From IMG/VR virus record IMGVR_UViG_3300037420_001136, positions 1-64,000 of that record: a stretch of DNA of 64,000 nt. One strand, written 5' to 3'. The stretch is from a virus. The notes beneath the pieces are model-generated. The model ran no database searches. It had not been told where the DNA came from and saw only the letters and a list, made by a program, of their open reading frames with translations. The translations under genes and the position numbers were made by a program. Of this stretch, positions 1-64,000 are shown one piece after another. Position 1 is the first letter of the stretch; each line of letters opens with the position of its first letter.

Positions 1-144
1 ACGCTCTCGTCAGCCCAGAAGAATCAAGATCTAGCCATCTCAACCTGGACCACCGCTCTAGCTCAGGGAGATGTTCTGAGGGCTAGTGTGGACAGCGCTT
101 CCACCGTGAAGCGTCTGACGGTCACTATTCGCTATACGAGATAG
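1..144 (+). CDS. 3' end of a virion structural/accessory protein (partial)
   Basis: Frame 1 is open from the window edge to TAG at 142-144 (TLSSAQKNQDLAISTWTTALAQGDVLRASVDSASTVKRLTVTIRYTR); beta-rich and abuts the next ORF. Confidence 0.6.
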   Translation, partial: TLSSAQKNQDLAISTWTTALAQGDVLRASVDSASTVKRLTVTIRYTR

Positions 145-146
145 CT

Positions 147-881
147 ATGTCCTGGACTGACAATGGCTCAATAGGCTCGGCCCAGAACAAGACAGCCGCC
201 AACAACATTAGTCTGACGACTACGGCGGCTCTGAATGTCGGCGACGTAGTCGTGGTGCAGGTCGCCACTGACAACTCCTCCAGTACCGGCGGAGCTACCT
301 CTACTCACACGAGCGTTACCTGCGGTGGGAACACCTTCACCAAGGCCGCGGAGATAACAAACAGCGGCGGAGCTGCGGCCGGAGGCGTCACCTTATCTCT
401 CTGGCGATGCGTCATCACGACAGCAGTAGCTTCTGGAACTTCCCTTACGGCGAACTTCAGCTTCAGCCCAGCGGCGAAGTGCATGAGTGCGCGCAGCTTC
501 ACACCCGCCGCTGGATCAACGTTCACCTATGCGACTCCGCAGACCAACAACGCCACAGGAGCACCAGCCGCTCTGACCATATCAGGTCTCGACACGGCGA
601 AGGAAACTCTTCTGCAGCGAGCAGCGGGACTTGAGTCAACTTCAACTTCCATCAGCACACAGACCACAGGCTGGACTCTTGGCTTAGACGTGGGTACGTC
701 TGGAGGAAGCGCCGCCACCAACATCTCTACACGATCAGAGTTTCTCATCGGCTCGGGAGCTAGCTTCACCTCGCAGCCCGGAGGAACTTCGGGGGATGGT
801 TGCAGCATCATGATTGCGATTACAGAAACTCCTCCGACGGTAACTACCAAGCCGAGTGGGTACGCCTTCATCACTGATTAA
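147..881 (+). CDS. Putative virion accessory (fibre/decoration) protein, Thr/Ser/Gly/Ala-rich beta protein
   Basis: 244 aa, composition typical of virion appendages; lies just upstream of the neck genes. Confidence 0.55.
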   Translation: MSWTDNGSIGSAQNKTAANNISLTTTAALNVGDVVVVQVATDNSSSTGGATSTHTSVTCGGNTFTKAAEITNSGGAAAGGVTLSLWRCVITTAVASGTSLTANFSFSPAAKCMSARSFTPAAGSTFTYATPQTNNATGAPAALTISGLDTAKETLLQRAAGLESTSTSISTQTTGWTLGLDVGTSGGSAATNISTRSEFLIGSGASFTSQPGGTSGDGCSIMIAITETPPTVTTKPSGYAFITD

Positions 882-955
882 GAAGTTCAGCGCTTGCATT
901 CTGTAGGCTGGTCAAGAGATATTTCTCATGCTATGCTCGCCTAAAGGAGATTGAA

Positions 956-1486
956 ATGCCGATTTTCACAGTAGAGGACGGCACCGGTCTCGCACAAGCA
1001 ACTTCGTACGTCTCCGTCGTAGAGTCTGATGACTACTTCTCTTCTCACCCGTTCTATTCAGACAATTGGAGTGAGCTCGGTGAGTCGGACAAAGAAAATC
1101 TCCTCATGACGGCTTCCACGATGCTCGACAGCATCATGACGTGGAAGGGAACTATCTACAGCACCACGCAAGGTCTCGGTTGGCCTCGTTCTCTGGTGTT
1201 CGACTCCGAGTATCGACCCATCGCCAGCAACGTAGTTCCTCGCGGCGTCAAGATCGCGACGATGGAACTCGCGATGTATCTCTGGCGGAATGGAGATGTG
1301 TTCGAGGCACCTTCTTCCACGGGCGTAGACCGTCTCAAGATCGACGTTATTGAACTTCAGTTTAGCTCAACGCAAAACGGAGGGTCTAGGGGTAAAGCCC
1401 CCGTACCAGCCGCCGCCCTACTTGCCCTGCGCGGCCTCGGAGAGTACACGTTAGGCACTCGAGTACGCCGAGTCCAGGTAGGCTAG
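956..1486 (+). CDS. Head-tail adaptor (DnaT-like phage adaptor family)
   Basis: N-terminal VEDGTGL..ATSYVSV...D.YF, Q.L.WPR and VP..VK.AT.ELA motifs; AAGGAG RBS; first gene of the neck block. Confidence 0.75.
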   Translation: MPIFTVEDGTGLAQATSYVSVVESDDYFSSHPFYSDNWSELGESDKENLLMTASTMLDSIMTWKGTIYSTTQGLGWPRSLVFDSEYRPIASNVVPRGVKIATMELAMYLWRNGDVFEAPSSTGVDRLKIDVIELQFSSTQNGGSRGKAPVPAAALLALRGLGEYTLGTRVRRVQVG

Positions 1487-1861
1487 ATGGATGGGCTCCT
1501 GAACTTAGTCGCTGACGGCATCGAGACAGCATTCTCGCTGGCTTCTGAGATTGTGGTCACAGGGACTTACACGAAGAAGACTGGTAGCGGTGACTACGAT
1601 CCGGTTACGGATAAGCGAGCTACTACTACTCAGGTGTTCTCAAATGTACGGTTCATAGAGACTGGTACTAGTCTTCAGGAGCGCGAGGCTTCTCCCATAT
1701 CTATCACGGATGCGAAGTTTCTGGTACCCGCCAAGGATCTACCGATCGATCCAGCGGAGAATGACTTCTTCGAGTTGTCCACCGGCAGAAAATTCAATGT
1801 TCTTATGTCACGACCAATCCCGGGACAGAAGCTGCACGTCATCTTCGGGAGGCAGGCATGA
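1487..1861 (+). CDS. Head-closure (stopper) protein
   Basis: 124 aa with G.YDPVT motif, directly after the adaptor. Confidence 0.65.
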   Translation: MDGLLNLVADGIETAFSLASEIVVTGTYTKKTGSGDYDPVTDKRATTTQVFSNVRFIETGTSLQEREASPISITDAKFLVPAKDLPIDPAENDFFELSTGRKFNVLMSRPIPGQKLHVIFGRQA

Positions 1862-2385
1862 GCGCGCAAGCCATGATGCGTCCTCGCTTCAAGAGGCCAC
1901 GAGGATTTAATCGCATCGGCGAGCAGGCGATGAAGAATGTTCGCGAGGTTCTCTCAGCCAGACTGGCGATGGGTCTCACGGACATGCAGAAGTCTATTCT
2001 AGAGACTCCTGTCTACACTGGTCGTACTCTCGTCAACTTCCGCTGGAGCATTGGCTCGCCCATTAAGTCTACTCGCGGTGCTGTGACGGAGCCTGCGCTC
2101 CCGGGAAAGACCAGTGATCTTCCTCTCGGCTCAGAGCCTCGTCGTCGCGCCAACGCGGCGGTAGTTCAGGAGGAGTTTGAGATCGTTCTCGCGGCAGCGA
2201 AGGCGAATCCTTTTCAGAGCTTCTACCTCACGAACAACCGCCCCGAGTTCAGTGAGGTTGAGTACGGATCTTACGCCAGAGAAGGTCATCAGTCTCGTAC
2301 TCCTCCAGGCGGTATGACTCGCAGAGGTGAGACACTTCTAGAGTACTCCTTGATGGGATTTGTGAAGAGTGTCCAAAGAAACTGA
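1858..2385 (+). CDS. Tail completion/neck protein (HK97 gp10-like)
   Basis: TPVYTGR...N.RWSIGSP and NN.P....EYGS motifs; ATGA-coupled to the upstream gene. Confidence 0.7.
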   Translation: MSAQAMMRPRFKRPRGFNRIGEQAMKNVREVLSARLAMGLTDMQKSILETPVYTGRTLVNFRWSIGSPIKSTRGAVTEPALPGKTSDLPLGSEPRRRANAAVVQEEFEIVLAAAKANPFQSFYLTNNRPEFSEVEYGSYAREGHQSRTPPGGMTRRGETLLEYSLMGFVKSVQRN

Positions 2386-2815
2386 GAGAGCCGCGATCTC
2401 GGAACACTTCAAGAGTGTCGCCGAGCCTGAGTTCGGCGAGAACATCGCTTGGCCGAATCAAGCGTTCGAGACTCCGCAGGATACGATGTTCGCGGTGTTC
2501 AACATCGTGGACAGGGGGACAATTCGCCGTAGCCTCGGCCGCTCATTCACCAAGAGAAGTTTCGGCACGATGCAGGTGGACATCTACACACCGAAGAATG
2601 AGGGAACCAAGGAGTCCAGAACTCTGGCTGACATCTGGAGTCTCGTATATGAGATGCTGGAGCTGACGACTTCTGATGGTGAGCTAATTGTGTTCCAAAC
2701 ACCATCGAGTCGTGCTATGGCGACAAACGAAATTCGCGCCGCTAACCTTGACGATAACTGGGATCGGTACGTCTTCGAAGCTCCCTTCTATCGTGATCAA
2801 AACGTCGAAAAATAA
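2369..2815 (+). CDS. Tail terminator protein
   Basis: IAWPNQAF..P and G..QVDIYTPKNEG motifs; immediately before the tail tube gene. Confidence 0.7.
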   Translation: MSKETERAAISEHFKSVAEPEFGENIAWPNQAFETPQDTMFAVFNIVDRGTIRRSLGRSFTKRSFGTMQVDIYTPKNEGTKESRTLADIWSLVYEMLELTTSDGELIVFQTPSSRAMATNEIRAANLDDNWDRYVFEAPFYRDQNVEK

Positions 2816-2872
2816 CACTTGCATCTCTCCACGTCTGGAGCTATGCGTAGGCAAACTCAGGAGGCCTAACTG

Positions 2873-4378
2873 ATGGACAGTAATAGGACTGCACTTAGGG
2901 TCGCCAAGGAACCGTCCTTCGGTGTGGCTCCCACGAATCCCGTCTACAAGGAAATTCGCCGCACGTCGGATGCGGTGAGCTTCACGCCGACGAACGAGGT
3001 CACCAACGAGATCGACTCCACGCGACAGGTCAATGACCTGATCAATACGGGTCGTGACGCTGGCGGCGACATGGCGATGGAGCTTTCCATCGAGAACATG
3101 GACTCGTTTCTCGAGGGTCTGTTCTGCAACAACTGGCTCCGCACGCCCGAGGTCTCGAACGGTGCTCACTGGGAGTATGGTGCCTCAGCCACGCGCATCA
3201 CAGCTGTCTCGGCTACTGCCATTACCGTCGCGGCTACCTCGGTTCTCGCCGGCTCGCAGAATAATGCGACGGCGTCTGCTTTCGTCACGGGAATGCTGAT
3301 CCGCAACACTGGCTACGGCGTCCCGGCGAACAACGGTTTGTTCCCGATCACGGCAGGAACCGCGACGACCATCGCAGGAACGTTCACCATCGAGGCCTCT
3401 CCGCCCGCAACGGCGAAGACGAAGGTGGTCGGCTTCCAGGGTGCCTCGGGTGACATCGTCGCCACCATCACGGGTGGCCCTGCTCTCACCTCCACGTCCC
3501 TGAATTTCACCACGCTCGGTCTCATCGTCGGCCAGTGGGTGAAGATCTCGAACGAGGGTGGCGCCTTCTCCTTTGGCACTGCCGCGAACAACGGTTTCGC
3601 TCGCATCAGCGCCATTGCCGCGAATCGTCTGAGCTTCGACATCACGCAGGGTATCTTCGCTGCGGATACCGGCACCGGCAAGACCATTCGCGTCTACTTC
3701 GGTGACACAATCCGCAACGGTGTCACTCAGTTCACCTATCGTCTGGAGAAGGAGTACACGCTCGCTGCTGGTGTTCGTTACTCCTACGCCTCGGGGCAGC
3801 AGCCTTCCTCGCTCGCTATCTCGGCAGAGACGCGCGGCGTCGTGACGGCCACGCTAAGCTGGATGGGCTCCGATCTGTCCCCGCCCAGCGCGACCCGTGA
3901 CGCGGGCGCGGTGACCGAACCGATCAGCTCCAACTCGGTGCTGGACGGTTCCAACTCCGTGCCGATGATCATGGAGGCGGGTGCAGTCATCGGTGCGCCG
4001 AACTACGTGAGCGGCTTCGCCTTCACCCTGGACAACGGCCTTCGTGCCCGCAACGCCATCGGTTCTCCGGGAGCTATCGGTCTCGGTCTCGGCCGCGCGT
4101 CGATCACGGGAACTCTGACGACCTACTTTGGCGACGAGACGCTTCTCACAAAGCTCCGCAACGGCAGCGCCTCGGGGGCAACCATCGCCTTCCGCGACTC
4201 GGCGAATCTCTGTGCTGAGATTTGGGATCTTCCGCGCCTGAAGTACAACTCGGGCTTTCCGGAAGTCCCGGGAATCGACACCGATCTCACGACGCCGCTC
4301 GGCTTCCAAGCGCTGCGTGACATCGCGAACGGACGCGACTATACTCTTCTGCTCTCTCGGTTCGACTACTGCGTCTAA
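2873..4378 (+). CDS. Major tail tube protein with an internal accessory domain
   Basis: 501 aa; E..FGV.P, NEIDSTRQ, AGGD..ELS and ITGTLTTYF motifs; central T/A/G-rich insertion; AGGAGG RBS; followed by a hairpin. Confidence 0.8.
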   Translation: MDSNRTALRVAKEPSFGVAPTNPVYKEIRRTSDAVSFTPTNEVTNEIDSTRQVNDLINTGRDAGGDMAMELSIENMDSFLEGLFCNNWLRTPEVSNGAHWEYGASATRITAVSATAITVAATSVLAGSQNNATASAFVTGMLIRNTGYGVPANNGLFPITAGTATTIAGTFTIEASPPATAKTKVVGFQGASGDIVATITGGPALTSTSLNFTTLGLIVGQWVKISNEGGAFSFGTAANNGFARISAIAANRLSFDITQGIFAADTGTGKTIRVYFGDTIRNGVTQFTYRLEKEYTLAAGVRYSYASGQQPSSLAISAETRGVVTATLSWMGSDLSPPSATRDAGAVTEPISSNSVLDGSNSVPMIMEAGAVIGAPNYVSGFAFTLDNGLRARNAIGSPGAIGLGLGRASITGTLTTYFGDETLLTKLRNGSASGATIAFRDSANLCAEIWDLPRLKYNSGFPEVPGIDTDLTTPLGFQALRDIANGRDYTLLLSRFDYCV

Positions 4379-4400
4379 TCGTTGAGCGAAGCGCATAAGG

Positions 4401-4435
4401 TTAGGACTGGCCCTGCCCCTCGGGGCCAGTCCTAA
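4401..4435 (+). terminator. Hairpin after the tail tube gene (terminator/attenuator)
   Basis: TTAGGACTGGCCC(4401-4413) pairs perfectly with GGGCCAGTCCTAA(4423-4435); no clear U-tract. Confidence 0.55.
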
Positions 4436-4465
4436 GTAGACTAGTAGAGAAGAAAGGTAATACGC

Positions 4466-4900
4466 ATGGCTGGTTTTCGTAAGCGCTACAATACCGATCA
4501 GAGTCTCGAGGAAGAGGGCGTCTGGGTCGACTTCGGTGACGGGCTGAAGGTTCAAGTTCGACGTCTTACCTCCAAGGCTTCCCGTGAGTATCGTCGCAAG
4601 TTGGAGAAGCCCTACACGGCTCAGTTCCGCAATCGCGAGATGCCTGACTCCCTCCAGGAAGAGCTGCTGAACAAGCAGGTCGCCGGCATCATCATCGTGA
4701 ATTGGGAGGGTGTCGAAGATCCCGACGCGCCGGAGCCCAAGGCTGGTGAAGAGCCGAAGATGCTCCCATTCTCTCACGAGAATGCTCTGAAGATCATTAG
4801 CAACCCTGAGTTCCGCGACTTCCGCGACGACATTCTCACGGCTGCGATGGAGCGCACGACGTTTGAGAAAGAGCAGCGGGAGGCGGCAAGAAAAAACTAG
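4466..4900 (+). CDS. Tail assembly chaperone (gpG-like)
   Basis: EEEGVWVDF and IVNWEGV motifs; between tube and tape measure genes; ends in slippery A-AAA-AAC. Confidence 0.8.
   Translation: MAGFRKRYNTDQSLEEEGVWVDFGDGLKVQVRRLTSKASREYRRKLEKPYTAQFRNREMPDSLQEELLNKQVAGIIIVNWEGVEDPDAPEPKAGEEPKMLPFSHENALKIISNPEFRDFRDDILTAAMERTTFEKEQREAARKN
4891..4897 (+). other. Programmed -1 ribosomal frameshift site (A AAA AAC)
   Basis: X-XXY-YYZ heptamer just before TAG 4898-4900; the -1 frame is open (LEEALLWELKPKPDLEK) into the ORF at 4948. Confidence 0.8.
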
Positions 4901-5283
4901 AAGAGGCTCTCCTCTGGGAATTAAAACCCAAGCCTGATCTGGAGAAGATGGAGGAAGACATACTGGCGAGAGGTGAGGACCCCTCGCTCTTCCCAATATT
5001 GAACAGCAAGCCTGAGCTCTTTCGAGATTTGGTTTGGATTTGGGAAGGTTTCATGTGTCTTTCTCTATCTCGTCAGTACGGAATGGGCGCACCGCAGCCC
5101 ATCGCTATGAGCGACGTTCTCGCTTATTGCGAATTCTTTCACATCTACGATCCTGTCGACAGAGAGGACTTCCTGTACCACGTTCAGAGGATGGACGCGG
5201 TATTCATGAAGGACTTCAAGGAGAAGAATAAGAACTCGAGCAAGACTAAAGCTGGTCAACTTCCACCGAGGCTAGGCGGATGA
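4897..5283 (+). CDS. Tail assembly chaperone, frameshifted C-terminal part (gpT-like)
   Basis: PEL....WIWEGF..LS.SRQYGMG.PQPI..SD..AY motif typical of gpT segments; in the -1 frame of the slippery site. Confidence 0.75.
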   Translation, partial: LEEALLWELKPKPDLEKMEEDILARGEDPSLFPILNSKPELFRDLVWIWEGFMCLSLSRQYGMGAPQPIAMSDVLAYCEFFHIYDPVDREDFLYHVQRMDAVFMKDFKEKNKNSSKTKAGQLPPRLGG

Positions 5284-8200
5284 GCACTTACGAACTAGGT
5301 ATTGACGGCTCTGGTGCAGAGGCCGGTGCTCAACGAATTGTAAAGTCGTTCGACGCCATCAAGGCTGCTGCTGATCGCATGGAGGGTGGGGTCAGCGCTG
5401 CCGCGAAGAAGGCGAGCTCTTCCTTCGCTGACATGCAGCGCAACGCGCGTCCCGTGAGCGATGCTGCTATTCGCTCGCTCAAAGCTCTCAGCTCGGTGTT
5501 CGCGGGATTTCGGGCTCCGAGCGACGCGGCGGTACGCAACACCATCATCTTCCTTCAGGGACTTAAGTCCGTCGGTACCCTGAATCTAGGTAGGGTTACA
5601 GGTCTCGCCAGCCTTCTCGCTACAATCTCGGGCTACAGAGGTCCTAGCCCCACGGCGGGCAAGAATACTCTGGCAGTTCTGAACGCGTTGAGATTCGTCA
5701 GCACGTTCTCCATGCCCCGCGGCCTCGTACAGATGCTGGCGGCGCTCTCAACCTTCAAGGGTCCGAGTGCTGCGGCAGCTCGTAACGTCACAGCTCTACT
5801 GAACGCCCTGAACAGCTTCAAGGGTGGCTCTGGCCTTACAGCGTCTATTCGTGCATTGCGGGCTCTTACGGAAGCTGCAAATTCAGCTAGGACTTCGCTG
5901 AACTCTCTGAAGGGTGCTGCCCCAAAGACTATCAACATTAAGTCTAACACCAGTCAGGCCGAGAAGGGTATCGGCAACCTCATTAAGTCTAACAACCTAC
6001 TTCAGACAGCTCTCCTTCGTACGCAGACTGCGTGGAACGCGCTCGGGGGAATCCTGGCTGGTAAAGCTATCATCGGTGCTGCGAATGCACTGATTGAGAT
6101 CAACGCACAGCTTCAAGCAGCGACCGGCTCAGCTACGAAGGCCGGTTTTGCCTTCGCATTCATCAGAGAATTGTCCGAGAAGCTAGGACTTGATTTTAGA
6201 AAAGCTGCGGAATCTTTTGGTTTCTTTCTGGGCTCGGTGAAGGGTACTAATCTAACTCTGGATGAGTCTAGACAGATCTTTGAAGGTTTCAGCACCGCTG
6301 CTCGTGCTCTTCAGCTCAGCACAGCAGATGTTGATGGCGTCTTCCGCGCTCTCGGGCAGATGATGTCCAAGGGTAAAATCCAGGCTGAAGAACTTCGTGG
6401 TCAGCTGGGTGATCGTCTTCCAGGCGCCTTCGTTCGTTTCGCAGTTGCCCTGAAGATGACGAAGCCCGGAGAACTGGATCAAGCTCTTAAGAAGGGTGCC
6501 GTCAGCGGCGAGAAGATGAAGCAGGCGATCATTGACGTCGCCAATGCTCTCCAGGTCGAGTTTGCCGGCTCTGCTGACAAGATGTCGAAGACGGTTGACG
6601 CTGCCTTCAATCGTCTTAAGAATGCGTTCACCTTCGCCTCAGGAGATCTCGGCCACAGCGGACTTAATCAAGCTCTCATCAGTGTGATGGATGCGGCCAC
6701 CAAACTTCTCCAATCAAACACACTGAACACTCTCCTCATGGTTTTGGGGAAGGCTTTCAAGTTTCTCGGAGATCACATAGAGGCTGTCGCCACCATCATT
6801 GGAACTTTGGCACTCAGCAGTACTTTGAAGTGGGCCGCTAGTCTGGTGGGGTTGGCTGCGACTTCTACTGCTGCGACCGCTGCCGTCACTGAAACTGCTG
6901 CTGCGACTGCGGCGGCTGGAGGCGTAGCGGCCGAAGCTGCCGTAGCCACGACGGCTCTTGGAGCAGCGTGGGCCAGACTTAATCTCTTCATGAAGGCGAA
7001 TTTATTTGTTCTCATTGCCAGTGCTATTGTTGGTCTTGTTCTCTGGCTGGGAAAATCCTCTGATGCGATGAATGAGAATGCTAAGGCACTAGACGCAGTT
7101 AATGCGAAAATGCCAGATGCGGTGAACTGGTCCGACACGTATGCAGCTCGTCTCTTGAATATTTCTGACAGTGCCAATCAGGTTACTGCAAGTCTACAAG
7201 AGATGATCCAGAAGATGAACGAGTCGGCACTTCGTGCCAGCCAAGAAGATCTTAAAGGACTAGACACGTATAAGCGTATAGCTGAGATTGGTGGCTACGC
7301 CATCCAAGTACGTGATAAGAGCGGTAAGTTTGTAAAAGGACCTGAGGGTTACTTTACAAAAGAGGATCAGGATCTTCTCAATCGAGTGGTGTATCACAGT
7401 CCTACCGGAGGCGTAGCTCTGCGAGGGAACATCCCGCAGACGAGGCAGGAGTTTGAACAACTCGGTGCTGCAATGTCTATGGTGGATACTCGCGCTACAG
7501 GACCTGGAGGGGGTAATTTTGCCCCTATTCAGTCTGCGCTCCACGCTAGATTTAATGCTCTTCTCTCCATGAGTCGCCAGAAGGGTTACAAGGGACTTCC
7601 ATATTCCGATTGGGCTGAACAAATTCTCCCTGAATATAACAAGCCCACCGGAGGAATCTCTGGTGGTGCTCCCGCTCAGACAAAAAAGAAGCATGGTAAG
7701 TCAGAAGCAGAAAAAGCTCAGGATGATATAAACAACGCGATCGATCAAGCTATGAATGGCATGACCGATCTTGAAGGTCGCGCTAAGTCAACTAGCGAAA
7801 GCATCGACAAGCTTCTGAGCGGCTCCTTCGATAAGGTGGGCGCGGCGGCGCACATTGCCGCTGTCGACCAGGAGAAGAGCTTCGAGGACGCTATAAAGGG
7901 TCCTGAGAACAAAATCAAGGGCGTGTTGCAGCTAGCCAAACAGCTAGGCGTCGAGGTTTCCGGGGACACGGAAGCTGATCGCTACAACAGCGCCAAGGAA
8001 GCCATCATCGGCTACATGGAAGCTCGCCAGAAGGCAGCGGCCGAGGCTAAGGCAGACGAGAAGGTCGCCACCGATATTCTGGCTCAGAAACAGGACAACC
8101 AGATTCAGTCTGACGCCATCAATCTTCTTCAGCAGCGTGGAAAATCGCAGGCTGAAGTTAATCGATACATCGAGATTGAGACGGCACTCGTCGGCGTCAG

Positions 8201-10820
8201 CGCAGATAGGAGAGAGGAAGAATACGCCAAGCTGAAGAAGGAGCTCGAGATTCGTGATCAGCTCAAGCTCTCCATGCAGGCCGTCAACGAGCAGCGTGAG
8301 CTAGAGAATAAGCAGAGCGCGGCGGCGATTCTGGCTCCGATGTATCAGCACGGGGCTCGTCAGGAAGACATCGACTACATGCGCGAGTTGGTCGGCTACG
8401 CGCAGGAGCTCGCAGACGCGGGTGCTGATCCAGCACAGCTCAACAACATGGTCGCCACTCGCGCAGCGGCCTTGAATCTAGACCGAGTGATGAAAGATCT
8501 CTCCGATCATTACGAGCAGGCGCGTCAAGCAGCTGGAGATATGGCTGACGCCATCGTCGGTGGATTCCGTGACGGTTTGCAGGCCGGAGACAGCTTCTTG
8601 GATATGTTCAAGAACATCTTCAAGCAGATCTCTAAGATCATCATGGATTTCGTCCTCTTCAATCCTCTGAAGCAGTGGCTTCAGCAGGTTCTCACTCAGA
8701 CTCTCGCACCGAATGCCACGGCTGGATTCGGGGGAGTCGGAACTCCGGCTGGGACCGTCAATTCTTACTCAACCGGAAACGGTCTTCTCGGAGCACTGAA
8801 CACAATTATCGGTGGAATTTCCGGTAGACAGCAAGGCTACTTCCAAGACGTCAATCCGCGGAACGCTCCCGTCTCAGGTGGTCGCGGTTACTTCGACTCT
8901 AACGGAGAGCTAGTCTTCCCGAACTACAGCTCTCCCAATGGCGACGTCGTCGTCACTGGAAGTCGTCAGTCTGGAGTTATTCCCGGGATTAATCCGGCCG
9001 TAATTCCTCCTCCGGCGAAGCAGGCAAGCTTCTTCTCAAACTTCATGCGAACCATGGATCAGAGTCGAGCTGCCTTCGGGACATTTACGAGCTGGGTCAA
9101 GGGTGGGATGCCAGCCGGTGGAGCAGGCGATGCAATAAGCGGGGCGATGGGAGCAGCCGGAACAGCCTTCGCGATGTACCAGACCGGAAACATGATTGGT
9201 AAGTCTGTCGCCAAGGCTCTCGGTGGCGGCTTCCGGACGCAGGCAGTCGCCGGCGGAATTACCGGAGGTGCCGCAGCAGGCTATAGTCTCGGCGGTCCGG
9301 TGGGAGCTGCGATCGGCGCGGTCGTCGGCGGTGTTCTCGGCTTTCTGAAGAAGAAGCCACAGATTCCCAGCTCCTTCGGTGCGGTTAAGGTCGGAGACAA
9401 TGGTGTTGCAATAGTGGGGACGACTGGCACTCATGGAAATGCAGACGCCAAGGTCGGGCAGGCTGCGGCTCAGGCGGGTGCCTCGCTCTTCAATGACTTC
9501 GCTGCAACCTACGGTGGTTATCTCAGTGCCGGAAACTATGGCACCTTCGGCAAGCGCGAGTACGATCCGGCGGGACCTGGAAACAAGGGAATGTACTCGT
9601 TCTGGTCCTCGCGTGGTGTGAATGGAAACGGAAAGCCAGCCGGAACGATGGGCGTAGATTACATCTACGGCACCGACTCGGAAGTTCAGGCTTTCGCGCT
9701 TCTGAAACAAATCCGCGAGGGAATGATCAAGGGCCTCAGCGACACGATCCTTACGGTGGCGAAGAATACGAAGGCCACTACCATGGAGGCTCTACAGTCT
9801 GATCTCGGAATCGGTCAGGCGTACGATCAGTTCATCAAGGGCTCCTTTACTCTCACGGACGTCGCCTCGAAGATTAGCGATCTCAACGAGGCGTTCAACA
9901 AGCTGAAGGCGCAGGCCACTGTTCTTGGTCTCAGCGAGGATAAGCTCGTCAAAGCTCGCCAACGCATGATGAACACGATGAAGGAGGAGTTCAACTTCAA
10001 TATCCAGCAGGGAATTCTAGGTTATACTAATCCTGCGTTAGCCGCCTTCAACCAGTTACAGAAGGAGTACCACGACGCAGTCGAGAGTGCGATGGCAGTC
10101 GGCGGAGACCTCGTTGCCGTGGAAGATCTCTATGGTCGCAAGAGGGCAGATCTCGCGAAGCAATGGGCGGACATCGCCACTAATGGTCTCGCCAGCGCGG
10201 CGCAGGATCTGTACAATTCTCTCACGGCCAGCAGCAACTCTCCGCTCAATACGCAGACTGTGTTCTCCAACGCACGCGATCTGTACACCGGCCTCACCTC
10301 GCAGTTCCTCTCTGGGGACTTCAGTCACGTAGATCAACTCTCTACCTTCGCCCAGAACTATCTGGACGCGGCCCGCCAGATGTACGGGTCTAGCACTGAC
10401 TACTTTGACATCTTCAAGCAGGTCACTGACCAACTCGCAATGTACGAGAACGGCACTGGTCTTCCTGGAACTACGGGTGGCCCGCCTGAGCTTCCGGGTC
10501 TCGACGACATGGTGCAGGAGATTAATGATCAGTCGCTCGAAATGATTGACGCGATGGGTCTAGTCGGTCAGGCAGTCGTGGAGGGAAGCACGAATGTGGT
10601 GGATGCGATCAACAATCTCGCCATTGCTCTAGGACAGAAGATTCCTGCGACGACTACTACGACGACTTCCACTCCGACGGGGCCGACCGCTGGAGGGACT
10701 GGAGTTAGTTCAACAGGAGGAACCTACGGTTCCACTGGCGTCATGGATTCAGGCGGTGTGGACTTTTCGGGCTACACCACCGTCAACGGGAGAACTTTTA
10801 AGGTCAGTGGTACGTACTGA
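5280..10820 (+). CDS. Tape measure protein
   Basis: 1846 aa, Ala-rich and helical; tape-measure motif [27 protein letters not shown]; Gly-rich hydrophobic stretches; follows the chaperones. Confidence 0.95.
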   Translation: [1846 protein letters not shown]

Positions 10821-13800
10821 TGAGTGGTGAGACAGTATATCTTCTAGAAGCGACTCCTCTCAACACCAGCGGGGTTGCAACTAGTGTGAACTTCAGCTCG
10901 GGGCTTCTGACTGAGGCTGAGCTGAAGAATGGGAAGGCGTATCCTGTACGACTCATGCAGGCGTACACGCACGAGACTTCCATCTTCGAGGAGAACACTC
11001 CCGGCCAGACTAGTGTGTCGCTTGGTTCCGCGACGATCAATAACGTGGACGGTAGATTCGACTATCTGCTAGACTATTCTTGGGATGCTCGCCCCATCAC
11101 TATCAAGCGAGGGAAGCAGGGTGCAGCCTACGCTACCTTCGTCACAGAGTTCGTCGGCTCGGCGACTGAGATAACTGCCGACACTAATAACCTCGTCTTG
11201 ACTCTCCGAGACAACAGCTACAAGCTCGCCAAGCCGCTTCAACCGAACAAGTATGCAGCGACGGGTGGCGCAGAGGGCGGAGCAGATCTCTTACAAAAAT
11301 TCAAGCCACTTCTGTTCGGCAAAGTTCGCAACGCCTCTCCCGTCTGGGTGGATCAAGTTCTTCTCACGTGGCAGATTCACGACGGAACCATTACGTCGGT
11401 AGATGCTGTCTACGATCGTGGAAACAAGCTGACCTTCTATCAGAATTATTCAACCTACGCGTTGCTCGCGGCGGCGACGATCCCTCCCGGATACTACGCA
11501 ACTTGTCTAGCGGCAGGCTTCGGTAGACTAGGGGCTCCGCCGGCTGGAACCCTTACGGTTGACGCTGTGGGAGCCTTCGGCTCTGTAACGAACATTCCTG
11601 AGCTAGTTAAACAGATCCTCACGACGCGCCTCGGGCTCACGACCGGAGAGCTAGACACGGCGGCGTTCACTCAAGCCTCCACAGACTTCCCCTACGCATT
11701 CGAGGGCATCTACTTCCCGGAGCCGGATCTTCAGTACGACGAGCTAGTCGAGACCTTAGCCGAGTCGGCGAATGGCTTCTGGTACGTTACCCGCGCTGGG
11801 TTGATTTCCTTCAAGATCTTCAAATTCAGCACTCCGGTCGCGACCATCCGCGCTGAAGATATCATGAGTCTCGGTAAGGCTCCCTCACCGAAACCTCTGT
11901 ATCGCGTGAAGGTCAACTACGGCAAGAACGCTACGATCCAGCCGCCGTCGGACTTTACAATTCCGAAGCAGCTCATCAACGCCTACCTTGACAAAGAGTA
12001 TCATCACGTAGACGCGTCGGTGGGAACTCCTGACTATTCCGGCGCGGGGAAGATGAACGTCTTCCTCAATGATCAGCAGGTGAATGACTTAGGGATTGCC
12101 ACCTTCAGTATCCCCAACGGTGAGTCCTGGATTGCTATTGACTCGACCGGAGCCATCACCGTCACTAGCTCTGGCGTGGCGTCTGCGACAGCTACTGTTC
12201 GCGTCAACATAGGTGAGTACGTTTGGGACGAGTCATTCACTCTCGTTAGGGACACAGTAGCTCCGCTCCAGAAGATGGGTCTGACCCTCAGTGCAGATCG
12301 TTTCTACTTCAACGACGCGGGACAGCCTTCCCCGCCGGGACAGACGATTACGGCAACCCCATCAGGTCTCAACACGACCAATCCCATCACAGTCACTGCC
12401 GTAGATAATCTCGGCAACACAGTTCTAGTCTCCTCCAACACAATCTCAATCACTAACATCTCGACCTCACCTCTGGTCTTCTGGATTGCCGTGACTGCCA
12501 CGGATGCGAATGGCGTCAAGCAGACGAAGCGCATCATGGTTCAGCACGGAAATGATGCTTATGCCGAAGGCATTCTCGGCTCATTCGCTTCTAGCGGCGC
12601 TACGTTCTTCTTCCAGGCGACGGCTCCCACGACTGGGATGGCTGTCAACGACGTTTGGGTTGACACAGATGATGCGAACAAAACTTACCGCTGGACTGGA
12701 ACAGTCTGGGCAGCATTCTCCGACACGCGCATCGTCGATGCTCTCACGGCGGCGGCAGGAGCTCAGGCGACGGCTGACGGCAAGATCAAGACCTACATCA
12801 GCACCACGACTCCGACTGGCACCTTCGCCGTTGGGGATCTATGGTGGGAGCCGACCAGCCACGTACTGAAGCGCTGGAGTGGATCTTCGTGGGTCAACTT
12901 TTCCGCAACCTCTCTGTCCGAGTTAGATCCGTCAGCCTCCTCAACTCTAGTAAATCAAATCTCGGACAATGTTCTTTCTCGTGACGAGAAGCCAAGTTGG
13001 ATTGCGTGGAATGCTGAGCTAGAGAGTCGCTACGCGCTGGTGAGAGCCAGAGCTGTAGCGCTAAATCTTTCTGTCTCTACTCTTGATCTTGCTAGAACAG
13101 ATTGGCAAAATCATCTCAACGGCATCTCTCCAGCTTGGAACGATACCAAGACGGACAGCATCATCTACACAACGGCTCTTCCCTTAGCCGCGCAGACCTT
13201 TCCTTCTGGGTGGACGCTAGCTAATAGTCTCTCGACCTCGGCGAGCGGGATCTATACTGTTCTGAACGACGCGTTTACGACAGAGATCGGCCAGATCAAT
13301 AACTCAAACGCTCGAGTCTCGGTCGGGCCGGGAGGCAGTACATCAATCGGAATTTCTGTGAAGAAGGCCGCCGCTGCTGCGCCTTGGGCCATGCTTCGCA
13401 ACTACATGTCCGATTCCTCGGGTACTATTCTCTCGAGACTAGACGTTCGCTTCAACCCCTACACTGGCGCGATTAATGTCGATACGTCTGGAGTGGCTGC
13501 TGGGACGAACTACGCGGGTGCGATCTATGATCTAGGTACTGACTGGTACGTCATTGCGATTATGGCTACTGCTCCGGCAGGAACTGCTAACAGTCACGCA
13601 GAAATTTATCCAGCCGCGGGACCAGACTCGGGTGGGAGTTTCGGTGGTTACGCTACAACGCCGACCGGCACGATCAGTATCAAGGGAGTTCCCGACTTTG
13701 TTCTCGGAGTCTCGGCTTCCCTTGGGCGCAACATGCTCATCGCTAGACTCAACACGTACTCGGCTCAGATTGAAGCCATGCAGAAGGCCGTCAGTGAGAC

Positions 13801-14572
13801 TGACGCTCAGCTAGCGAATCAAGTGACCGGCCCCGCAACCTTCACGGCGCAATACGACAGTACTGGTGCTACGGCACTAAATCTCCCTGCTAATTTGAAC
13901 TTCAAATTACAGAATCAATCAGGTCAAATCACCTCTGGTATGACCTGGAAGTATGTGGTCGTTTCTGGAACGGTAAACGGACACGCGGCGGGTGCAACTG
14001 AGTACACCGACACGATCACGGCCGACACTGGCACAGGGGTGTTCGCCTTAAATAGCATGACTGGCACCACGGCTAAGATCGAAGTACGCGCCTACATTGG
14101 TACGATGATGTGGGCCTTCCAGAGCACAATCACTAAGACTCTAGCCGACCCGCCTCCAGGTGGAGGAGGAAGCGGAGGCAGCTCGGGCGGTGGTGCGCTA
14201 CCGCAGACGGTTATTGTCAACACCGGCATCGGTTCGTCTACCTTCATCAAGATCGGACAAGTGACAGGCACGACCGGCGCTTCGCAGACCTCGGTGAGTC
14301 TGAGTTCCAACTTTACGATAACGGATTATTCCGCGAATAAATCGGACGTAGTGACTGTCGAGCTTAAGTGGATGCGAAGCGCAATACAGAAGGGCTCCAC
14401 AGGGAGTGGCACAGCGTCTGTCGTCAACTATGAACCGATGGACGGTAGCGTCTCTGCTTCTGGCACTGACACGGGATTAACAGCTAACACCGCCTACACC
14501 TGGGAGCTATGGGCGCGCTGTACCGCAGCAGGTAAGAGTGCTGGGCTAGATGGATCGGGTACGGTCACATGA
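10820..14572 (+). CDS. Tail hub/central fibre protein (hub N-terminus fused to fibre/receptor-binding domains)
   Basis: 1250 aa; N-terminal hub motifs (NVDGRFD, KPLLFGKVRNASP, AVYDRG); AQATADGKI/GDLWW fibre repeats; beta-rich C-terminus. Confidence 0.75.
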   Translation: MSGETVYLLEATPLNTSGVATSVNFSSGLLTEAELKNGKAYPVRLMQAYTHETSIFEENTPGQTSVSLGSATINNVDGRFDYLLDYSWDARPITIKRGKQGAAYATFVTEFVGSATEITADTNNLVLTLRDNSYKLAKPLQPNKYAATGGAEGGADLLQKFKPLLFGKVRNASPVWVDQVLLTWQIHDGTITSVDAVYDRGNKLTFYQNYSTYALLAAATIPPGYYATCLAAGFGRLGAPPAGTLTVDAVGAFGSVTNIPELVKQILTTRLGLTTGELDTAAFTQASTDFPYAFEGIYFPEPDLQYDELVETLAESANGFWYVTRAGLISFKIFKFSTPVATIRAEDIMSLGKAPSPKPLYRVKVNYGKNATIQPPSDFTIPKQLINAYLDKEYHHVDASVGTPDYSGAGKMNVFLNDQQVNDLGIATFSIPNGESWIAIDSTGAITVTSSGVASATATVRVNIGEYVWDESFTLVRDTVAPLQKMGLTLSADRFYFNDAGQPSPPGQTITATPSGLNTTNPITVTAVDNLGNTVLVSSNTISITNISTSPLVFWIAVTATDANGVKQTKRIMVQHGNDAYAEGILGSFASSGATFFFQATAPTTGMAVNDVWVDTDDANKTYRWTGTVWAAFSDTRIVDALTAAAGAQATADGKIKTYISTTTPTGTFAVGDLWWEPTSHVLKRWSGSSWVNFSATSLSELDPSASSTLVNQISDNVLSRDEKPSWIAWNAELESRYALVRARAVALNLSVSTLDLARTDWQNHLNGISPAWNDTKTDSIIYTTALPLAAQTFPSGWTLANSLSTSASGIYTVLNDAFTTEIGQINNSNARVSVGPGGSTSIGISVKKAAAAAPWAMLRNYMSDSSGTILSRLDVRFNPYTGAINVDTSGVAAGTNYAGAIYDLGTDWYVIAIMATAPAGTANSHAEIYPAAGPDSGGSFGGYATTPTGTISIKGVPDFVLGVSASLGRNMLIARLNTYSAQIEAMQKAVSETDAQLANQVTGPATFTAQYDSTGATALNLPANLNFKLQNQSGQITSGMTWKYVVVSGTVNGHAAGATEYTDTITADTGTGVFALNSMTGTTAKIEVRAYIGTMMWAFQSTITKTLADPPPGGGGSGGSSGGGALPQTVIVNTGIGSSTFIKIGQVTGTTGASQTSVSLSSNFTITDYSANKSDVVTVELKWMRSAIQKGSTGSGTASVVNYEPMDGSVSASGTDTGLTANTAYTWELWARCTAAGKSAGLDGSGTVT

Positions 14573-15156
14573 ACATGGTTACTATCAAAAGTCCCGAGGG
14601 TGAGATCCTCGTGGTGGACGAGGCTGATCTCTCGCCTCCCTCTCTACCTAACGGAGAGCAGGGACCAGTTGCGTGGGAAAATCCCTACCCAGGATGGGTC
14701 GTGGTCGCTGAAGGTGCACCAGCCAGCGATACTCAATCTCTCGTCAACGGCGCGTGGGTCGACGATCTCGAGAAGATTAAAGCTGCTGCGATGGAATCCA
14801 TCAATCGCTTTGAGACAGACGCCGTGGCCGAGTTGGCTCAGCTGACCACAGCCATAGCGACGTGCGAGACGTGGAGGGACATCAAGAAGGCCGAGCAGGA
14901 CATAGCGGACAACAAAGTTCCCGCAGACACTCAAGGTCAGGCTGAGCGTTACCCATTTCTCTGGGGAATCAGTCAGGTGGCGGGAATCACTATGGTGAAT
15001 GCCCTCTCCCTCGCAAAGACTTTTCTCATAGCCGACATGCAGGAGATCGCATTAGCGGGGGCGAGAGCACTCGTGGCTCGCTACAACGCGGCGAATGCCA
15101 CGACGGCAGCACAAGTTGAAGATGCAGTCTCGGTAGCTGAGGGTAGCCAGCCTTAA
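14569..15156 (+). CDS. Putative tail fibre assembly chaperone
   Basis: Follows the fibre gene; NGAWVDD..K.K motif and C-terminal NATTAAQVE typical of fibre chaperones. Confidence 0.5.
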   Translation: MNMVTIKSPEGEILVVDEADLSPPSLPNGEQGPVAWENPYPGWVVVAEGAPASDTQSLVNGAWVDDLEKIKAAAMESINRFETDAVAELAQLTTAIATCETWRDIKKAEQDIADNKVPADTQGQAERYPFLWGISQVAGITMVNALSLAKTFLIADMQEIALAGARALVARYNAANATTAAQVEDAVSVAEGSQP

Positions 15157-15169
15157 GTCGAACAAATCG

Positions 15170-15199
15170 CTTGTCCAAAGAACAATCCAGCACTACACT
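15170..15199 (+). promoter_or_regulatory. Phage promoter motif copy 1
   Basis: CTTG-tccaaa-GAAC-aatccagcac-TACACT. Confidence 0.65.
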
Positions 15200-15227
15200 G
15201 GAGCAGCTCGTAGCAGGAGAGATGGGA

Positions 15228-15683
15228 ATGGCGTCGCCGAGATTCATTACTCAACCGGATGAGGCAGCGACTGTTCTCTTCAGGTTCGTAGTGGATAACC
15301 CGAAGTCCTTCCCGGAGGACATGAGGGAGCACATTCTTCGGCTTCTGGAGCCGGGAAGATCTCCATCCTTCGCAGTCTCCGAGAGTGCGGAGATGATCTA
15401 CGCTCGTCAGAAGGAACTCTCCAGGGAGGTTCTGATGCTGGGCGCTGAGATGGCTATCACAGCTTCTCATCTTCGCATCAATAACTTCGCAGACGAGGGC
15501 GGTAAGCGGGGACGTGACATCGCTGAGGCTCTGCGAAAAGCATCAGGCGAGAAAGCGCCAGCAGGAATGTCTTGGATCTCCAAGGAGGAGATGCCAGAAC
15601 CGAAGAACGTCTATCTTCCTCCGGTCGGCTCGGACAATATCGACGCACCCGCACCGGAACCTTCAGCAAAGAGCGTCGGCTAG
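15228..15683 (+). CDS. Hypothetical protein
   Basis: Start moved from TTG 15171, which is the promoter -35, to ATG 15228 behind an AGGAGA RBS. Confidence 0.6.
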   Translation: MASPRFITQPDEAATVLFRFVVDNPKSFPEDMREHILRLLEPGRSPSFAVSESAEMIYARQKELSREVLMLGAEMAITASHLRINNFADEGGKRGRDIAEALRKASGEKAPAGMSWISKEEMPEPKNVYLPPVGSDNIDAPAPEPSAKSVG

Positions 15684-15696
15684 AAAGGAGTTTACG

Positions 15697-16017
15697 ATGG
15701 CAGATCAAGTCAAGGAGCCGGTGGTCGTTACGACTGCTCAGGGCGTCACCGATGCGCTTCAGGCGGCGATTCGTTATCTCGTCGTCATCGTCGGTTTTCT
15801 GTCTGGCCTCGCAGGTCTCATCGGCAAGGGTGCGACGGTGGACGCTGTGACTTACGTCCAGACGAATCTCGGTGGCGTCGTCGCCGCAATCTTCGGTCTC
15901 GTCGGACTCTGCACTGCCGTCTACGGCATCTACAAGACCTGGAAGCGCGGTGCTCAGCTGACCACGGTCGCAGCAGATCCGGAAGTCCCCAATCACGTGG
16001 CGAAACTCGCCAAGTAA
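15697..16017 (+). CDS. Putative holin (two transmembrane segments)
   Basis: AAGGAG RBS and ATG 15697; two hydrophobic helices and a basic C-terminal region; adjacent to a lipoprotein gene. Confidence 0.55.
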   Translation: MADQVKEPVVVTTAQGVTDALQAAIRYLVVIVGFLSGLAGLIGKGATVDAVTYVQTNLGGVVAAIFGLVGLCTAVYGIYKTWKRGAQLTTVAADPEVPNHVAKLAK

Positions 16018-16028
16018 GGAGAACAAGA

Positions 16029-16391
16029 ATGCGTGCACTCATTTTAATTGCTGCGGCTGCGCTCAGCTTCCCGCTCGCAGCTTGCGAGACGATGGGAACG
16101 ACTCAATCGCCCGCGCCGCTTCAGCAAACGGCTATCGACGATCGTGGCGTTCGCATTGCGTTCCTCTCGCTCGACGCAGTCGCCACGTTGGTCGATCAGG
16201 CTATCGACGCGAAGCTCATCGTCCCGGGAAGCCCGAAGGCGCTGACCATTGCCAACGCGCTCACGCGCGCGAAGGCTGCGGTGAATGCGGCATCCCACGC
16301 TCAGAAGGCTGGCTCAGTCGCCACCTACCAGCAGGCGATGGACGAGGCCACGGCTGCAATCGCTCAAGCCAAGACGGCTCTGGGCAAGTAA
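16029..16391 (+). CDS. Lipoprotein, possible spanin-like lysis component
   Basis: Signal peptide with lipobox LAA-C; Ala-rich helical body; AAGGAGA RBS. Confidence 0.6.
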   Translation: MRALILIAAAALSFPLAACETMGTTQSPAPLQQTAIDDRGVRIAFLSLDAVATLVDQAIDAKLIVPGSPKALTIANALTRAKAAVNAASHAQKAGSVATYQQAMDEATAAIAQAKTALGK

Positions 16392-16415
16392 CTCTCGGCC
16401 TGAAGGAGATCAGGA

Positions 16416-16661
16416 ATGGATCAGACCATCCAGAATATTCTCAACATCGCACGTCAGCTCGGTCCCGTGATCGAGGGGCTCACCGGCACATCGCTCGTCA
16501 CGCCTGCGATTAACGCCGGAAAGGCTGTAATCGAGCTGATCGACGGCATCAAGGAAACTGCCGGTGCAAGTCAGGACGAACTCCAGGCCACGCGTGACGA
16601 ACTGGAGACCCGCGTGAATGCTCACGTGGACGCCACGGTCGATCGCCTTCGTGGCGAGTAA
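16416..16661 (+). CDS. Small helical protein, lysis-cassette neighbour
   Basis: 81 aa, AAGGAG RBS, amphipathic N-terminus and coiled C-terminus. Confidence 0.55.
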   Translation: MDQTIQNILNIARQLGPVIEGLTGTSLVTPAINAGKAVIELIDGIKETAGASQDELQATRDELETRVNAHVDATVDRLRGE

Positions 16662-16696
16662 GCCTACGGCCAGCGATGCGGGAGGTATCACTCTAA

Positions 16697-17062
16697 ATGT
16701 CGATTGATGTCACCCGCATCGCGTTTGCTCAGCAGGAGTACCGCACTACTCCTGCGATCGAAGACTTGAGCATTCAGACGAAGCATCCTCTTGCAGTAGA
16801 GTTTGAGTATAACACTCTTCTGCAGAATCTTGCAGACGCCAATACCTTCGGTGCGACTGTTCTTGCTCTCCGGAAGCTAGATCGCTGGACTTGGGCCTGC
16901 TTCGTCTACAAGCAGAATTATCCTCCCTTCGAAGTGGGAACAACGATTACCATCAAGTATCCTCGTTTTGGATTTACGAATGGGAAGAACTTCATAGTCA
17001 AGAGGGTGCGGACAGACTCTAACGCGTTGTTTGACGAACTAACTCTCTTCGGGCCGCAGTAA
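16697..17062 (+). CDS. Tail hub C-terminal domain encoded as a separate gene
   Basis: AFAQQEYRT...SIQTKHPLA...DA...LALRK...VGTTITIKYPRFG..GK...LTLFG resembles the usual C-terminus of this hub family; GGAGG RBS. Confidence 0.55.
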   Translation: MSIDVTRIAFAQQEYRTTPAIEDLSIQTKHPLAVEFEYNTLLQNLADANTFGATVLALRKLDRWTWACFVYKQNYPPFEVGTTITIKYPRFGFTNGKNFIVKRVRTDSNALFDELTLFGPQ

Positions 17063-17063
17063 C

Positions 17064-17891
17064 ATGGGAATCTTCTTCGCAGCTCCGATTGACGAGCATC
17101 CTGACTACAACAAGGTGACGACCACGCCGACTTGTTCTACTCAGGACGCCAACTTTCCTGCGTCCAATCTTCTCACGATGGACCCGACTCAGGTATTCAC
17201 GTCCACCATCCAGAATCCCGTCATCCTGTGGGATCTTGGAGCTTCGTATTCCTTCGACGTGGTTTCGCTCATCTACACTAATCTCAGCGACACAGCCACT
17301 CTCTTAATCGAGACCAGCACGGATAACATCTCGTACACGACGCGTTACAACGGTCTCGCGCTGGCCCACGCGATCTCTGGGCAGACGACGCAGAACAAAA
17401 AGAACATGTTGAGAGTGAATCACACTCTCCTCAATCTGTCAAGTCCAGTCACGGCTCGCTATCTTCGCATCACGCCCAACACGCAGATTGCAGGAGTGTT
17501 CCCGACGATCGGTCGACTCTTCGTCGGGAGTAAGTTCACTCCTGCGAATGGCTGGCAGTACGGCTCGCAGTTCACGTTCCAGGATAACTCGCCTAGGCAG
17601 CGCACTGATCGCGGAGCTTTGGTCGTGGATGCACAGCCTGTGATCACAGGAGCCAACGTCAAGCTCGACTTCTCGTCTCGCCAAGAGATGTACGACAATA
17701 TCTACGAGTTCAACTACTGGCGTGGCGGTGCTCGCGAGATCTTAGCCTGCCTAGAGACTGATCCTACTGCTCAGCAGTGGCTTCAAAAGAATCTACTATA
17801 CTGTACCCTCACGGAAGGTCGTACCATCTCGTTCGATGCGTACAACACTCACAGCTCCGCGTGGGTTCTAGAAAGCATTGGCGTCGGGTGA
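17064..17891 (+). CDS. Distal-tail/baseplate-type virion protein (discoidin-like N-terminal domain)
   Basis: FPASNLL, WDLG, ARYLRI, IGRLFVG..FTP..GWQYGS motifs. Confidence 0.6.
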   Translation: MGIFFAAPIDEHPDYNKVTTTPTCSTQDANFPASNLLTMDPTQVFTSTIQNPVILWDLGASYSFDVVSLIYTNLSDTATLLIETSTDNISYTTRYNGLALAHAISGQTTQNKKNMLRVNHTLLNLSSPVTARYLRITPNTQIAGVFPTIGRLFVGSKFTPANGWQYGSQFTFQDNSPRQRTDRGALVVDAQPVITGANVKLDFSSRQEMYDNIYEFNYWRGGAREILACLETDPTAQQWLQKNLLYCTLTEGRTISFDAYNTHSSAWVLESIGVG

Positions 17892-19666
17892 GCATAGAAG
17901 TAATCATTGAGTCAGACGAGAAGAAGGGTTGGATAGACGGGCACATTCCTCCGCACGTCTTCAACGCTCTCTCAGAGCTTCCGGGCCGCAAGCGGTACGT
18001 ACAGGGCAAGCCCTTCATTGAGCTCTCGAGGAGCAACCTAGAGTTCCTCGACACGCGTCTAAACGTGCAGTGGCGCGGGCCTGCGGCAAACCTCGTCGAA
18101 GAGTTCAAGAAGATGCGCGAGGTTGAGAAGGCTACTCGCGACGCTAGGTTTCTTACTCCCACTGACTTCGGCTTCCCCTACAAGCATCAGCCTTACGAAC
18201 ATCAGCTCCAGTGTAATGTTCTCGCCAGAGGGAAGGTTGCCTTCGGTTACTTCATGGAACAGGGTACCGGAAAGACTAAGGCTCTGCTGGACGACGCTGC
18301 CGACATCTTTCTCAACGGAGGAGATAACGGCAAGATAGACACTTTGATCATCATCGCACCGAACGGAGTCCACGCGCAGTGGGTGAATGAGCAAGTACCT
18401 GAGCATTTAAGCCCCTCTGTGCCGTGGGCCGGTGGGTACACGGTGGCAAACCCCACGCCTGCGGAAGCTCTCAGACTAAGCAAAGCAAAGCTCTTTAGGC
18501 AGGGTCTCAGGATCATTGCCATTCATATCGACATGCTGAGTCACAAGAGCGGAGAAGAGATGCTGCAAGAGCTACTTCTCTCCTCGAAGGCCATGCTCGT
18601 CGTAGACGAGAGCAGCCGGATTAAAGACGGTACCTCAAAGCGTACTCAGAATCTCCTGAACCTTGGCAAGCTGGCGAAGTATCGCCGAATTCTCACTGGA
18701 ACGCCAATCTCGCAGGGTGTTGAAGATCTCTACACTCAGTTCTTCTTCCTCGACAAGAATATCCTCGGCTACGATAGTTTCTACGCATTCCGCAATCACT
18801 TCTGTCGTCTTCAGCAGATCGAGGTCGGCAAACCCGACGCCAAGGGTAAGAAGCGCAGATTCTCGAAGATCGTCGGCTACATCAACGAGGACGAGCTGAA
18901 GAGAAAGATCGACTCCTACAGCTTCAGAGTTCTCAAGTCCGAGTGTCTCGATTTACCGGAGAAGAACTTCATTCGGCAGGAGGTTCTCCTGACGCCGGAG
19001 CAGAAGGAACTCTACGCCAAGATGAAGAAGGAATTCTTCGTCGATCTAGAGGCTGGGCTCCTGACAGCTCGCATGGCGGTGACTCGTCTCATCCGTCTAC
19101 AACAGATCATCAGCGGCTTCGTCTGGAAGCATCCCAAGAAGGATCCTGAGACTGGAAGGATTATCGAGCCAGAAGTGTATCAGGAGTTCCCCACGAATCG
19201 CGTTGATCGCGCGATAGACATCATTCAAGAGGCTCAGGGTAAAGTCATCGTCTGGGTTAAGTTCCAGGGTGACTGGCGTATTCTCACAAAGGCGCTGAAC
19301 GCAGCTAAGATTGGATGGGTGGACTATGTCGGAACCACACCTCAGCAAGATCGCCAAGGGAATATTGATCGCTTTCGGAATGATCCCAACGTCAAAGTAT
19401 TTATCAGCTCCCCAAAGTCAGGTGGTACTGGACTCAATCTCACCGTGGCCTCCGAGGTCATCTGGTTCAGTCGTGACTTCTCACTTGAGGCAGAGCTCCA
19501 GGCCAACGATAGATGTCACCGTATCGGGCAGCACAACGTCGTCAACTATCACTATCTCATAGCGCCGAAGACGGTGGACGATCGCATTGACGCAGTTCTG
19601 AAGGCTAAGAAGTCTATCGCCGAGAATATCATAGACATAAGGGATCTCTTCGCAGATGACGAGTAA
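17888..19666 (+). CDS. SNF2-family (SF2) helicase
   Basis: MEQGTGKT, VVDESS, ILTGTP, GGTGLNL, QANDRCHRIGQ; GTG start coupled to the upstream TGA. Confidence 0.92.
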   Translation: MSIEVIIESDEKKGWIDGHIPPHVFNALSELPGRKRYVQGKPFIELSRSNLEFLDTRLNVQWRGPAANLVEEFKKMREVEKATRDARFLTPTDFGFPYKHQPYEHQLQCNVLARGKVAFGYFMEQGTGKTKALLDDAADIFLNGGDNGKIDTLIIIAPNGVHAQWVNEQVPEHLSPSVPWAGGYTVANPTPAEALRLSKAKLFRQGLRIIAIHIDMLSHKSGEEMLQELLLSSKAMLVVDESSRIKDGTSKRTQNLLNLGKLAKYRRILTGTPISQGVEDLYTQFFFLDKNILGYDSFYAFRNHFCRLQQIEVGKPDAKGKKRRFSKIVGYINEDELKRKIDSYSFRVLKSECLDLPEKNFIRQEVLLTPEQKELYAKMKKEFFVDLEAGLLTARMAVTRLIRLQQIISGFVWKHPKKDPETGRIIEPEVYQEFPTNRVDRAIDIIQEAQGKVIVWVKFQGDWRILTKALNAAKIGWVDYVGTTPQQDRQGNIDRFRNDPNVKVFISSPKSGGTGLNLTVASEVIWFSRDFSLEAELQANDRCHRIGQHNVVNYHYLIAPKTVDDRIDAVLKAKKSIAENIIDIRDLFADDE

Positions 19667-20012
19667 AGTATATGTGCTTCAGGCAACCCGCCATCAGGCT
19701 GACGTTAGTCCCGCAGCCGTGTATGGACAGATTCAATTCGTGCTCTCCGCAGGAGATCGCACTTGCTCTAACCCAGAGCTATCTATGGATCGTCTACGCA
19801 GGGCTTTATCCGACTTTGACCCTCTCCACGACTTTATTGTCTGGGCTGGGGGAGATCCTCTCAGTGCAATCGTAGCCGGTATGGTCATGCTTGACCTAGG
19901 CATCCGAAAGTTTCGCTACTTGCGCTTTGAGAAAAACCACCATACAAAACCGGGAGAACCTGTGACTGGGTTCTATTCTCCTGTAGAAGTAAGGCTAGAA
20001 GAGGACGAGTGA
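19656..20012 (+). CDS. Hypothetical protein
   Basis: 118 aa, overlap-coupled between the helicase and the next gene. Confidence 0.6.
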   Translation: MTSKVYVLQATRHQADVSPAAVYGQIQFVLSAGDRTCSNPELSMDRLRRALSDFDPLHDFIVWAGGDPLSAIVAGMVMLDLGIRKFRYLRFEKNHHTKPGEPVTGFYSPVEVRLEEDE

Positions 20013-20572
20013 TGCAAGACGCAGCCCCCGACGACGATGTTGACTTCTTCGAGGAAGCCGACTCAGGTACTGGTTCCGAGCGATTCAAGGCGCACATTAC
20101 TAATCTCGCGCGCGAGCATCGTCAGATCGAGGGCGAGATCATGGAACTCCAGAACAAGATCAAGGAGCTCGGTAAACGCAAGACGGAGATCGAAACTCGC
20201 AAGCTTCCGCAGCTTCTCCAGCAGGCGGGCGTCAGGGAGATCACCACGCTGGAGGGTCTCAAGGTCTCCACCAAGTTCGTCGTAGGTGCCATTCCGGCTG
20301 AGTCCAAGGAGAAGGCTTACGAATGGCTCGACGAGCATGGTCACAGCGACATTATCAAGCGCACTCTAGCTCTTCAGTTCCAGAAGGGAGACACCCAGCA
20401 GGCCGAGGCGGCGAAAGAAGCTCTCGTCAAGCTCGGGTTTGATCCCTCCACGAAGTTGGATATTCACCCCCAAACCTTCATGGCGTTCGCGCGAGAGCAG
20501 ATTACCAACGGCAGGATGCTCCCGTTAGATCAGTGGGGAGTCTTCTTCGGCGACAAGGCCGTCATTAAGTAA
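20009..20572 (+). CDS. Conserved phage replication-module protein (coiled-coil N-terminus)
   Basis: AYEWLDEHGHSDIIK and IHPQT..AF.RE motifs seen in genes preceding phage SSBs. Confidence 0.6.
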   Translation: MMQDAAPDDDVDFFEEADSGTGSERFKAHITNLAREHRQIEGEIMELQNKIKELGKRKTEIETRKLPQLLQQAGVREITTLEGLKVSTKFVVGAIPAESKEKAYEWLDEHGHSDIIKRTLALQFQKGDTQQAEAAKEALVKLGFDPSTKLDIHPQTFMAFAREQITNGRMLPLDQWGVFFGDKAVIK

Positions 20573-20592
20573 CTTTCTTGAACAAAATATCC

Positions 20593-20621
20593 CTTGCGTT
20601 GTGAGCAACGGTGTTTATAGT
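20593..20621 (+). promoter_or_regulatory. Phage promoter motif copy 2
   Basis: CTTG-cgttgt-GAGC-aacggtgtt-TATAGT (spacer 1 nt shorter than the others). Confidence 0.7.
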
Positions 20622-20661
20622 TGAGCGTCTGGCGGTAAGCCAGTGACCAGAGGAGAGCCTA

Positions 20662-21534
20662 ATGGCTGAAACGAAAGATAAGGCAAAACCGAAAGCGGAC
20701 GAGACGGATACCAAGGCTGGCGGTACCGAACTCGCGACAAGGCAGGAATCCACAGATCTCGCAGCGGCGGACGACGACTTCTTCGCCGACGCTGGCGCAG
20801 GGCTGAGCGACTTCCAGCAGACGGACTTCCTGATCCCTTATGTGCGGATCATTCAGGCGTTGTCCAAGGAGCTTCAGCGTAATCACGCGAAGTTTCTCGA
20901 AGGCGCTCAGCAGGGCATGTTCGTCAATTCCGCGACGCGCAAGACGTACAGCGGCGAGAAGGGTTTTCTCGCTGTTCCGGTTGGGTTCAGCCATCGCTAC
21001 ATGGCGTGGCGACCGAACAACGCAGGACCCGCGTACGACATGGGGGACGACCCGTCGGTCTACAACTCCATCACTCCACTTCCGGAGGGTGACAAGAACG
21101 CGGGCAAGCGTTTTGACCAGCAGGGTAACGAGGTGACGGACTCGCTCCAGTACTTCATCCTTCTCGTCAATCCCGAGACGCAGGAGTGGGAAGCCGCGGT
21201 GCTTAACTTCTCCGGCGTGCAGGCTCGCAAGGGCCGCGGATGGGCCACCACCATCAACAATCGGATGGAGCGTCACCCGCAGACGCAGCAGCTCTTCCGG
21301 CCTGCGATGTGGTTCTATTCGTACAAGATTACCACCGTGCCCGAGTCTAACGACAAGGGTTCGTGGTATGGCTTCCTCATCGAGGAGGGGCCGAAGGTGA
21401 AGGATCTCCCGAACGGAAAAGAGATCTTTCGCGCCGCGAGCGAGCTGCGTAAGCGGGTCGACGCCGGCGAGGTGAAGGGTGCTGTCGACGATGAGCGCGA
21501 CGACGCCAATCCCGGAGAAGAAAAGGCGTTCTAA
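20662..21534 (+). CDS. Putative ssDNA-binding/annealing protein
   Basis: DAGAG...D..IP...IIQALS and ESNDKGSWYG motifs; acidic C-terminal tail ending in F. Confidence 0.65.
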   Translation: MAETKDKAKPKADETDTKAGGTELATRQESTDLAAADDDFFADAGAGLSDFQQTDFLIPYVRIIQALSKELQRNHAKFLEGAQQGMFVNSATRKTYSGEKGFLAVPVGFSHRYMAWRPNNAGPAYDMGDDPSVYNSITPLPEGDKNAGKRFDQQGNEVTDSLQYFILLVNPETQEWEAAVLNFSGVQARKGRGWATTINNRMERHPQTQQLFRPAMWFYSYKITTVPESNDKGSWYGFLIEEGPKVKDLPNGKEIFRAASELRKRVDAGEVKGAVDDERDDANPGEEKAF

Positions 21535-21571
21535 TTCCAGACGCCACTAGAAAGGAGTGCAAGAAGTTATC

Positions 21572-22231
21572 ATGGCAACGAAACTCGATACCGAAAAGCG
21601 TCTGTGGGTCGGCCCCACGGCGGTTCGTGCTGGCTCGGTCGTGGACGCAATTCGCTCCGCCGCGAATGATCTCGGCGGCGCTCCGGGAGGCGAGGGTGTC
21701 GCCTACTCGGACCTGGAGAAGCATCTCCTGGAGAACTTCCAGCCCAAGAAGTCGCAGGGCTACGGCCCCTCGTACATTCGGGCCTACGTTCGCGACGCCG
21801 TTCAGCGCTACGGTCATCTCACCAACGACCCCGAGAAGGCGGCCGAGTACAACTCGATCGCCGCGCCGGAGCCGAAGGCCAAGGAGCCCAAGCCCAAGAA
21901 GATGACCAAGGCGCAGCAGGCCGAAATCGACGCGCTGAACTTCATCCGTACGCGCGGTGAAGTCGCGGACGCCGGCGATCTGGACAACACCCAGATCACC
22001 ATCAAGGACTTCGTGACCGAGACGGGCAAGAAGTCCAAGACGGTGCAGAACCAGATCGAGAAGCTCGAGAAGGACGGCCTCGTCCGCACCGAGTCTCGCG
22101 GCGAGGGCGGCGACGAAGCGACCTACGTCTTCCTTACGCAGGCCGGTCTGAGCCGTCTGCAAGAAGTCGAGTCGCAGGCGACTGGCGAGCCGACGACCGC
22201 GACGGGAAGCGACGGCGGTCTGGCCGAATAA
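21572..22231 (+). CDS. Putative DNA-binding protein with a C-terminal winged HTH
   Basis: TIKDFVTETGKKSKTVQNQIEKLEKDGLV...YVFLTQAG (MarR-like wHTH); Lys/Pro linker; start may be GTG 21557. Confidence 0.6.
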   Translation: MATKLDTEKRLWVGPTAVRAGSVVDAIRSAANDLGGAPGGEGVAYSDLEKHLLENFQPKKSQGYGPSYIRAYVRDAVQRYGHLTNDPEKAAEYNSIAAPEPKAKEPKPKKMTKAQQAEIDALNFIRTRGEVADAGDLDNTQITIKDFVTETGKKSKTVQNQIEKLEKDGLVRTESRGEGGDEATYVFLTQAGLSRLQEVESQATGEPTTATGSDGGLAE

Positions 22232-22255
22232 GCCCGACTCCGTTCCTGTCACCAG

Positions 22256-22294
22256 AGAAGGGCGGGTGTCGGTAAGGCACTCGCCCTTCTTTCT
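22256..22294 (+). terminator. Rho-independent terminator
   Basis: AGAAGGGCGGGTGTC / GGCACTCGCCCTTCT stem (with G-U pairs) followed by TTCT. Confidence 0.65.
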
Positions 22295-22314
22295 GCCCGA
22301 GGCGGAGAAGAGCT

Positions 22315-23208
22315 GTGAACCAAGAGAACTACGAGACATTCGTTCATTATCTTAATGAGCGCGAGTTAATTCGGCAGAAGCGCGCTCGCGGAGAGCCGGG
22401 ACCCTGGACGGGAGACCCCATTCTCAGCCGCTACAAGTTCACCAACATCTTGCGGATCTACGATCGCACGACGCAGTGGCTCGTCAAACACTGGTACAAT
22501 CCGCGGCGAGGCAATACGTCAAAACAGATTCTGGCGCTCAACTGCGCCATCGCCCGCTACTTCGGAAGTATCGAGTTTCTGGAGGACGTCGGCTTCCAAG
22601 ACTCGTGGGATCCTGACTTCCTAATTCGTCGCGCCTCCGAGCGTCTCCGCAATCACCAGAAGGTCTTCACAGGCGCGTACATCATCACGAACGCTGGGAG
22701 CACAGACCCGAAGCAAAACGTCGTGGTGTCGCAGTTCCTGACGCCGTACCGTATGAATCTTGATAAGATCGTACGTCTGGCCGAGAATCACAATTCGTGG
22801 AAGGTCGTCTGCGAGTTTCTCCAGACGCTACCGGGAATCGGTGCCTTCATGGCGAAGGAGATTGCACTGGACATGCTGCTGACTCCGGTGCTGGAGCATG
22901 CGACCGACAAGCTAACGTGGTCGCCGGCCGGACCCGGAGCCATCCGTGGTCTCAACCGTCTGCACGATCGTCCCTTGCAGAAGGGGCTGACGCAGGCTCA
23001 GGCTCAGCACGAGATGCAGGCGCTCCTCGTCAAGCTCTCAGCAGATCGCGCGTTCGAGGACTACATGCCCGAGATTGGCGTTAAGTTCGGCGTCACGGAC
23101 GTTCAGTTCTGTCTCTGCGAGTTGGACAAGTATCTCCGTGTGAAGAACGGAGAGGGTCGGCCACGCTCGGGATACGACTATCGCAAGGCAAAACCACTGG
23201 TCTTTTGA
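22315..23208 (+). CDS. 5-hydroxymethyluracil DNA kinase (5-HMUDK; formerly aGPT-Pplase1 family)
   Basis: Y..ERE.IR..R..G.PGPWT.DPIL..YKFTNI.R.YDRTT, FTGAY, PG.G.FMA.EI..D, GPGA.RGL.RL and Q..LCE.DKY.R motifs. Confidence 0.85.
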   Translation: MNQENYETFVHYLNERELIRQKRARGEPGPWTGDPILSRYKFTNILRIYDRTTQWLVKHWYNPRRGNTSKQILALNCAIARYFGSIEFLEDVGFQDSWDPDFLIRRASERLRNHQKVFTGAYIITNAGSTDPKQNVVVSQFLTPYRMNLDKIVRLAENHNSWKVVCEFLQTLPGIGAFMAKEIALDMLLTPVLEHATDKLTWSPAGPGAIRGLNRLHDRPLQKGLTQAQAQHEMQALLVKLSADRAFEDYMPEIGVKFGVTDVQFCLCELDKYLRVKNGEGRPRSGYDYRKAKPLVF

Positions 23209-23234
23209 GACACCCTGCGCTAAAAGGAAGTGGC

Positions 23235-23492
23235 ATGAGAGAGCCTCCACGCAAGCTTGATATAGCCGACGTCGGAACTAATCCCGACGTCACGAATGTT
23301 CGCTTGTATCTCAACGGAGTTCAGCAGACGAGAGTCCTGCGATACGATATGGACGAGGGGTGGCTAGTTCGACATCGCATGAAGGACGACAAGCCAGTAC
23401 TTCGCGGCGACGAGTGGCTCACCGAGCGCATCCGGTTCGAGGAAGGGGAACTCGTCGTCAAGTGGTTTGACGAGAGCAGAGTTCAAGACTAG
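23235..23492 (+). CDS. Hypothetical protein
   Basis: ATG 23235 behind AAGGAAG; small beta protein inside the modification cluster. Confidence 0.55.
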   Translation: MREPPRKLDIADVGTNPDVTNVRLYLNGVQQTRVLRYDMDEGWLVRHRMKDDKPVLRGDEWLTERIRFEEGELVVKWFDESRVQD

Positions 23493-23512
23493 AAAGGCTG
23501 AGAATCGGCAGG

Positions 23513-23725
23513 ATGGCTGACTCTGACAAGCTGGATCTTCCCGACTTCGCAGCTGCGAGAATGTTCGTAGTTGTTCGTGTGGGGAAGAACGTAGGAACTA
23601 TCGACATAGTCCTTGACAAGTTGCTCTGTAACATCAAGACTCGCGAAGAATTTGAGAAGAGAGCAAAACAACTCGGACTTCACTTCAACGAGGATTTCAC
23701 AACCCTGCCGATACGGAAAGACTGA
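23513..23725 (+). CDS. Hypothetical protein
   Basis: 70 aa ORF in operon order. Confidence 0.5.
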   Translation: MADSDKLDLPDFAAARMFVVVRVGKNVGTIDIVLDKLLCNIKTREEFEKRAKQLGLHFNEDFTTLPIRKD

Positions 23726-23727
23726 GA

Positions 23728-23934
23728 ATGCAGATTCGCTATAGATTTGGTCGTCTGCTCGACGTAATTCGCAATTCTATCTGGGCGAGGAACCAGGAAA
23801 GAATCTGGAGAACCAAGGCCTCTGTCGATCAACTCAACCAGATAATTGATCGTCTCGAGATGGGCGTCTCAACACCAGATCAAAGAGCCGCACTTAATCT
23901 AGCTAGAATGCTTCGCAAGAGACTAGGAGCCTAG
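23728..23934 (+). CDS. Hypothetical protein
   Basis: 68 aa basic ORF in operon order. Confidence 0.5.
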   Translation: MQIRYRFGRLLDVIRNSIWARNQERIWRTKASVDQLNQIIDRLEMGVSTPDQRAALNLARMLRKRLGA

Positions 23935-23937
23935 AAT

Positions 23938-24753
23938 ATGCAGATCTACATACCGACGCGTGACCGCGTCAATGCTCAGTTTACGTGGGATAATCTGACG
24001 TCAGCCCTCCGCGGTGTTACCACCTTGGTATGCCCACCGGAGGAGGTCGAGGCCCATCGAGCTGCTCGTCGAACAGCGGTGGCGCGGCCCCCTGTGCGGT
24101 TGGCCGCTGTGCGGCAGTGGATTGTCGACAAGCTTGCAAACCCGGACGAGCCTGTGATTATGTTGGACGACGATCTGGCGTTCTTCGTCCGCAAGTCGCC
24201 GGAAGCCCACAATCTGCGTCCGGCTGGCGAGGACGTTGAGTATATCTTCAGGCGTCTCAACGATTTGGTCCGACGTCCGGCGAATGGAGTTGTTCACGCC
24301 GGACTGTCTCCGCGTCAGGGAAATAACTGGGCTTTCCCCGAGACAGAACTCTACATCGAGCGGATGAACGCCGTTCACTGCGTTCTGCCGGAGGCGCTGA
24401 GGCACTACGGAATTCGCTATGACGACGTTGACATGATGGAGGACTACCATGTCGTTCTTTCGCTATTCGAGAAAGGCGAGAAAAACGTCGTTATCACGGA
24501 TGCTGCGTGGGATCAGTGCAAAGGAAGCGGAGCTCCAGGAGGCTTCAGCCACTACCGAACTAGCGAGACTCAGGCGGCGGCGGCTGAGCGCCTTGCGGAA
24601 CTTCATCCGAAGTCGGTCAAAGTCGTAGAGAAGGAACCCAAGACCGGCTCAGGAGGCTTCGCTGGCAAGCGCAAGGACGTCCGCGTTCAGTGGAAGAAGG
24701 CGTACCAGACGCGCGATCCTCAGTTCATCAATCCCAGCTTCCGGAGGTCCTGA
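23938..24753 (+). CDS. GT-A glycosyltransferase (TAGT/GREB1/base-J glucosyltransferase-like)
   Basis: IYIPTR.R, RQWI, IMLDDDL (DxD), EDY...L.L...G, APGG.S.YRT and L..LHP..V....K...R..VQWKKAY motifs. Confidence 0.8.
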   Translation: MQIYIPTRDRVNAQFTWDNLTSALRGVTTLVCPPEEVEAHRAARRTAVARPPVRLAAVRQWIVDKLANPDEPVIMLDDDLAFFVRKSPEAHNLRPAGEDVEYIFRRLNDLVRRPANGVVHAGLSPRQGNNWAFPETELYIERMNAVHCVLPEALRHYGIRYDDVDMMEDYHVVLSLFEKGEKNVVITDAAWDQCKGSGAPGGFSHYRTSETQAAAAERLAELHPKSVKVVEKEPKTGSGGFAGKRKDVRVQWKKAYQTRDPQFINPSFRRS

Positions 24754-24992
24754 TGCGGGACAAGCAGGGAAGGACCTACATCAAACTCACGGAGCTCCGA
24801 GAAGGTGGCTACGTGGTCTGTGACGGCGACTTTCCGTGCATTCCCGCATGGTCTCGGAAGAAGGTCTTCCGCAACGACGTCGGCTTCTTCGTGGAGTGCG
24901 AGACACGCGTTCGTCACTATCTCGAGCCACAGCTTCAGCCAGACGGATCTTTAATCGGCGTGTACCCCGACGGTACTAGAACAGGACTATAG
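24753..24992 (+). CDS. Hypothetical protein
   Basis: ATG overlaps the GT stop (TGATG) behind GGAGG; DGDF.CI motif. Confidence 0.55.
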   Translation: MRDKQGRTYIKLTELREGGYVVCDGDFPCIPAWSRKKVFRNDVGFFVECETRVRHYLEPQLQPDGSLIGVYPDGTRTGL

Positions 24993-26057
24993 ATGTACAG
25001 TTTTGAGATTGATTGTCCCAACGAGGGACTCGGCCGCGTCATGCAGGCGCTCAGGACCGAGGGCATCATCACCGACAGCCGCAACGGCCCCGTCATTCGC
25101 TTTCCCAAGCCGGTGTGCCTGGAGTACCCCAATCCTCGCCGGCGAGTCCTAGATCATCCCGTGCGCGACGCCAACCACTTCTTTCATCTGATCGAGACCA
25201 TGTGGATGTTCGCAGGTCTCAACACGGTCGCCCCGCTTGATCTCTTCAACGAGCAGTTCAAGCAGTACTCCGACGACGGCAAGACCTTCGCGGCACCCTA
25301 CGGCTTTCGCTGGCGGCACCACTTCAAGATGGACCAGCTCCAGTACGTCGTGGACAAGCTTCGCAAGAATCCCGAGGATCGCCGCATCGTCCTTCAGATC
25401 TGGGATCCCGAGGAGTTGAAGAAGCCGAGCGGCAAGGACTTCGCGTGCAACCAGAACATCATGTTCGACACGAGACCTGCCGGACAGGGTTTCACAGGCG
25501 GATACTTCCTCGACATGACGGTGACCAATCGCAGCAACGATTTAATCTACGGCGCGATGGGAAGCAATCTGTTTCACATGTCGATGCTGCATGAGTACAT
25601 CGCGCATCACGCCGGACTAGCGCTCGGCACCTACTATCAGTTCTCAAAGAACATGCACCTGTACCTGGAGAATCCCGTCTCGAAGCGCTGCTGGCAGCGG
25701 ATGGACGAGTTCTCCGAGGGCCTGAAGAATAGGTTCGAATCGCCCGAGCAAGACAGATCTCTGAGCGAGTACGGTCTCACCCTGGGCATGAATCCCCTGA
25801 AGAACTTCGTCAACTCTCACGTCGTGCCTGATTCCGAGGCGGGAACGTATCTGAACAAAGTTGTCAAACCGATCGTCGAGGCATACAAGATCTACAAGCT
25901 GAAGCGACGCATCGGCCTAGACACCCCCATCGAGCTTCGTGTAGATCTGGCTATCGAGATTCTCAACGAGTGCAAGTCCGAGGCTCTCCGCTCCGCCTGC
26001 ATCGGCTGGCTGACGGACAAGGTTCACAAAGCTAAAGAAAAGAGGAAGGCCGCGTAA
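24993..26057 (+). CDS. dUMP hydroxymethylase (thymidylate synthase superfamily)
   Basis: SRNG, RDAN.FFHL.E..WM.AG, YG.RWR..F..DQL, DRR.VLQIWD, KDFAC (catalytic Cys), NRSND..YGAMGSN (Asn consistent with dUMP specificity), NMHLY. Confidence 0.85.
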   Translation: MYSFEIDCPNEGLGRVMQALRTEGIITDSRNGPVIRFPKPVCLEYPNPRRRVLDHPVRDANHFFHLIETMWMFAGLNTVAPLDLFNEQFKQYSDDGKTFAAPYGFRWRHHFKMDQLQYVVDKLRKNPEDRRIVLQIWDPEELKKPSGKDFACNQNIMFDTRPAGQGFTGGYFLDMTVTNRSNDLIYGAMGSNLFHMSMLHEYIAHHAGLALGTYYQFSKNMHLYLENPVSKRCWQRMDEFSEGLKNRFESPEQDRSLSEYGLTLGMNPLKNFVNSHVVPDSEAGTYLNKVVKPIVEAYKIYKLKRRIGLDTPIELRVDLAIEILNECKSEALRSACIGWLTDKVHKAKEKRKAA

Positions 26058-26605
26058 TGGACTTTGTCGAGGCGTGGCGCTCTGGCACCGTCAGGCGCTA
26101 TCACACGATGGAGGCTATCGAGTCTAATCTCGTCAGTCAGCACACTTGGGGAGTCGTTCTTCTCATTCTGATGTTGTGGCCTGACGCGCCTCGTCAGCTT
26201 CTAATCGCCGCCGAGCTCCACGACTTCGGAGAGAAGGCTACGGGCGACATGCCCGGACCTGTGAAGTGGGGTAATCCGGTGCTGGAATCCGAGATGGATC
26301 GGATGGAGCGCGCCCACATGAAGGCTCGTCTCCCCGACACCTTGCTTCAGCTCCTTGAGTCGGTGGACGAGGTTCAGTGGGGCTTGGTCGAGTTATGTGA
26401 TCGCGCGGAGTTCTGCATCAGCATGATTCAGGAGCGCATGCTCGGCAACAAGTTCACCGAGATCTACTACAAGCGGGCGTGGGACAAGATGACCCTCGTG
26501 CTAGAACAGTTCAGAGATCGCTTCCTGGCGATTCCCGGAGTGTTCGACAGCATCGTTGAGATGCGCCGCAACATAGACTCATACTGGAGAGAGGCGAGGA
26601 AGTAG
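26057..26605 (+). CDS. HD-domain deoxynucleotidase (YfbR/DatZ-like)
   Basis: VRRYHT, VSQHTWGV, LHDFGE..TGDMP and CDRAE motifs. Confidence 0.8.
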   Translation: MDFVEAWRSGTVRRYHTMEAIESNLVSQHTWGVVLLILMLWPDAPRQLLIAAELHDFGEKATGDMPGPVKWGNPVLESEMDRMERAHMKARLPDTLLQLLESVDEVQWGLVELCDRAEFCISMIQERMLGNKFTEIYYKRAWDKMTLVLEQFRDRFLAIPGVFDSIVEMRRNIDSYWREARK

Positions 26606-26607
26606 AC

Positions 26608-27120
26608 ATGGGACATTATGACAACTGCCGTCCTGGGAACTGTGTTCGCTGCGGACAATCCGGGGGATACTGCGATTGCACTCGGGCTGACGCAACTCTC
26701 ATAAATCCCGACCCCGACAAGAAGCTTTCAGCCAACGAAATTCAGCACGGCGGATCTCACTACAAGGGCGCGAAGTTCCAGCACTGGGACTTGATCGCCA
26801 AGAACAAGATCGGCTATCTGGAGGGCTGTGCCTCCAAGTATGCCTCGCGCTGGCGCAAGAAGAATGGTCTGGAAGACTTGCAGAAGGGGGTCCACTACTG
26901 CGACAAGATTCTGGAAGTCATAGCAGAGTACGACTACAAGCCGACGGGTCGTGCACCCTACAGCGATCTCCAGATGTTCTTCGACCAGAACGACATTACT
27001 GACCGGGATGAACAGCTTGCGATCTCACATCTGTGCACGTGGGACTCGACCCTGTGCATCCAGCTAGCTCGCAAGCACATGGTCTTGTTGCTCGAGAAGG
27101 CTCAGGCGCTGGCGGCTTAA
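26608..27120 (+). CDS. DUF3310 protein (T7 gp1.7-like putative nucleotide kinase) with N-terminal Cys cluster
   Basis: ANEIQHGGSHYK...QHWD, YLEG...KY..RW.KKNG.EDL.K..HY; N-terminal CxxxxCxxCxxxxxxCxC. Confidence 0.7.
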   Translation: MGHYDNCRPGNCVRCGQSGGYCDCTRADATLINPDPDKKLSANEIQHGGSHYKGAKFQHWDLIAKNKIGYLEGCASKYASRWRKKNGLEDLQKGVHYCDKILEVIAEYDYKPTGRAPYSDLQMFFDQNDITDRDEQLAISHLCTWDSTLCIQLARKHMVLLLEKAQALAA

Positions 27121-27121
27121 C

Positions 27122-27151
27122 CTTGTCCAGCGAACAAACAAGCTTTATACA
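27122..27151 (+). promoter_or_regulatory. Phage promoter motif copy 3 (before DNA polymerase)
   Basis: CTTG-tccagc-GAAC-aaacaagctt-TATACA. Confidence 0.6.
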
Positions 27152-27212
27152 AGAGCTTCTGGACAGCCCTCCGAGACCGAAGGGTAGTCGCAGTAAGCGA
27201 AAGCCGACGTCA

Positions 27213-29192
27213 ATGCTGGATATGTTCAGTGACCTGCCCGAGTTGCATGGGCCGATCACACTAGACAACGAAACTCACGACCCTCTTCTAAAAGTCCGCG
27301 GCTCCGGCTGGTCATACTCTCGCGAGGGCCAGAACGGTGGCAAGATAATCGGCATCGCGGTGCACGCCGACAACTTTCACGAGTACCTTCCGATTGGTCA
27401 CACGGAGGGGAACCTAGATCCAGTGAAGATTAAGTCCTGGCTCAGTCAGCAGCTGACGAAGGACGATTCCCAGCCGAAGATCTTCTTCCACGCTCAGTAC
27501 GACGTCGGCTGGTTTCAGGCCGAGGGCATCAAGATCAGAGGGCGAATAGAGGACGTAAGCTTCCAGGCACCACTGGTGGACGAGCATCGTCCGAACTATC
27601 AGCTAGATCGTCTGGCTAAAGACCTCATCGGCCGAGGAAAGGACGAGCGGGCGCTGGCCGAGGCTGCGAAGAAGCTCGGCGTGAAGAACACGAAGGCTGA
27701 CAACATCAAGATGCATCTCATGCGGGTGCATCCAGACGTAGTCGGCATCTATGGTCGCGAGGACGTGGCGATCACTAGAGAGCTCTGGGATTTCTACAAT
27801 CCCATCATGGAAGAGCAGAACCTCTGGGACGTTTATCATCTCGAGTGTGATCTGATTCCAATGCTCGTGGACATGCGGATGCGCGGTGTTCGCGTAGACG
27901 TCGCGGGCATAGAAGTGCAGCAGCGTATTCTCGTAGCTGCGGAGGACGAGGCTCGAAAGTTCATCAGAGATAAGACCGGCATCACAGTCGGTAGCTGGGA
28001 CAATGCTAATGAACTCTCTCGCATCTTCGACAAGCTCGGCATCAAGTACGGTCTTACCGAGAAAACCGAGCAGCCGAGTATCACTGCTGACTGGCTGCGC
28101 TCGCTACAGCACCCCGTCTCAGACGCTATTCTTCGTGGTCGTAAGACGAACAACATCAGATCCACCTTCCTAGAAAACAATCTCTTGAACTTGCAGGAAG
28201 GTGGACGCATCTTCCCGAACTTCAATCCTCTGAAGAAGGACGACGAGTCTGGCGGCGTTCTGGGCAAGGAGCTGAAGGCTGGCGTCAAGGGCGCGCTGTC
28301 GGGCCGGTTCAGTTCCTCGCAGCCGAACTTCCAGAACTTTCCCTCTCCCGAGAAAGATCCTGAGCTCGGACTGATGGTTCGCAGCATGATCTTACCCGAG
28401 GAGGGTGAGTTCTGTCACGTCATGGACTACTCCTCGCAGGAGCCTCGCCTGACGGTTCACTTCGCCGAGGTCACCGGCTGTCACAAGGCGTTCGAGATGG
28501 CCGAGCGCTTTAGGCAGAATCCTTACACCGACTTACACGACGAGACGCGCAAGAACGTGGCCTCGCTTCTTCAGGAGTGGTCTGATCCCAAGTATCGCAA
28601 GAAGGCGAAGATAATTAATCTCGGCGTGGCCTACGGGATGGGTGGCGGAAAGCTGGCACTCTCCCTAGGTCTTCCGTACACCGAGGCCTCCTTCATGAAG
28701 GGAGATCAGGAGTTTCAATATCTCAAGGCAGGCCCCGAGGCTCAGGAGCTGATGGCTGTCTTCGACGAGGCTGCGCCGTTCATCAAGCAGCTCGCGCGAA
28801 AGGCCCAGAACGCAGTCAAGCAGAAGGGTTACATCAGGACGCCCATCGGACGACGATTCCGCTTCCCGAAGGAAGACGACGGTCGCACGTACAAATTCCT
28901 GAACAAAGCTCTCAACCGACTTATTCAGGGCAGCGCCGCGGATATGACGAAGCTCGCGCTGCGGGACATGTATCGGGAGGGTATTCTTCCGATGGGAACC
29001 GTGCACGATGAAATTGACATCAGCTCCGCCTCTGTGAAGGAAGTTCATCGCGTGCAGGAAATCATGGAGACCGCGATGGAGCTGACGATTCCCATCAAGA
29101 TCGACGTCGCGTCTGGCCGGAATTGGGGTGAGGCGTCCCAGGAGAAGGCCGGTGCAGAGAACTATAAGAAGTTTCTAGAAGGAGCACTATAA
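27213..29192 (+). CDS. polA: DNA polymerase family A with 3'-5' exonuclease domain
   Basis: Exo motifs LDNET, HAQYD, YGRED; Pol motifs GRFSSSQPNFQN, DYSSQEPR, KIINLGVAYGMG, NRLIQGSAAD, VHDEI. Start uncertain (TTG 27123 or ATG 27213). Confidence 0.93.
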   Translation: MLDMFSDLPELHGPITLDNETHDPLLKVRGSGWSYSREGQNGGKIIGIAVHADNFHEYLPIGHTEGNLDPVKIKSWLSQQLTKDDSQPKIFFHAQYDVGWFQAEGIKIRGRIEDVSFQAPLVDEHRPNYQLDRLAKDLIGRGKDERALAEAAKKLGVKNTKADNIKMHLMRVHPDVVGIYGREDVAITRELWDFYNPIMEEQNLWDVYHLECDLIPMLVDMRMRGVRVDVAGIEVQQRILVAAEDEARKFIRDKTGITVGSWDNANELSRIFDKLGIKYGLTEKTEQPSITADWLRSLQHPVSDAILRGRKTNNIRSTFLENNLLNLQEGGRIFPNFNPLKKDDESGGVLGKELKAGVKGALSGRFSSSQPNFQNFPSPEKDPELGLMVRSMILPEEGEFCHVMDYSSQEPRLTVHFAEVTGCHKAFEMAERFRQNPYTDLHDETRKNVASLLQEWSDPKYRKKAKIINLGVAYGMGGGKLALSLGLPYTEASFMKGDQEFQYLKAGPEAQELMAVFDEAAPFIKQLARKAQNAVKQKGYIRTPIGRRFRFPKEDDGRTYKFLNKALNRLIQGSAADMTKLALRDMYREGILPMGTVHDEIDISSASVKEVHRVQEIMETAMELTIPIKIDVASGRNWGEASQEKAGAENYKKFLEGAL

Positions 29193-29683
29193 TGGCTGAG
29201 TCTGGTATCGTTCCCGGAGAGGGAATTCTCTCGGAAGAGTATCGCTACGAGGATCTGTCAGTCTTTCCCGTCAACATCACTCCGTTGCGCGAGGGTGTGA
29301 TAATTCCGAAGAAGGGGTCTATTCAGGCGGCGGGCTACGACTTAGTCGCCGTTGAAGATGTGACGATTCATGTTGGCGAGATCACGAAGATCCCACTCGG
29401 CTTTGCGACCGCTCTGCATCCCGACATTCACTGCCGAATCGAGTCCCGCTCCGGCATGGCTCTCAAGGGTGCCGTCGTCGTCACTGGAGTGATAGACGCA
29501 GACTATCGCGGCGAGTGGAATGTAATCATGATCAATCTCGGCAAGAGTGTGTTGAATATTGCCAAGGGAGACCGCGTGGCCCAAGCTGTGTTTAGGCCCA
29601 CGGTGCGGGCGCATTTTGAGCCTACGGTAGAGCTCTCAGAAACTCGCAGGGGCGTCGGTGGCTTTGGTAGCACAGGCAGGTGA
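29192..29683 (+). CDS. dut: Trimeric dUTPase
   Basis: All five motifs present: AAGYDL, RSG, GVIDADYRGE, RVAQ, RGVGGFGSTG. Confidence 0.95.
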   Translation: MAESGIVPGEGILSEEYRYEDLSVFPVNITPLREGVIIPKKGSIQAAGYDLVAVEDVTIHVGEITKIPLGFATALHPDIHCRIESRSGMALKGAVVVTGVIDADYRGEWNVIMINLGKSVLNIAKGDRVAQAVFRPTVRAHFEPTVELSETRRGVGGFGSTGR

Positions 29684-29729
29684 GGTTTGCGCCGCCTGTT
29701 AGCTTAGGAGCGCTTAGAAAGGGCTTGAT

Positions 29730-30590
29730 GTGCAGCGACCTGCTCTCGTAGTAGACGGACTCTCCGTCTTCCACTCCACCGCTGGACCAGCGGCGAGATT
29801 GACGAATGGCTATACGTACTCGTTCGTCGTCTCTCTGACCTCAGCAGTCAAGAAATTCGGCCCCAAGGGAATCTTTGTCTGCTGGGATCGCAAGTCGAAG
29901 AAGCGACTAGAGCTTCATCCTGGATACAAGGCCGACCGCCCCTCCTCTATGAACGAGGACAAGGCGAAGATGATGGAGGACGTGAAGCGTTTCCTTCGCG
30001 TCATCGGTGCTGATCAGGTGTGGGCCGAGGACCACGAGGCTGACGACGTCGGAGCCATGCTGGCGAACACACTCGGCGTAGCGATTCTGGTCAGTAATGA
30101 CAAGGACTGGCTGCAACTCGTACGTGATGGAGTCTCCGTCTACACGCGATGCCAGATCGCAGGACGCAAGGCCGAGAAGAAGCTCGTCACGACGCACAAC
30201 TTCGCGGAACTCACTGGATGGAATAGTCCTGAGCACCTAGTTCAAGGTCTCTGCGCGATGGGCGACGGAGTTGACAGAATCAACGGTCTCGAGGGCGTCG
30301 GCGAGATCACCGTGAAGAAGTACCTTCTTGGTATGTCAGTCGGACCTGTTCTTCAGGAACGACTCGAGACTTTCTTCGCCGGAGACCCTCTGTACGTCAG
30401 AAACCGTAAGCTGATTGAACTTCGGGACGTTAAGGAGATTCCTAACCTACAGGCGGACTGCGGTCGGTTTGACGAGCGATCAGTAAAGAGCTTGCTCGAG
30501 GAACTAGGCTTTGCTAGTATGCTTAAGAATTTCCCCGAGTGGGTGCGACCCTATAAGGAGGCTTATGCAGACATTTCTACCCTTTCGTAG
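29730..30590 (+). CDS. 5'-3' exonuclease / flap endonuclease
   Basis: VDG, WD, YKADR, EADD, SNDKD, GDGVD.I.G..GVGE.T motifs. Confidence 0.9.
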   Translation: MQRPALVVDGLSVFHSTAGPAARLTNGYTYSFVVSLTSAVKKFGPKGIFVCWDRKSKKRLELHPGYKADRPSSMNEDKAKMMEDVKRFLRVIGADQVWAEDHEADDVGAMLANTLGVAILVSNDKDWLQLVRDGVSVYTRCQIAGRKAEKKLVTTHNFAELTGWNSPEHLVQGLCAMGDGVDRINGLEGVGEITVKKYLLGMSVGPVLQERLETFFAGDPLYVRNRKLIELRDVKEIPNLQADCGRFDERSVKSLLEELGFASMLKNFPEWVRPYKEAYADISTLS

Positions 30591-31011
30591 CTTCACGGCC
30601 TCGGCGCAAGTCTTAGACTATCGTCGGCTCGGCAAGCAGCGCGTTGAGTGTAGGCAGCTCCTCAGCGCGCTTCACTACGAGATTCAGGACGGGGTTCTCG
30701 TAGCGACCCCCGACAGTAAGGCCGGTTGGCAGAATCATCCCGCTGCGAAGATGTGGCGTGGCTACGAGATGGCTCTCGCCGAGTACCAGCTCGTCATGAT
30801 CCAGGAATGGATTCAGCGGGGCTACAAGAATACGATACAGGCAATCAATCCATCACAAGTCGGCGACCACTACCCCGATCCACCTTGGCTCGGTGACGAG
30901 GCTTTTCACGCTAGCCATCGCAGCAATCTTCTCCGCAAAGACCCTAAGCACTACGGACAGTTCGGCTGGACGGAGTCTCCCGATCTCGAGTACGTGTGGC
31001 CGGTACCGTGA
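30565..31011 (+). CDS. Pyrimidine-dimer DNA glycosylase-like protein (MSMEG_6728 family)
   Basis: MQTFLP, LDYRRLGKQRVE..Q, GW.NHPA.KMWRGY, PPWLG....H.SH.SNL.RKDP, YVWP; AAGGAGG RBS before ATG 30565. Confidence 0.85.
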   Translation: MQTFLPFRSFTASAQVLDYRRLGKQRVECRQLLSALHYEIQDGVLVATPDSKAGWQNHPAAKMWRGYEMALAEYQLVMIQEWIQRGYKNTIQAINPSQVGDHYPDPPWLGDEAFHASHRSNLLRKDPKHYGQFGWTESPDLEYVWPVP

Positions 31012-32456
31012 ACGCTGTCGCAGAAGTATCCGCTCCCTCGGCTGTGCGCGAGCTAACGTACGAAGATCTCAATGATCAGCAGAAGGCTGCGGTCGACGAC
31101 ATCGTTCGTGCGGTGCAGGCCGGACGCTGCGCCGAGGTTCCCTACATTCTTCAGGGCTACGCCGGAACTGGGAAGACTACTCTTCTTCGCATTCTTATGC
31201 AGCGCCTTAGAATCCCGCTGTCTCGCATAGCTCTCTGCGCTCCGACAAATCGCGCCGCGAAGGTTCTCGCCAACAAGACTGGTCTCTTCACCCAGACCAT
31301 TCACAAACTGATCTACATCACGGTGTCGGAAGAGATTAACTTCCAGCGCGAGCGTCTGCGAATGTGGGAGGAGGCCAAGAGCTTCAACCAACTCAGCGAG
31401 GCTCTCATTGTTCAGTCTGGGCAAGATCTTCGTCAGGAGTACGACGAGCTCCTTGAGCGTGACGGTCTGGCCTTCGACGAGCAGGAGTTCAAGACCTTCT
31501 GCTCCGAGCGCGAGGAAACCATCCTGAAGTTCGAGGGCTTGGAGCTGCCTGCCGATCCTCTCGCCAGACAAGACGTCTTCGACAAGATCAAGGCTGAGCG
31601 CATGACTCAGCACAAGCAGAATATTCGTGATCTGATGGCCGAGGATCTGCCGGTTCGCAAGAAGGAGCCGATGGAGCTCATCGAGAAGTACTCGCTCATC
31701 ATGGTGGACGAGTCCTCTATGGTCAACGAGGCCATCGGCAAGGACATTATGTCGTTCGGCATACCCGTCATCATGGTCGGTGATCCCTTCCAGCTTCCGC
31801 CTGTGAAGGCCAAGCCGTTCTGGCACAATCTCAAGCCGCAGACCGTCTTGACTCGCATCGAGCGGCAGAAGGGCGTCGGCGCGGGAATTCCTCTGGCTGG
31901 CGAGAAGCTTCGCAAGGGAGGCCAGATTGCTCGAAACGAATCCCTCTCAATCCATCCTCGCAATACGCTCGCCGACTCTGCTTGGGTGGAGACTGACCAA
32001 ATTATCTGCGGAACGCACAAGACGAGAGAACGTCTATGTCGTTTCGTGCGAAATAAGCTGGGTCACAGCACAGCCCATCCGCAAGCTGGCGAAAAGATCG
32101 TAGCGGTCTTCAACGACAAGAAGCGCGGTATTATGAACGGTGAGCTCTACACCGTTCGTCGCAGCGAACTGACCCGTTCTGGCACAGTCACTCGAATGGA
32201 CATTGAGGATCCCTATGGTCGTGTCATCAATAACGTGGACGCCTGGACTCGTGGCTTCAGTGGACGTTCGCAGACTGATTTCCTCGATGATCAGTTCGGT
32301 AAGTTCTGGTGGGGCTACGCGATTACCTGCCATCAGTCCCAAGGCTCCGAGTGGAAGCAGATTATCGTCTGCGACGACTGGCCGGGAGACGGTCACGACC
32401 GTTGGCTATACACAGCCATCACGCGAGCCTCTCACCACTGCGACTTAGTGAGGTAG
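30996..32456 (+). CDS. SF1B (Dda/RecD-like) DNA helicase
   Basis: GYAGTGKT, APTNRAA, TIHKLIY, VDESSMV, GDPFQLPPV, YAITCHQSQGSEW, YTAITRA. Confidence 0.92.
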   Translation: MAGTVNAVAEVSAPSAVRELTYEDLNDQQKAAVDDIVRAVQAGRCAEVPYILQGYAGTGKTTLLRILMQRLRIPLSRIALCAPTNRAAKVLANKTGLFTQTIHKLIYITVSEEINFQRERLRMWEEAKSFNQLSEALIVQSGQDLRQEYDELLERDGLAFDEQEFKTFCSEREETILKFEGLELPADPLARQDVFDKIKAERMTQHKQNIRDLMAEDLPVRKKEPMELIEKYSLIMVDESSMVNEAIGKDIMSFGIPVIMVGDPFQLPPVKAKPFWHNLKPQTVLTRIERQKGVGAGIPLAGEKLRKGGQIARNESLSIHPRNTLADSAWVETDQIICGTHKTRERLCRFVRNKLGHSTAHPQAGEKIVAVFNDKKRGIMNGELYTVRRSELTRSGTVTRMDIEDPYGRVINNVDAWTRGFSGRSQTDFLDDQFGKFWWGYAITCHQSQGSEWKQIIVCDDWPGDGHDRWLYTAITRASHHCDLVR

Positions 32457-32457
32457 T

Positions 32458-32616
32458 ATGGACTATCGTGAACTTCTCGTAAAGTACATGGCTCACATAG
32501 GCGAACAGGAAGGAATCTACTTCCTCGGATATCTCGGCAAAGGATTCTCCGAGGAAGAGAAAGCCGAGTTGCAAAAGCTCTCTAAGGAGGCAGACGAATG
32601 GCCGCAGACGTACTGA
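32458..32616 (+). CDS. Hypothetical protein (52 aa, below the ORF-track cutoff)
   Basis: MDYRELLVKYMAHIGEQEG... behind GAGG; fills the gap after the helicase. Confidence 0.5.
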   Translation: MDYRELLVKYMAHIGEQEGIYFLGYLGKGFSEEEKAELQKLSKEADEWPQTY

Positions 32617-32855
32617 CCTTCACTGGTGAGACTAAGCTTCCCGTGCCGGTGGACAGAGTTCTGCGACAGGCGCTTGAGGAACACGAACAGAATCCCTTTG
32701 GTAGAGTAATCGTGATCGCCATCTACGAGGATGGTATGAATGAATATTATGCTGCGAGCGAGTCTGACGCTAGTACGCACGTCTGGGATATGCAACGATT
32801 CACACGTTATCTTCACGCGAGGGCAGATGAGCGACTTATTCCCAGTAGCGACTGA
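32598..32855 (+). CDS. Hypothetical protein
   Basis: AAGGAGG RBS; 85 aa. Confidence 0.6.
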   Translation: MAADVLTFTGETKLPVPVDRVLRQALEEHEQNPFGRVIVIAIYEDGMNEYYAASESDASTHVWDMQRFTRYLHARADERLIPSSD

Positions 32856-33375
32856 GTATTCTCCGTACGCGGGCATCGGTAGTCGAGAGACTCCCGAGAG
32901 TATTCAGGGGCTGATGCGCGGCATCGCTCTGTACCTGTACGAGAGGGGCTACACTCTTCGGAGCGGCGGAGCTGAGGGAGCGGATACCGCTTTCGAGCTG
33001 GGAACTCCCGTGATGTCCCTAATGGAGATCTTTCTGCCGTGGGACGGCTTCAACGGAAAGCGAATGACGATTCCCGAGAAGAACCTAGCTCTTGGCGAGG
33101 CTCGCAGTCTGGCCGAGAAATATCACCCGAATTGGGCCGCGTGTTCCGAGGGTGCGAAGAAGATGCACATTCGCAACACCTTCCAAGTCCTCGGTGCTGA
33201 TTGTCACTCGACGGTGAAGTTTGTAGTCTGCTGGACGAAGGATGGGAAGTCCTCCGGCGGAACAGGTCAGGCGCTGCGCATCGCTGAGGATAGGAAGATT
33301 CCCATCTACAATCTTCACGATCAGTCGACGCGAGGCATGTTCTACGAACTGCTGGGCTGGGAGCACAATGTTTAG
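32827..33375 (+). CDS. SLOG-fold DprA/Smf-like protein
   Basis: YAGIGSRETP, LRSGGAEGADTAFE, RN..QVLG, GGTGQALRIA, IPIYNL. Confidence 0.8.
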   Translation: MSDLFPVATEYSPYAGIGSRETPESIQGLMRGIALYLYERGYTLRSGGAEGADTAFELGTPVMSLMEIFLPWDGFNGKRMTIPEKNLALGEARSLAEKYHPNWAACSEGAKKMHIRNTFQVLGADCHSTVKFVVCWTKDGKSSGGTGQALRIAEDRKIPIYNLHDQSTRGMFYELLGWEHNV

Positions 33376-33649
33376 AGATCAAGTGGCTTTCGTATGCGGA
33401 ACGGCAGCTTCTGCGAGAGATATGCAGAAGCGACTTTACGAAACTTCTGACGACTACCGCGAAGGATCTCTATACATAGGATTCGTTCTGCAACGCTGGG
33501 AGGGTTTCAGATTTAAGATGATCGTGATCTCTTCCGAAGCTCGTCAGTTCATGGAATTCAAGATGCGAACTGATGATAAGAGGGAAGTTATCGAGGCTCT
33601 GACTCGACGACTGGATCGAGGAGGCCAGATCATCTGGCAAGAGCTATGA
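33368..33649 (+). CDS. Hypothetical protein
   Basis: ATG 33368 behind GGAG; overlap-coupled to neighbours. Confidence 0.5.
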   Translation: MFRDQVAFVCGTAASARDMQKRLYETSDDYREGSLYIGFVLQRWEGFRFKMIVISSEARQFMEFKMRTDDKREVIEALTRRLDRGGQIIWQEL

Positions 33650-33843
33650 GGCGCTTCCGTCTCATAGCTCCTGGGAACCAGCTAGCCGGTTCCTTCGAGA
33701 TAGACGGACCTCTAGAACACGCGACTCCTTCGTGGCGTGAGCTCGCCGAGGCGGCTGACACTGACAAGACGTTCACCTTCGAGATTAACGACCAGCGCTG
33801 GACTGGCGTTGCTGTGAGAGAAGTCCCTGGATGCGGTTCCTGA
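33646..33843 (+). CDS. Hypothetical protein
   Basis: ATGA-coupled 65 aa ORF; last gene before the non-coding gap. Confidence 0.5.
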   Translation: MRRFRLIAPGNQLAGSFEIDGPLEHATPSWRELAEAADTDKTFTFEINDQRWTGVAVREVPGCGS

Positions 33844-33853
33844 GCATTTTGTG

Positions 33854-33883
33854 CTTGCCGCGCGAGCAGCGCCGTGGCACCTA
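33854..33883 (+). promoter_or_regulatory. Phage promoter motif copy 4 (upstream of the non-coding region)
   Basis: CTTG-ccgcgc-GAGC-agcgccgtgg-CACCTA (weak -10). Confidence 0.5.
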
Positions 33884-34345
33884 GGCCCTAGGCGGCGCTG
33901 GCAGAGCGCATCACAAGCCTCCCGATGTTTTCCTCGCGGACTTCTGACGGGAACTCGAATACTCTGCAAGAGAGCAAGGCATTGAAGTTTGAAGCGTGGA
34001 CCTCGGTCACTCTCCTGTAACAGGGATTGAGCGTTTCTTACGGAGCCGCGATGGACAATGGCGAGGGTTTGGGAGCGCACTAGCTGCGCTCTGCAGAATA
34101 GTCCTCCGGAAGCTTCGGCTGAAGGAAATGCATCCTCCGCTCTCGAACCGGCCCTGGAGGGAAACTTCCGCGAAGCCTCGGCGACGCAGTAGGAAGCGGT
34201 ACCTCTAGGGCCTTCTCTCTTCTTCTCTCGTCGTGTGTCTAGCCCCGCACATGACCACGATGGGAGGCCCGGGAGCTTTCCTCGTCCCGCGAGGAACTTG
34301 AGTGCAGGGATTCACTCTTGGCGCACAGTGTCGTAGCTCCCGCTT
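33884..34345 (+). ncRNA. Candidate ~460-nt structured non-coding RNA (family unknown)
   Basis: Largest gap in a densely coded genome; bounded by two promoter-motif copies; many 7-11 bp helices, including 33901-33910/34085-34094, 33930-33939/34287-34296, 34150-34160/34202-34212 and 34270-34277/34335-34342. Confidence 0.5.
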
Positions 34346-34361
34346 CCTCTCTAAAATAAAA

Positions 34362-34391
34362 CTTGTCCAGCGAGCTGTGCTGAGCTAGAGC
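34362..34391 (+). promoter_or_regulatory. Phage promoter motif copy 5
   Basis: CTTG-tccagc-GAGC-tgtgctgagc-TAGAGC with an upstream A-tract (UP-like). Confidence 0.65.
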
Positions 34392-34430
34392 TCACTAGTC
34401 TAGACTGATCAGACTAGGAAGAGAGTACTC

Positions 34431-34988
34431 ATGCTCGCGTGTCTGTTTGACACCGAAACCACCGGCATCTACGACTATCGCGCTCCGGCTGGGGCCGATC
34501 ATCAGCCGGACGTAGTCCAGCTCTGTGCTATGCTCTGCGATAAGGAGAGAATCTACAGCGCAGTCAATTTGTTCATTCACGCCGACACCGAGATTCCCGA
34601 CGCCGCGTACGAAGTTCATCGCATCGATCGCGCTCTGACCGCGCGAGTTGGAGTAAGCCGTCTCCGCGCCTGTCAGCTCCTGGACAGCATGGCCGCGAAG
34701 GCGGACGAGCTGGTTGGTCACAACATCGACTTTGACGTCAATATGATGATGACCGCCATGATGCGCGAGGGCGGAAAGGGAGCTAATCTCAAGAAGCCTC
34801 GGTTCTGCACCATGAAGTCGGCGGTGGAGCACTGCAAGCTTCCCAATCCGAAGCGTCCTGGAACCTACAAGTGGCCCTCTCTTCAGGAGGCTTACCAGAT
34901 CTTGGTAGACTCCAAGGGCTTCTCCGGCGCTCACGACGCTATGGCCGATGCGAGAGCAACGTATGAGCTCTACCGCATTCTCCGTTAA
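34431..34988 (+). CDS. DEDDh 3'-5' exonuclease (DnaQ-like)
   Basis: FDTETTG, GHNIDFD, CTM, P.L.E, AHDAMADA motifs. Confidence 0.9.
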   Translation: MLACLFDTETTGIYDYRAPAGADHQPDVVQLCAMLCDKERIYSAVNLFIHADTEIPDAAYEVHRIDRALTARVGVSRLRACQLLDSMAAKADELVGHNIDFDVNMMMTAMMREGGKGANLKKPRFCTMKSAVEHCKLPNPKRPGTYKWPSLQEAYQILVDSKGFSGAHDAMADARATYELYRILR

Positions 34989-35472
34989 CGAACTTACCGA
35001 GGAGCTTGCTCTTCAGGTCGCCGAGGCCTTCGTTCTGTGTGACCGAGATCCTACGCGCATGGCGCGAAAGCTCGGCGTAGATCGCTTCGATCTCAATATC
35101 GTCATGCATCCGATGGTGAGGAGCTACATCGTCAAGATGGAGCGGATGACTGTCGTCAGCTGCACGCTGGAAGATCACATGAAGCAGCTCGCGAAGATTC
35201 GTGACGCGGCAATGGATGACGAGAACTACAAGGTTGCTCTGGCAGCCGAGACGCAGCGAGGAAAGGCGGCGGGACACTACGACCCCAAGAAGCTGGATGA
35301 TCCTGCTGACGACGGTAAGCCGATTGACGCCACCAAACTCTCCAGCGAGGAGCTGAGGCGTCGTCTCGCTAAATTCATCGGGGCAAGCATCACCGATCCG
35401 AATGCTCTTCCTCCTCCCGAGCCTGGATCTCTCGAGGGTCAGGCGGCGTTGGACGACGACGATCAGATATGA
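34963..35472 (+). CDS. Terminase small subunit (putative)
   Basis: TLEDHMKQL..IRD.A......AL.AE..RGKAAG.Y motif; ATGA-coupled to TerL. Confidence 0.65.
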   Translation: MSSTAFSVNELTEELALQVAEAFVLCDRDPTRMARKLGVDRFDLNIVMHPMVRSYIVKMERMTVVSCTLEDHMKQLAKIRDAAMDDENYKVALAAETQRGKAAGHYDPKKLDDPADDGKPIDATKLSSEELRRRLAKFIGASITDPNALPPPEPGSLEGQAALDDDDQI

Positions 35473-36905
35473 GCCTAGATGAAGAAGTCCTAATCCGAGA
35501 ACTGCTTCGCCGCGAGGAGGCGAAGATCCACATGGAGAACTTCGTTCCCTATGTGACTGAAGGCATTCATACTCCGGCTCCGCATCACCTCATCGTCTGC
35601 CGTGCTCTTGACGCCGCTCTTCGCGGACAGAAGAAGCGTCTCATCATCGCGATGCCTCCGGCACACGCGAAGTCCGTCTACTCTTCTCACAACTTTCCGG
35701 CCTTCTGGCTCGGCAACAAGCCGAAGGATAAGATCATCGCCGCCTCGCACACGCAGCCGTTCGCGGCTGAGATCGGTGCGAAGGTCAGGAATCTCATCAA
35801 CAACGAGATGTATCGGCGTCTGTTCGAGATTCAGATCAGTCCGGACACCCGAGCCAAGGACAGATGGGACACCACGGCTGGAGGCGAGTACTACACCACC
35901 GGCGTCGGCGGAACTGTCGTCGGTCGCCGCGCGAACTTGATCTTGGTGGACGACCCGTACAAGTCCAAGCTGGTAGCCTACTCCGCCACTGAGAGGAAGA
36001 AGATCTCCGAGTGGTTCTTCGTCGACGTGGTTCCGCGACTTCTTCCCGGCGGTGTCATCGTCATCATCGCTACCCGCTGGCACGAGGATGATCTCACCGG
36101 CGAGGTTCTGAAGAAGTCGGCTGCCGGAGAGATTGAACCCTTCGAACTGATTAGCCTTCCGGCGCTGTGCGAGGATCCCACCCTGCCGTTAGAGATGGAG
36201 CTTGGTCGCAAGTACGGCGATGCTCTGTGGCCGGACATGTATCCCTCGGACAAGCTCATGGAGATCAAGGGCGGTATGTCCGCCGACGGCAATCTCGACG
36301 AGTGGAACGCTCTGTATCAGCAGCATCCGCGTCCCGCCGAGACCGGCGAGGTCAAGGCCGACTGGTTCGAGTACTACGATCGTCTTCCCACTGACGAGCC
36401 ACTCATGAACGTGGTGTCGTGGGATACTGCCGGAACTGCTAACGAGCGCTCGGACTTCACGGTGGGTCTAGCCGCCGCTATGGGTCTCAAGAGCCGCCGC
36501 TTCTGGATGCGGGGAATGTATCGCAAGCAGGCAGAGTTTCACACTCTGATGCGCGACATTCCCTACTTCAACTATCAGCATCAGGCTCACGCAGTTCTCA
36601 TCGAGAACAAGGGCACCGGAACTTCGCTGATTCAGGTTCTTCGCAACTCTGGGCAGAACATCATCCCCATCGCGCCGCAGAAGCTCGGCGACAAGGAGAT
36701 GCGTTTTGAACTCGCTATTCCAGCGATGGAGGCCAAGCGTGTTCTTCTCCCGAAGCGGGCCGACTGGGTTCCTCAGTTCCTCGAGGAGCTCCTCACATTT
36801 CCCGCTGCTGTCCACGACGATATTCCCGACGCATTCTCACAAATGATTAACCACTTCTCGGAGAGAAATGTTCGGCGCGGGGTGCGGCCTCTCGTTGGGG
36901 CGTAA
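35469..36905 (+). CDS. terL: Terminase large subunit
   Basis: RLIIAMPPAHAKS (Walker A-like), G.RANL..VDDP, ATRWHEDDL.G, ALYQQ.P, SWDTA, IENKG.G, HDD..DA nuclease motifs. Confidence 0.93.
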   Translation: MSLDEEVLIRELLRREEAKIHMENFVPYVTEGIHTPAPHHLIVCRALDAALRGQKKRLIIAMPPAHAKSVYSSHNFPAFWLGNKPKDKIIAASHTQPFAAEIGAKVRNLINNEMYRRLFEIQISPDTRAKDRWDTTAGGEYYTTGVGGTVVGRRANLILVDDPYKSKLVAYSATERKKISEWFFVDVVPRLLPGGVIVIIATRWHEDDLTGEVLKKSAAGEIEPFELISLPALCEDPTLPLEMELGRKYGDALWPDMYPSDKLMEIKGGMSADGNLDEWNALYQQHPRPAETGEVKADWFEYYDRLPTDEPLMNVVSWDTAGTANERSDFTVGLAAAMGLKSRRFWMRGMYRKQAEFHTLMRDIPYFNYQHQAHAVLIENKGTGTSLIQVLRNSGQNIIPIAPQKLGDKEMRFELAIPAMEAKRVLLPKRADWVPQFLEELLTFPAAVHDDIPDAFSQMINHFSERNVRRGVRPLVGA

Positions 36906-36908
36906 GTG

Positions 36909-36939
36909 CTTGTCTTTAGAGGGCAAAACCGGCTAGGCT
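36909..36939 (+). promoter_or_regulatory. Phage promoter motif copy 6
   Basis: CTTG-tcttta-GAGG-gcaaaaccggc-TAGGCT (spacer 1 nt longer than the others). Confidence 0.6.
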
Positions 36940-36975
36940 GGTACCCTTGGCGAGCAAACAAGAGGAATTAGACGG

Positions 36976-38934
36976 ATGCTTCAGAAGCAGCTCCCGACGC
37001 CGTATCAGAACTTCATTCACAAGTCGCGTTACGCAAGATTCTTAGACGAGTACGGCAGGCGGGAGGACTGGGATGAAACCGTCTCTCGCTACTTCGACTA
37101 CTTCGAGCAAGATCTCGCCGAGCATCACAACTACGTCGTTCCACGAACTCTTCGCTCCGAGCTGGAGGACGCGGTCTCCAATCTGCACGTGATGCCGTCC
37201 ATGCGGGCGATGATGACGGCGGGGGAGGCTCTTCGCCGAGAGAATATCTCTGGCTTCAACTGCGCCTATCTCCCAATCGATCGCCCGAGAGCCTTCGCAG
37301 AAGTTTTGTACATCTTGATGTGCGGAACGGGCGTGGGCTTCAGCGTCGAGCGGCAGATCATCAAGCAGCTTCCGGAAGTGCCGAACGAGTTCTCCGACGT
37401 TCAGGACGAGATTGTAGTCGGCGACAGCAAGCGCGGTTGGGCCGAGGCCTACGAGGAGCTCATCAGACACCTGTACGGCGGCAGGGTGCCTAGGGTAAAC
37501 ACCAGCCTAGTCAGGAAGGCTGGGGAGCGTCTGAAGACGTTCGGAGGACGGGCCAGCGGCCCCAAGCCCCTGCTACAACTGTTTGATTTTACCATCAAGA
37601 TGTTCAAGGACGCCTCGGGACGTAAACTTAACTCCCTGGAAGTCCATGAGATCTGCACCAAGATCGGCGAGGTCGTTGTAGTCGGCGGCGTTCGTCGCAG
37701 TGCGGAGATCAGTCTTAGCAATCTCTCCGATCTTCGTATGCGCGATGCCAAGTCGGGCAACTGGAGTAACGAGAAGCCTCATCTTGCTCTCTCCAACAAC
37801 TCGGTCGCCTACACCGAGAAGCCCGAGGTCGGAGCCTTCATGGAAGAGTGGCTCAGCATCTTCAAGTCCAACAGCGGCGAGCGCGGCATCTTCAATCGCT
37901 ACGGCGCGATCGAGAAGATTCAGCGCTTGGGGCGTCGCGACCACAACTATGAGTTCGGCACCAATCCGTGCGGCGAGATTATTCTGCGGCCCCGTGGCCT
38001 CTGCAATCTTTCGGAGGCGGTAATTCGCGAGAACGATAGCGCCAAGGATATTCGCGAGAAGATTCGTCTCGCGGCCATCATCGGAACTTGGCAGTCTACC
38101 CAGACGCGCTACAACTTCGTAGAACCGGATTGGGCGAAGAATGCCCTGGAGGAGCGTCTCCTCGGCGTCAGCCTGACCGGCATTTACGACAATGCTCTCA
38201 TGCGCGGCGAGCAAGGTCTGGACAAGCTGGCGAACAATCTTCAGCACATGAAGCAGACGGCCATCAAAGCTAATCGCGTCGCGGCCAGCGAAATTGGGAT
38301 TAATCCCAGCGTCGCTGTGACGACCATCAAGCCGAGTGGAACGGTCAGCCAGCTCGTGAACTGCCCCTCGGGGATTCACCAAGGTCATGCTGCGTACTAC
38401 ATTCGTCGCATCTCGCAGGATAACAAGGATCCGGTTACACGGTTCATGGGCGACGCGGGAATTCCAAACGAGCCGCACGACGCCAAGCCGCAGGATATGA
38501 CAGTCTTCAGCTTCCCGATGCGTCTGGGAAGCACGACGGTCACTCGCGATCAGATCACAGCCATCGAGCATCTGGAGCTGGTCAGGACGTACAATCTCAA
38601 CTGGTCTGAGCATGCAGTCAGCTGCACCATCTCCGTCAAGGAGCACGAGTGGCCCGAGGTCGGTGGATGGGTCTACAAGAACTTCGACCTTCTCGCCGGC
38701 GTCAGCTTCCTGCCGCACTTTGAGGCGAGCAGCACCTATACTCAACTTCCGTACGAGACTATCGACAAAGCAACGTACGAGATGCTTGCAGCCGAGATTC
38801 CGGACGACATTGACTGGACTCAGCTGGAACTTTACGAGAAGGGTATCGACACCGTAGAAGGAACACGAGAATTTGCCTGCGTCGGCAACATCTGCGAGAT
38901 TGTCGAGCGCACCACTCCTATCGCAGCGGAGTAA
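36976..38934 (+). CDS. nrdJ: Class II (adenosylcobalamin-dependent) ribonucleotide reductase
   Basis: PSMR, FNCAY, GTGVGFS, VGGVRRSA, TNPCGEI, TTIKPSGTVS and C-terminal CVGNIC; no beta-subunit gene nearby. Confidence 0.92.
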   Translation: MLQKQLPTPYQNFIHKSRYARFLDEYGRREDWDETVSRYFDYFEQDLAEHHNYVVPRTLRSELEDAVSNLHVMPSMRAMMTAGEALRRENISGFNCAYLPIDRPRAFAEVLYILMCGTGVGFSVERQIIKQLPEVPNEFSDVQDEIVVGDSKRGWAEAYEELIRHLYGGRVPRVNTSLVRKAGERLKTFGGRASGPKPLLQLFDFTIKMFKDASGRKLNSLEVHEICTKIGEVVVVGGVRRSAEISLSNLSDLRMRDAKSGNWSNEKPHLALSNNSVAYTEKPEVGAFMEEWLSIFKSNSGERGIFNRYGAIEKIQRLGRRDHNYEFGTNPCGEIILRPRGLCNLSEAVIRENDSAKDIREKIRLAAIIGTWQSTQTRYNFVEPDWAKNALEERLLGVSLTGIYDNALMRGEQGLDKLANNLQHMKQTAIKANRVAASEIGINPSVAVTTIKPSGTVSQLVNCPSGIHQGHAAYYIRRISQDNKDPVTRFMGDAGIPNEPHDAKPQDMTVFSFPMRLGSTTVTRDQITAIEHLELVRTYNLNWSEHAVSCTISVKEHEWPEVGGWVYKNFDLLAGVSFLPHFEASSTYTQLPYETIDKATYEMLAAEIPDDIDWTQLELYEKGIDTVEGTREFACVGNICEIVERTTPIAAE

Positions 38935-38939
38935 CGCCA

Positions 38940-39776
38940 ATGAAATGTGTTCTTCACTCAGAAAGCAACCGTGGCCTCGGCTGGCGTCCAGATCTACCCG
39001 ACTTCCGAGATCATCGCTACAGCGCGTCGGCGCACGGACAGGTGGAGCTTTCACAACCTCTCCCCGTTCGACACGAGGCTCCACGATTCCGCAAGCTTGA
39101 GATCAAGAACCAACGCAATATCGGAAGCTGTACTGGTCAGGCTTGGTCTCGGGAAGCTGCTCGCGAGCGGAAGCTGACACCGCAGTCAGCACTCGCCATC
39201 TACTACGAAGAGCGTCGCATCAACGGAGAGACCGAGATCGACGCTGGCGCCTACATTCGCGACGGAGCCAAGGTCGTGACCAGCTACGGCGTTCCGACCG
39301 AGAAGCTGTGGCCCGACGTTGACGACAACGTCTTCCGCGACCCCAGCGCCAAGGCCGACAAGGATGCCTCGCGGAAAGTCTTCGGCGAGTATCTTCGCGT
39401 CGGCCCCAGCCAGCAGGAGATGTGCGCCGTCATCGCCAGCGGGCATGGATTCGTGATGGGTATCTCCTGCTACGACTCGATGTTCACCTCGATCACGGAT
39501 CGTACCGGCATCATTTCCTATCCTCAGCCCGGAGAATCTCTCCAGGGCGGACATGCTCTTCAGTACGGCGGCTACGATCTTAAGTTCCGCGAGTCTGAGG
39601 CAGCACAACGCTTTCGCGCGATGGGCTTCCCGGACAGCGTCATCCCCGAGCAGGTGCTCATCTTCGCGAATAGCTGGGACGTCTCGTGGGGAGACGGTGG
39701 CTACGGCTATCTTGACATGCGCTTCGCCGTCGACGAGAATCTCGCTGACGACCGTTGGACGATTCGGGTAAAATAA
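38940..39776 (+). CDS. Papain-like (C1A) cysteine peptidase
   Basis: GWRPDLPD.RD N-terminus, Q..IGSCTG (Gln/Cys), GGHA (His), NSW..SWG..GY (Asn). Confidence 0.85.
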   Translation: MKCVLHSESNRGLGWRPDLPDFRDHRYSASAHGQVELSQPLPVRHEAPRFRKLEIKNQRNIGSCTGQAWSREAARERKLTPQSALAIYYEERRINGETEIDAGAYIRDGAKVVTSYGVPTEKLWPDVDDNVFRDPSAKADKDASRKVFGEYLRVGPSQQEMCAVIASGHGFVMGISCYDSMFTSITDRTGIISYPQPGESLQGGHALQYGGYDLKFRESEAAQRFRAMGFPDSVIPEQVLIFANSWDVSWGDGGYGYLDMRFAVDENLADDRWTIRVK

Positions 39777-39793
39777 CGCAATTTTGGAGCATC

Positions 39794-39827
39794 TACAGTG
39801 GGTTAGGCCGTAGGCCAGCCCACTGTA
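39794..39827. terminator. Hairpin at the convergence of plus- and minus-strand gene blocks
   Basis: TACAGTGGGT...GGCC-GTA-GGCC...GCCCACTGTA inverted repeat between convergent genes. Confidence 0.55.
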
Positions 39828-39885
39828 CCGCCCGCCAGCACGCTCAGAGAGCTTCCAAAACAGCTCCTCGAGCAGCATCCCACAG

Positions 39886-40191
39886 CTACAGCAGCACGTA
39901 CCGGCGCACTAGGTCAATAGACGCTGTGGCGGGTTTCAGCCGACCATCGCTTTGACGACCTACGATGAGCGTGGGTCCCCAGATTATACTCTTCGCGAAG
40001 TACCACGTCCTCAATTTCTTCTGAATCCCGTAGAGATCAACGAAGGCGTCGTGATCTGGGAGAACACTCTGGAAAGTGATGTGCCCCAGCACCGGCTCCT
40101 TAATGAACTCCTGGATCTGTGCTAGATCAGCCCAGTCCGCCGACACTTCCGTGATCGTAGAATTATTCGGATTTATGTGAATTGCTCTCAC
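39886..40191 (-). CDS. Hypothetical protein (DUF3846-like)
   Basis: AIHINP....TEV....L..IQ..I pattern; GGAG RBS. Confidence 0.55.
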   Translation of the reverse strand: MRAIHINPNNSTITEVSADWADLAQIQEFIKEPVLGHITFQSVLPDHDAFVDLYGIQKKLRTWYFAKSIIWGPTLIVGRQSDGRLKPATASIDLVRRYVLL

Positions 40192-40291
40192 TCTAGAACT
40201 CCGTATGAGGTTCCGCCATCTCGGGGGTCTTCAACGACGGAACCTCAACTTGTGCGGCAAGCAGCAAGAGCGGGCAAGTGGCCCTAGGCCC

Positions 40292-40321
40292 TTGGTACCG
40301 CGCCGCGCCTCTTTGAGCAAG
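40292..40321 (-). promoter_or_regulatory. Phage promoter motif copy 7
   Basis: Minus strand CTTG-ctcaaa-GAGG-cgcggcgcgg-TACCAA. Confidence 0.5.
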
Positions 40322-40328
40322 CATCAGT

Positions 40329-40598
40329 TTAGCCGCGAAACGTGTAGTGATGTTTGCGAGCAGTAACCTCCACGACGTTCTCCGCCGGAATGGTTCTGAA
40401 CGCCTCCTTCTCCATGTCGAAGACGGTCAAGAGATTCTTGCTCGCAGCGTCGTAGGCCGCACCCTTTCCTGTGATGCCTTTGTGAACTCCTGTTCGGCAG
40501 AGCATCTTACGCTCAGTCCCGTCCGATCTCTTGATGAACGTGACGCTAGCGATCTTTCCGCCGCCGATCAGCTCTTTTAACCTCGAGAGTTCCATCAT
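40329..40598 (-). CDS. SH3/WYL-like beta-barrel protein
   Basis: SVTFIKRSDGTERKM.CRTGV...VFDMEK.AFR.I motif; GGAGG RBS. Confidence 0.7.
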   Translation of the reverse strand: MMELSRLKELIGGGKIASVTFIKRSDGTERKMLCRTGVHKGITGKGAAYDAASKNLLTVFDMEKEAFRTIPAENVVEVTARKHHYTFRG

Positions 40599-40818
40599 CC
40601 TCCCTCGTAATCTTGGCTACCACGTCTCGCTCGCCGTTACGCAGCACGAGACGATCAGTACCGTATTCCTTCTCTACCGAGAACTCTCTACGAGAGCCGT
40701 GGTAGTAGACGCAGCGATCACGGGTGCACTCTTCTCGCAAACGGAGAGTGTCCTGCGCCGCCGCAGCAGTGGGATACCCTAGGGTAAGTCCCAGCACAAG
40801 CAGAAACTTACGTCGCAT
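40546..40818 (-). CDS. Small exported protein
   Basis: GGAGGA RBS, signal peptide MRRKFLLVLGLTLGYPTAAAA. Confidence 0.55.
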   Translation of the reverse strand: MRRKFLLVLGLTLGYPTAAAAQDTLRLREECTRDRCVYYHGSRREFSVEKEYGTDRLVLRNGERDVVAKITREDDGTLEVKRADRRRKDR

Positions 40819-40989
40819 CTTATCCTCCTCCGTGATCTTGAATGAAGCACTCCACCGCTGCCCTGCGGTGTTTCTCCTTATTGGCCGCAGGATGCTGACC
40901 CTCATGGGGATAAGCTCGTAGCTGACCATCCCCCTCACGCTGATCAATCGTGTAGCGAAATCCTGCGTACTCGTATTCTGCCGGTATGA

Positions 40990-41469
40990 TCATCGATCCA
41001 TTCCCAATCCACTGAAGGAGAACACGTTGAGACCATTCTTCGGCTGCGGGACTCCGGAGACCTCGAACTGTTTGGCCTCCTCCTCACTGAGATGCCAGAG
41101 CTTGAAAGCTGGCATCTGCATGATGGCGAGAGCAACGTAACGATGATGTCCGTCTAGCATTAGATCCCACGGTTCTGCGCCGAACTTGTCAAGAACGGTG
41201 CCTCGATTAATTCGCATCATCATGCAGGGATTAAGGCAGCGCTCTGGATTTTGTAGAAGTAGATCGATGCGGTGCTGCTCGATTCCACGATTGGCGATGA
41301 ACCACTCAGCACGGTCAGAGTCTACCTGACTGTGGAACACCTGACGATTCGTCTCACGGCACCAGTCCTCCATGCGATTGACGCACCACATGCGAACAGT
41401 ATTCTTCTCGTCTGGGTTCTCCCAGGTGTAGACGACCTCTTTATCGTCTAGCGTCAGAAAAGGAATCAC
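40990..41469 (-). CDS. ParB/Srx-like domain protein
   Basis: P......LMLDGHHRY.A motif. Confidence 0.55.
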   Translation of the reverse strand: MIPFLTLDDKEVVYTWENPDEKNTVRMWCVNRMEDWCRETNRQVFHSQVDSDRAEWFIANRGIEQHRIDLLLQNPERCLNPCMMMRINRGTVLDKFGAEPWDLMLDGHHRYVALAIMQMPAFKLWHLSEEEAKQFEVSGVPQPKNGLNVFSFSGLGMDR

Positions 41470-41716
41470 TTACTCTTATCCTTCTCATGTGACCTATGAA
41501 GGTCTTACGATCACACTCAATCGCACCGTTGGCAATTGCCTGAACTCGTCTTCCCTTCGCCACGTCGTAGTGTGGGAAGGATCTTGGCTGAAACCACTCT
41601 CGCCTCATGCCGATTCTGCTCGCCATGAGATGAAGTTCCTCCGGCGTATCAGCGATCATGTGACACATCTTCATGCGTCTAAATCCATTCTCTGCTTTGT
41701 CGATGTAGACAGGCAT
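41441..41716 (-). CDS. DUF4031 family protein
   Basis: VYID, MCHMIADT.EELH.MA.RIG..REWFQ, HYD....R..AI..GA. Confidence 0.8.
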   Translation of the reverse strand: MPVYIDKAENGFRRMKMCHMIADTPEELHLMASRIGMRREWFQPRSFPHYDVAKGRRVQAIANGAIECDRKTFIGHMRRIRVSDSFSDARR

Positions 41717-42273
41717 CAGCTAGCCTTTATAGTGCCACAATCGTCCTCGTGCTGCAAGCCGTGACTGCTCTGCTTGTACACGGGAAATCCCTTCTCCGCT
41801 GCCGCCTTATTCTCTCTGTGCACGTACCATCTCTTTCGCCAGTTGATGTGGAAGTTCGTGGGTGAAGTCCCAGAAGCCTCGGCGATCTTCTCCAGGAGTG
41901 CGTAGTTCGCCTTTCCCAGACGAAGAAGAGAGTGCGCGGTCTTGTGATGCACTCCTAGGATCTTGCTTAATTCTCGCGCGTTGTTTCCGCTTAGAAGTTT
42001 GCAGAACTCGCGGACGAGCTCGTTGTCCACCTGGAACTCGTACCACGGTCTCTTCAGGAGGAACTTCTCTATGTTTATGTCCAGATATTCCGCGATGGAT
42101 AGTATCGTCTCGAAGTCTTTGAGACGCTCGCCTTTGATAAGACGATAGATAGCTTTGTGATCTATTCCCGCGCGAGTGTGAAGCTGATAGGCAGCGCCTT
42201 CAGCCTTCCCTAGTCTCGCTAGAGCAACTTCGCGAAACTTCTGGTGATTTAATCTAACGGCCTTCTTGAGCAG
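41716..42273 (-). CDS. Tandem XRE-type HTH transcription regulator (probable CTG start)
   Basis: The frame is open 81 codons upstream of the listed GTG 42030 and encodes a second HTH (AYQLHTRAGIDHKAIYRLIKGERLKDFETILSIAEYLDI); no ATG/GTG/TTG is available, CTG at 42273. Confidence 0.6.
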   Translation of the reverse strand: MLKKAVRLNHQKFREVALARLGKAEGAAYQLHTRAGIDHKAIYRLIKGERLKDFETILSIAEYLDINIEKFLLKRPWYEFQVDNELVREFCKLLSGNNARELSKILGVHHKTAHSLLRLGKANYALLEKIAEASGTSPTNFHINWRKRWYVHRENKAAAEKGFPVYKQSSHGLQHEDDCGTIKAS

Positions 42274-42285
42274 AGCACAGAGTAC

Positions 42286-43440
42286 CTACTGAGCCGGAGC
42301 TAGTCCCTCCAGGCAGTCGCTGAACAGATAGAGACCAACCGTCTCCGTCGAGTTGTACGGAACGCCTACGAGAAGATACGCTCCCTCAGGATGAGGATTC
42401 GGCGAGACATCCACATCTGCCTCGCTACGATACGGCGTCCAGCCCCAAGCATTCGGCAGAAGAGTGAAAACGTCTCCCTGATTTATGACTTGCCCCTCCT
42501 GAAGCGTGCACTGCTTCATAGCTCTCGCGTACTGCGCTCCCTTCAATGGCACGACCGTCCAGCCGGATGGCGTCGGTTCGGGCGGCGGTTCCGGAACTGC
42601 ATCATCGTCAGCGATGGTGATGATGCCTGAGCGGCTCACCTGAGCGTTTGTCACAGGGGTGATGGTGATGTTGAAGTTCTCTGGATCTTCATGCTCGGCA
42701 TCGTTGATGATAGTCACAGGAATGTAGAATCCCGTGGCACCGGCTGGCACCGTGATATCGCCGGAGGAAGCCACGTAATCTACTCCCGGCACGGCTGTCC
42801 CATGCCCCGGATTGATCTCGTAGTGAACAATGGACAAGAGACCATTGTCTCCGGTCTTGGGCACGAAGTACTGGAAGCTTCCGACACTCTCCTGCACCGT
42901 CTGGTCTGGGGGACCGAACGTCGGCGGAGGAGTTGGCTCTGGCGGTTGAGCAACGTCGGAGTCTGTAATCGTACCAATCGCGCTTCCGGTGCCGATCTGT
43001 GCGTTCAACGACGCGGTAATCGTCGCCTGAAGGGTTTCGGTTCCCTCCGGCACATCGTCGTTCACGAGACTGACGACCTGATTCTTCACAGCCTCACCAG
43101 TACCGAACTGAACGCTGGAGGTGAGAGGAACGAAGTCCGAACCCGCCAGAGCCGTCTGGCCGGAGACTGTGAACTGAACGGTCGAGATGTTCGTCAGGTC
43201 ACCCGTTCTGCTGAGCTGAAAGATGAGCTGCCCCTCGTTCTCGTCAGCCGTGGCGGACGAGATAGAGATTGTAGGAGCGACGGGCGTCGGCGTGGGAGTC
43301 TGCTTGACGCAATGGTTCCCTTGACGAATATACCCGCTGGGACAGTTCACCACAGGCTTCGCTGCGGCAACTACCGAGTCTGTGTCAGTCGTACAGGCAG
43401 TCGTCGCCAGAAGGATGCCGACTATAAGAGAAATTCGCAT
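42286..43440 (-). CDS. Lipoprotein with two Calx-beta domains
   Basis: Signal peptide and lipobox (LATTA-C); two repeats of E..G...F...RTG....STV.F.....TA.AG.D....F..GE.......V.L.ND...E..E; Pro-Thr linkers. Confidence 0.8.
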   Translation of the reverse strand: MRISLIVGILLATTACTTDTDSVVAAAKPVVNCPSGYIRQGNHCVKQTPTPTPVAPTISISSATADENEGQLIFQLSRTGDLTNISTVQFTVSGQTALAGSDFVPLTSSVQFGTGEAVKNQVVSLVNDDVPEGTETLQATITASLNAQIGTGSAIGTITDSDVAQPPEPTPPPTFGPPDQTVQESVGSFQYFVPKTGDNGLLSIVHYEINPGHGTAVPGVDYVASSGDITVPAGATGFYIPVTIINDAEHEDPENFNITITPVTNAQVSRSGIITIADDDAVPEPPPEPTPSGWTVVPLKGAQYARAMKQCTLQEGQVINQGDVFTLLPNAWGWTPYRSEADVDVSPNPHPEGAYLLVGVPYNSTETVGLYLFSDCLEGLAPAQ

Positions 43441-43464
43441 GAGAGGTCTCCCGCCGAATATTCT

Positions 43465-43494
43465 CTGTTAGCACGGCCTAGCTCAGTTGAACAG
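43465..43494 (-). promoter_or_regulatory. Phage promoter motif copy 8 (variant -35)
   Basis: Minus strand CTGT-tcaact-GAGC-taggccgtgc-TAACAG. Confidence 0.45.
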
Positions 43495-43496
43495 GG

Positions 43497-43667
43497 CTAC
43501 AGCTTGCGCCAGACGTTGATGACTCTGCTGTTCGGGATGCCCTTCTTCACCAGCTGATCCTTGGCGTCCGTCATCCCAGTCGCCGTCAGGTCCATGAACA
43601 TAAGCTGACCGTTATCGTCGATGTACTTCGCAGTGTAGATCTGCGTCCTGTTAATTTCCACCGGCAT
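43497..43667 (-). CDS. Hypothetical protein (56 aa, below the ORF-track cutoff)
   Basis: AAGGAGA RBS; MPVEINRTQIYTAKYIDDNGQLMF... Confidence 0.55.
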   Translation of the reverse strand: MPVEINRTQIYTAKYIDDNGQLMFMDLTATGMTDAKDQLVKKGIPNSRVINVWRKL

Positions 43668-43679
43668 TCTTCTTCTCCT

Positions 43680-43868
43680 TTAGACGCAGCGCGCCTGTCT
43701 GTGATCTATCTGATTGGACAAGAACCAAAACTGGTTCCGATAATTCTTCGCGGCGGCGAAGCACTCCAAGCTGTCGGGAATCATCTCCCAACTCTCCACA
43801 AGAGTGCGTCCGCAGAAGCTGATCCAGCGCCAGCGCCATCCGTTCCCGTGAGGAATGACCTCAAGCAC
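43680..43868 (-). CDS. Hypothetical protein
   Basis: 62 aa with WRWR motif, coupled to the ligase end. Confidence 0.5.
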   Translation of the reverse strand: MLEVIPHGNGWRWRWISFCGRTLVESWEMIPDSLECFAAAKNYRNQFWFLSNQIDHRQARCV

Positions 43869-44916
43869 CGAGGACCTCGCGGCGAATTGCGAGCAGCGCC
43901 TCGAGCTGATCGGCCGGGACCTCGTTGTCCTGCACGAGCCCCATGTACTTCGGCTGACGAGGCCTGATCTTGCCGCCGACCTCCTGATACTCGTACTTCA
44001 GGAAGCCGCCTAAGAACTTAGGACGATTAGCCCAGACCTCATCCCGAAGGTCGAACGTGAGTCCGACGCCCATTCCGACGCCAAACGTCTCTGTGAAGCC
44101 CGGAGACCTAGTGATGAACTTGCCGAGTGTTCCCTTGGGGACCATGTTCTCCTTGAGCCCTGCTCGGCTGGCGTAGCCCCGCTCGTTTGTGGTGAGCTCA
44201 TTCTGGTTCTCCAGCATCTCCTCGTACCCGACGATGACTCCCCATGCGTCCATGTAGGGTTTCAACGCCCAGAGCCACGACTCTCGCAGGGTGCTGCGAC
44301 CATACTTGTACGGCGCATCCGGGTGACGACCCATGACGCCCTCAAGTCCGCGAGCAATGATCCCGTCGTAGTAAGTGAAGAGCTCTTCCTGATTGCGGAC
44401 TAGCACATGCTCCACCGGCTGGATATCTACCGGCGCTCCCTCCAGCTTAGTCCAACCCATGCCACGAAGCTTCCAGACAGCGTCAGTTGCGTACTTCAGT
44501 CGCTCGCTGAAGGGCTTGTCCGCGTATTGATACGAGTCGAACACGTAGAAGCCGAACGGTGCCTCACGATGGTTGCAATTGAATGCTGAGGTACACGCCT
44601 GCATCGCGTTGTGGTCGAACGGATCTCCTGGGATGGCCTCGCCGTCCAGACCCTTCACGCCTATCTTGGCTGCGTCCGCGAAAAGCTCGCGCATGACCTT
44701 CTGAGTCCACGTGTTCTTCGGTGGCTTCAGCGAGCGAAGCTTGACTTCTCCGGCGTACTCAAACATTCGCCATCCGTCGTACTTGATGGATGCCAGCGCC
44801 GGATATTTGATCAGCGCTAGGTTCTTCGGCGTATCCTCCGGTCTGCCAGAGAAGATTTTGGCCGACGCCATCGCGTCGAAGCGTCTGCTCATTGGGTGAG
44901 ATTCCTCCTTAGCCAC
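43861..44916 (-). CDS. lig: ATP-dependent DNA ligase
   Basis: KYDGWR (motif I), LDGE, FYVFD, EGVM.R...PYK.GRST and OB-fold G.G.G...R motifs. Confidence 0.9.
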   Translation of the reverse strand: MAKEESHPMSRRFDAMASAKIFSGRPEDTPKNLALIKYPALASIKYDGWRMFEYAGEVKLRSLKPPKNTWTQKVMRELFADAAKIGVKGLDGEAIPGDPFDHNAMQACTSAFNCNHREAPFGFYVFDSYQYADKPFSERLKYATDAVWKLRGMGWTKLEGAPVDIQPVEHVLVRNQEELFTYYDGIIARGLEGVMGRHPDAPYKYGRSTLRESWLWALKPYMDAWGVIVGYEEMLENQNELTTNERGYASRAGLKENMVPKGTLGKFITRSPGFTETFGVGMGVGLTFDLRDEVWANRPKFLGGFLKYEYQEVGGKIRPRQPKYMGLVQDNEVPADQLEALLAIRREVLGA

Positions 44917-45317
44917 TCGCGAAATCTAGGGTCATCTAACCGACAGAACGTAGTCCAACCAGCGCCTCCCGTGCGAAGAGAGGTTGCGAAGTGGTAAGTG
45001 TTCCACAGGAAAGCTGTACCCTGTGCGTAGCATAAGGCAAAGCGCCTCGTACCGCCAGCCGCATAGTAATCCAGAAGAGCAGGCTTCTGCGGTCCCTTCA
45101 TCGCGGTACAGAGATTCGGCAGCTTGCTGTCGCAGTGCTTCAACTCTATCGTACCCTCGGTCTTGAGAGCAGCACCTCGTGCGACGAAGTAGATGTCGGG
45201 AAAGCCAGACTCGTTGGAGGGCTCTATTCGCTCGTAGTAGAAGTCTCCGAGCGTGAGCTTACGAATACAGGCGTAGAACTCGGATTCATTCTCGGGTTGG
45301 AGGGATTCCAGTCGCAT
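44889..45317 (-). CDS. VRR-NUC / PD-(D/E)XK nuclease (putative Holliday junction resolvase)
   Basis: ESEF, RIE, GFPD, IELK, Q motifs. Confidence 0.7.
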   Translation of the reverse strand: MRLESLQPENESEFYACIRKLTLGDFYYERIEPSNESGFPDIYFVARGAALKTEGTIELKHCDSKLPNLCTAMKGPQKPALLDYYAAGGTRRFALCYAQGTAFLWNTYHFATSLRTGGAGWTTFCRLDDPRFREWLRRNLTQ

Positions 45318-45568
45318 TTAACATCCAACTCTAGGAGACTCATTTCTCCGGTTGCGAGATCCTTGGCGTAGACCTCATAGCCTAGATTCATCAGAACCCG
45401 TGCACTCGGCTTCTTGAAAGAAGTTCCGATTCTGTTGAGATAAGCGAAGCTGAGACCACAGCGCTTCTGGCAGTAGTCGTCCCGTTCTGCGCTCGGCAGC
45501 ATCTTCGCCTCGGCAACAATCGCCTGAGCCTTTTCTATGATTGCGTCGTTGTAGAAGGCCCCTATCAC
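45224..45568 (-). CDS. Putative HTH protein
   Basis: CGLSFAYLNRI....KKPS..VL..LG resembles an XRE HTH. Confidence 0.45.
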   Translation of the reverse strand: MIGAFYNDAIIEKAQAIVAEAKMLPSAERDDYCQKRCGLSFAYLNRIGTSFKKPSARVLMNLGYEVYAKDLATGEMSLLELDVKCDWNPSNPRMNPSSTPVFVSSRSETSTTSE

Positions 45569-46146
45569 AGAGACGGTTCCTTCGGCCGTGGCGTGCGGCG
45601 GAAAGCTAGCACGTTGCCACCCGCCTGCGCGGAGCCAGTCACGAGGCCCTCAGATGCCTCAGAGAGCTTCTCCGGCGGGGCGCTGGCTACAGGGGTAGCC
45701 GCCGCCGCTGGCAGTGTCTGAGAGCGCTGCATACGGCCCGTGACTTTATACCACAGCCACTCGACAGAACTCCACCAGTCGTAGAATCTTCCCGGAGGAG
45801 CGAAGGTGTCGCAGAACCTCAAGACCGACGCTCGCAGACGCCTCTTCAGCCAGACGTAAGAATCTCGACGTGTGATGTCGAGGCCCGGAGCCCTGCGAAC
45901 GTGAACTACTCCGTTGCTCTCCAGGAAGACGCTCGCGATGATCTCACTTCCGTCGCTGGACATCAGCCACTCGGCCATCTCAAGGGCGAGATAAGAAGCC
46001 TCTGCTCTGTCGACAGACTCTCCGTTGGCGCTCTTGAGAGACCATCCCAGCTTTCCCGACTCGTACTTCCACATCTCGACGTGGAAGTACTGGTCAACCT
46101 TCTCCAGCTCGGACACTAGAGTCTCGCGGCTTGGAAGTGCATCCAA
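45565..46146 (-). CDS. Hypothetical protein
   Basis: 193 aa; start may be GTG 46116, coupled to the endolysin stop. Confidence 0.55.
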   Translation of the reverse strand: MDALPSRETLVSELEKVDQYFHVEMWKYESGKLGWSLKSANGESVDRAEASYLALEMAEWLMSSDGSEIIASVFLESNGVVHVRRAPGLDITRRDSYVWLKRRLRASVLRFCDTFAPPGRFYDWWSSVEWLWYKVTGRMQRSQTLPAAAATPVASAPPEKLSEASEGLVTGSAQAGGNVLAFRRTPRPKEPSL

Positions 46147-46874
46147 TCGTAGTTACGGGCGCGGCCCAGATTCACCCAGCCCTCGTCTTCCCAGAAGTCG
46201 ATGAAGGGTGCGTAGATCGAGGATGCGAACGCAGCTTCGTCGTTATCCTCATTCATCTGATTGTGCGCCGCGTCGATGTCGACCGCGATTCCCCATGCGT
46301 GCATGGAGAGAGTTGAGCTCCCCGTCGTCGCACGATAGTTGTAGCAGCCGGAGAAGATGTCCAGATTCAGCTTGCGGATCTGTGTCAGCCCGTAGTGATC
46401 GAGTGTTCGGCCAAAGATGCGCTTCAGAGAGGCCTCGACCTTCGCGTGCGCCTGAAAGGCAGTGACCTTGATCCTACGATCGTAGTCACCGTACATCATG
46501 TACGGAAGCTCGACCATCGTCTGGTTCGTGCCGGGAGCTCCGAAGATGCTGTTTCTCGCACGAACTTCCGTCTGACGAGGCCAGAAGTTCGTCACGTCGC
46601 GAAGTTGAACAGTGCTGTAGATGTAGAGAGCGTCGCTGGTCTTGGAGCCGTACAGACCGTCGATCACGAGACCAGCGTCGTTGACTTTGTTGAGAAAGAG
46701 CTGATTGAGAGCCACGAAGACTCGTGAGTTCGACCAATAGGTCGCGTTTACTCCGGCTTGCTTCAGCGCGGCTCGCGAAGCGGCGTAGCTCTTCGGACCG
46801 AAGATGCCGTCAATGTTTCCGGTGTAGAAACCTTCGGTCTTGAGGAAGGTTTGCAGAGTCTTGTTATCGATCAC
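46116..46874 (-). CDS. Endolysin: peptidoglycan-binding repeats + M15-family peptidase
   Basis: Two IDG..G..(S/T) PG-binding motifs; YNYR, SMHAWGIAVDID, DWMHFQ Zn-peptidase motifs. Confidence 0.88.
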   Translation of the reverse strand: MIDNKTLQTFLKTEGFYTGNIDGIFGPKSYAASRAALKQAGVNATYWSNSRVFVALNQLFLNKVNDAGLVIDGLYGSKTSDALYIYSTVQLRDVTNFWPRQTEVRARNSIFGAPGTNQTMVELPYMMYGDYDRRIKVTAFQAHAKVEASLKRIFGRTLDHYGLTQIRKLNLDIFSGCYNYRATTGSSTLSMHAWGIAVDIDAAHNQMNEDNDEAAFASSIYAPFIDFWEDEGWVNLGRARNYDWMHFQAARL

Positions 46875-46898
46875 CGACTGTCTCCTGCAGAGCCCTCA

Positions 46899-46928
46899 CA
46901 GCTAGCAGGAGACAGTTCAGTTGACAAT
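46899..46928 (-). promoter_or_regulatory. Phage promoter motif copy 9 (endolysin)
   Basis: Minus strand ATTG-tcaact-GAAC-tgtctcctgc-TAGCTG. Confidence 0.55.
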
Positions 46929-46933
46929 AGAGC

Positions 46934-47260
46934 TTAGCGCGACCACCACGGCTGATTTTGCCAGTAGACCGCGTTGGAGACGTCTACGAACTCCAACTCG
47001 TCGTCGTTCAGGCCATCCTCACCCGCCATCGGCAGATGAATTCGCTCGCAGTTAGCGATGCTGAAGAACATCTCCTCGCTGAGCTCGACGATGGAGAGGG
47101 GCTTCATGATCTCGCGATGCTCTGGTGCCAGATCATTCAAAACTAGAAGTCCCTCCTTCTTGGCCTCCTCCGGCGTCTTGGCCTCGATGGCCTCGGGTAC
47201 AGAGATCAACTTCCGCTGGCCGAGCTCTGGATCAGCGTGGGCAAAAATCGCAGCATACAT
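46934..47260 (-). CDS. Hypothetical protein
   Basis: AAGGAAG RBS; 108 aa, acidic. Confidence 0.55.
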   Translation of the reverse strand: MYAAIFAHADPELGQRKLISVPEAIEAKTPEEAKKEGLLVLNDLAPEHREIMKPLSIVELSEEMFFSIANCERIHLPMAGEDGLNDDELEFVDVSNAVYWQNQPWWSR

Positions 47261-47292
47261 ACTCGTACTTCCTTTGCTTGCTTTGGACTAAC

Positions 47293-47601
47293 TTACTTGT
47301 CGCGCCACACGACGACGTCGCCCTGCACGAACGCTTTGCCCTCCGACTCGTCGTCCTTCTCCATGACGGCGGCGGTGAACTCCATACGATCTTCATCAGG
47401 CTTACGGTTTCTGCGTGCGTACTCCCGAGCCGACTTGTAGACGCGCTCGCGGAACTTGTCCGCCGTCTCGCCCTCGCGCATCTCGCTGTAGGGCACGACG
47501 AAGCTGTCGCCGACCTGCATGTCAGCAAACGGGTACTTGGAGTCGCCCGCACGCTTGGCCGGAAGATTGTCCGGCTTGGGGATCTTGGTAATCTTAAACA
47601 C
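47293..47601 (-). CDS. Small putative DNA-binding protein
   Basis: SKYPF..M.VGDSF.VP ... V.VWR motif common in phage small DNA-binding proteins; GTG 47601 behind AAGGAG. Confidence 0.6.
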   Translation of the reverse strand: MFKITKIPKPDNLPAKRAGDSKYPFADMQVGDSFVVPYSEMREGETADKFRERVYKSAREYARRNRKPDEDRMEFTAAVMEKDDESEGKAFVQGDVVVWRDK

Positions 47602-47766
47602 TGCCTTGCTCCTTGCTATTGTAGAAAACGCCTTGGGCGCTTTGGCCCTTATGGCACCTTGGCGCTCCGGACGCAACTCATTTGCACCTGTGCGCTTGCA
47701 TCTTGGCCTAACTTGCGCTAGGGTTGACAGGCTGCGATTATTAGTCTGACGAGAGCCTGGAGTTCC

Positions 47767-50238
47767 ATGGCAGAGAGCCTGTTTGCCGATTTTCTGAAGT
47801 CCTCCCTGGACGTTAAGTCCATCAACGACTTCTTTGTCCAGAACCGCAACAAGACGCAGGAAGTACTCCAGCGACTTAGACCAGAAGGTCGAGTAGACGG
47901 TGGACGATTCAAGCTAGCCTCTGTTGAGGGTGGCGCAGGCTCCAGCTTCGACTACAATCTTCAGAACGGTCACTGGGGCGACTGGGCCGCGAACGACTCG
48001 CACCACGGGCTCGTGGGCTTCGTCTGTGCGACGATGAAGTGTTCCTCGGCACAGGCGATCCAATTCCTCATTGACGAGAAGTATCTCGATGCCAAAGAAG
48101 TCAAGAAGGTTCTCGCTGCCTCGGAAGGCGATCCTCTCGTATTTCCAATACCGGAGGACCAGCAAGACTGGGAGTTTGTTCTACAGTCAGATCCGCTTCG
48201 AAAAGATCGCGGCATCCTTCGCGAGCACTGGACCTTTCGTGACGTTGACGGATCCCTTCTCGGGTACAAGTATCGTGTAGACTCCCGTAATACGAATAAG
48301 GAAGTCTACACCCTCACATATCGCGGACACTCCGGCTGGGTGAAGAAGGATTGGGCTAAGAAGATCGTACCACCATACGGACTCGAGCAGCTCGGCGACG
48401 GTACCCCGACGGTTCGTATTCTCTTCGTGGAGGGCGAGAAGGCTAAGGACAAGGCGCAGGAACTCTTCGGCGAACGCTGGAAGGTTCTCTCCTACAGCGG
48501 CGTCAAGGGCAGTCACGATCTATGGCTTCCTGACGAGGCGTTCTGGCAGGACGCAGAGGTCGTCATCTGGCCAGACAACGACACACCGGGAAGAGAAGCA
48601 TCTCGTCGCATTCAACTTCTTCTCCAGGGACAGAAGTTCAAACCACGCGAGATCCGTATCGTACGAGTTGAGACGATTCCAGGATTATCTCCGGGCTGGG
48701 ATCTTGGCGACTACGACGACTCTACTCCAATAGATCCGGACGTAGAGCTGGAGCGCGCCGAGGCGGTAGACTCCTTTGAGCACGTATGTCGCCAGTGGGT
48801 CTACGTCGCCAAGGAAGATAAGTTCTACAATCTCGAAGATCGCGAGATTATTCTCACACCCGCCGCCTTCGATCGTTATCTCACTCGCTACGGCGATAAG
48901 TCCGGTTCCGCCAGCAAGAAGTTTCTCTCTGACTTGGACACTCACAAGTGCGAAGATCTGGACTTTCTCCCAGGCGTCGGCACCTTCATCAAAACTCCGG
49001 CTGGTAAGGTTCTTCTCAACGAATGGTATCCCTCGGCTGTATATTCTCGCGCGACGGAACTTGCTGGAGATCTCAGCGTCTCGGACGAAGAGATCGAAGA
49101 GAAGGCGAAGTACTTCATCGCACATCTCAACCGAGTAAGTGGGAACGAAGTCGTAGAACCTGAGAAGAATGCTGACGGACTACCAATCCTAGGTACGGAG
49201 CAACGGCTTCTCAGAGACGCTCTGGCGTTCTACTTTCACAACGTAATCTCACGTCCTATGGACAAGCAGGGTTGGTTCCCTGTTCTCGTGTCGGAGCACA
49301 ACGGCACCGGCAAATCGTACTTCCGACGTGTCATGGCCGCGCTTCTTGGCGGGAAGCGCGTTCAGGAGCTAACTGTCCAGGAATACGTCTCTGACTACCA
49401 AGACTGGATGGATGGGACACTCTTCTACGAGTTGGGCGAGGTTAAGAGTCACGACTCGGCTGAGGTTTACGAGCTGCTGAAGAAGAATCACAGCTACCTT
49501 CCATTCAACGACACCGATCTTCGCGACCGCTCTCAAGGCAATCGCCACATCAACATCAAGGGCACGAAGAAAAAGCTCCAGCGTAACTTCCTCAACGGCT
49601 TCATGACTTCCAACGACTTGTTCCCGCTGGCGCTGGCGAATAGCTCCGGTCTGGAGGGCAGCGATCGTCGCCTGTTAGCTGTGAACTGCGAGCAAATCTT
49701 AACCGAGGTGGAGGCCGATCAGCTCTTCGACGAGCTTAACGAGAATGCGGCATACATCGGCGCTTGGCTGCTGAGATTTAAGTCACCCTGCCCTTGGAAT
49801 CCTGGCTGGGCACCAATCACGAAGCACAAGCGGCGCATGCTCGAGAAGGATCGCGAGCGCAGTGAAAATCGTGCCGACAAGTACGAGCTCGGCAAGTTCG
49901 ATGAATTCTACCATCTCGTCAGGTGGGCCATAGAAGAGAAGATTGGGTTGTTCGCGCGACGAGTTCAGACGGCAGAGGGTATTCGCGAGTTGTGCGAGGC
50001 TAGACGGGTTAAGTTCCCGTGGGACATGGGACGATTCGAGCGCATTCTAGAGAAGGCTGGTCTCTTCAAAGGCCCCGTAATCGTGGTGGAGGGCCAGATG
50101 AAGAAGACCTACTCAGCCAATCCAGAGATGGAGGGTAAGCCGGCGACTGATTGGATCAAGGCTTCCAAGGAGCCTATCAACTCCACGAAGCCTCAGCGCG
50201 GCAAGGACAAGGATAACTCAGGCGGGGGCCACTTCTAA
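47767..50238 (+). CDS. Primase-helicase (Toprim primase + SF3/NrS-1-like helicase)
   Basis: W.DWA N-terminal domain; FVEGEKA, IWPDND.PG and GWDLGD Toprim motifs; HNGTGKS Walker A; HINIKG and TSN motifs. Confidence 0.85.
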   Translation: MAESLFADFLKSSLDVKSINDFFVQNRNKTQEVLQRLRPEGRVDGGRFKLASVEGGAGSSFDYNLQNGHWGDWAANDSHHGLVGFVCATMKCSSAQAIQFLIDEKYLDAKEVKKVLAASEGDPLVFPIPEDQQDWEFVLQSDPLRKDRGILREHWTFRDVDGSLLGYKYRVDSRNTNKEVYTLTYRGHSGWVKKDWAKKIVPPYGLEQLGDGTPTVRILFVEGEKAKDKAQELFGERWKVLSYSGVKGSHDLWLPDEAFWQDAEVVIWPDNDTPGREASRRIQLLLQGQKFKPREIRIVRVETIPGLSPGWDLGDYDDSTPIDPDVELERAEAVDSFEHVCRQWVYVAKEDKFYNLEDREIILTPAAFDRYLTRYGDKSGSASKKFLSDLDTHKCEDLDFLPGVGTFIKTPAGKVLLNEWYPSAVYSRATELAGDLSVSDEEIEEKAKYFIAHLNRVSGNEVVEPEKNADGLPILGTEQRLLRDALAFYFHNVISRPMDKQGWFPVLVSEHNGTGKSYFRRVMAALLGGKRVQELTVQEYVSDYQDWMDGTLFYELGEVKSHDSAEVYELLKKNHSYLPFNDTDLRDRSQGNRHINIKGTKKKLQRNFLNGFMTSNDLFPLALANSSGLEGSDRRLLAVNCEQILTEVEADQLFDELNENAAYIGAWLLRFKSPCPWNPGWAPITKHKRRMLEKDRERSENRADKYELGKFDEFYHLVRWAIEEKIGLFARRVQTAEGIRELCEARRVKFPWDMGRFERILEKAGLFKGPVIVVEGQMKKTYSANPEMEGKPATDWIKASKEPINSTKPQRGKDKDNSGGGHF

Positions 50239-50242
50239 ATCC

Positions 50243-50689
50243 TTAGGTGGTCTGGAATCTCCCTAAGAATTCTCTAAGTGACTGCTCGATAAAGAGTTTA
50301 TTAGCGTAGGAATTATAGTAACGATTACGTCCGCTAGGATGTGGAATGATCAGCACATCCTTGTGGGCGTACCCGAAGGGCTGATAACGAAAGTTCTGTG
50401 GTAGAGCCATCGCAGCATCTCGCCCGAGGACGATGAACCTAGCTTCGTTCACACAGCGAAGCTTCTCCAAGCGCTTCTTCATACGCTCGCGAACTTCGGG
50501 TGCCGTCGTGGGAGTCGTGTGGTCGTCCACCACGTTGTAGCGTATCGTCTCGTTGAGGTACTCTTCCTGAGACATTCCCAGCATCTTCATCAGTCTCGCC
50601 GCCGCTCCCGTCGTCGTATGTGGAAACAGTGGCCGAGCTGGATCCGTGTTCGGCCCCGGACGCTCGCCGAATATGATTATCTTAGTCAT
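50243..50689 (-). CDS. Uracil-DNA glycosylase superfamily protein
   Basis: IFGERPG, G.A.RL...LG, YN, IVLGRDA and PHPSGRNR.YN motifs. Confidence 0.7.
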   Translation of the reverse strand: MTKIIIFGERPGPNTDPARPLFPHTTTGAAARLMKMLGMSQEEYLNETIRYNVVDDHTTPTTAPEVRERMKKRLEKLRCVNEARFIVLGRDAAMALPQNFRYQPFGYAHKDVLIIPHPSGRNRYYNSYANKLFIEQSLREFLGRFQTT

Positions 50690-50704
50690 AGTGCACAGAA
50701 ACAC

Positions 50705-50977
50705 CTACAGAGTTCCCTTGATCTTTCTGAAGCGCGGCTGTGTCACAGACGAGGCTGACGGACTCACCGCACTGTTGAACTCCGTCTCGGGGCGAAGCCA
50801 GACCTGCCGTTCGTGTGGATAGCAGTGCATGTACGCGACTAAGAACTGGCCTCGTCCATTTCTCGCCTGCTGGCCGGTCTCGGCATCCATCGCCGGTCCA
50901 AGATAGCGATAAAGTCCGCCCTTGTAGTGCTGATGCGTGGCGTCAGGCGCTAAGACTCTTAGTCGGTCGTCGCTCAT
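50705..50977 (-). CDS. DUF1653-like protein
   Basis: HYKGGLY....A.DAET...V.Y......WLRP..EF....RF; start uncertain. Confidence 0.65.
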   Translation of the reverse strand: MSDDRLRVLAPDATHQHYKGGLYRYLGPAMDAETGQQARNGRGQFLVAYMHCYPHERQVWLRPETEFNSAVSPSASSVTQPRFRKIKGTL

Positions 50978-51248
50978 TCCAACGAGCTCTGAGTGATGCA
51001 CGAAACTCCTCCTGATCTGCATTGGTAGGTTCTCTCGTTGACCCAAGTTCCGAGGTAGCTTGAGCCATGCGTCTTCCAGGCTCGTTCACCTCGAACCCAT
51101 AGTACGTGTAGTAGATCCGTGCTCCGTAGCGCGTGTGCATCTTCTGCCAGGACTTCTGCATCTCCACGTAGATTTCCGCCTTCCACTCAACGTCGAAGAC
51201 GCAGTCCGGATAGTCGTTAGACATTACGACGAAGATCTTAGCCATCAA
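50943..51248 (-). CDS. Hypothetical protein
   Basis: GGAGGG RBS; operon order. Confidence 0.5.
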   Translation of the reverse strand: MMAKIFVVMSNDYPDCVFDVEWKAEIYVEMQKSWQKMHTRYGARIYYTYYGFEVNEPGRRMAQATSELGSTREPTNADQEEFRASLRARWNERRPTKSLSA

Positions 51249-51534
51249 TCATACCCTCCGGCACCTGCTCTAAGCGATAGCTGGTTCCCGCGTAGCCCAC
51301 TTGCTCTTGTGTTCCTGCCCAGATCTTCGCAGCGGCGACGACGTCCTCGTCACGACCTCCCGAGATTTTAACATCGAGAGCTTTGAAGAGTACCTCGAGG
51401 CTGGGCTTCTCCGACCACCACGCCACCAGATTATTATCCGGCTGATCGTAGTTGTTGTCTACGCTGAAGAGACACCAGATGGTCTTCTCATCAGCTGCGA
51501 TGACGCGCTCGCGCTTTCTTGACTGCCTTGCCAT
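51238..51534 (-). CDS. Hypothetical protein
   Basis: 98 aa immediately downstream of promoter copy 10 (possibly leaderless). Confidence 0.55.
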   Translation of the reverse strand: MARQSRKRERVIAADEKTIWCLFSVDNNYDQPDNNLVAWWSEKPSLEVLFKALDVKISGGRDEDVVAAAKIWAGTQEQVGYAGTSYRLEQVPEGMIDG

Positions 51535-51540
51535 ATACCT

Positions 51541-51570
51541 AGGCTAGTGCCGCGGCATTCGCACCGCAAG
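51541..51570 (-). promoter_or_regulatory. Phage promoter motif copy 10
   Basis: Minus strand CTTG-cggtgc-GAAT-gccgcggcac-TAGCCT. Confidence 0.6.
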
Positions 51571-51572
51571 CA

Positions 51573-52034
51573 TCATGTGCTCTGGGCGCACACGTCCGGA
51601 TGGTAGAAGAGAGGAAACTGCGTAAGTCTTACGAGCAAGATCTCGCCCATCTTGATCTCGTGCTTGAGTCTACACGGATAGCCGCACTCCCCGCATCTCC
51701 CCTCCATGGTTCCCTCGCTCGAGTGCTTGATGGAGCCGAAGTACTTCCAGGCGCTTGGACTCATGGGATGGCCCGTGACCTGAATACCGCAGGCGGGACA
51801 CTTAATCTCGTTGGCGATGGTGCGAATAGGATCAGCGAAGGCTGCGAGATATCGTTCAATCGCCTCGAACCAGTCCGGATGCTGGCGGAGCTCGTCCATA
51901 CCCTTCGGCCACAAATGCTCGGGCCGACAGATGGTCATCTCGTGAGCGAGGACGACTCCGTTAAAAGTCTTGACTGGATGCTCTTCTTCCCTGGACGGGA
52001 TCTCGAGGTGATCAGGTATTTTTGCTTCTGTCAT
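51573..52034 (-). CDS. Zinc-ribbon hypothetical protein
   Basis: CPACG ... EGRCGECGYP.R..H. Confidence 0.55.
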   Translation of the reverse strand: MTEAKIPDHLEIPSREEEHPVKTFNGVVLAHEMTICRPEHLWPKGMDELRQHPDWFEAIERYLAAFADPIRTIANEIKCPACGIQVTGHPMSPSAWKYFGSIKHSSEGTMEGRCGECGYPCRLKHEIKMGEILLVRLTQFPLFYHPDVCAQST

Positions 52035-52470
52035 AGTATCCCGGTGGTATCTTCTGTAGGGTTATAGGGTCTCGCCCCTGCTCACGCCAGAAGTTCTGAC
52101 ACGTGGCTACAAATCGCGCCATGTGAAATTCTTCCTGACGAAGCTGGCACAGGAAGTTTTGAATTATCAGACACACAATGTCGTCTGAGGAGCCGATGCC
52201 AAAGCGTCTCATATAATGACGAGGAAGAGGGAAGGATCTATCCTCGAGATACCAGCTTCTCTTGAGATGATCTCCCAAGGGACGATGGAGACTCTTCAGC
52301 GTCGACACCCCGTAGAGCTCCTTCTTCATCACGTCCGACCAAGGTGCGTGATGAAGACACCACAGAGCATTCTCGTGAGTGAGTGGGAAGGTGTGCGAGA
52401 AGTCAACGGACATTACAACCTCCGTCGCGCCCAAGTGCTCCACACTACGCTCATGAGCAGGCATTGACAA
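52012..52470 (-). CDS. Hypothetical protein (DUF6794-like)
   Basis: H..LG..L...W.L.......GI...DD pattern. Confidence 0.5.
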   Translation of the reverse strand: MSMPAHERSVEHLGATEVVMSVDFSHTFPLTHENALWCLHHAPWSDVMKKELYGVSTLKSLHRPLGDHLKRSWYLEDRSFPLPRHYMRRFGIGSSDDIVCLIIQNFLCQLRQEEFHMARFVATCQNFWREQGRDPITLQKIPPGYYDRSKNT

Positions 52471-52471
52471 G

Positions 52472-52756
52472 CTACTCCGACTTCTGAAACAGCCTGCCGG
52501 TGCCGAACTGACGGGCTACCTGCACGGCCGACTTTATGCTTCTAATGAAGCGAGGCGTCGTCATTCTCTTTGTGGTCTTCTCGGCCACAGCGTTGAGATG
52601 ATTCAGGGACGCAATGATGACGATCATCTGGTCACGAATGGGGAGATCTTTGGTAGCCTCGACCTGCATCTGCTGGAAGGCTATCATGAGACGATTCGTG
52701 ACGGGCTGAAGCCTCTCTAAATCCTTAGTATCACAGTCTAAAAAGAGATCAGCCAT
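52472..52756 (-). CDS. Hypothetical protein
   Basis: Helical ORF; ATG 52756 preferred over TTG 52810. Confidence 0.45.
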   Translation of the reverse strand: MADLFLDCDTKDLERLQPVTNRLMIAFQQMQVEATKDLPIRDQMIVIIASLNHLNAVAEKTTKRMTTPRFIRSIKSAVQVARQFGTGRLFQKSE

Positions 52757-52938
52757 GCTAGCGAGCTTGTTTGGAGCAGCTGTCGAGCTGCCGCCCGTAG
52801 GGTAGGCCAAGGGCGGGCAGTTTGGAGGGTTTCCGAAGCCCCGTAGATGCGTCTCTAAGCGCGTCGCCTAGGGCGCGGGTACCTAGGGCAGCGGCCAGCG
52901 TTGCGTAAGGGTCTACGAGCATTCTACGCGCCTCGCTT

Positions 52939-53235
52939 TTAGGCATCGATGATCTGCTGGATCCAAGGACAGTGCGGTCCATGGACGCGCAGCACTTCCT
53001 CGTTTGGACGATTCTTGAGATCTTCATACCACGACTCAGCCTCCTCGGTGAAGATCTCCTCGTGTTCGTCGGTCTCCATCAGATGGCCGGCGAAGTTGCA
53101 CACCGAGCTTCGCGGGCTGGCGTACCGATCATCTTGGAATGGAGGCTCCGAGATGTGAGCGGGAACCGCGTGTCCCATATTGCTGATAGCGAACGCGGCC
53201 GACAGACGACAAAGCTTCCCGTGGGGCAGATCCAC
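52939..53235 (-). CDS. Hypothetical protein
   Basis: AGGAGA RBS; Cys/His motifs. Confidence 0.5.
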   Translation of the reverse strand: MDLPHGKLCRLSAAFAISNMGHAVPAHISEPPFQDDRYASPRSSVCNFAGHLMETDEHEEIFTEEAESWYEDLKNRPNEEVLRVHGPHCPWIQQIIDA

Positions 53236-53248
53236 CTGACTTCTCCTA

Positions 53249-53743
53249 CTAGACTAATGACAGACGTAAACGCTCGTACTCTTCGAGCTGGTCGTCTTGC
53301 AGCCCCATCCCGCTCTCTGTACGAATGGACTCCAGCCACTCTAGGCGACGCTGGTTGGCTACGTTCTGCGGACTGGTCTTCTCGTCGTCTCCTGTGAGGA
53401 TCCAGTCCTCAAAGAAGTCGTTTAGGAACAACGAGGCCAGACCGAGGTCTGAGTTGCGATTCTCTATCGCCTTCATCTCGTGATACTCGCCGTTGCAGAA
53501 GCTATATAGCTCGCTGTCAAGATAGGCGTCTGGCCTCACGTGTGCGGGCAGTGGCTCCGACTCTGGCGCTCGTTCCGTCGCGCTGAGAGTACCGATGGCG
53601 GCGTTGATCTTTTCCAGATGTGCGCTCCAGCGATCAGGAACTTCTCGCACAGGCTGAGGAATAGCCATCACGCCTCGAGTCTCCTCGTCGACGCAGTTCA
53701 TAGCCTTGATTATATGCGGGTGAGTCTCAGCGTTGATTATCAT
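53249..53743 (-). CDS. Hypothetical protein
   Basis: 164 aa, acidic, ATGA-coupled. Confidence 0.55.
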   Translation of the reverse strand: MIINAETHPHIIKAMNCVDEETRGVMAIPQPVREVPDRWSAHLEKINAAIGTLSATERAPESEPLPAHVRPDAYLDSELYSFCNGEYHEMKAIENRNSDLGLASLFLNDFFEDWILTGDDEKTSPQNVANQRRLEWLESIRTESGMGLQDDQLEEYERLRLSLV

Positions 53744-53973
53744 GCCACCTTATCCTTCGGGGAACTAAGTAGTCTCTCCATCTGCGTCTGGAGATCGCAC
53801 CACCCGTGGAACGCGATGATAGCTCCATCGGGCCACCGTTCGCACTCTGCGAGAATTATGTACTTCTTGTCCTCGGACCTCCGGATATAGCTTCCCTCGT
53901 CTCGCGCCATCTCGCGACACTTACCTCGAGCCCTATCCTCCTCAGGGGTTCTCTGTCCCCGCCTCGTCCTCAT
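53740..53973 (-). CDS. Hypothetical protein
   Basis: 77 aa in operon order. Confidence 0.4.
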   Translation of the reverse strand: MRTRRGQRTPEEDRARGKCREMARDEGSYIRRSEDKKYIILAECERWPDGAIIAFHGWCDLQTQMERLLSSPKDKVA

Positions 53974-54045
53974 CGTCTTCTTCTTCAGCCTGCTCGGCTA
54001 GGCGAATTCTGTCCAACTCGCTCATAGCCTTAGCAGAAGGTTCAG

Positions 54046-54234
54046 TCATCTTATCTCGCTGGAACCTCTCGCTCTCAGCAAGTCTCTTCGCCTCCTCGGC
54101 AGCGTCGCGATGCGTACGGAGAGGCGTGTTGCGAAGATCCCCAGCCAACCGAACGCCAGTATCCAGGCGATCAGCTCTGCGATTAGCCACTCCGGAGGAA
54201 TCCCTAGGCGCTCTTTTAGGGAGGGGTCGAGCAT
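54046..54234 (-). CDS. Small membrane protein
   Basis: One hydrophobic segment followed by a basic tail. Confidence 0.4.
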   Translation of the reverse strand: MLDPSLKERLGIPPEWLIAELIAWILAFGWLGIFATRLSVRIATLPRRRRDLLRARGSSEIR

Positions 54235-54246
54235 CCTCGGGATCCT

Positions 54247-54552
54247 TCACGACTCGCTCTCTTCCGGAGGACCCATCCCACGAAACCATCTGCTCTTCTC
54301 CGGAGTCTCGCGAAATGTACTCTCCTCGCGATATCCTGGTCGCTGATCTTCCTGCTCGCTGTAGTCGACGACCTCCATGGAGGCGATCAGATCGACTGGA
54401 AACACGAGCTCCTTGGACTCGGCCCCTGTTGGAATTAGATCGTGCGGAAGCTCGAGACGAACGAACGATCCTTCAGCCGACCACAGCTCGACCTCTGTCT
54501 TCAGAGGCTCCCGCGACTCGTCTCGCCAGACGATGGTAATCTTCGTAGGCAT
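54247..54552 (-). CDS. Hypothetical protein
   Basis: TGATG-coupled to the upstream gene. Confidence 0.5.
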   Translation of the reverse strand: MPTKITIVWRDESREPLKTEVELWSAEGSFVRLELPHDLIPTGAESKELVFPVDLIASMEVVDYSEQEDQRPGYREESTFRETPEKSRWFRGMGPPEESES

Positions 54553-55046
54553 CAGTGCCCTCGCGCCAGAAAGGCCAGAAGATCTTCCGGACTGTCGAAG
54601 CTGAGAACGTCGCCCAGACCCGGAATGTGGGTGCGATGAACTCCTCCGCGAATCTCGTCACGATTCCGATCTGCTGCGGCCTTGTTCAGCCTCTCAATTA
54701 GGAACGGCTCCTTCGTCTGGGAGCAGCTCGTCACGAACGTCTTCGTAGGCTCGTGCGCTCCGGCCAGACAAACAGTCAGTCCCTTCAGGACGCCTTGGAT
54801 GACGGGGTCGCTGTCGTAGGAGCCGCTCAGCACAGCGTGGATCTGCATCCTGTCGGTGGGATGCTCGGGCTGGCCTTGCTCGTAGGCCGTCTGCATTATC
54901 TGCTGATGAATGTTGCCTGCCAGCACTCGAACGAAGTTCATCACTTCTTCGTTCGTCACCAGCTCCTGCATCGCTTGACGATTCGCCTTGGCCTGAGGGC
55001 TGTCTCCATGAGAGAGGCAGTTAGGATTTCCGCAACTGTGCGACAT
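54552..55046 (-). CDS. Hypothetical protein
   Basis: AAGGAGA RBS; N-terminal HxCxxxxCxxH; first gene after promoter copy 11. Confidence 0.6.
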   Translation of the reverse strand: MSHSCGNPNCLSHGDSPQAKANRQAMQELVTNEEVMNFVRVLAGNIHQQIMQTAYEQGQPEHPTDRMQIHAVLSGSYDSDPVIQGVLKGLTVCLAGAHEPTKTFVTSCSQTKEPFLIERLNKAAADRNRDEIRGGVHRTHIPGLGDVLSFDSPEDLLAFLARGH

Positions 55047-55075
55047 GGGAAGACTCTCCTTTACCTACAGCCTAC

Positions 55076-55105
55076 AGCATAAGGGCGCGTTGCTCCAGCC
55101 GCAAG
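55076..55105 (-). promoter_or_regulatory. Phage promoter motif copy 11
   Basis: Minus strand CTTG-cggctg-GAGC-aacgcgccct-TATGCT. Confidence 0.7.
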
Positions 55106-55121
55106 GCTGGACTTGTCAAGG

Positions 55122-55694
55122 CTAGCTGGGACGAGCGTCGCTGCTGCGGCCTAGCTTCTGGAAAAGGGGAATTCGGCCTCCCTTAAGCGCTGGGCCATCC
55201 ATCTCACCGCATCCACGTCCCGGAACATTCTCGTTCTCAGATCGGAAGCCGACAAAGTCCTTCCAATGACGCCAGCCGCTCCGACAGTGGAAGCCCCAGT
55301 GACGCCACACCGGTCCGGTGAAGAACAGGGTAATAACTGGTTCATCTTGCCGGACAACGAGGCGATGTGCTGCCGAAGGGCCGCGAACTCGTAGATGTCC
55401 CTCTGTGAGTGGTGCCGTCTGCTCAACTCCGCCAGCCGCGATTGTAACTTCCTGATACGCTCCTCGTACGAGCAGCGACATATTGATCCATGGATGGTCA
55501 TGGAGAGCCTCGTCCCTGTCACTCTTGATGATCTTGTGGAGATAAAGGTTGAACCACTTGTTTCGCGGGATCACCCACCATCTAATGAGGTACGGATCCT
55601 CGCGGCCACCGATGAAGAAGTCGGCCTCACGACTACTCATGACGTGATCACACCAACGCTGGATACGAGATAGCATGAAGCGAGGAATTCTCAT
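55122..55694 (-). CDS. Cupin-fold protein
   Basis: YL.RW, LH....SD.D.ALHDHPW...S....G.Y.E, HR and TLF.TGP....WGF motifs. Confidence 0.75.
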   Translation of the reverse strand: MRIPRFMLSRIQRWCDHVMSSREADFFIGGREDPYLIRWWVIPRNKWFNLYLHKIIKSDRDEALHDHPWINMSLLVRGAYQEVTIAAGGVEQTAPLTEGHLRVRGPSAAHRLVVRQDEPVITLFFTGPVWRHWGFHCRSGWRHWKDFVGFRSENENVPGRGCGEMDGPALKGGRIPLFQKLGRSSDARPS

Positions 55695-55843
55695 TGCTAT
55701 TTTCCCTTATTGAAGTCCTGCTCAGAGCGACGAACAAGCTCGCGCTCGATCATCTCTGCCGTCGCGTGCGCTCCCAACTCAATTGCTCTGTGCATCTGCT
55801 CACGGAGTTCCTCCGTCGAGCGTTCCGTTATTCCAAAGCGCAC

Positions 55844-56146
55844 TCATACCCCCACTCGTATCGTTCTAGTGTCGCCTCCGCACCGAGGACATTTTGCTTC
55901 CATTTCTTGCTGCGGCGTCTGTACCTCGTCGCTGTACTGAGCGTTCCACCCGCAGAACTTCTCTCTGAGCTGGGTGACGTGACGGCACTTGCGACGGAAC
56001 ATGAAGCCGTCGCACTCGCAGCTATCCATCGTCTCGTCGTTCGTTACGACGACGTGATAAGTTCTGTCACCCTTGGAGCTCGGTACGTCCTCGCTCAAAC
56101 CGTCGAGGGCGCAGATCTGCACATACTCTATCGTGAGATCAGGCAC
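55844..56146 (-). CDS. SWIM zinc-finger protein
   Basis: Y.V......SCECDGF.FR.KCRHV plus a C-terminal CPRCG. Confidence 0.75.
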   Translation of the reverse strand: MPDLTIEYVQICALDGLSEDVPSSKGDRTYHVVVTNDETMDSCECDGFMFRRKCRHVTQLREKFCGWNAQYSDEVQTPQQEMEAKCPRCGGDTRTIRVGV

Positions 56147-56408
56147 CGATCGCGTCCAGGTCGTTTCGAGTGACTTGAGAGCCGTTCACACACTTCGCGG
56201 CGTCGATGCGGACGGTCAAGTCGTCGATCGCCTGCTGAATACCTTTCTTCCCCGCCGGATACTTCTTACCCGTGATGTTACCCGCCGTTCGGCGACAGTT
56301 GGTCGAGGTATAGGCTCGATTCAGCTTAAAACCCTTCTGCAGAGCTTTGAGGCCGCTCCGGACTGCCAGAGCCTGATAGAGCCGAGGCCCGTCTAGTACT
56401 TCACTCAT
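56139..56408 (-). CDS. Hypothetical basic protein
   Basis: AAGGAGG RBS; first gene after promoter copy 12. Confidence 0.6.
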   Translation of the reverse strand: MSEVLDGPRLYQALAVRSGLKALQKGFKLNRAYTSTNCRRTAGNITGKKYPAGKKGIQQAIDDLTVRIDAAKCVNGSQVTRNDLDAIGA

Positions 56409-56432
56409 GGGGTTATCCTCCTTTGCACCGCC

Positions 56433-56462
56433 AGTATGGCGCGGGGTTGCTCCTAACGCAAC
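56433..56462 (-). promoter_or_regulatory. Phage promoter motif copy 12
   Basis: Minus strand GTTG-cgttag-GAGC-aaccccgcgc-CATACT. Confidence 0.7.
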
Positions 56463-56701
56463 GGGCGTTTAGTCTGCCGACCACCTACGTTGTCGCCAAG
56501 ATCCTCGTCACGGATTGTGTAGCGGCTGTTGGAGATGCTGTCGAGAATAGTCTCCACAGCATCGTCCCTCGCCTGCTTTGAGTTGTATGCCTCGGCAGAG
56601 TCGCCCATGACGTTTCCGTTGATGTGGCGAAATCTCCAGTACCAGCGACGAGGGCCGATTCCACCGACGCGACGACTGTACTTCTCAATCTTCAGAGGCA
56701 T
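56453..56701 (-). CDS. YegP/DUF1508-like protein
   Basis: WYWRF...NG.V...SAE.Y.SK....DAV motif. Confidence 0.65.
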   Translation of the reverse strand: MPLKIEKYSRRVGGIGPRRWYWRFRHINGNVMGDSAEAYNSKQARDDAVETILDSISNSRYTIRDEDLGDNVGGRQTKRPLR

Positions 56702-56960
56702 ACAACTCTCCCTGCTTTCCTGACTTGACGAGATTTAAGATCTTGAGACCTGCGTGCTGTGTGCAGAGCCTCTGATCTCCCACTATCCAGCGAGCATGTC
56801 GCATACAGGTTCGCGGGTCGAGACCATTCTGACGACTGCGAGTCTCGCGATAACCAGCCCAATAAATCTCCTTCAGCTCGACCTGCGGAAGCTCGCACTG
56901 AATCTTCTCGTACGGAGGTCCGTCCAACTCTATGACGGTTGGAAGGCGAAGATCACCCAC
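56685..56960 (-). CDS. Hypothetical protein (Cys/His motif)
   Basis: QC......C.R.A.......LC.QHAG. Confidence 0.5.
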   Translation of the reverse strand: MGDLRLPTVIELDGPPYEKIQCELPQVELKEIYWAGYRETRSRQNGLDPRTCMRHARWIVGDQRLCTQHAGLKILNLVKSGKQGELYASED

Positions 56961-57117
56961 GGATGAGCTTCCCGAGACCGAAGAAGACGATCATCAGGAA
57001 CCATCCGAAGAAGAGTAGTACGACGATTCCCAGGAACCAGTGGACTGTGAACCAAGCGAGGAGTATCTCCAGACGTCCCGGAGGGCAGGTGTAGAGATCG
57101 CTGACGTAATCGTTCAT
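56953..57117 (-). CDS. Small membrane protein (54 aa)
   Basis: MNDYVSDLYTCPPGRLEILLAWFTVHWFLGIVVLLFFGWFLMIVFFGLGKLIRG; ATGA-coupled. Confidence 0.45.
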   Translation of the reverse strand: MNDYVSDLYTCPPGRLEILLAWFTVHWFLGIVVLLFFGWFLMIVFFGLGKLIRG

Positions 57118-57278
57118 GCCTTGTGACTTTCACAGATAATGACCTTACCCGAAGATGCTTTGATCTTGGCTGGCACGAATTCGGTGCCGTCGGCACGGCG
57201 TATGAAGACGTCGGGTTCTCGCCGACCTATCATCGCCAGGATCGTAGCATCCTTAAGCTCGTTCATGAAGCGAAGCAT
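57114..57278 (-). CDS. Hypothetical protein (54 aa)
   Basis: Fills the gap in operon order; MLRFMNELKDATILAMIGRREPDVF... Confidence 0.45.
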   Translation of the reverse strand: MLRFMNELKDATILAMIGRREPDVFIRRADGTEFVPAKIKASSGKVIICESHKA

Positions 57279-57280
57279 TC

Positions 57281-57514
57281 TCACTCGTCGATGCTCCCAT
57301 CCGCTCCGCGGAACGAGCGCACTGCGTCTCGGGCATTCATCCGCGCAATTCTCGCCGGCTCGCCCTTCTCGCGCTCGCTACGATAGATTGAGTTGTACAC
57401 CATCGCCTCGGCGACAGCCTCCATCATGAGTGTCCAACCTTCAGTGATCTCGAAGCTCTGCTCACCCAGAAAGCCTCGCACCTTGACGGGTCGCTTCTTC
57501 TTTTCGCTCGCCAC
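57281..57514 (-). CDS. Hypothetical protein
   Basis: AGGAGG RBS; first gene after promoter copy 13. Confidence 0.55.
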   Translation of the reverse strand: MASEKKKRPVKVRGFLGEQSFEITEGWTLMMEAVAEAMVYNSIYRSEREKGEPARIARMNARDAVRSFRGADGSIDE

Positions 57515-57542
57515 GGGGATATCCTCCTGCTGCTACCCTGCC

Positions 57543-57572
57543 AGTATGGCGGCAGTTTCCTCGCACAGCAAG
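57543..57572 (-). promoter_or_regulatory. Phage promoter motif copy 13
   Basis: Minus strand CTTG-ctgtgc-GAGG-aaactgccgc-CATACT. Confidence 0.7.
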
Positions 57573-57718
57573 CCGCGACTTATCTAAGCGAGGCTGTGAT
57601 GCCGAAGATCAGAACCAGTAATAAGATCAGTGGCGTTGGTATAATGAGGCGCACTAGAATCTCCGTAGACCAGCGGATAAACCTTCCTCGTCTATCTCCC
57701 CTCGGAGGCCAAGTAGAA

Positions 57719-57979
57719 TCAGGACGAGGTATCAGCCTTCGCAGCATAGACTGTGACGACAGGGTGGCGAGTTCCGTAGACTCCAAGATAGATCGAGCCT
57801 CCGTTGTTGAGGCACTCCAGGTCCTCAGGATCTGGCTTCCACTTCGAGAGCATCATGGGAAGATCGTCAACTCCCGTGCAGACGTGGACGCTAAGAGCTC
57901 CGCACTCTCCCTTCTCGTGATCCCAGTCGCGAGGAGCACCAATACTGAGGGTTTCTTCTTCAATCGTTACGGGCTTCAC
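57719..57979 (-). CDS. Conserved phage hypothetical protein
   Basis: GAP.DWD...G.C..L.V....S.W.P..E.L..LN.GG...L...G..HP.V motif; AGGAGG RBS. Confidence 0.65.
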   Translation of the reverse strand: MKPVTIEEETLSIGAPRDWDHEKGECGALSVHVCTGVDDLPMMLSKWKPDPEDLECLNNGGSIYLGVYGTRHPVVTVYAAKADTSS

Positions 57980-58232
57980 TTAGCACCTCCTGAATCTCAA
58001 AGTCTCTCTTCGTCTTCCATATGTAGATCGCCCAATAGAGTCCCATGATCGAGAGACTAGCTCGTCCCAGACGAGAGTTCCAGGCCCACTCCCAACGAAG
58101 CTCGATGAAGCTGAACATCAGGCTTATGAGGAGAGTGCATCCGAGCATAAGTATGAGCCATACAATACTCGCAGCCGCGCCAGTTGTGAAGCCCTCCCAG
58201 AAGCCCTCGGTGAAGTCTGTCTTCCTACTCAT
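57960..58232 (-). CDS. Membrane protein
   Basis: Two hydrophobic segments; ATG 58232. Confidence 0.5.
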   Translation of the reverse strand: MSRKTDFTEGFWEGFTTGAAASIVWLILMLGCTLLISLMFSFIELRWEWAWNSRLGRASLSIMGLYWAIYIWKTKRDFEIQEVLSEARND

Positions 58233-58521
58233 CACGAGTCCTCTTCTCAGTCGAGCCCAGACGAACGAAGCGGTCAGTTTGACGGAACTGCATCTGCACC
58301 TTCCGGTCTGCGTAAGCCTCACCGAGAAAGTCCGTGCGACGAGTGATGGTAGGGTTCGACTTATTCACGTCAAGAAGCATCAGGGGAGGAATGGCGTTCT
58401 TAGGATCGAGGCTGGCGTGACTAAGACAAGTAGTGTAACCTAGATCCGCTCGGCGTGGGTTAATCTCGTCACCACATCCTCTTACTCGGCAGATGGGCCA
58501 CGGCTCTAGCTCTGTCTTCAT
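58225..58521 (-). CDS. DksA/TraR-like zinc-finger protein (putative)
   Basis: C....CGDEI...R...G...CL.H. Confidence 0.5.
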   Translation of the reverse strand: MKTELEPWPICRVRGCGDEINPRRADLGYTTCLSHASLDPKNAIPPLMLLDVNKSNPTITRRTDFLGEAYADRKVQMQFRQTDRFVRLGSTEKRTRDE

Positions 58522-58706
58522 GCCGCCGTGCTCAAGAGTCGCAGGAGTATCGCCTCAGCTATGACCGTCTGCCAGTTCTGCAAACCAGAGGATCCCAGAC
58601 TGTGGGGATCTAGTTGTCGCATGAAGCATAGCGAGCAGGCAGCTTGATAAGCGGGTCCTCCCACCGGGACGGCATAGACCGCGTTCACAATCTCTATTGG
58701 CAGCAT
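58518..58706 (-). CDS. Hypothetical protein
   Basis: 62 aa in operon order. Confidence 0.45.
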   Translation of the reverse strand: MLPIEIVNAVYAVPVGGPAYQAACSLCFMRQLDPHSLGSSGLQNWQTVIAEAILLRLLSTAA

Positions 58707-58715
58707 CTCGTCGCC

Positions 58716-59144
58716 TCAGTTCGAAGCATACTCAGCCCTATCCTGCTCGTGGAGTGCCAGCACCCTCCGCACAGCTTCGCTCTGATCTCGCGTGTCGAGA
58801 GAGCGGAACGTTGCGAAGTAACCCTCACGGTGTCGCAGCTCGTCCCATCTTCCCTCGGTGTCGCGATAGACTATCGGCATATCTCCGTGCGTGTTGAACA
58901 CCAAGTCCACCACGAACTCGGCGTCGTTAGTCACCGACTTGGTCGGCCATCTCTCGTCGTACAGATCATACACGCACACGACGCTAAGCTCCTCCCCAGA
59001 GCTCTCGTGAAACGTAGTGAATTTCTGGAAGAAGCAGTTCGCGTGACCAGTGCGCTGTGCCCATCGAATCTGCTCGCGGAGACGATCTGCCTCGATCGTC
59101 CACCCTGCGGCGTCCACCGCCGCAACCGCTGAGAGATCATCCAT
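58716..59144 (-). CDS. Conserved phage hypothetical protein
   Basis: DL......SVTNDAE.V......IVYRDTEG.WDEL motif; AGGAGG RBS. Confidence 0.65.
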   Translation of the reverse strand: MDDLSAVAAVDAAGWTIEADRLREQIRWAQRTGHANCFFQKFTTFHESSGEELSVVCVYDLYDERWPTKSVTNDAEFVVDLVFNTHGDMPIVYRDTEGRWDELRHREGYFATFRSLDTRDQSEAVRRVLALHEQDRAEYASN

Positions 59145-59176
59145 GGGGCGAGCCTCCTAGCTTCTGCTAACGTGCC

Positions 59177-59206
59177 ATTATGCGGCGGCACAGCTCTTAG
59201 CGCAAG
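59177..59206 (-). promoter_or_regulatory. Phage promoter motif copy 14
   Basis: Minus strand CTTG-cgctaa-GAGC-tgtgccgccg-CATAAT. Confidence 0.75.
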
Positions 59207-59520
59207 CGCCGAAGGCTCTCAGCGAGCTGTACGATTTGCTCGCGCTGACTCTTCATGAGCTCGGCGGCGTAAGGATTCTGCCTCACCAGGACAACTTGTC
59301 GCTTGGTACCACGCTCCGTTGTCGTGACGCCCTTTCTCAGCTGCTCCTCCAGCGTCATCATGTGGCGCGAGGCCGCAGCTAAATTCCCGTGACGAAGTGC
59401 GTTCAGACGAAGCTTCTTCGTTCTCAGTTTGGTCCCGTGCGGAAGCGACTTTCTCACGGCTTCGCGAAATGCCTTGGCGGTGAGACGAGACTTCTCGGTG
59501 GTGTTGCGACGATTGGACAT
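59197..59520 (-). CDS. Basic hypothetical protein
   Basis: AGGAG RBS before ATG 59520; Arg/Lys-rich. Confidence 0.55.
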   Translation of the reverse strand: MSNRRNTTEKSRLTAKAFREAVRKSLPHGTKLRTKKLRLNALRHGNLAAASRHMMTLEEQLRKGVTTTERGTKRQVVLVRQNPYAAELMKSQREQIVQLAESLRRLR

Positions 59521-59530
59521 TCTTGCTCCT

Positions 59531-59561
59531 AGAAAAGAGGGGCCGACATGCACGGCCCCTC
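59531..59561 (-). terminator. Rho-independent terminator
   Basis: Minus strand GAGGGGCCG-tgcatgt-CGGCCCCTC-TTTTCT. Confidence 0.7.
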
Positions 59562-59763
59562 ACCTTCAACTGTTGGGCTTCTCGAAACCTAGCTACGGCC
59601 AAGTCATAGTCGGGTCTCCGAGCAGTTGCGTGCGCCGGCGATCAGGCGCCGCGGCCGATGGCGATCGGGATGGAAGTGCTCAAAGAAATATCACGAGTAG
59701 GCTCGTGATAGATCACGTGCTGTACCTCATTTTCTTCTCCTTCGCTGGTTGATGCTACCAACA
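59531..59763 (-). ncRNA. Candidate ~230-nt small RNA / micro-ORF transcript
   Basis: Bounded by promoter copy 15 and a terminator; only micro-ORFs lie wholly inside; hairpin at 59689-59710. Confidence 0.4.
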
Positions 59764-59768
59764 CAAGC

Positions 59769-59798
59769 AGTATGGGGCGGTGCAGCTCGTCAGACAAG
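59769..59798 (-). promoter_or_regulatory. Phage promoter motif copy 15
   Basis: Minus strand CTTG-tctgac-GAGC-tgcaccgccc-CATACT. Confidence 0.75.
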
Positions 59799-60842
59799 CT
59801 CAGATTGTTCAGACGACAAGTCCACTACGTTCTGCGTTGACATATTCGTGACTCGAATATTCTCGGTTCCCAGAGTCTCCGCTACGGCGCGGGCTACGTC
59901 CATCAGCTCGTTCTCCGTAACCTCCGGTCGTCCGACGGAGATCTGCAACGTCACGCTCGTCTGCACCGAGACTGTGTGATTCTTGATGTACTCGCGCGCC
60001 GTGGGATTGCTTGACGAAGAGGCTATTCTCCGATACGTAGAAGAGGGTGCGCTGTACGAGTAACCGAAGTTCAGCCCAGAACCCTCCCAGCGATGGGTTC
60101 TACTTACACGATCTACGAAGACCTCGTCCTCGGAGCCTACGATCTGGTCAGCGATGATCTGCTCCACCTGGAAGGCGTACTTCGCGGTGCGGTCCTCCGT
60201 GAGATCGATCGTGCGAAGAATGTTGTAGGTGTACTCGGACTCCTGCTTTAGATCCATGATGCGAACGCCGCGATAATAGACGTGATTGCTGGGGCGATCG
60301 ATGACTTGAACAGACTCATCCTCTCGCACCGTCTTGCCATCCACGAGAAAGTGACGATCCATGTCGAGATACTCGTCCACGAACTTATCGCCGAATACGT
60401 AGATGTAGGTCGTCCCAGGATCATGCGCGCTGTAGTGATCTACGTCGACGTCAATCAGAGAAGTCACGCCTTTCTCGTCTCGTGTGTTCGTCTCCAGCTC
60501 CCGGAATGCCTGCCAGAGCTCCCAGTTCTTGCCAAGCTCGGTCGTAAACGGAAGCTTGGTGTAGCTGATGCGAGATAACAGACTGTTCTGCTTCTTCATG
60601 CGTACGAAGGCGAACTCCCTACCACGGAAGTCCTGCTTGGCAACGTAGAACTCGTAACGCTGAGCGTCGCGCCAGAGAACGACCTTGCATCCGTTCCGAA
60701 GAAGGACGGCGATCGCATACTTCAGACCGGTGCCGAAGTAGCCGAAGGGAGACGTGCTGTTGGGCTTGGCGTTAACGCCGAAGGTGGTGAATGACTCCAG
60801 CGGTATGAGATCTGGAGTACGGAAGGCTACGCAACGGGTCAT
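59790..60842 (-). CDS. GHKL (HATPase_c)-type ATPase domain protein
   Basis: FG.NAK....FGYFGTGLKYA.A.LLR and W..WQA.RE..N..DE motifs; GGAGG RBS. Confidence 0.65.
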   Translation of the reverse strand: MTRCVAFRTPDLIPLESFTTFGVNAKPNSTSPFGYFGTGLKYAIAVLLRNGCKVVLWRDAQRYEFYVAKQDFRGREFAFVRMKKQNSLLSRISYTKLPFTTELGKNWELWQAFRELETNTRDEKGVTSLIDVDVDHYSAHDPGTTYIYVFGDKFVDEYLDMDRHFLVDGKTVREDESVQVIDRPSNHVYYRGVRIMDLKQESEYTYNILRTIDLTEDRTAKYAFQVEQIIADQIVGSEDEVFVDRVSRTHRWEGSGLNFGYSYSAPSSTYRRIASSSSNPTAREYIKNHTVSVQTSVTLQISVGRPEVTENELMDVARAVAETLGTENIRVTNMSTQNVVDLSSEQSELV

Positions 60843-61123
60843 AAAAACCTCCACTTCGTCAGATCTACTGCGCCAGAAATTTCGGCCTCGACGTCTCGCG
60901 TGTCGAGACTGAAGTTTAGATCACCGATAGTCAGCGAGATGTGAGCCATCAAGTTCTTGTACGCGGGGCGATGAGAAATACTCACTAGAAGATCCATCGC
61001 TGTGTCTAGCGACTTAGTGCGAAAGTCGTACTTAGAACTTTCCTCGTCTTCGAAGTAGATGAATCCCTGGATGCGATAGAGTTCTAGGCTATCCTCAGTA
61101 GCGTTCTCGTCAGCTGACATCAT
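60839..61123 (-). CDS. Hypothetical protein
   Basis: Acidic ORF; ATG 61123 preferred. Confidence 0.45.
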   Translation of the reverse strand: MMSADENATEDSLELYRIQGFIYFEDEESSKYDFRTKSLDTAMDLLVSISHRPAYKNLMAHISLTIGDLNFSLDTRDVEAEISGAVDLTKWRFL

Positions 61124-61301
61124 TTGGGTCTGCCCTATCCTCTTTACGAATTTCGCCTTGGGTCTTGGGGAATTTGCCGTGCCACTTTCCTGTGTCGCAC
61201 TCCGAGCAGAGGACAGGCTTCCCCTTCGCCTTGTTGTACCAATAGGCTCCAAGCGCGGTGTTCTCGATGCAGCCGCATTGCGAGCAATGAAATAGAGGCA
61301 T
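61110..61301 (-). CDS. Small zinc-finger protein
   Basis: LF.CSQCGC.ENTAL..YW......LCSEC..GKWH..F. Confidence 0.65.
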   Translation of the reverse strand: MPLFHCSQCGCIENTALGAYWYNKAKGKPVLCSECDTGKWHGKFPKTQGEIRKEDRADPNDVS

Positions 61302-61576
61302 CAGTCATTATTCTTTCTTCGCCAGACGTAGTTGTCCCAGTGGACGTACTTGCCGTCGATCCACGTGTACCAATTTCGCACCCACGACGCGACGTTGTCG
61401 GGACCCACTGTGTCGTAGGTGTACTTGAAAGAGCTTAGTGGCTCGGCAGGTCTCTGAAGACACTCCACGCATATCGCGTGCGAGATAGCTCCAAAGACGC
61501 TGGCGCAGACGGCGACGTCTCGGTTACGACTACAGACGTCGCAGGTGCCGGGACGGAAGAGACCTGAGACGCTCAT
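61301..61576 (-). CDS. Small zinc-finger protein
   Basis: G.CDVC......V.AS..GA.S.A.C.EC....EP. Confidence 0.65.
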   Translation of the reverse strand: MSVSGLFRPGTCDVCSRNRDVAVCASVFGAISHAICVECLQRPAEPLSSFKYTYDTVGPDNVASWVRNWYTWIDGKYVHWDNYVWRRKNND

Positions 61577-61893
61577 GCGGGCACTAGCTCCTTCGTCTTG
61601 GGGCGATGCTGGTGCATCATCTGACTCCAGGCATCCTCGTCACCATCTATCTCGCGAAACTGACAGGAGCAATGATACCATCGCTTGGGATGCTCGTACT
61701 CCCAAACACGGATCCCGCAGCCGGTGAATCCTTCTGGAAGATCTATGTGATCAGTCTCACGCACCGTGTAGGCGCGTCCTTTCACGAGCTCGGTGACGTC
61801 GTCCCAACTATTCGGGTAGTTCTGCCTAACGCACTCACAGAACGGGCAGGTGCCGCCGACGAATACGACCTTTGCTCCCGGTTTGAACATCAT
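61573..61893 (-). CDS. Hypothetical protein (SH3-like, Cys-containing)
   Basis: FKPG.KVV......L..G..YTVR...FR pattern. Confidence 0.55.
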   Translation of the reverse strand: MMFKPGAKVVFVGGTCPFCECVRQNYPNSWDDVTELVKGRAYTVRETDHIDLPEGFTGCGIRVWEYEHPKRWYHCSCQFREIDGDEDAWSQMMHQHRPKTKELVPA

Positions 61894-61975
61894 CCACCTC
61901 TACCGAGGAACCACCAGACGAAGGCCAGCCAGAAGAGCAGCAGGCCGAGCGACATCAGCGAGTACGACAGGCATC

Positions 61976-62416
61976 TCATCTGTGATACCAGCGCTTCTGC
62001 TTCGGAGAGCCGTAGCCAGACGACACAGCCTCATACGACGAGTAAGAATCACTCAGCGGCTGAGGCTCTCGACGCGAGGTCTTCTCCTCCGGCACCATTC
62101 TCGGCGGCCTCGAGTCTTCCAAGCCATCCAGATAGCCGTTGAGACGATTCACTGCCGCCTCAGACTTGTGCAGGAGATCACGCGTCTCGTTATGAGACTC
62201 GATCTCAACTACCCACTTCTTCTCGTACTCGTCGCGCTGACTTCTCGCCTGCTTCAGCTGATCGCTGAGGTACGTGAGGTCAGACTGCATCTTCGCCATC
62301 TTATCTCGATGGGACTGCTTCTCGTCGGCAAGTTCTAACCTCAGCTTGGTCAGCTTCTCCAGCTCCTCGACCGTTGCTCTCGTACGACGCTTCGTAGTCT
62401 TAGCTGCCCTCGCCAC
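61976..62416 (-). CDS. Coiled-coil protein
   Basis: Heptad-rich E/K/L central region; GGAG RBS. Confidence 0.55.
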   Translation of the reverse strand: MARAAKTTKRRTRATVEELEKLTKLRLELADEKQSHRDKMAKMQSDLTYLSDQLKQARSQRDEYEKKWVVEIESHNETRDLLHKSEAAVNRLNGYLDGLEDSRPPRMVPEEKTSRREPQPLSDSYSSYEAVSSGYGSPKQKRWYHR

Positions 62417-62594
62417 TCTCCAACTCCTTCATCACGTTTCTCAGCGCCAAGGCTCTGTCCTGAGCCACGGCGCAGTCCGGGTCCAGGAACTCGTACTTCC
62501 TCGCGTTGTAGAGCTTGTACTTCCCCGAGGCCAGCCCCTCGTAGAGCTGAGCGGCCTTCAGGAGAGTCTCTAGCCGGTAGGCGGTGGACGACAT
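62400..62594 (-). CDS. Hypothetical protein
   Basis: ATG 62594, 2 nt after the upstream stop. Confidence 0.45.
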   Translation of the reverse strand: MSSTAYRLETLLKAAQLYEGLASGKYKLYNARKYEFLDPDCAVAQDRALALRNVMKELESGEGS

Positions 62595-62596
62595 CT

Positions 62597-62794
62597 TCAC
62601 CATCGCGAGCTCGGTATAACCTGAACCTCGGCCACTAGGTCGAGGGGTATCGCAATCTCCTTGTACCACTCGTCCGTCACGACGACGACGCTGCTTTCGT
62701 ATCTGACCTTCTTCTCGTACGAGCCTCCCGGACGCGGGGTATCCTTGAACTCTCGCTGAGTTCCGTCGCGCATCTTGATGCAGATGTATGCCAT
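62597..62794 (-). CDS. Hypothetical protein
   Basis: TGATG-coupled start at 62794 (MAYICIKMRDG...). Confidence 0.55.
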   Translation of the reverse strand: MAYICIKMRDGTQREFKDTPRPGGSYEKKVRYESSVVVVTDEWYKEIAIPLDLVAEVQVIPSSRW

Positions 62795-63633
62795 CAGCCG
62801 CCGACTCCCGCTAAGTGAGACCACGCCGGATGCTGGTTGGCGCGTCGCCAGAACATATGTTCGTCGCCACGCATCAGGGAGAGATGAGCTATGATGTCGT
62901 CGGTCGGGCACATCGCGCCTGCCCACGAGCCGTGATAGTATGCAATCGGGTGCATACAGAGAGCGGCTAGGATCTTCACGGACGATTCCTGGTCCGAGCC
63001 GGGACGATTCGCGGAGAGTGCCAGAGTTGGTCTCAGCCGCCGGAAGACGTACTGCACGTGAGATCGCTGCGACTTTTCCATGAACATACCGGTGAGAAGA
63101 TACTGCTTGAACTGTCGATGCCGCAACATTCCGCCGAGCGTCTTCAGCGCAGCCTGCTCCTGATCTACTCCCCAGACGTCGGAGGCGAACAAGGTCGCCA
63201 GAACCTCGTCCATGTGATTACCCTTCTGATAGACGAGTGACCTTGTGCGACCCGTCTCGGGATTCTCCACTACGAGAACGTTGGCCGACTTCTTGCCGCA
63301 GTAGAACTGGTTCCTGATCTTCCAGTCGCCGTACTTCTTCATCACCTCGGTCGGTGGACGATCTGGCTGTATCTCCTCGTCCACCTTCCGGTAGGCGTTG
63401 TGGAAGGAGAAGCTCTCGTCGACCACCAGAGAGATGCCCTCCAGCGGTATCGGCATTCCGGAGTACTCTCCTCGCTGGAAGCCCAGCTTTGTAAGCTGAA
63501 CCCTCAGCGTGTGAAACGGGTCTAGATCGCGGCAGAGAGTTCTGCCGTCGGCCTCATCCGCCCGCTGTTCTGGGGACTGCGACGGCCTTGGCTCGTCCGG
63601 CCGGGACTCTTCGGGTAGATCCTCGTCGAGCAC
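62794..63633 (-). CDS. Conserved hypothetical protein
   Basis: 279 aa; Y.LTG.F.E.S.RS...Y.FR.LRPT and LC.HP..YY..SWAG...PTDD.IAHL motifs; start uncertain. Confidence 0.6.
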   Translation of the reverse strand: MLDEDLPEESRPDEPRPSQSPEQRADEADGRTLCRDLDPFHTLRVQLTKLGFQRGEYSGMPIPLEGISLVVDESFSFHNAYRKVDEEIQPDRPPTEVMKKYGDWKIRNQFYCGKKSANVLVVENPETGRTRSLVYQKGNHMDEVLATLFASDVWGVDQEQAALKTLGGMLRHRQFKQYLLTGMFMEKSQRSHVQYVFRRLRPTLALSANRPGSDQESSVKILAALCMHPIAYYHGSWAGAMCPTDDIIAHLSLMRGDEHMFWRRANQHPAWSHLAGVGG

Positions 63634-63997
63634 TCTTACCTCCCTTCGTCTTCTTGGGTGCGTTGCTCTCGGCAGGAGCTTTGACCCTTGTTCTGCCGGT
63701 GTGCGTCTCCGGTGCCATCAGATCCTCGGGCAGGCCGGCGACGATGTACTCGGTGGTCTCCTCGTCGAAGTCGAGAGCGCGACGATAGAGCGGCCCCTTG
63801 TCGTCTTTGCCGACCTCCACGAGCACCGCGTAGCCTCGCCTAATCATGTCCTTGACGAGTGCCGCCGCCGTGGCGCGATCCTCCGGTGGCCCCTCGGGGT
63901 CGAAGCTGATCTTCGTGTCACCCGTGCCTACGTTCAGGAGAGAAAGCTCTCCGATCTGCTCGTGCTCAGCCACGCGCTCTCTCCTTATGTCGCTCAA
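63554..63997 (-). CDS. Hypothetical protein
   Basis: LNVGTGDTKISFD...DM.RRGYA.LVE; basic C-terminus; start near the window edge. Confidence 0.55.
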   Translation of the reverse strand: MSDIRRERVAEHEQIGELSLLNVGTGDTKISFDPEGPPEDRATAAALVKDMIRRGYAVLVEVGKDDKGPLYRRALDFDEETTEYIVAGLPEDLMAPETHTGRTRVKAPAESNAPKKTKGGKSARRGSTRRVPAGRAKAVAVPRTAGG

Positions 63998-64000
63998 AGA

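Follow-up and report, generated by a model that had tools for sequence, protein, structure and literature searches.

What is done to the thymidines of a virus that encodes, in one block, a protein of the family named after 5-hmdU DNA kinases, a glycosyltransferase (GT) and an enzyme of the thymidylate synthase (TS) fold? The block lies in the window, a 64,000-nucleotide stretch (positions 1 to 64,000 of IMG/VR record IMGVR_UViG_3300037420_001136) of a 91.9-kb genome that has a 127-bp terminal repeat at its end. A sequence-only reading had proposed that the hydroxymethyl group of hmdU is the target of a kinase as well as of a GT. The analysis described here retains the hydroxymethyl group and the GT, gives up the kinase, and assigns the block, on balance, to a thymidine-replacement and glycosylation operon without a DNA kinase.

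The gene block and the supply of hmdU

All the listed ORFs are co-oriented (plus strand) and tightly packed, according to an ORF check of the window, and ORFs together with Pfam and PHROG matches bear out the gene content first read from the letters, including the polymerase and dUTPase genes that follow the block. Upstream, a helix-turn-helix (HTH) protein (21557–22231) with a weak MarR_2 match is encoded; close relatives keep it directly 5' of PF18723, and at 41–99% identity it holds this position in the related loci L003–L012. The PF18723 gene (22315–23208; HMUDK_hel, formerly aGPT-Pplase clade 1) is identified by Pfam, by its modelled fold and by invariant residues, and is followed by a 95-aa ORF (23205–23492) without family match that is kept only in the nearest relative. 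The next two small ORFs, of 70 and 68 aa (23513–23934), have no family match either, nor any tblastn match in the related loci examined, including the closest relative, L003, whose PF18723 protein is 99% identical; they are probably an insertion that lies outside the pathway. The GT gene (23938–24753) is overlapped at its 3' end by a 100-aa ORF (24690–24992), without family match, that is kept in L003 and L004.

The genes that follow are related to nucleotide metabolism and replication: the TS-fold enzyme (24993–26057), a YfbR-like HD 5'-deoxynucleotidase (26057–26605), a DUF3310 protein (26608–27120, with a true start possibly further downstream) whose PHROG relatives carry the annotation "nucleotide kinase", a family A DNA polymerase (PolA, 27225–29192; the ORF is open from 27033, with homology starting near 27225) and, directly after it, a dUTPase (29192–29683), the predicted supplier of dUMP. 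The HD and DUF3310 domains, both recognized in the sequence-only reading, match their Pfam models at 41 and 29 bits.

The TS-fold enzyme matches Thymidylat_synt at 76 bits, and its catalytic Cys and dUMP-specifying Asn, noted earlier, are confirmed by Pfam and by alignments. The Asn aligns to the "PFN" position of thymidylate synthase (E. coli 177), a position taken by Asp in the CMP hydroxymethylase MilA, while an Asp at the position of E. coli L143 and Asp169 are kept in all 31 cluster homologs, those of M6 and PaMx11 included. Residues 177, 143 and 169 are published hydroxymethylase discriminators, 143 being expected to be acidic or non-hydrophobic, and the signature has few characterised enzymes behind it (PMC13326640). 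The motifs DFAC (in which an Asp precedes the catalytic Cys by three residues), RSND and GSN are common to this enzyme and those of M6 and PaMx11, and identity to the M6 enzyme is 36%. By this sequence signature, the protein is a predicted dUMP hydroxymethylase.

The surroundings of the enzyme are also those of the M6 and PaMx11 clusters, with which the locus shares, at 31–36% identity, both a core and a gene order (PF18723, TS-like hydroxymethylase, HD hydrolase, DUF3310, PolA; the synteny with M6 covers all five). In the clusters of M6/YuA and PaMx11, as well as in those of ViI, PhiW-14 and SP10, the precursor is hmdU, and the same is proposed here. Judging from the families, dUTPase would supply dUMP, the TS-fold enzyme would convert it into 5-hydroxymethyl-dUMP, the DUF3310 protein would likely act as a monophosphate kinase, the HD nucleotidase would remove dTMP, and the phage PolA would put hmdU into DNA in place of T.

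The glycosyltransferase and its predicted substrate

The GT-A enzyme with a DDD motif described in the sequence-only reading is supported by a TAGT match of 48.2 bits (Pfam cut-off 27.5), a phrog_842 match of 136 bits and an MLDDDL motif whose D77, D78 and D79 are unchanged in 33 homologs. An AlphaFold (AF2) model of the protein, with a pLDDT of 94, shows a GT-A fold and matches RmlT, TarP, TarS and GnT-I at E-values of 1e-6 to 1e-5 (Foldseek); neighbours of the RmlT/TarP/TarS type have also been reported for phage DNA GT-A enzymes (bioRxiv 10.1101/2023.12.21.572611). It is the only TAGT-family GT in the genome.

The GT-A fold, the DxD motif and TAGT membership are the features that this protein shares with the phage GT-A DNA glycosyltransferases and the kinetoplastid JGT, although JGT resembles the phage enzymes studied by Pyle et al. 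at fold level only (bioRxiv 10.1101/2023.12.21.572611). These enzymes glycosylate 5-hydroxymethylpyrimidines in DNA, and from its sequence the present GT is predicted to do the same, with hmdU in DNA as substrate. The characterised phage enzymes use 5hmC and not hmU (bioRxiv 10.1101/2023.12.21.572611), and their 5hmC comes from a methyltransferase plus TET; here, in contrast, a search of the whole genome for Tet/JBP (PF12851) returned no match, and a predicted dUMP-specific hydroxymethylase is found instead. The survey of Pyle et al. already records GT-A genes beside thymidylate synthase homologs, with no mention of a PF18723 partner (bioRxiv 10.1101/2023.12.21.572611).

In a rival reading, the GT works off DNA, with a polymer of the host surface or a protein of the phage as a possible acceptor, or else the TS-fold enzyme is a thymidylate synthase of the usual kind; the virion DNA would then be canonical or contain plain hmdU. 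In favour of this reading, teichoic-acid GTs are the closest of the solved structures. It is quite improbable, given the membership of the GT in the TAGT family, the hydroxymethylase signature of its neighbour, and a gene position that recurs in phages of Proteobacteria, in an actinophage and in a jumbo phage, in all of which the GT adjoins the hydroxymethylase among replication and nucleotide genes. In the preferred pathway, after replication the single TAGT GT-A enzyme would move a sugar from an NDP-sugar directly to the 5-hydroxymethyl oxygen, and the product would be a base J-type glycosyl-hmdU for which prior phosphorylation is not required. Replacement of T by hmdU followed by base-J-like O-glycosylation, without a kinase, is the predicted outcome and the one considered probable.

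The PF18723 protein and the missing kinase

In favour of a kinase in this block is the name of a family. The 297-aa protein encoded at 22315–23208 matches HMUDK_hel (PF18723) at 148 bits over model positions 3–277 of 281 (AN14_14 reaches 190 bits on the same model), and Pfam names this family "5-hmdU DNA kinase, helical domain". The protein is 33% identical to M6 ORF055 (gp55) over 96% of its length, and it belongs to a family that includes M6 gp55, PaMx11 gp50 and PhiW-14 gp72; counterparts of gp55 are labelled aGPT-Pplase1 or 5-hmdU DNA kinase helical domain in sister records. A fusion of this domain to a kinase in SP10 gp186 (PMC5889632, Table 3) also counts in its favour. The sequence-only reading had a kinase and a GT share one hydroxymethyl group, yielding a mosaic of phospho-hmdU and glycosyl-hmdU or a sequential sugar-phosphate-hmdU.

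The present protein, however, consists of the helical domain alone. It has no GxxxxGK[ST] Walker A motif; elsewhere in the genome only the ORFs for SNF2, RecD-like and primase-helicase proteins have one, apart from a GTGKT that occurs by chance in the tail-tube protein. The P-loop kinase family itself, PF18748 (HMUDK_HMUD1), has no match across the 91.9-kb genome at E<=1, with a model that gives 65 bits to M6 gp54, and both PF18748 and the AADT (amino-acid:DNA transferase) family PF18724 are missing from five related records, two of them 97–100% complete. In M6 the kinase is a separate protein, gp54, and a lysate reconstitution without gp55, the ortholog of the 22315 protein, still yielded the gp51 product, which means that gp55 is dispensable for the reconstituted glycine-transfer step (PMC8989533). 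With a fold of transferase/glycosylase type as well, the 22315 ORF is rejected as a 5-hmdU DNA kinase, and any product that combines phosphate and sugar becomes very improbable. What stands from the earlier interpretation is the production of hmdU by a dUMP hydroxymethylase, a TAGT GT that would act on the hydroxymethyl group, and a possible phage "base J".

Without a kinase in the genome there is no 5-PmdU substrate for a step of the AADT type. The other tailoring genes are lacking too: as the sequence-only reading had remarked, the window has no AADT, PLP or radical-SAM gene, and the whole genome has no match to PF18724 or to radical SAM (PF04055). For PLP enzymes, the M6 PLP enzyme as query found nothing by tblastn, and no PLP family appeared among the 60 ORFs scanned with Pfam (among them all those of at least 200 aa except the 1846-aa ORF at 5280–10820). 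Clusters of the M6/PaMx11 type, in contrast, have 5-HMUDK (PF18748), AADT (PF18724) and PLP/rSAM or FAD/acetyltransferase enzymes; here a TAGT GT stands in place of these.

The structure of the PF18723 protein qualifies the absence of an AADT in another way. Its AF2 model is all-helical (pLDDT 95), and the top solved match is the PaMx11 AADT gp46 (8z2n_B; Z 11.3, a modest value for a helical protein; rmsd 4.1 Å over 231 of 288 residues; VIA-align), followed by the HhH DNA glycosylases OGG, AGOG and Mag1; an LPGIG hairpin is present. AADTs are exemplified by PaMx11 gp46 (PDB 8z2n), with its base-flipping fold of two helix bundles, and by M6 gp51; they depend on a Cys that has a Glu close to it (PMC8989533, section 17). 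The catalytic Cys sits on a homologous C-terminal "[E/Q]xxLC" helix, which reads ETVLC in gp51, EHTLC in gp55 and QFCLC here, but the invariant Glu is at +1 of the Cys in the PF18723 protein versus −4 in AADTs. C268, E269 and K272 are invariant (C268 and E269 in 36 homologs), and [LFV]CExxK is found in 27 of 27 full-length PF18723 members from both types of gene context. By sequence the two families are distinct: AADTs belong to PF18724, to which the 22315 protein has no Pfam match, and hhalign, run against M6 gp51, returns a probability of 0.3%. The earlier statement that the block has no AADT is therefore correct for the Pfam family, while the supposed kinase is itself, on its modelled structure, an AADT-fold PF18723 paralog with a base-flipping HhH-type fold. 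Its proposed activity is an attack on C6 of uracil bases in DNA that are substituted at position 5.

Related loci and the role of PF18723

Approximately 24 other loci combine PF18723, a TAGT GT and a hydroxymethylase without kinase or AADT, with PF18723 identities down to 25% and varying gene order, whereas in kinase-type phages (M6, PaMx11) PF18723 lies beside kinase and AADT instead of a GT; none of the sampled loci has both modules. Among cultured phages, PhiJL001 (gp19/gp22/gp24), LuckyBarnes (gp38–gp41) and phiRSL1 (ORF230–238) each carry the triad in one cluster, although their proteins are just 25–45% identical to those studied here. LuckyBarnes has two GTs where the present virus has one, and phiRSL1 has three, along with NDP-sugar enzymes, an APS kinase and a sulfotransferase. 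In the PF18723 tree, GT-linked and kinase-linked members interleave, and PhiJL001 and PaMx11 form a sister pair (support 100/100). PF18723 and the hydroxymethylase are a conserved core into which either kinase plus AADT or GT modules plug. PF18723 is kept across the hmdU-processing lineages examined, apart from the complete phage genome MW202897, which has a GT and a hydroxymethylase without it; GT and PF18723 can thus be uncoupled, which fits direct glycosylation.

Simple direct glycosylation leaves the strong conservation of PF18723 beside the GT unexplained. Two other proposals concern the role of this protein. According to the first, PF18723 is an active group transferase that adds a non-sugar moiety or linker to the C5-methylene of hmdU, with water or a GT-installed sugar as leaving group; the GT would decorate the moiety or activate the site, and the DNA would end up with a thymidine that bears linker plus sugar instead of base J. 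The AADT-like fold with its conserved Cys, Glu and Lys and the tight and ancient co-occurrence of PF18723 and GTs agree with it, as do the natural linker-glycosylated thymidines of SP-15, YerA41 and Carin-5 (PMC12686479) and the ether that the ViI AADT makes with a hydroxyl nucleophile (PMC8989533). It is nevertheless unlikely, considering that an activating kinase is missing from the genome and its relatives, that the interleaved tree argues for a role independent of the tailoring module, that tandem GTs and the phiRSL1 sulfotransferase suggest that glycans are end products, and that MW202897 has a GT without PF18723. According to the second proposal, more doubtful still, PF18723 may process hmdU left untailored, for example by in situ conversion to thymine through Cys–C6 addition and an exocyclic methylene; in PhiW-14-type phages the route from hmdU to T is stated as unknown (PMC5889632). 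If true, this would explain the presence of PF18723 alongside either module, and the phage DNA would contain glycosyl-hmdU and T in a sequence-specific mosaic that no kinase helps to make.

Whatever the role of PF18723, its name, "5-hmdU DNA kinase helical domain", is misleading: the annotation is no evidence of a kinase, and clusters of PF18723 and GT are not to be read as phospho-hmdU pathways. The combination of hydroxymethylase, PF18723 and TAGT GT would represent a widespread second, kinase-free branch of thymidine hypermodification, from which phage DNA with base-J-like thymidines, or with thymidines that bear oligosaccharides, is predicted. The literature searched contains no nucleoside analysis of PhiJL001 virion DNA; since this phage, LuckyBarnes and phiRSL1 are cultured and carry the cluster, the prediction is open to nucleoside mass spectrometry.

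Gene layout of the cluster and its genome

The window covers positions 1 to 64,000 of an IMG/VR viral contig of 91,890 bp, which is probably complete as a genome because it carries an exact 127-bp direct terminal repeat (1–127 and 91764–91890), despite a CheckV estimate of 78%. A megablast search with the locus matched no cultured phage. Between approximately 19.6 and 33 kb every credible gene lies on the + strand in a close-packed series, and a promoter and terminator scan gave no signal over the shuffled background. Genes were assigned from Pfam and PHROG scans, which recovered, each at its position, all the genes named in the sequence-only reading. After a SNF2 helicase (17777), the + strand carries proteins similar to Pam3 gp32, gp33 and gp34 (19656, 20009 and 20662), an HTH protein (21557), the HMUDK_hel (PF18723) protein (22315–23208; 148 bits), three small ORFs of no family (23205–23934), the TAGT glycosyltransferase (GT; 23938–24753; TAGT 48 bits, phrog_842 136 bits), the TS-fold enzyme (24993–26057; Thymidylat_synt 76 bits, phrog_5131 310 bits), a YfbR-like HD domain protein (26057–26605; 41 bits) and a DUF3310 protein (26608–27120; 29 bits). 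These are followed on the same strand by PolA (ending at 29192), a dUTPase (29192–29683) and, past 29683, a FEN-like 5'-3' exonuclease and then a RecD-like helicase.

Between a 95-aa ORF and the GT, the segment 23493–23937 holds two short ORFs of 70 and 68 aa with no family match, and tblastn finds neither in any related locus, including L003, the closest relative (PF18723 99% identical), where the GT directly follows the 95-aa ORF; this stretch of approximately 450 bp looks like a recent insertion. Elsewhere, 50243–50704 (− strand) encodes a UDG-superfamily protein (Pfam 35.6 bits) that shares 30% identity with the M6-type UDG, in a phage predicted to channel dUMP into hmdU. Two further features are unrelated to the cluster: a weak Peptidase_C1 (papain-family) match directly 3' of an RNR-like gene (38940–39776, + strand), and two Calx-beta domains in one protein (42286–43440, − strand).

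The PF18723 protein and the kinase assignment

ORF 22315 had been read as a 5-hmdU DNA kinase. This label does not hold: its 297-aa product lacks a Walker A motif, the kinase profile PF18748, like the AADT (amino-acid:DNA transferase) profile PF18724, has no match at E ≤ 1 in the whole genome, and the predicted fold is nearest to that of an AADT, PaMx11 gp46. Apart from a GTGKT that occurs by chance in the tail-tube protein, a six-frame search of the genome found P-loops nowhere but in the ORFs for the SNF2 helicase, the RecD-like helicase and the primase-helicase. The M6 kinase, AADT, PLP and radical-SAM proteins gave only chance hits by tblastn against the genome, and the Tet_JBP and Radical_SAM profiles were not found in it, the latter being positive in 14/14 control genomes; the lack of AADT and radical-SAM genes noted for the window holds for the whole genome by profile search. 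Pfam scans of 60 genome ORFs (all those of at least 200 aa save the 1846-aa ORF 5280–10820, plus others) revealed no other modification enzyme, and none of the sugar-nucleotide, PLP or methyltransferase kinds.

Among cultured phages, the ORF 22315 protein is closest to M6 ORF055 (gp55) and the orthologs of gp55, at 33% identity across 96% of the length; sister records name these either "aGPT-Pplase clade 1" or "5-hmdU DNA kinase helical domain". Three adjacent proteins of the M6-type phage AN14 match three separate Pfam models: the gp51 ortholog (AADT) matches ADDT PF18724, the gp54 ortholog (a 187-aa P-loop kinase) matches HMUDK_HMUD1 PF18748, and the gp55 ortholog matches HMUDK_hel PF18723. 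In M6 lysate reconstitutions, gp54 and gp51 are enough for N-alpha-glycinylthymidine, and the product is still made without gp55 (PMC8989533). The Pfam name of PF18723 probably derives from SP10 gp186, a fusion with the kinase at its N terminus and the PF18723 domain at its C terminus (PMC5889632, Table 3). Naming varies elsewhere too: M6 gp51 and gp55 stand in opposite aGPT-Pplase classes in PMC5889632 (Table 3) and PMC8989533 (Table 1), and the P-loop 5-hmdU DNA kinases PaMx11 gp49 and Bhz59_00040 are labelled "terminase small subunit" in GenBank.

The AF2 model of the protein, built from 36 homologs, is all-helical (mean pLDDT 95). Foldseek returned only weak hits (HhH-GPD glycosylases, DUF2419 and PaMx11 gp46), and VIA-align ranked first the PaMx11 5-PmdU glycinyltransferase gp46 (8z2n; Z 11.3, 231/288 residues aligned), a base-flipping enzyme (PMC11472151), followed by OGG, AGOG and Mag1 (Z 8–10). 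The protein has an LPGIG hairpin and, on its C-terminal helix, an invariant Cys-Glu-x-x-Lys (C268, E269, K272). The motif around the Cys is QFCLCE, corresponding to EHTLCE in M6 gp55 and to ETVLC in the AADT M6 gp51, in which both Cys and Glu are essential (PMC8989533); [LFV]CExxK occurs in 27/27 full-length PF18723 sequences collected, in any genomic context. At the sequence level, neither Pfam nor hhalign places the protein among the AADTs, the match of the PF18723 alignment to M6 gp51 covering 24 columns at the GxG hairpin only and not being significant. From the model and the motif, we conclude that ORF 22315 encodes a predicted catalytically competent AADT paralog, not a kinase.

The conservation of Cys, Glu and Lys, the presence of PF18723 in every hmdU-processing lineage examined, and the gp51 product retained when M6 gp55 is left out of the lysate point to an action on hmdU-DNA whichever tailoring module is present. 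One candidate role, which we consider quite improbable, is the conversion of residual hmdU to T in situ, a step stated as unknown in PMC5889632; transfer of another nucleophile or of a linker is an unlikely alternative to it.

TS-fold enzyme, glycosyltransferase and proposed chemistry

Among solved structures, the TS-fold enzyme (24993–26057) is closest to MilA, a CMP hydroxymethylase, and to thymidylate synthases (TS). It has an Asn aligned to that of the TS "PFN" motif, where MilA has Asp, and an Asp three residues before the catalytic Cys, where TS has Leu; the RSxD Asp is retained. Since these residues sit at the positions described as discriminators (E. coli numbering: N177, dUMP versus dCMP; L143, methyl versus hydroxymethyl; D169N, 5-hydroxylation; PMC13326640), a dUMP hydroxymethylase is the best reading of the enzyme. 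The DxxC / RSND / G[SA]N signature occurs in 22/31 related TS-like ORFs, those whose catalytic Cys was found by pattern search, including M6 and Bhz59; RSND / G[SA]N occurs in 30/31, and for PaMx11 the search did not detect the catalytic-Cys motif. The HD nucleotidase, the dUTPase and the DUF3310 protein, whose relatives in PHROG carry nucleotide-kinase annotations, would suit a thymidine-replacement pathway.

The GT (23938–24753) is a single-copy TAGT member with D77–D79 invariant, and its AF2 model (pLDDT 94) has a GT-A fold that best matches RmlT, TarP, TarS and GnT-I. Its donor is likely a host NDP-sugar, because the Pfam scans of 60 ORFs found no sugar-nucleotide genes. In the proposed chemistry, hmdU would take the place of T in phage DNA and the GT would O-glycosylate it directly from an NDP-sugar, with the hydroxymethyl oxygen as nucleophile, so that phosphorylation would not be needed. 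The sequence-only reading had kinase and GT act on the same hydroxymethyl group: its glycosylated hmdU remains plausible, given the hydroxymethylase signature and the TAGT GT, and its kinase-plus-GT chemistry is not, as neither the ORF nor the genome matches the kinase profile PF18748. Sequence signatures and family membership support a putative dUMP-specific hydroxymethylase, a TAGT enzyme of the GT-A type and a Cys enzyme with the AADT fold, in a genome that lacks the 5-hmdU DNA kinase and AADT families.

Related loci and apparent exchange of tailoring modules

Searching IMG/VR with the GT, and also with a distant homolog, yielded 26 loci. Wherever the TS-like gene was on the fetched piece and the GT-upstream region was present, a PF18723 gene was found in the cluster, a linkage that persists down to 25% PF18723 identity with varying gene order (PF18723-GT-TS; GT-GT-PF18723-TS; or GT, an unassigned stretch of approximately 1 kb, and PF18723-TS). 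The same triad of PF18723, TAGT GT and TS-like genes is present in the cultured phages PhiJL001 (gp19, gp22, gp24), LuckyBarnes (gp38 to gp41) and phiRSL1 (ORF230 to ORF238).

Over approximately 40 loci, PF18723 accompanies either kinase and AADT (M6-type, Bhz59, PaMx11, RHph_I65) or TAGT GTs, and in none both together; in YungSlug the kinase alone was seen within the 11 kb fetched. PF18748 and PF18724 are absent from 5/5 GT-type records, two of them 97–100% complete. In a maximum-likelihood PF18723 tree the two contexts interleave, PhiJL001 (GT type) being sister to PaMx11 (kinase type) with support 100/100, which suggests that tailoring modules were exchanged around a core of PF18723 and hydroxymethylase.

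The complete 40.4-kb genome MW202897.1 encodes a GT, a pyrimidine hydroxymethylase, HD and DUF3310 proteins, and PF18723 nowhere in the record, which makes it a natural "minus PF18723" comparator. This GT without PF18723, together with the interleaving of GT-linked and kinase-linked members, led us to reject a GT-specific adaptor as the main reading of PF18723; a complex prediction for the two proteins (score 0.00, controls not run) is no evidence either way on binding. Among Bacillus phages, the PF18723 family has matches in only 6 records, in accord with its reported lack in SPO1, which leaves hmdU unprocessed (PMC5889632).

Some relatives have more elaborate sugar genes. In the cultured jumbo phage phiRSL1, the PF18723 protein (ORF231) and the TS-like enzyme share one cluster (ORF230–238) with an APS kinase, three TAGT GTs, a nucleotidyltransferase, an NDP-sugar pyrophosphorylase and a galactose-3-O-sulfotransferase; from this gene content, a hydroxymethylpyrimidine bearing a sulfated oligosaccharide is predicted. 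Two tandem TAGT paralogs stand beside PF18723 and the TS-like gene in four IMG/VR loci (L013, L021–L023) and in LuckyBarnes (gp39/gp40), whose TS-like gp41, at 517 aa, is unusually long; such loci suggest di-saccharide or two-sugar modifications.

A preprint has described phage GT-A DNA glycosyltransferases, which in metaviromes co-occur with homologs of thymidylate synthase, and it makes no mention of aGPT-Pplase, HMUDK or kinase (bioRxiv 10.1101/2023.12.21.572611); our literature search found no paper identifying the DNA product of clusters of hydroxymethylase, PF18723 and GT. The cluster represents a new sugar-type, kinase-less form of the known thymidine hypermodification systems, with a predicted product, and this form is common among uncultured phages.

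Follow-up and report, generated by a model that had tools for sequence, protein, structure and literature searches.

The HK022 put antiterminator and the lambda sib retroregulator are cis-acting phage RNAs that affect transcript fate. The phage-associated non-coding RNAs ROOL and GOLLD extend over several hundred nucleotides and are of unknown function (PMC5737381; bioRxiv 10.1101/2024.12.08.627333), while the phi29 pRNA, found next to the packaging genes, is a junction RNA in which two loops share 4-5 nt of mutual complementarity (PMC2241910, PMC3753930). Here we compare these systems with a 587-nt intergenic gap from an uncultured soil phage lineage, for which an earlier sequence-only reading had proposed a large, switchable RNA.

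The window, that is, the whole 64,000-nucleotide stretch of DNA analysed here, comprises the first 64 kb of a 91,890-bp IMG/VR virus record that carries a 127-nt terminal repeat. No cultured phage has a large terminase more than ~36% identical to the one encoded here, the best matches being in phages of Sphingobium, Erythrobacter and related alphaproteobacteria, and DNA of this phage is present in soil and rhizosphere metagenomes. The public runs listed as containing the sequence include no RNA runs, and the sequence is known here from DNA contigs. The gap lies in a block of genes that all share its neighbours' orientation, as follows (positions are those of the window):

Start of the block, plus strand: Dda-like helicase, the first gene of the plus-strand block that contains the gap
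32740-33375, plus strand: DprA-like protein, 3' of the helicase
Directly upstream, plus strand: two small ORFs 5' of the gap, the second of which (65 aa) ends at 33843
33844-34430: the gap, 587 nt, from the stop of the 65-aa ORF to the start of the exonuclease gene
34417-34433, plus strand: ribosome-binding site (RBS) and ATG of the exonuclease gene, with the purine-rich RBS GGAAGAGAG
34431-34988, plus strand: DEDDh/RNase_T exonuclease, directly 3' of the gap
Further downstream, plus strand: a 174-aa ORF between the exonuclease and the large terminase
35469-36905, plus strand: large terminase, 3' of the 174-aa ORF

No ORF-free stretch of the window is longer than this gap, the runner-up measuring ~255 nt, and its GC content of 0.58 equals that of the genome. 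As the earlier reading had described, it is bounded by the fourth and fifth copies of a promoter motif, which we locate at 33854 and 34362.

We searched for relatives in several ways. A blastn comparison of 33600-34700 with GenBank phages gave no match, IMG/VR scans with patterns from three conserved stretches returned two contigs only (L002 and L003), and protein-guided scans of IMG/VR, JGI/ENA metagenomes and GTDB genomes added none to the carriers of the gap sequence; a large protein database contains at least 23 clusters of exonucleases that are 76-89% identical. L002, whose exonuclease is 100% identical, has the whole gap except 33980-34045, replaced there by 8 nt, and is 96.6% identical over the last 385 nt. 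L003, with an exonuclease 89% identical, has by sequence only 33853-33922 and 34361-34421 in common with the window (blastn), and a closer alignment revealed collinear, diverged homology from 34202 onward, running through CTCTAGGG, a pyrimidine tract, CTAG and ATGAC to a 3' domain. Two further segments were delimited by these comparisons:

33889-33922, plus strand: conserved 5' segment of the putative transcript, ~85% identical in L003 (blastn and alignments)
33923-34201, plus strand: lineage-specific expansion of 279 nt with local hairpins, which has no counterpart in L003 and in which 33980-34045 gives way to the 8 nt of L002

The joints that distinguish these forms (33979 to 34046 and 33922 to 34361) are present in soil DNA contigs, and all three forms of the gap co-occur in contigs from four soil runs, the L003 form being ~10x deeper than the others. 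From this co-occurrence it follows that the phage can do without the middle of the gap, which changes through insertions and deletions within a single phage population. The conserved core comes to ~190-220 nt, including one covarying domain of ~87 nt, and there is no conserved fold of the ~460 nt that had been proposed.

The gap 33844-34430 is non-coding. A 70-aa ORF (33996-34208) and an antisense 122-aa ORF lack Pfam and PHROG matches, six-frame tblastn against all fetched related loci recovered no protein remnants of the gap, and recoding with TAG as Gln or TGA as Trp opened no convincing ORF. L002 lacks the start of the 70-aa ORF, departs from its frame through a 1-nt indel and has an altered stop codon, so that the earlier impression of a gap without a convincing ORF is borne out. 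A case for a small protein, encoded by this or another short ORF, could be built on an 80-aa ORF of L002 that shares ~38 codons in the same frame with the 70-aa ORF, the lone substitution within them being synonymous; yet this shared frame is entered only via the 1-nt indel, the ORF region is missing from L003, the RBS is unconvincing, and the product would be Arg-rich and use codons including CGG, AGG, AGA, ATA and CGA (as read from the sequence). We regard a protein product as highly implausible.

The boundaries of the gap are formed by exact copies of the motif CTTG-N6-GAGC at 33854 and 34362, here called P4 and P5, together with a CTAG-rich element:

33854-33883, plus strand: P4, with CTTG at 33854, a -35-like TTGCCG (33855-33860), the GAGC box, a 17-nt spacer and a weak -10-like CACCTA (33878-33883)
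34362-34391, plus strand: P5, with a -35 TTGTCC (34363-34368), a 17-nt spacer and a -10-like TAGAGC (34386-34391)
34395-34417, no strand: CTAG-rich imperfect palindrome, CTAGTCT..AGACTAG (CTAGACTGATCAGACTAG), between P5 and the RBS, kept in L003 and L004

P4 aligns with a minus-strand family of motifs, CTTGCG..GAGC..CATAMTGGC, and is 81% identical in L003. Every other motif copy inspected has an RBS and start codon within ~45 nt; P4 is the only one inspected that has neither, being followed by 540 nt without a gene, so that the gap does open, as had been noted, at an exact promoter-motif copy with no gene behind it. P4 is a putative active promoter. A generic sigma-70 scan called neither P4 nor P5, and their -10-like hexamers, CACCTA and TAGAGC, are poor; a sigma-54 reading of TGGCAC in P4 was rejected, as the GC element, read from the sequence, stands at the wrong spacing. 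P5 belongs to a more widely kept arrangement, ACTTGTCAA-N~17-TAnnnT, found 5' of the exonuclease gene in L003 and in the related loci L004-6, L152, L154 and L155, with conservation reaching down to 53% exonuclease protein identity. CTAG occurs nine times in the gap, where the mean for 587 nt is 1.5, and no other stretch of that size in the 91.9-kb genome reaches this count. P4 and P5 account for six of the nine, and L003 has the same distribution. Two copies of CCTAGGC stand in tandem at 33880-33893. The palindrome at 34395-34417 is probably an operator, to which a protein would bind.

We then considered the long-range pairings on which the proposal of a large RNA had been founded. In that model, a switchable, pseudoknotted or multimerising RNA of ~460 nt, the 5' segments in 33884-33939 would alternate with the local partners of the segments at 34085, 34205, 34262 and 34287. 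The complementary segments are all exact and lie where they had been placed, the minimum free energy (MFE) fold of the window sequence includes 33901/34085, and long exact inverted repeats are modestly in excess in the gap (by dinucleotide shuffles, four maximal repeats of at least 9 nt against 0.88 expected, P=0.013, and two of at least 10 nt against 0.24, P=0.025; top 2-3% among native 587-nt windows). Against this, the pairs 33884/34205, 33917/34262 and 33930/34287 run in parallel order and cross one another, and one-sided changes in L002 break three of the four pairs (33901/34085, of which GCAGA alone is left, 33917/34262 and 33930/34287) and leave the local rivals of these pairs unharmed. 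The fourth, 33884/34205, survives in L002 through two G.U pairs and is not kept in L003. L003 wholly lacks 33923-34201, and with it one arm each of 33901/34085 and 33930/34287, and it does not keep the other two pairs; its G>A change at 34267 is compensated inside a local helix (P1a, described below) and not in the partner at 33917. The arm 33884-33891, furthermore, adjoins the -10-like hexamer 33878-33883 and so is located at or before the likely transcript start. An internal duplication was rejected as the source of the complementarity, the best local alignment between the halves of the gap having P=0.70 (direct) or P=0.14 (inverted) against shuffles. Because relatives break three of the four pairs and three of them cross, a switchable giant RNA is unsupported, and we consider it very unlikely. 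The case is a cautionary one, in which exact long-range complementarity in a single sequence mimicked a riboswitch-style toggle that was gone once two relatives were compared.

Local structure fared better. The following elements were identified upstream of the 3' domain:

34068-34098, plus strand: local hairpin with the stem GAGCGCA/TGCGCTC, z -2.9 in the window and -3.2 in L002, with an identical dot-bracket shape
34150-34212, plus strand: 11-bp helix, GGCCCTGGAGG/CCTCTAGGGCC, enclosing a small hairpin (z -4.46, MFE frequency 0.91)
34211-34229, plus strand: CU tract of 19 nt, all pyrimidine, with a CU tract of other sequence at the same relative position in L003

Five upper pairs of the first hairpin differ in L002 and its shape is the same, a difference best explained, on the alignment, by an A inserted in one arm, a T opposite and a shorter loop. 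The only two L002 substitutions in the 11-bp helix (34207 A>G and 34211 C>T) create U.G and G.U pairs, so that the pairing works on the plus strand only. The presence of RNA-type secondary structure is in this respect upheld, with two local hairpins kept in L002 on the plus strand via compensatory or wobble changes. An anti-RBS role of the CU tract was considered and rejected: the tract could pair with the exonuclease RBS in both the window and L002 (-16.5 kcal/mol, P~0.01-0.02) but shows no such complementarity in L003.

Taken as a whole, the gap folds somewhat better than shuffled controls on the plus strand, though modestly so (MFE z -2.23, compared with -0.80 on the minus strand). Relative to 159 GC-corrected native windows, the values are z -1.7 (plus strand, lowest 5%) and -0.25 (minus strand), while the stability of the putative RNA as a whole is unremarkable (z -1.23 for the window, -0.75 for L003). 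The statistical signal of the gap is genuine and weak; chance alone would yield ~2-3 such windows per genome.

The strongest evidence for structure comes from the 3' end of the gap, where the earlier reading had drawn a multi-branch domain closed by 34270-34277/34335-34342. A covariance model, RNAalifold and independent MFE folds were used to define its parts:

34262-34348, plus strand: junction domain of ~87 nt
34262-34267/34343-34348, plus strand: helix P1a, with G.U pairs in both lineages
34270-34277/34335-34342, plus strand: helix P1b, pure Watson-Crick
34278-34284/34290-34296, plus strand: helix P2, pure Watson-Crick, loop TCCCG
34300-34304/34313-34317, plus strand: helix P3, pure Watson-Crick, loop CAGGGATT
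34320-34324/34328-34332, plus strand: a weak fourth helix, which is not supported and was not recovered by RNAalifold

A covariance model (R1) was built from the window and L002 only, with L003 excluded, and a sequence-only model (R2) was made from the same alignment. Applied to 264 kb of related loci, R1 gave a sole foreign match, at 3826-3929 of L003, which is the syntenic spot (26.5 bits, rough E~6e-6); the sequence-only R2 did not find the L003 copy at E<=10. No further copy of the domain was detected by a third model (R3) in ~860 kb of other loci or by R1 in the whole 91.9-kb genome. In the R1 alignment of the window, L002 and L003, 98% of cells are paired and 11 pairs are changed on both sides, a covariation that, with only two independent lineages (window/L002 and L003), amounts to one pairwise comparison on a model-fitted alignment. 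Slid alignments gave 0-1 double-sided changes and none of 500 shuffles reached the observed values. RNAalifold, working from its own structure, recovered P1a, P1b, P2 and P3 with 12 compensatory pairs, no pair in P1-P3 is broken between the window and L003 copies, and each sequence alone yields the same MFE architecture (z -2.63 in the window, -3.03 in L003). The compensatory pair changes in homologues by which structured non-coding RNAs are generically recognised are thus found here, in two independent lineages.

The earlier call of a multi-branch 3' domain is confirmed by these 11-12 double-sided changes, and comparison with syntenic relatives supports P1-P3 and breaks the long-range pairs. 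Within the gap, selection for RNA secondary structure can be demonstrated, by this comparison of sequences, for the junction only. P1b, P2 and P3, made up of Watson-Crick pairs alone, are silent as to strand, and the call depends on P1a and folding energies: the evidence leans to the plus strand, given the G.U pairs of P1a, the folding asymmetry of the 3' domain in the window (z -2.63 on the plus strand against -0.83 on the minus strand) and the direction of the neighbouring genes. The loops of P2 (UCCCG) and P3 (GGGA) are invariant and complementary over 4-5 nt in both lineages, and a loop-loop contact between P2 and P3 is possible on this model.

None of the RNA families in Rfam accounts for the domain. 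Rfam 15 cmscan of the whole window at the gathering threshold gave no matches, and scans at E<=10 of an 801-nt region and of 126 nt around the domain (34240-34365) returned chance matches to unrelated families only, which implies that the element is not ROOL, GOLLD, pRNA, tRNA or any Rfam riboswitch family. Like ROOL and GOLLD, with which it had been likened in scale, the gap is phage-borne, non-coding and several hundred nucleotides long; in contrast to them, its conserved core is much smaller, more than half its length is dispensable between close strains and it gives no sign of multimerisation. The large multi-domain fold (~600-800 nt) kept across members of those families has no equivalent here, where only ~87 nt covaries. 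The resemblance to phi29 pRNA is closer in form, in that the 3' domain is a junction with two complementary loops near packaging genes, but there is no Rfam pRNA match, this phage has a conventional large terminase, and the complementarity of the loops is conserved without covariation and could equally be intramolecular. Like put and sib, the junction is a compact multi-hairpin element 3' of a phage promoter and 5' of an operon; it differs in that no terminators to override have been identified downstream of it.

The genomic position of the junction is informative. In the more distant relatives L004-6, L068, L152 and L154, a GC-rich hairpin followed by a T run, a canonical terminator, lies directly 5' of the P5-like exonuclease promoter. 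In the window and L003 the junction occupies this slot, a few bases before the conserved TTGTCA-type promoter, its 3' strand ending 14 nt before the P5 -35. It shares with the relatives' terminators a GC-rich closing stem and a pyrimidine-rich tail, whereas its 'loop' is taken up by a variable arm and by two covarying hairpins whose own loops are conserved, its tail (CUUCCUCUCU) has no U run, and its stem runs 6 bp further into the tail. The sequence after P1b, CTTCCTCTCT, is pyrimidine-rich rather than U-rich. A terminator scan of 33000-35500 found none, and canonical terminator scans over 40 kb gave no excess over shuffles and are uninformative. The junction therefore lacks the hairpin with a U-rich tract of an intrinsic (Rho-independent) terminator and is equivalent to the relatives' terminators in position.

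These observations bear on the main alternative, which we consider less likely than the reading given below and still a serious possibility: that there is no separate RNA gene and the gap is an inter-operon regulatory spacer, comprising two promoters with CTAG-rich operators, 279 nt of neutral filler and a junction that is an elaborated terminator or insulator against upstream read-through. The replacement or deletion of the middle between co-occurring strains, the terminator position of the junction, the strong enrichment of CTAG with its focus on P4 and P5, and an overall folding only marginally above background would all be expected of such a spacer. A plain terminator, on the other hand, would have no need of two additional covarying arms and conserved loops and would be expected to have a U tract behind it; matched indels and wobble changes preserve, in L002, hairpins lying within what would be filler; and a promoter copy, P4, with no gene behind it is left unexplained.

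A DNA-level element, such as a replication origin or a packaging (pac) site acting as folded single-stranded DNA or as a recognised duplex, is in our judgement quite unlikely. R-loop-type phage origins consist of a promoter followed by non-coding DNA, an arrangement that P4 and the gap resemble, the terminase genes lie 500-1000 bp downstream, and the cumulative GC skew has its maximum at ~33-38 kb. The plateau in GC skew, however, tracks the switch in gene orientation near 39.8 kb, the gap has neither iterons nor an AT-rich unwinding stretch and matches the genome in GC content, and a repeat-rich region at ~80.15-80.9 kb, outside the window, looks more origin-like. Base-pair covariation is not expected of duplex recognition sites and speaks for folding as a single strand; that this strand is RNA is favoured by the G.U pairs and by the difference in folding between the two strands.

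The reading we favour, while giving about equal weight to its being right or wrong, is that the gap specifies a non-coding RNA or leader that is clade-specific and transcribed rightward, and in which the conserved part, a three- or four-way junction, has a cis role at the boundary between replication and packaging genes. A rightward transcript would begin at P4 and pass through the conserved 5' segment, the freely varying 279-nt hairpin expansion and a pyrimidine-rich linker to the ~87-nt junction. The junction, as the folded 3' end of this transcript, would stop or stabilise it, acting in cis where the replication and packaging transcription units meet, and its two loops, UCCC(G) and GGGA, would either fix the junction fold or bind a partner. 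That a discrete P4 transcript exists, that the junction serves as its terminator or stabiliser and that the loops touch are all points that we infer. A more ambitious version, which we hold to be improbable, would see in the junction the functional centre of a phage RNA of a new class, acting via its two loops. It could form a multimer near the packaging machinery, like pRNA, or it could work in cis on the exonuclease-terminase operon by reprogramming RNA polymerase or the fate of the transcript, with the upstream expansion as its freely evolving periphery.

On sequence grounds, then, the junction is a candidate for a new RNA motif, narrowly distributed, and its practical value is limited at present by that distribution (three contigs). 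If it is a functional RNA, then a lineage of uncultured phages from soil and rhizosphere carries a motif that is as yet unclassified. Its place at the switch from replication to packaging would offer an entry to how such phages set transcript boundaries or packaging timing without a canonical terminator.

Two minor features of the locus complete the description. GGGA is enriched in the gap (7 occurrences vs 2.2), and a role as a CsrA sponge was rejected, the enrichment of GGA (17 vs 11.2, P~0.09) not being significant. The junction also has a cloverleaf-like topology, spanning 73 nt from P1b to P1b as a tRNA might, though its arm lengths and loops do not suit D, anticodon and T arms. ARAGORN found no tRNA in the junction and no tRNA genes in the window or the whole 91.9-kb genome, and the Rfam tRNA model (RF00005) gave no match at E<=10 on 34240-34365. 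In L154, the same intergenic slot holds a tRNA-like sequence that scores 28.1 bits, against a gathering score of 29.

The tetranucleotide CTAG occurs nine times in the 587-nt ORF-free gap that lies 5' of the DEDDh exonuclease gene, as compared with a mean of 1.5 per segment of equal size, a density that is reached nowhere else in the 91.9-kb genome.

33880-34417: span of the CTAG sites (33881, 33888, 34081, 34206, 34240, 34386, 34396, 34401 and 34414)
34395-34417: CTAGTCT..AGACTAG, an imperfect palindrome with TGATCA at its centre, located 3' of promoter copy 5 and 5' of the exonuclease RBS

Six of these nine sites are grouped at promoter copies 4 and 5, and the same distribution is seen in L003, a contig from a sister phage lineage that shares gap sequence. 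Taken together, the excess, the grouping at two promoter copies and the matching distribution in the sister lineage suggest that the CTAG-containing sites at the gap promoters are candidate operators for a common regulator. The palindrome, which is kept in two contigs with exonuclease identities of 83-89%, L003 and the more distant L004, is likely to represent an operator or a 5'-UTR hairpin.

Matches to CTTG-N6-GAGC-N4-CNG (at most one mismatch) numbered 18, against 8.2 expected. The promoter family has the following form:

47645-59798 (- strand) and 20593 (+ strand): CTTGCG-N4-GAGC-N~10-CATAMTGGC

Each of the copies of this family that we inspected is followed within ~45 nt by an RBS and start codon.

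Soil and rhizosphere metagenomes were found to contain three structural variants of the gap together (the window form, the L002 form from a second related phage, and the L003 form), with the L003 form present at ~10 times the depth of the other two.

33922-34361 and 33979-34046: segments of the window involved in gap variants

The more distant contigs L004 and L154 encode tRNAs with a CTA anticodon, which is of the amber-suppressor type.

L004 1482-1556: tRNA, anticodon CTA (ARAGORN; Rfam tRNA, 51.4 bits)
L154 1820-1895: tRNA, anticodon CTA (ARAGORN; Rfam tRNA, 45.3 bits)
L154 2258-2334: tRNA-like sequence whose anticodon loop is enlarged (28.1 bits with the Rfam tRNA model, slightly below its gathering score of 29)

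The tRNA-like sequence lies in the intergenic region that corresponds to the gap, 5' of the terminator, the promoter and the exonuclease gene. No tRNA genes occur in the genome to which the window belongs, and its ORFs read well in the standard code.

Outside the window, at ~80150-80900, the same genome carries a repeat-rich, A/C-skewed stretch of ambiguous ORF content, with the repeated motifs GCTTGGCAA and CGCCAACACAA, several CTAG sites and a promoter-like box, CACTTGTCAA; this stretch looks more origin-like than the 587-nt gap. Within the window, the large terminase gene is followed directly by a class II-like ribonucleotide reductase gene (36976-38934), which is not a usual neighbour of packaging genes.
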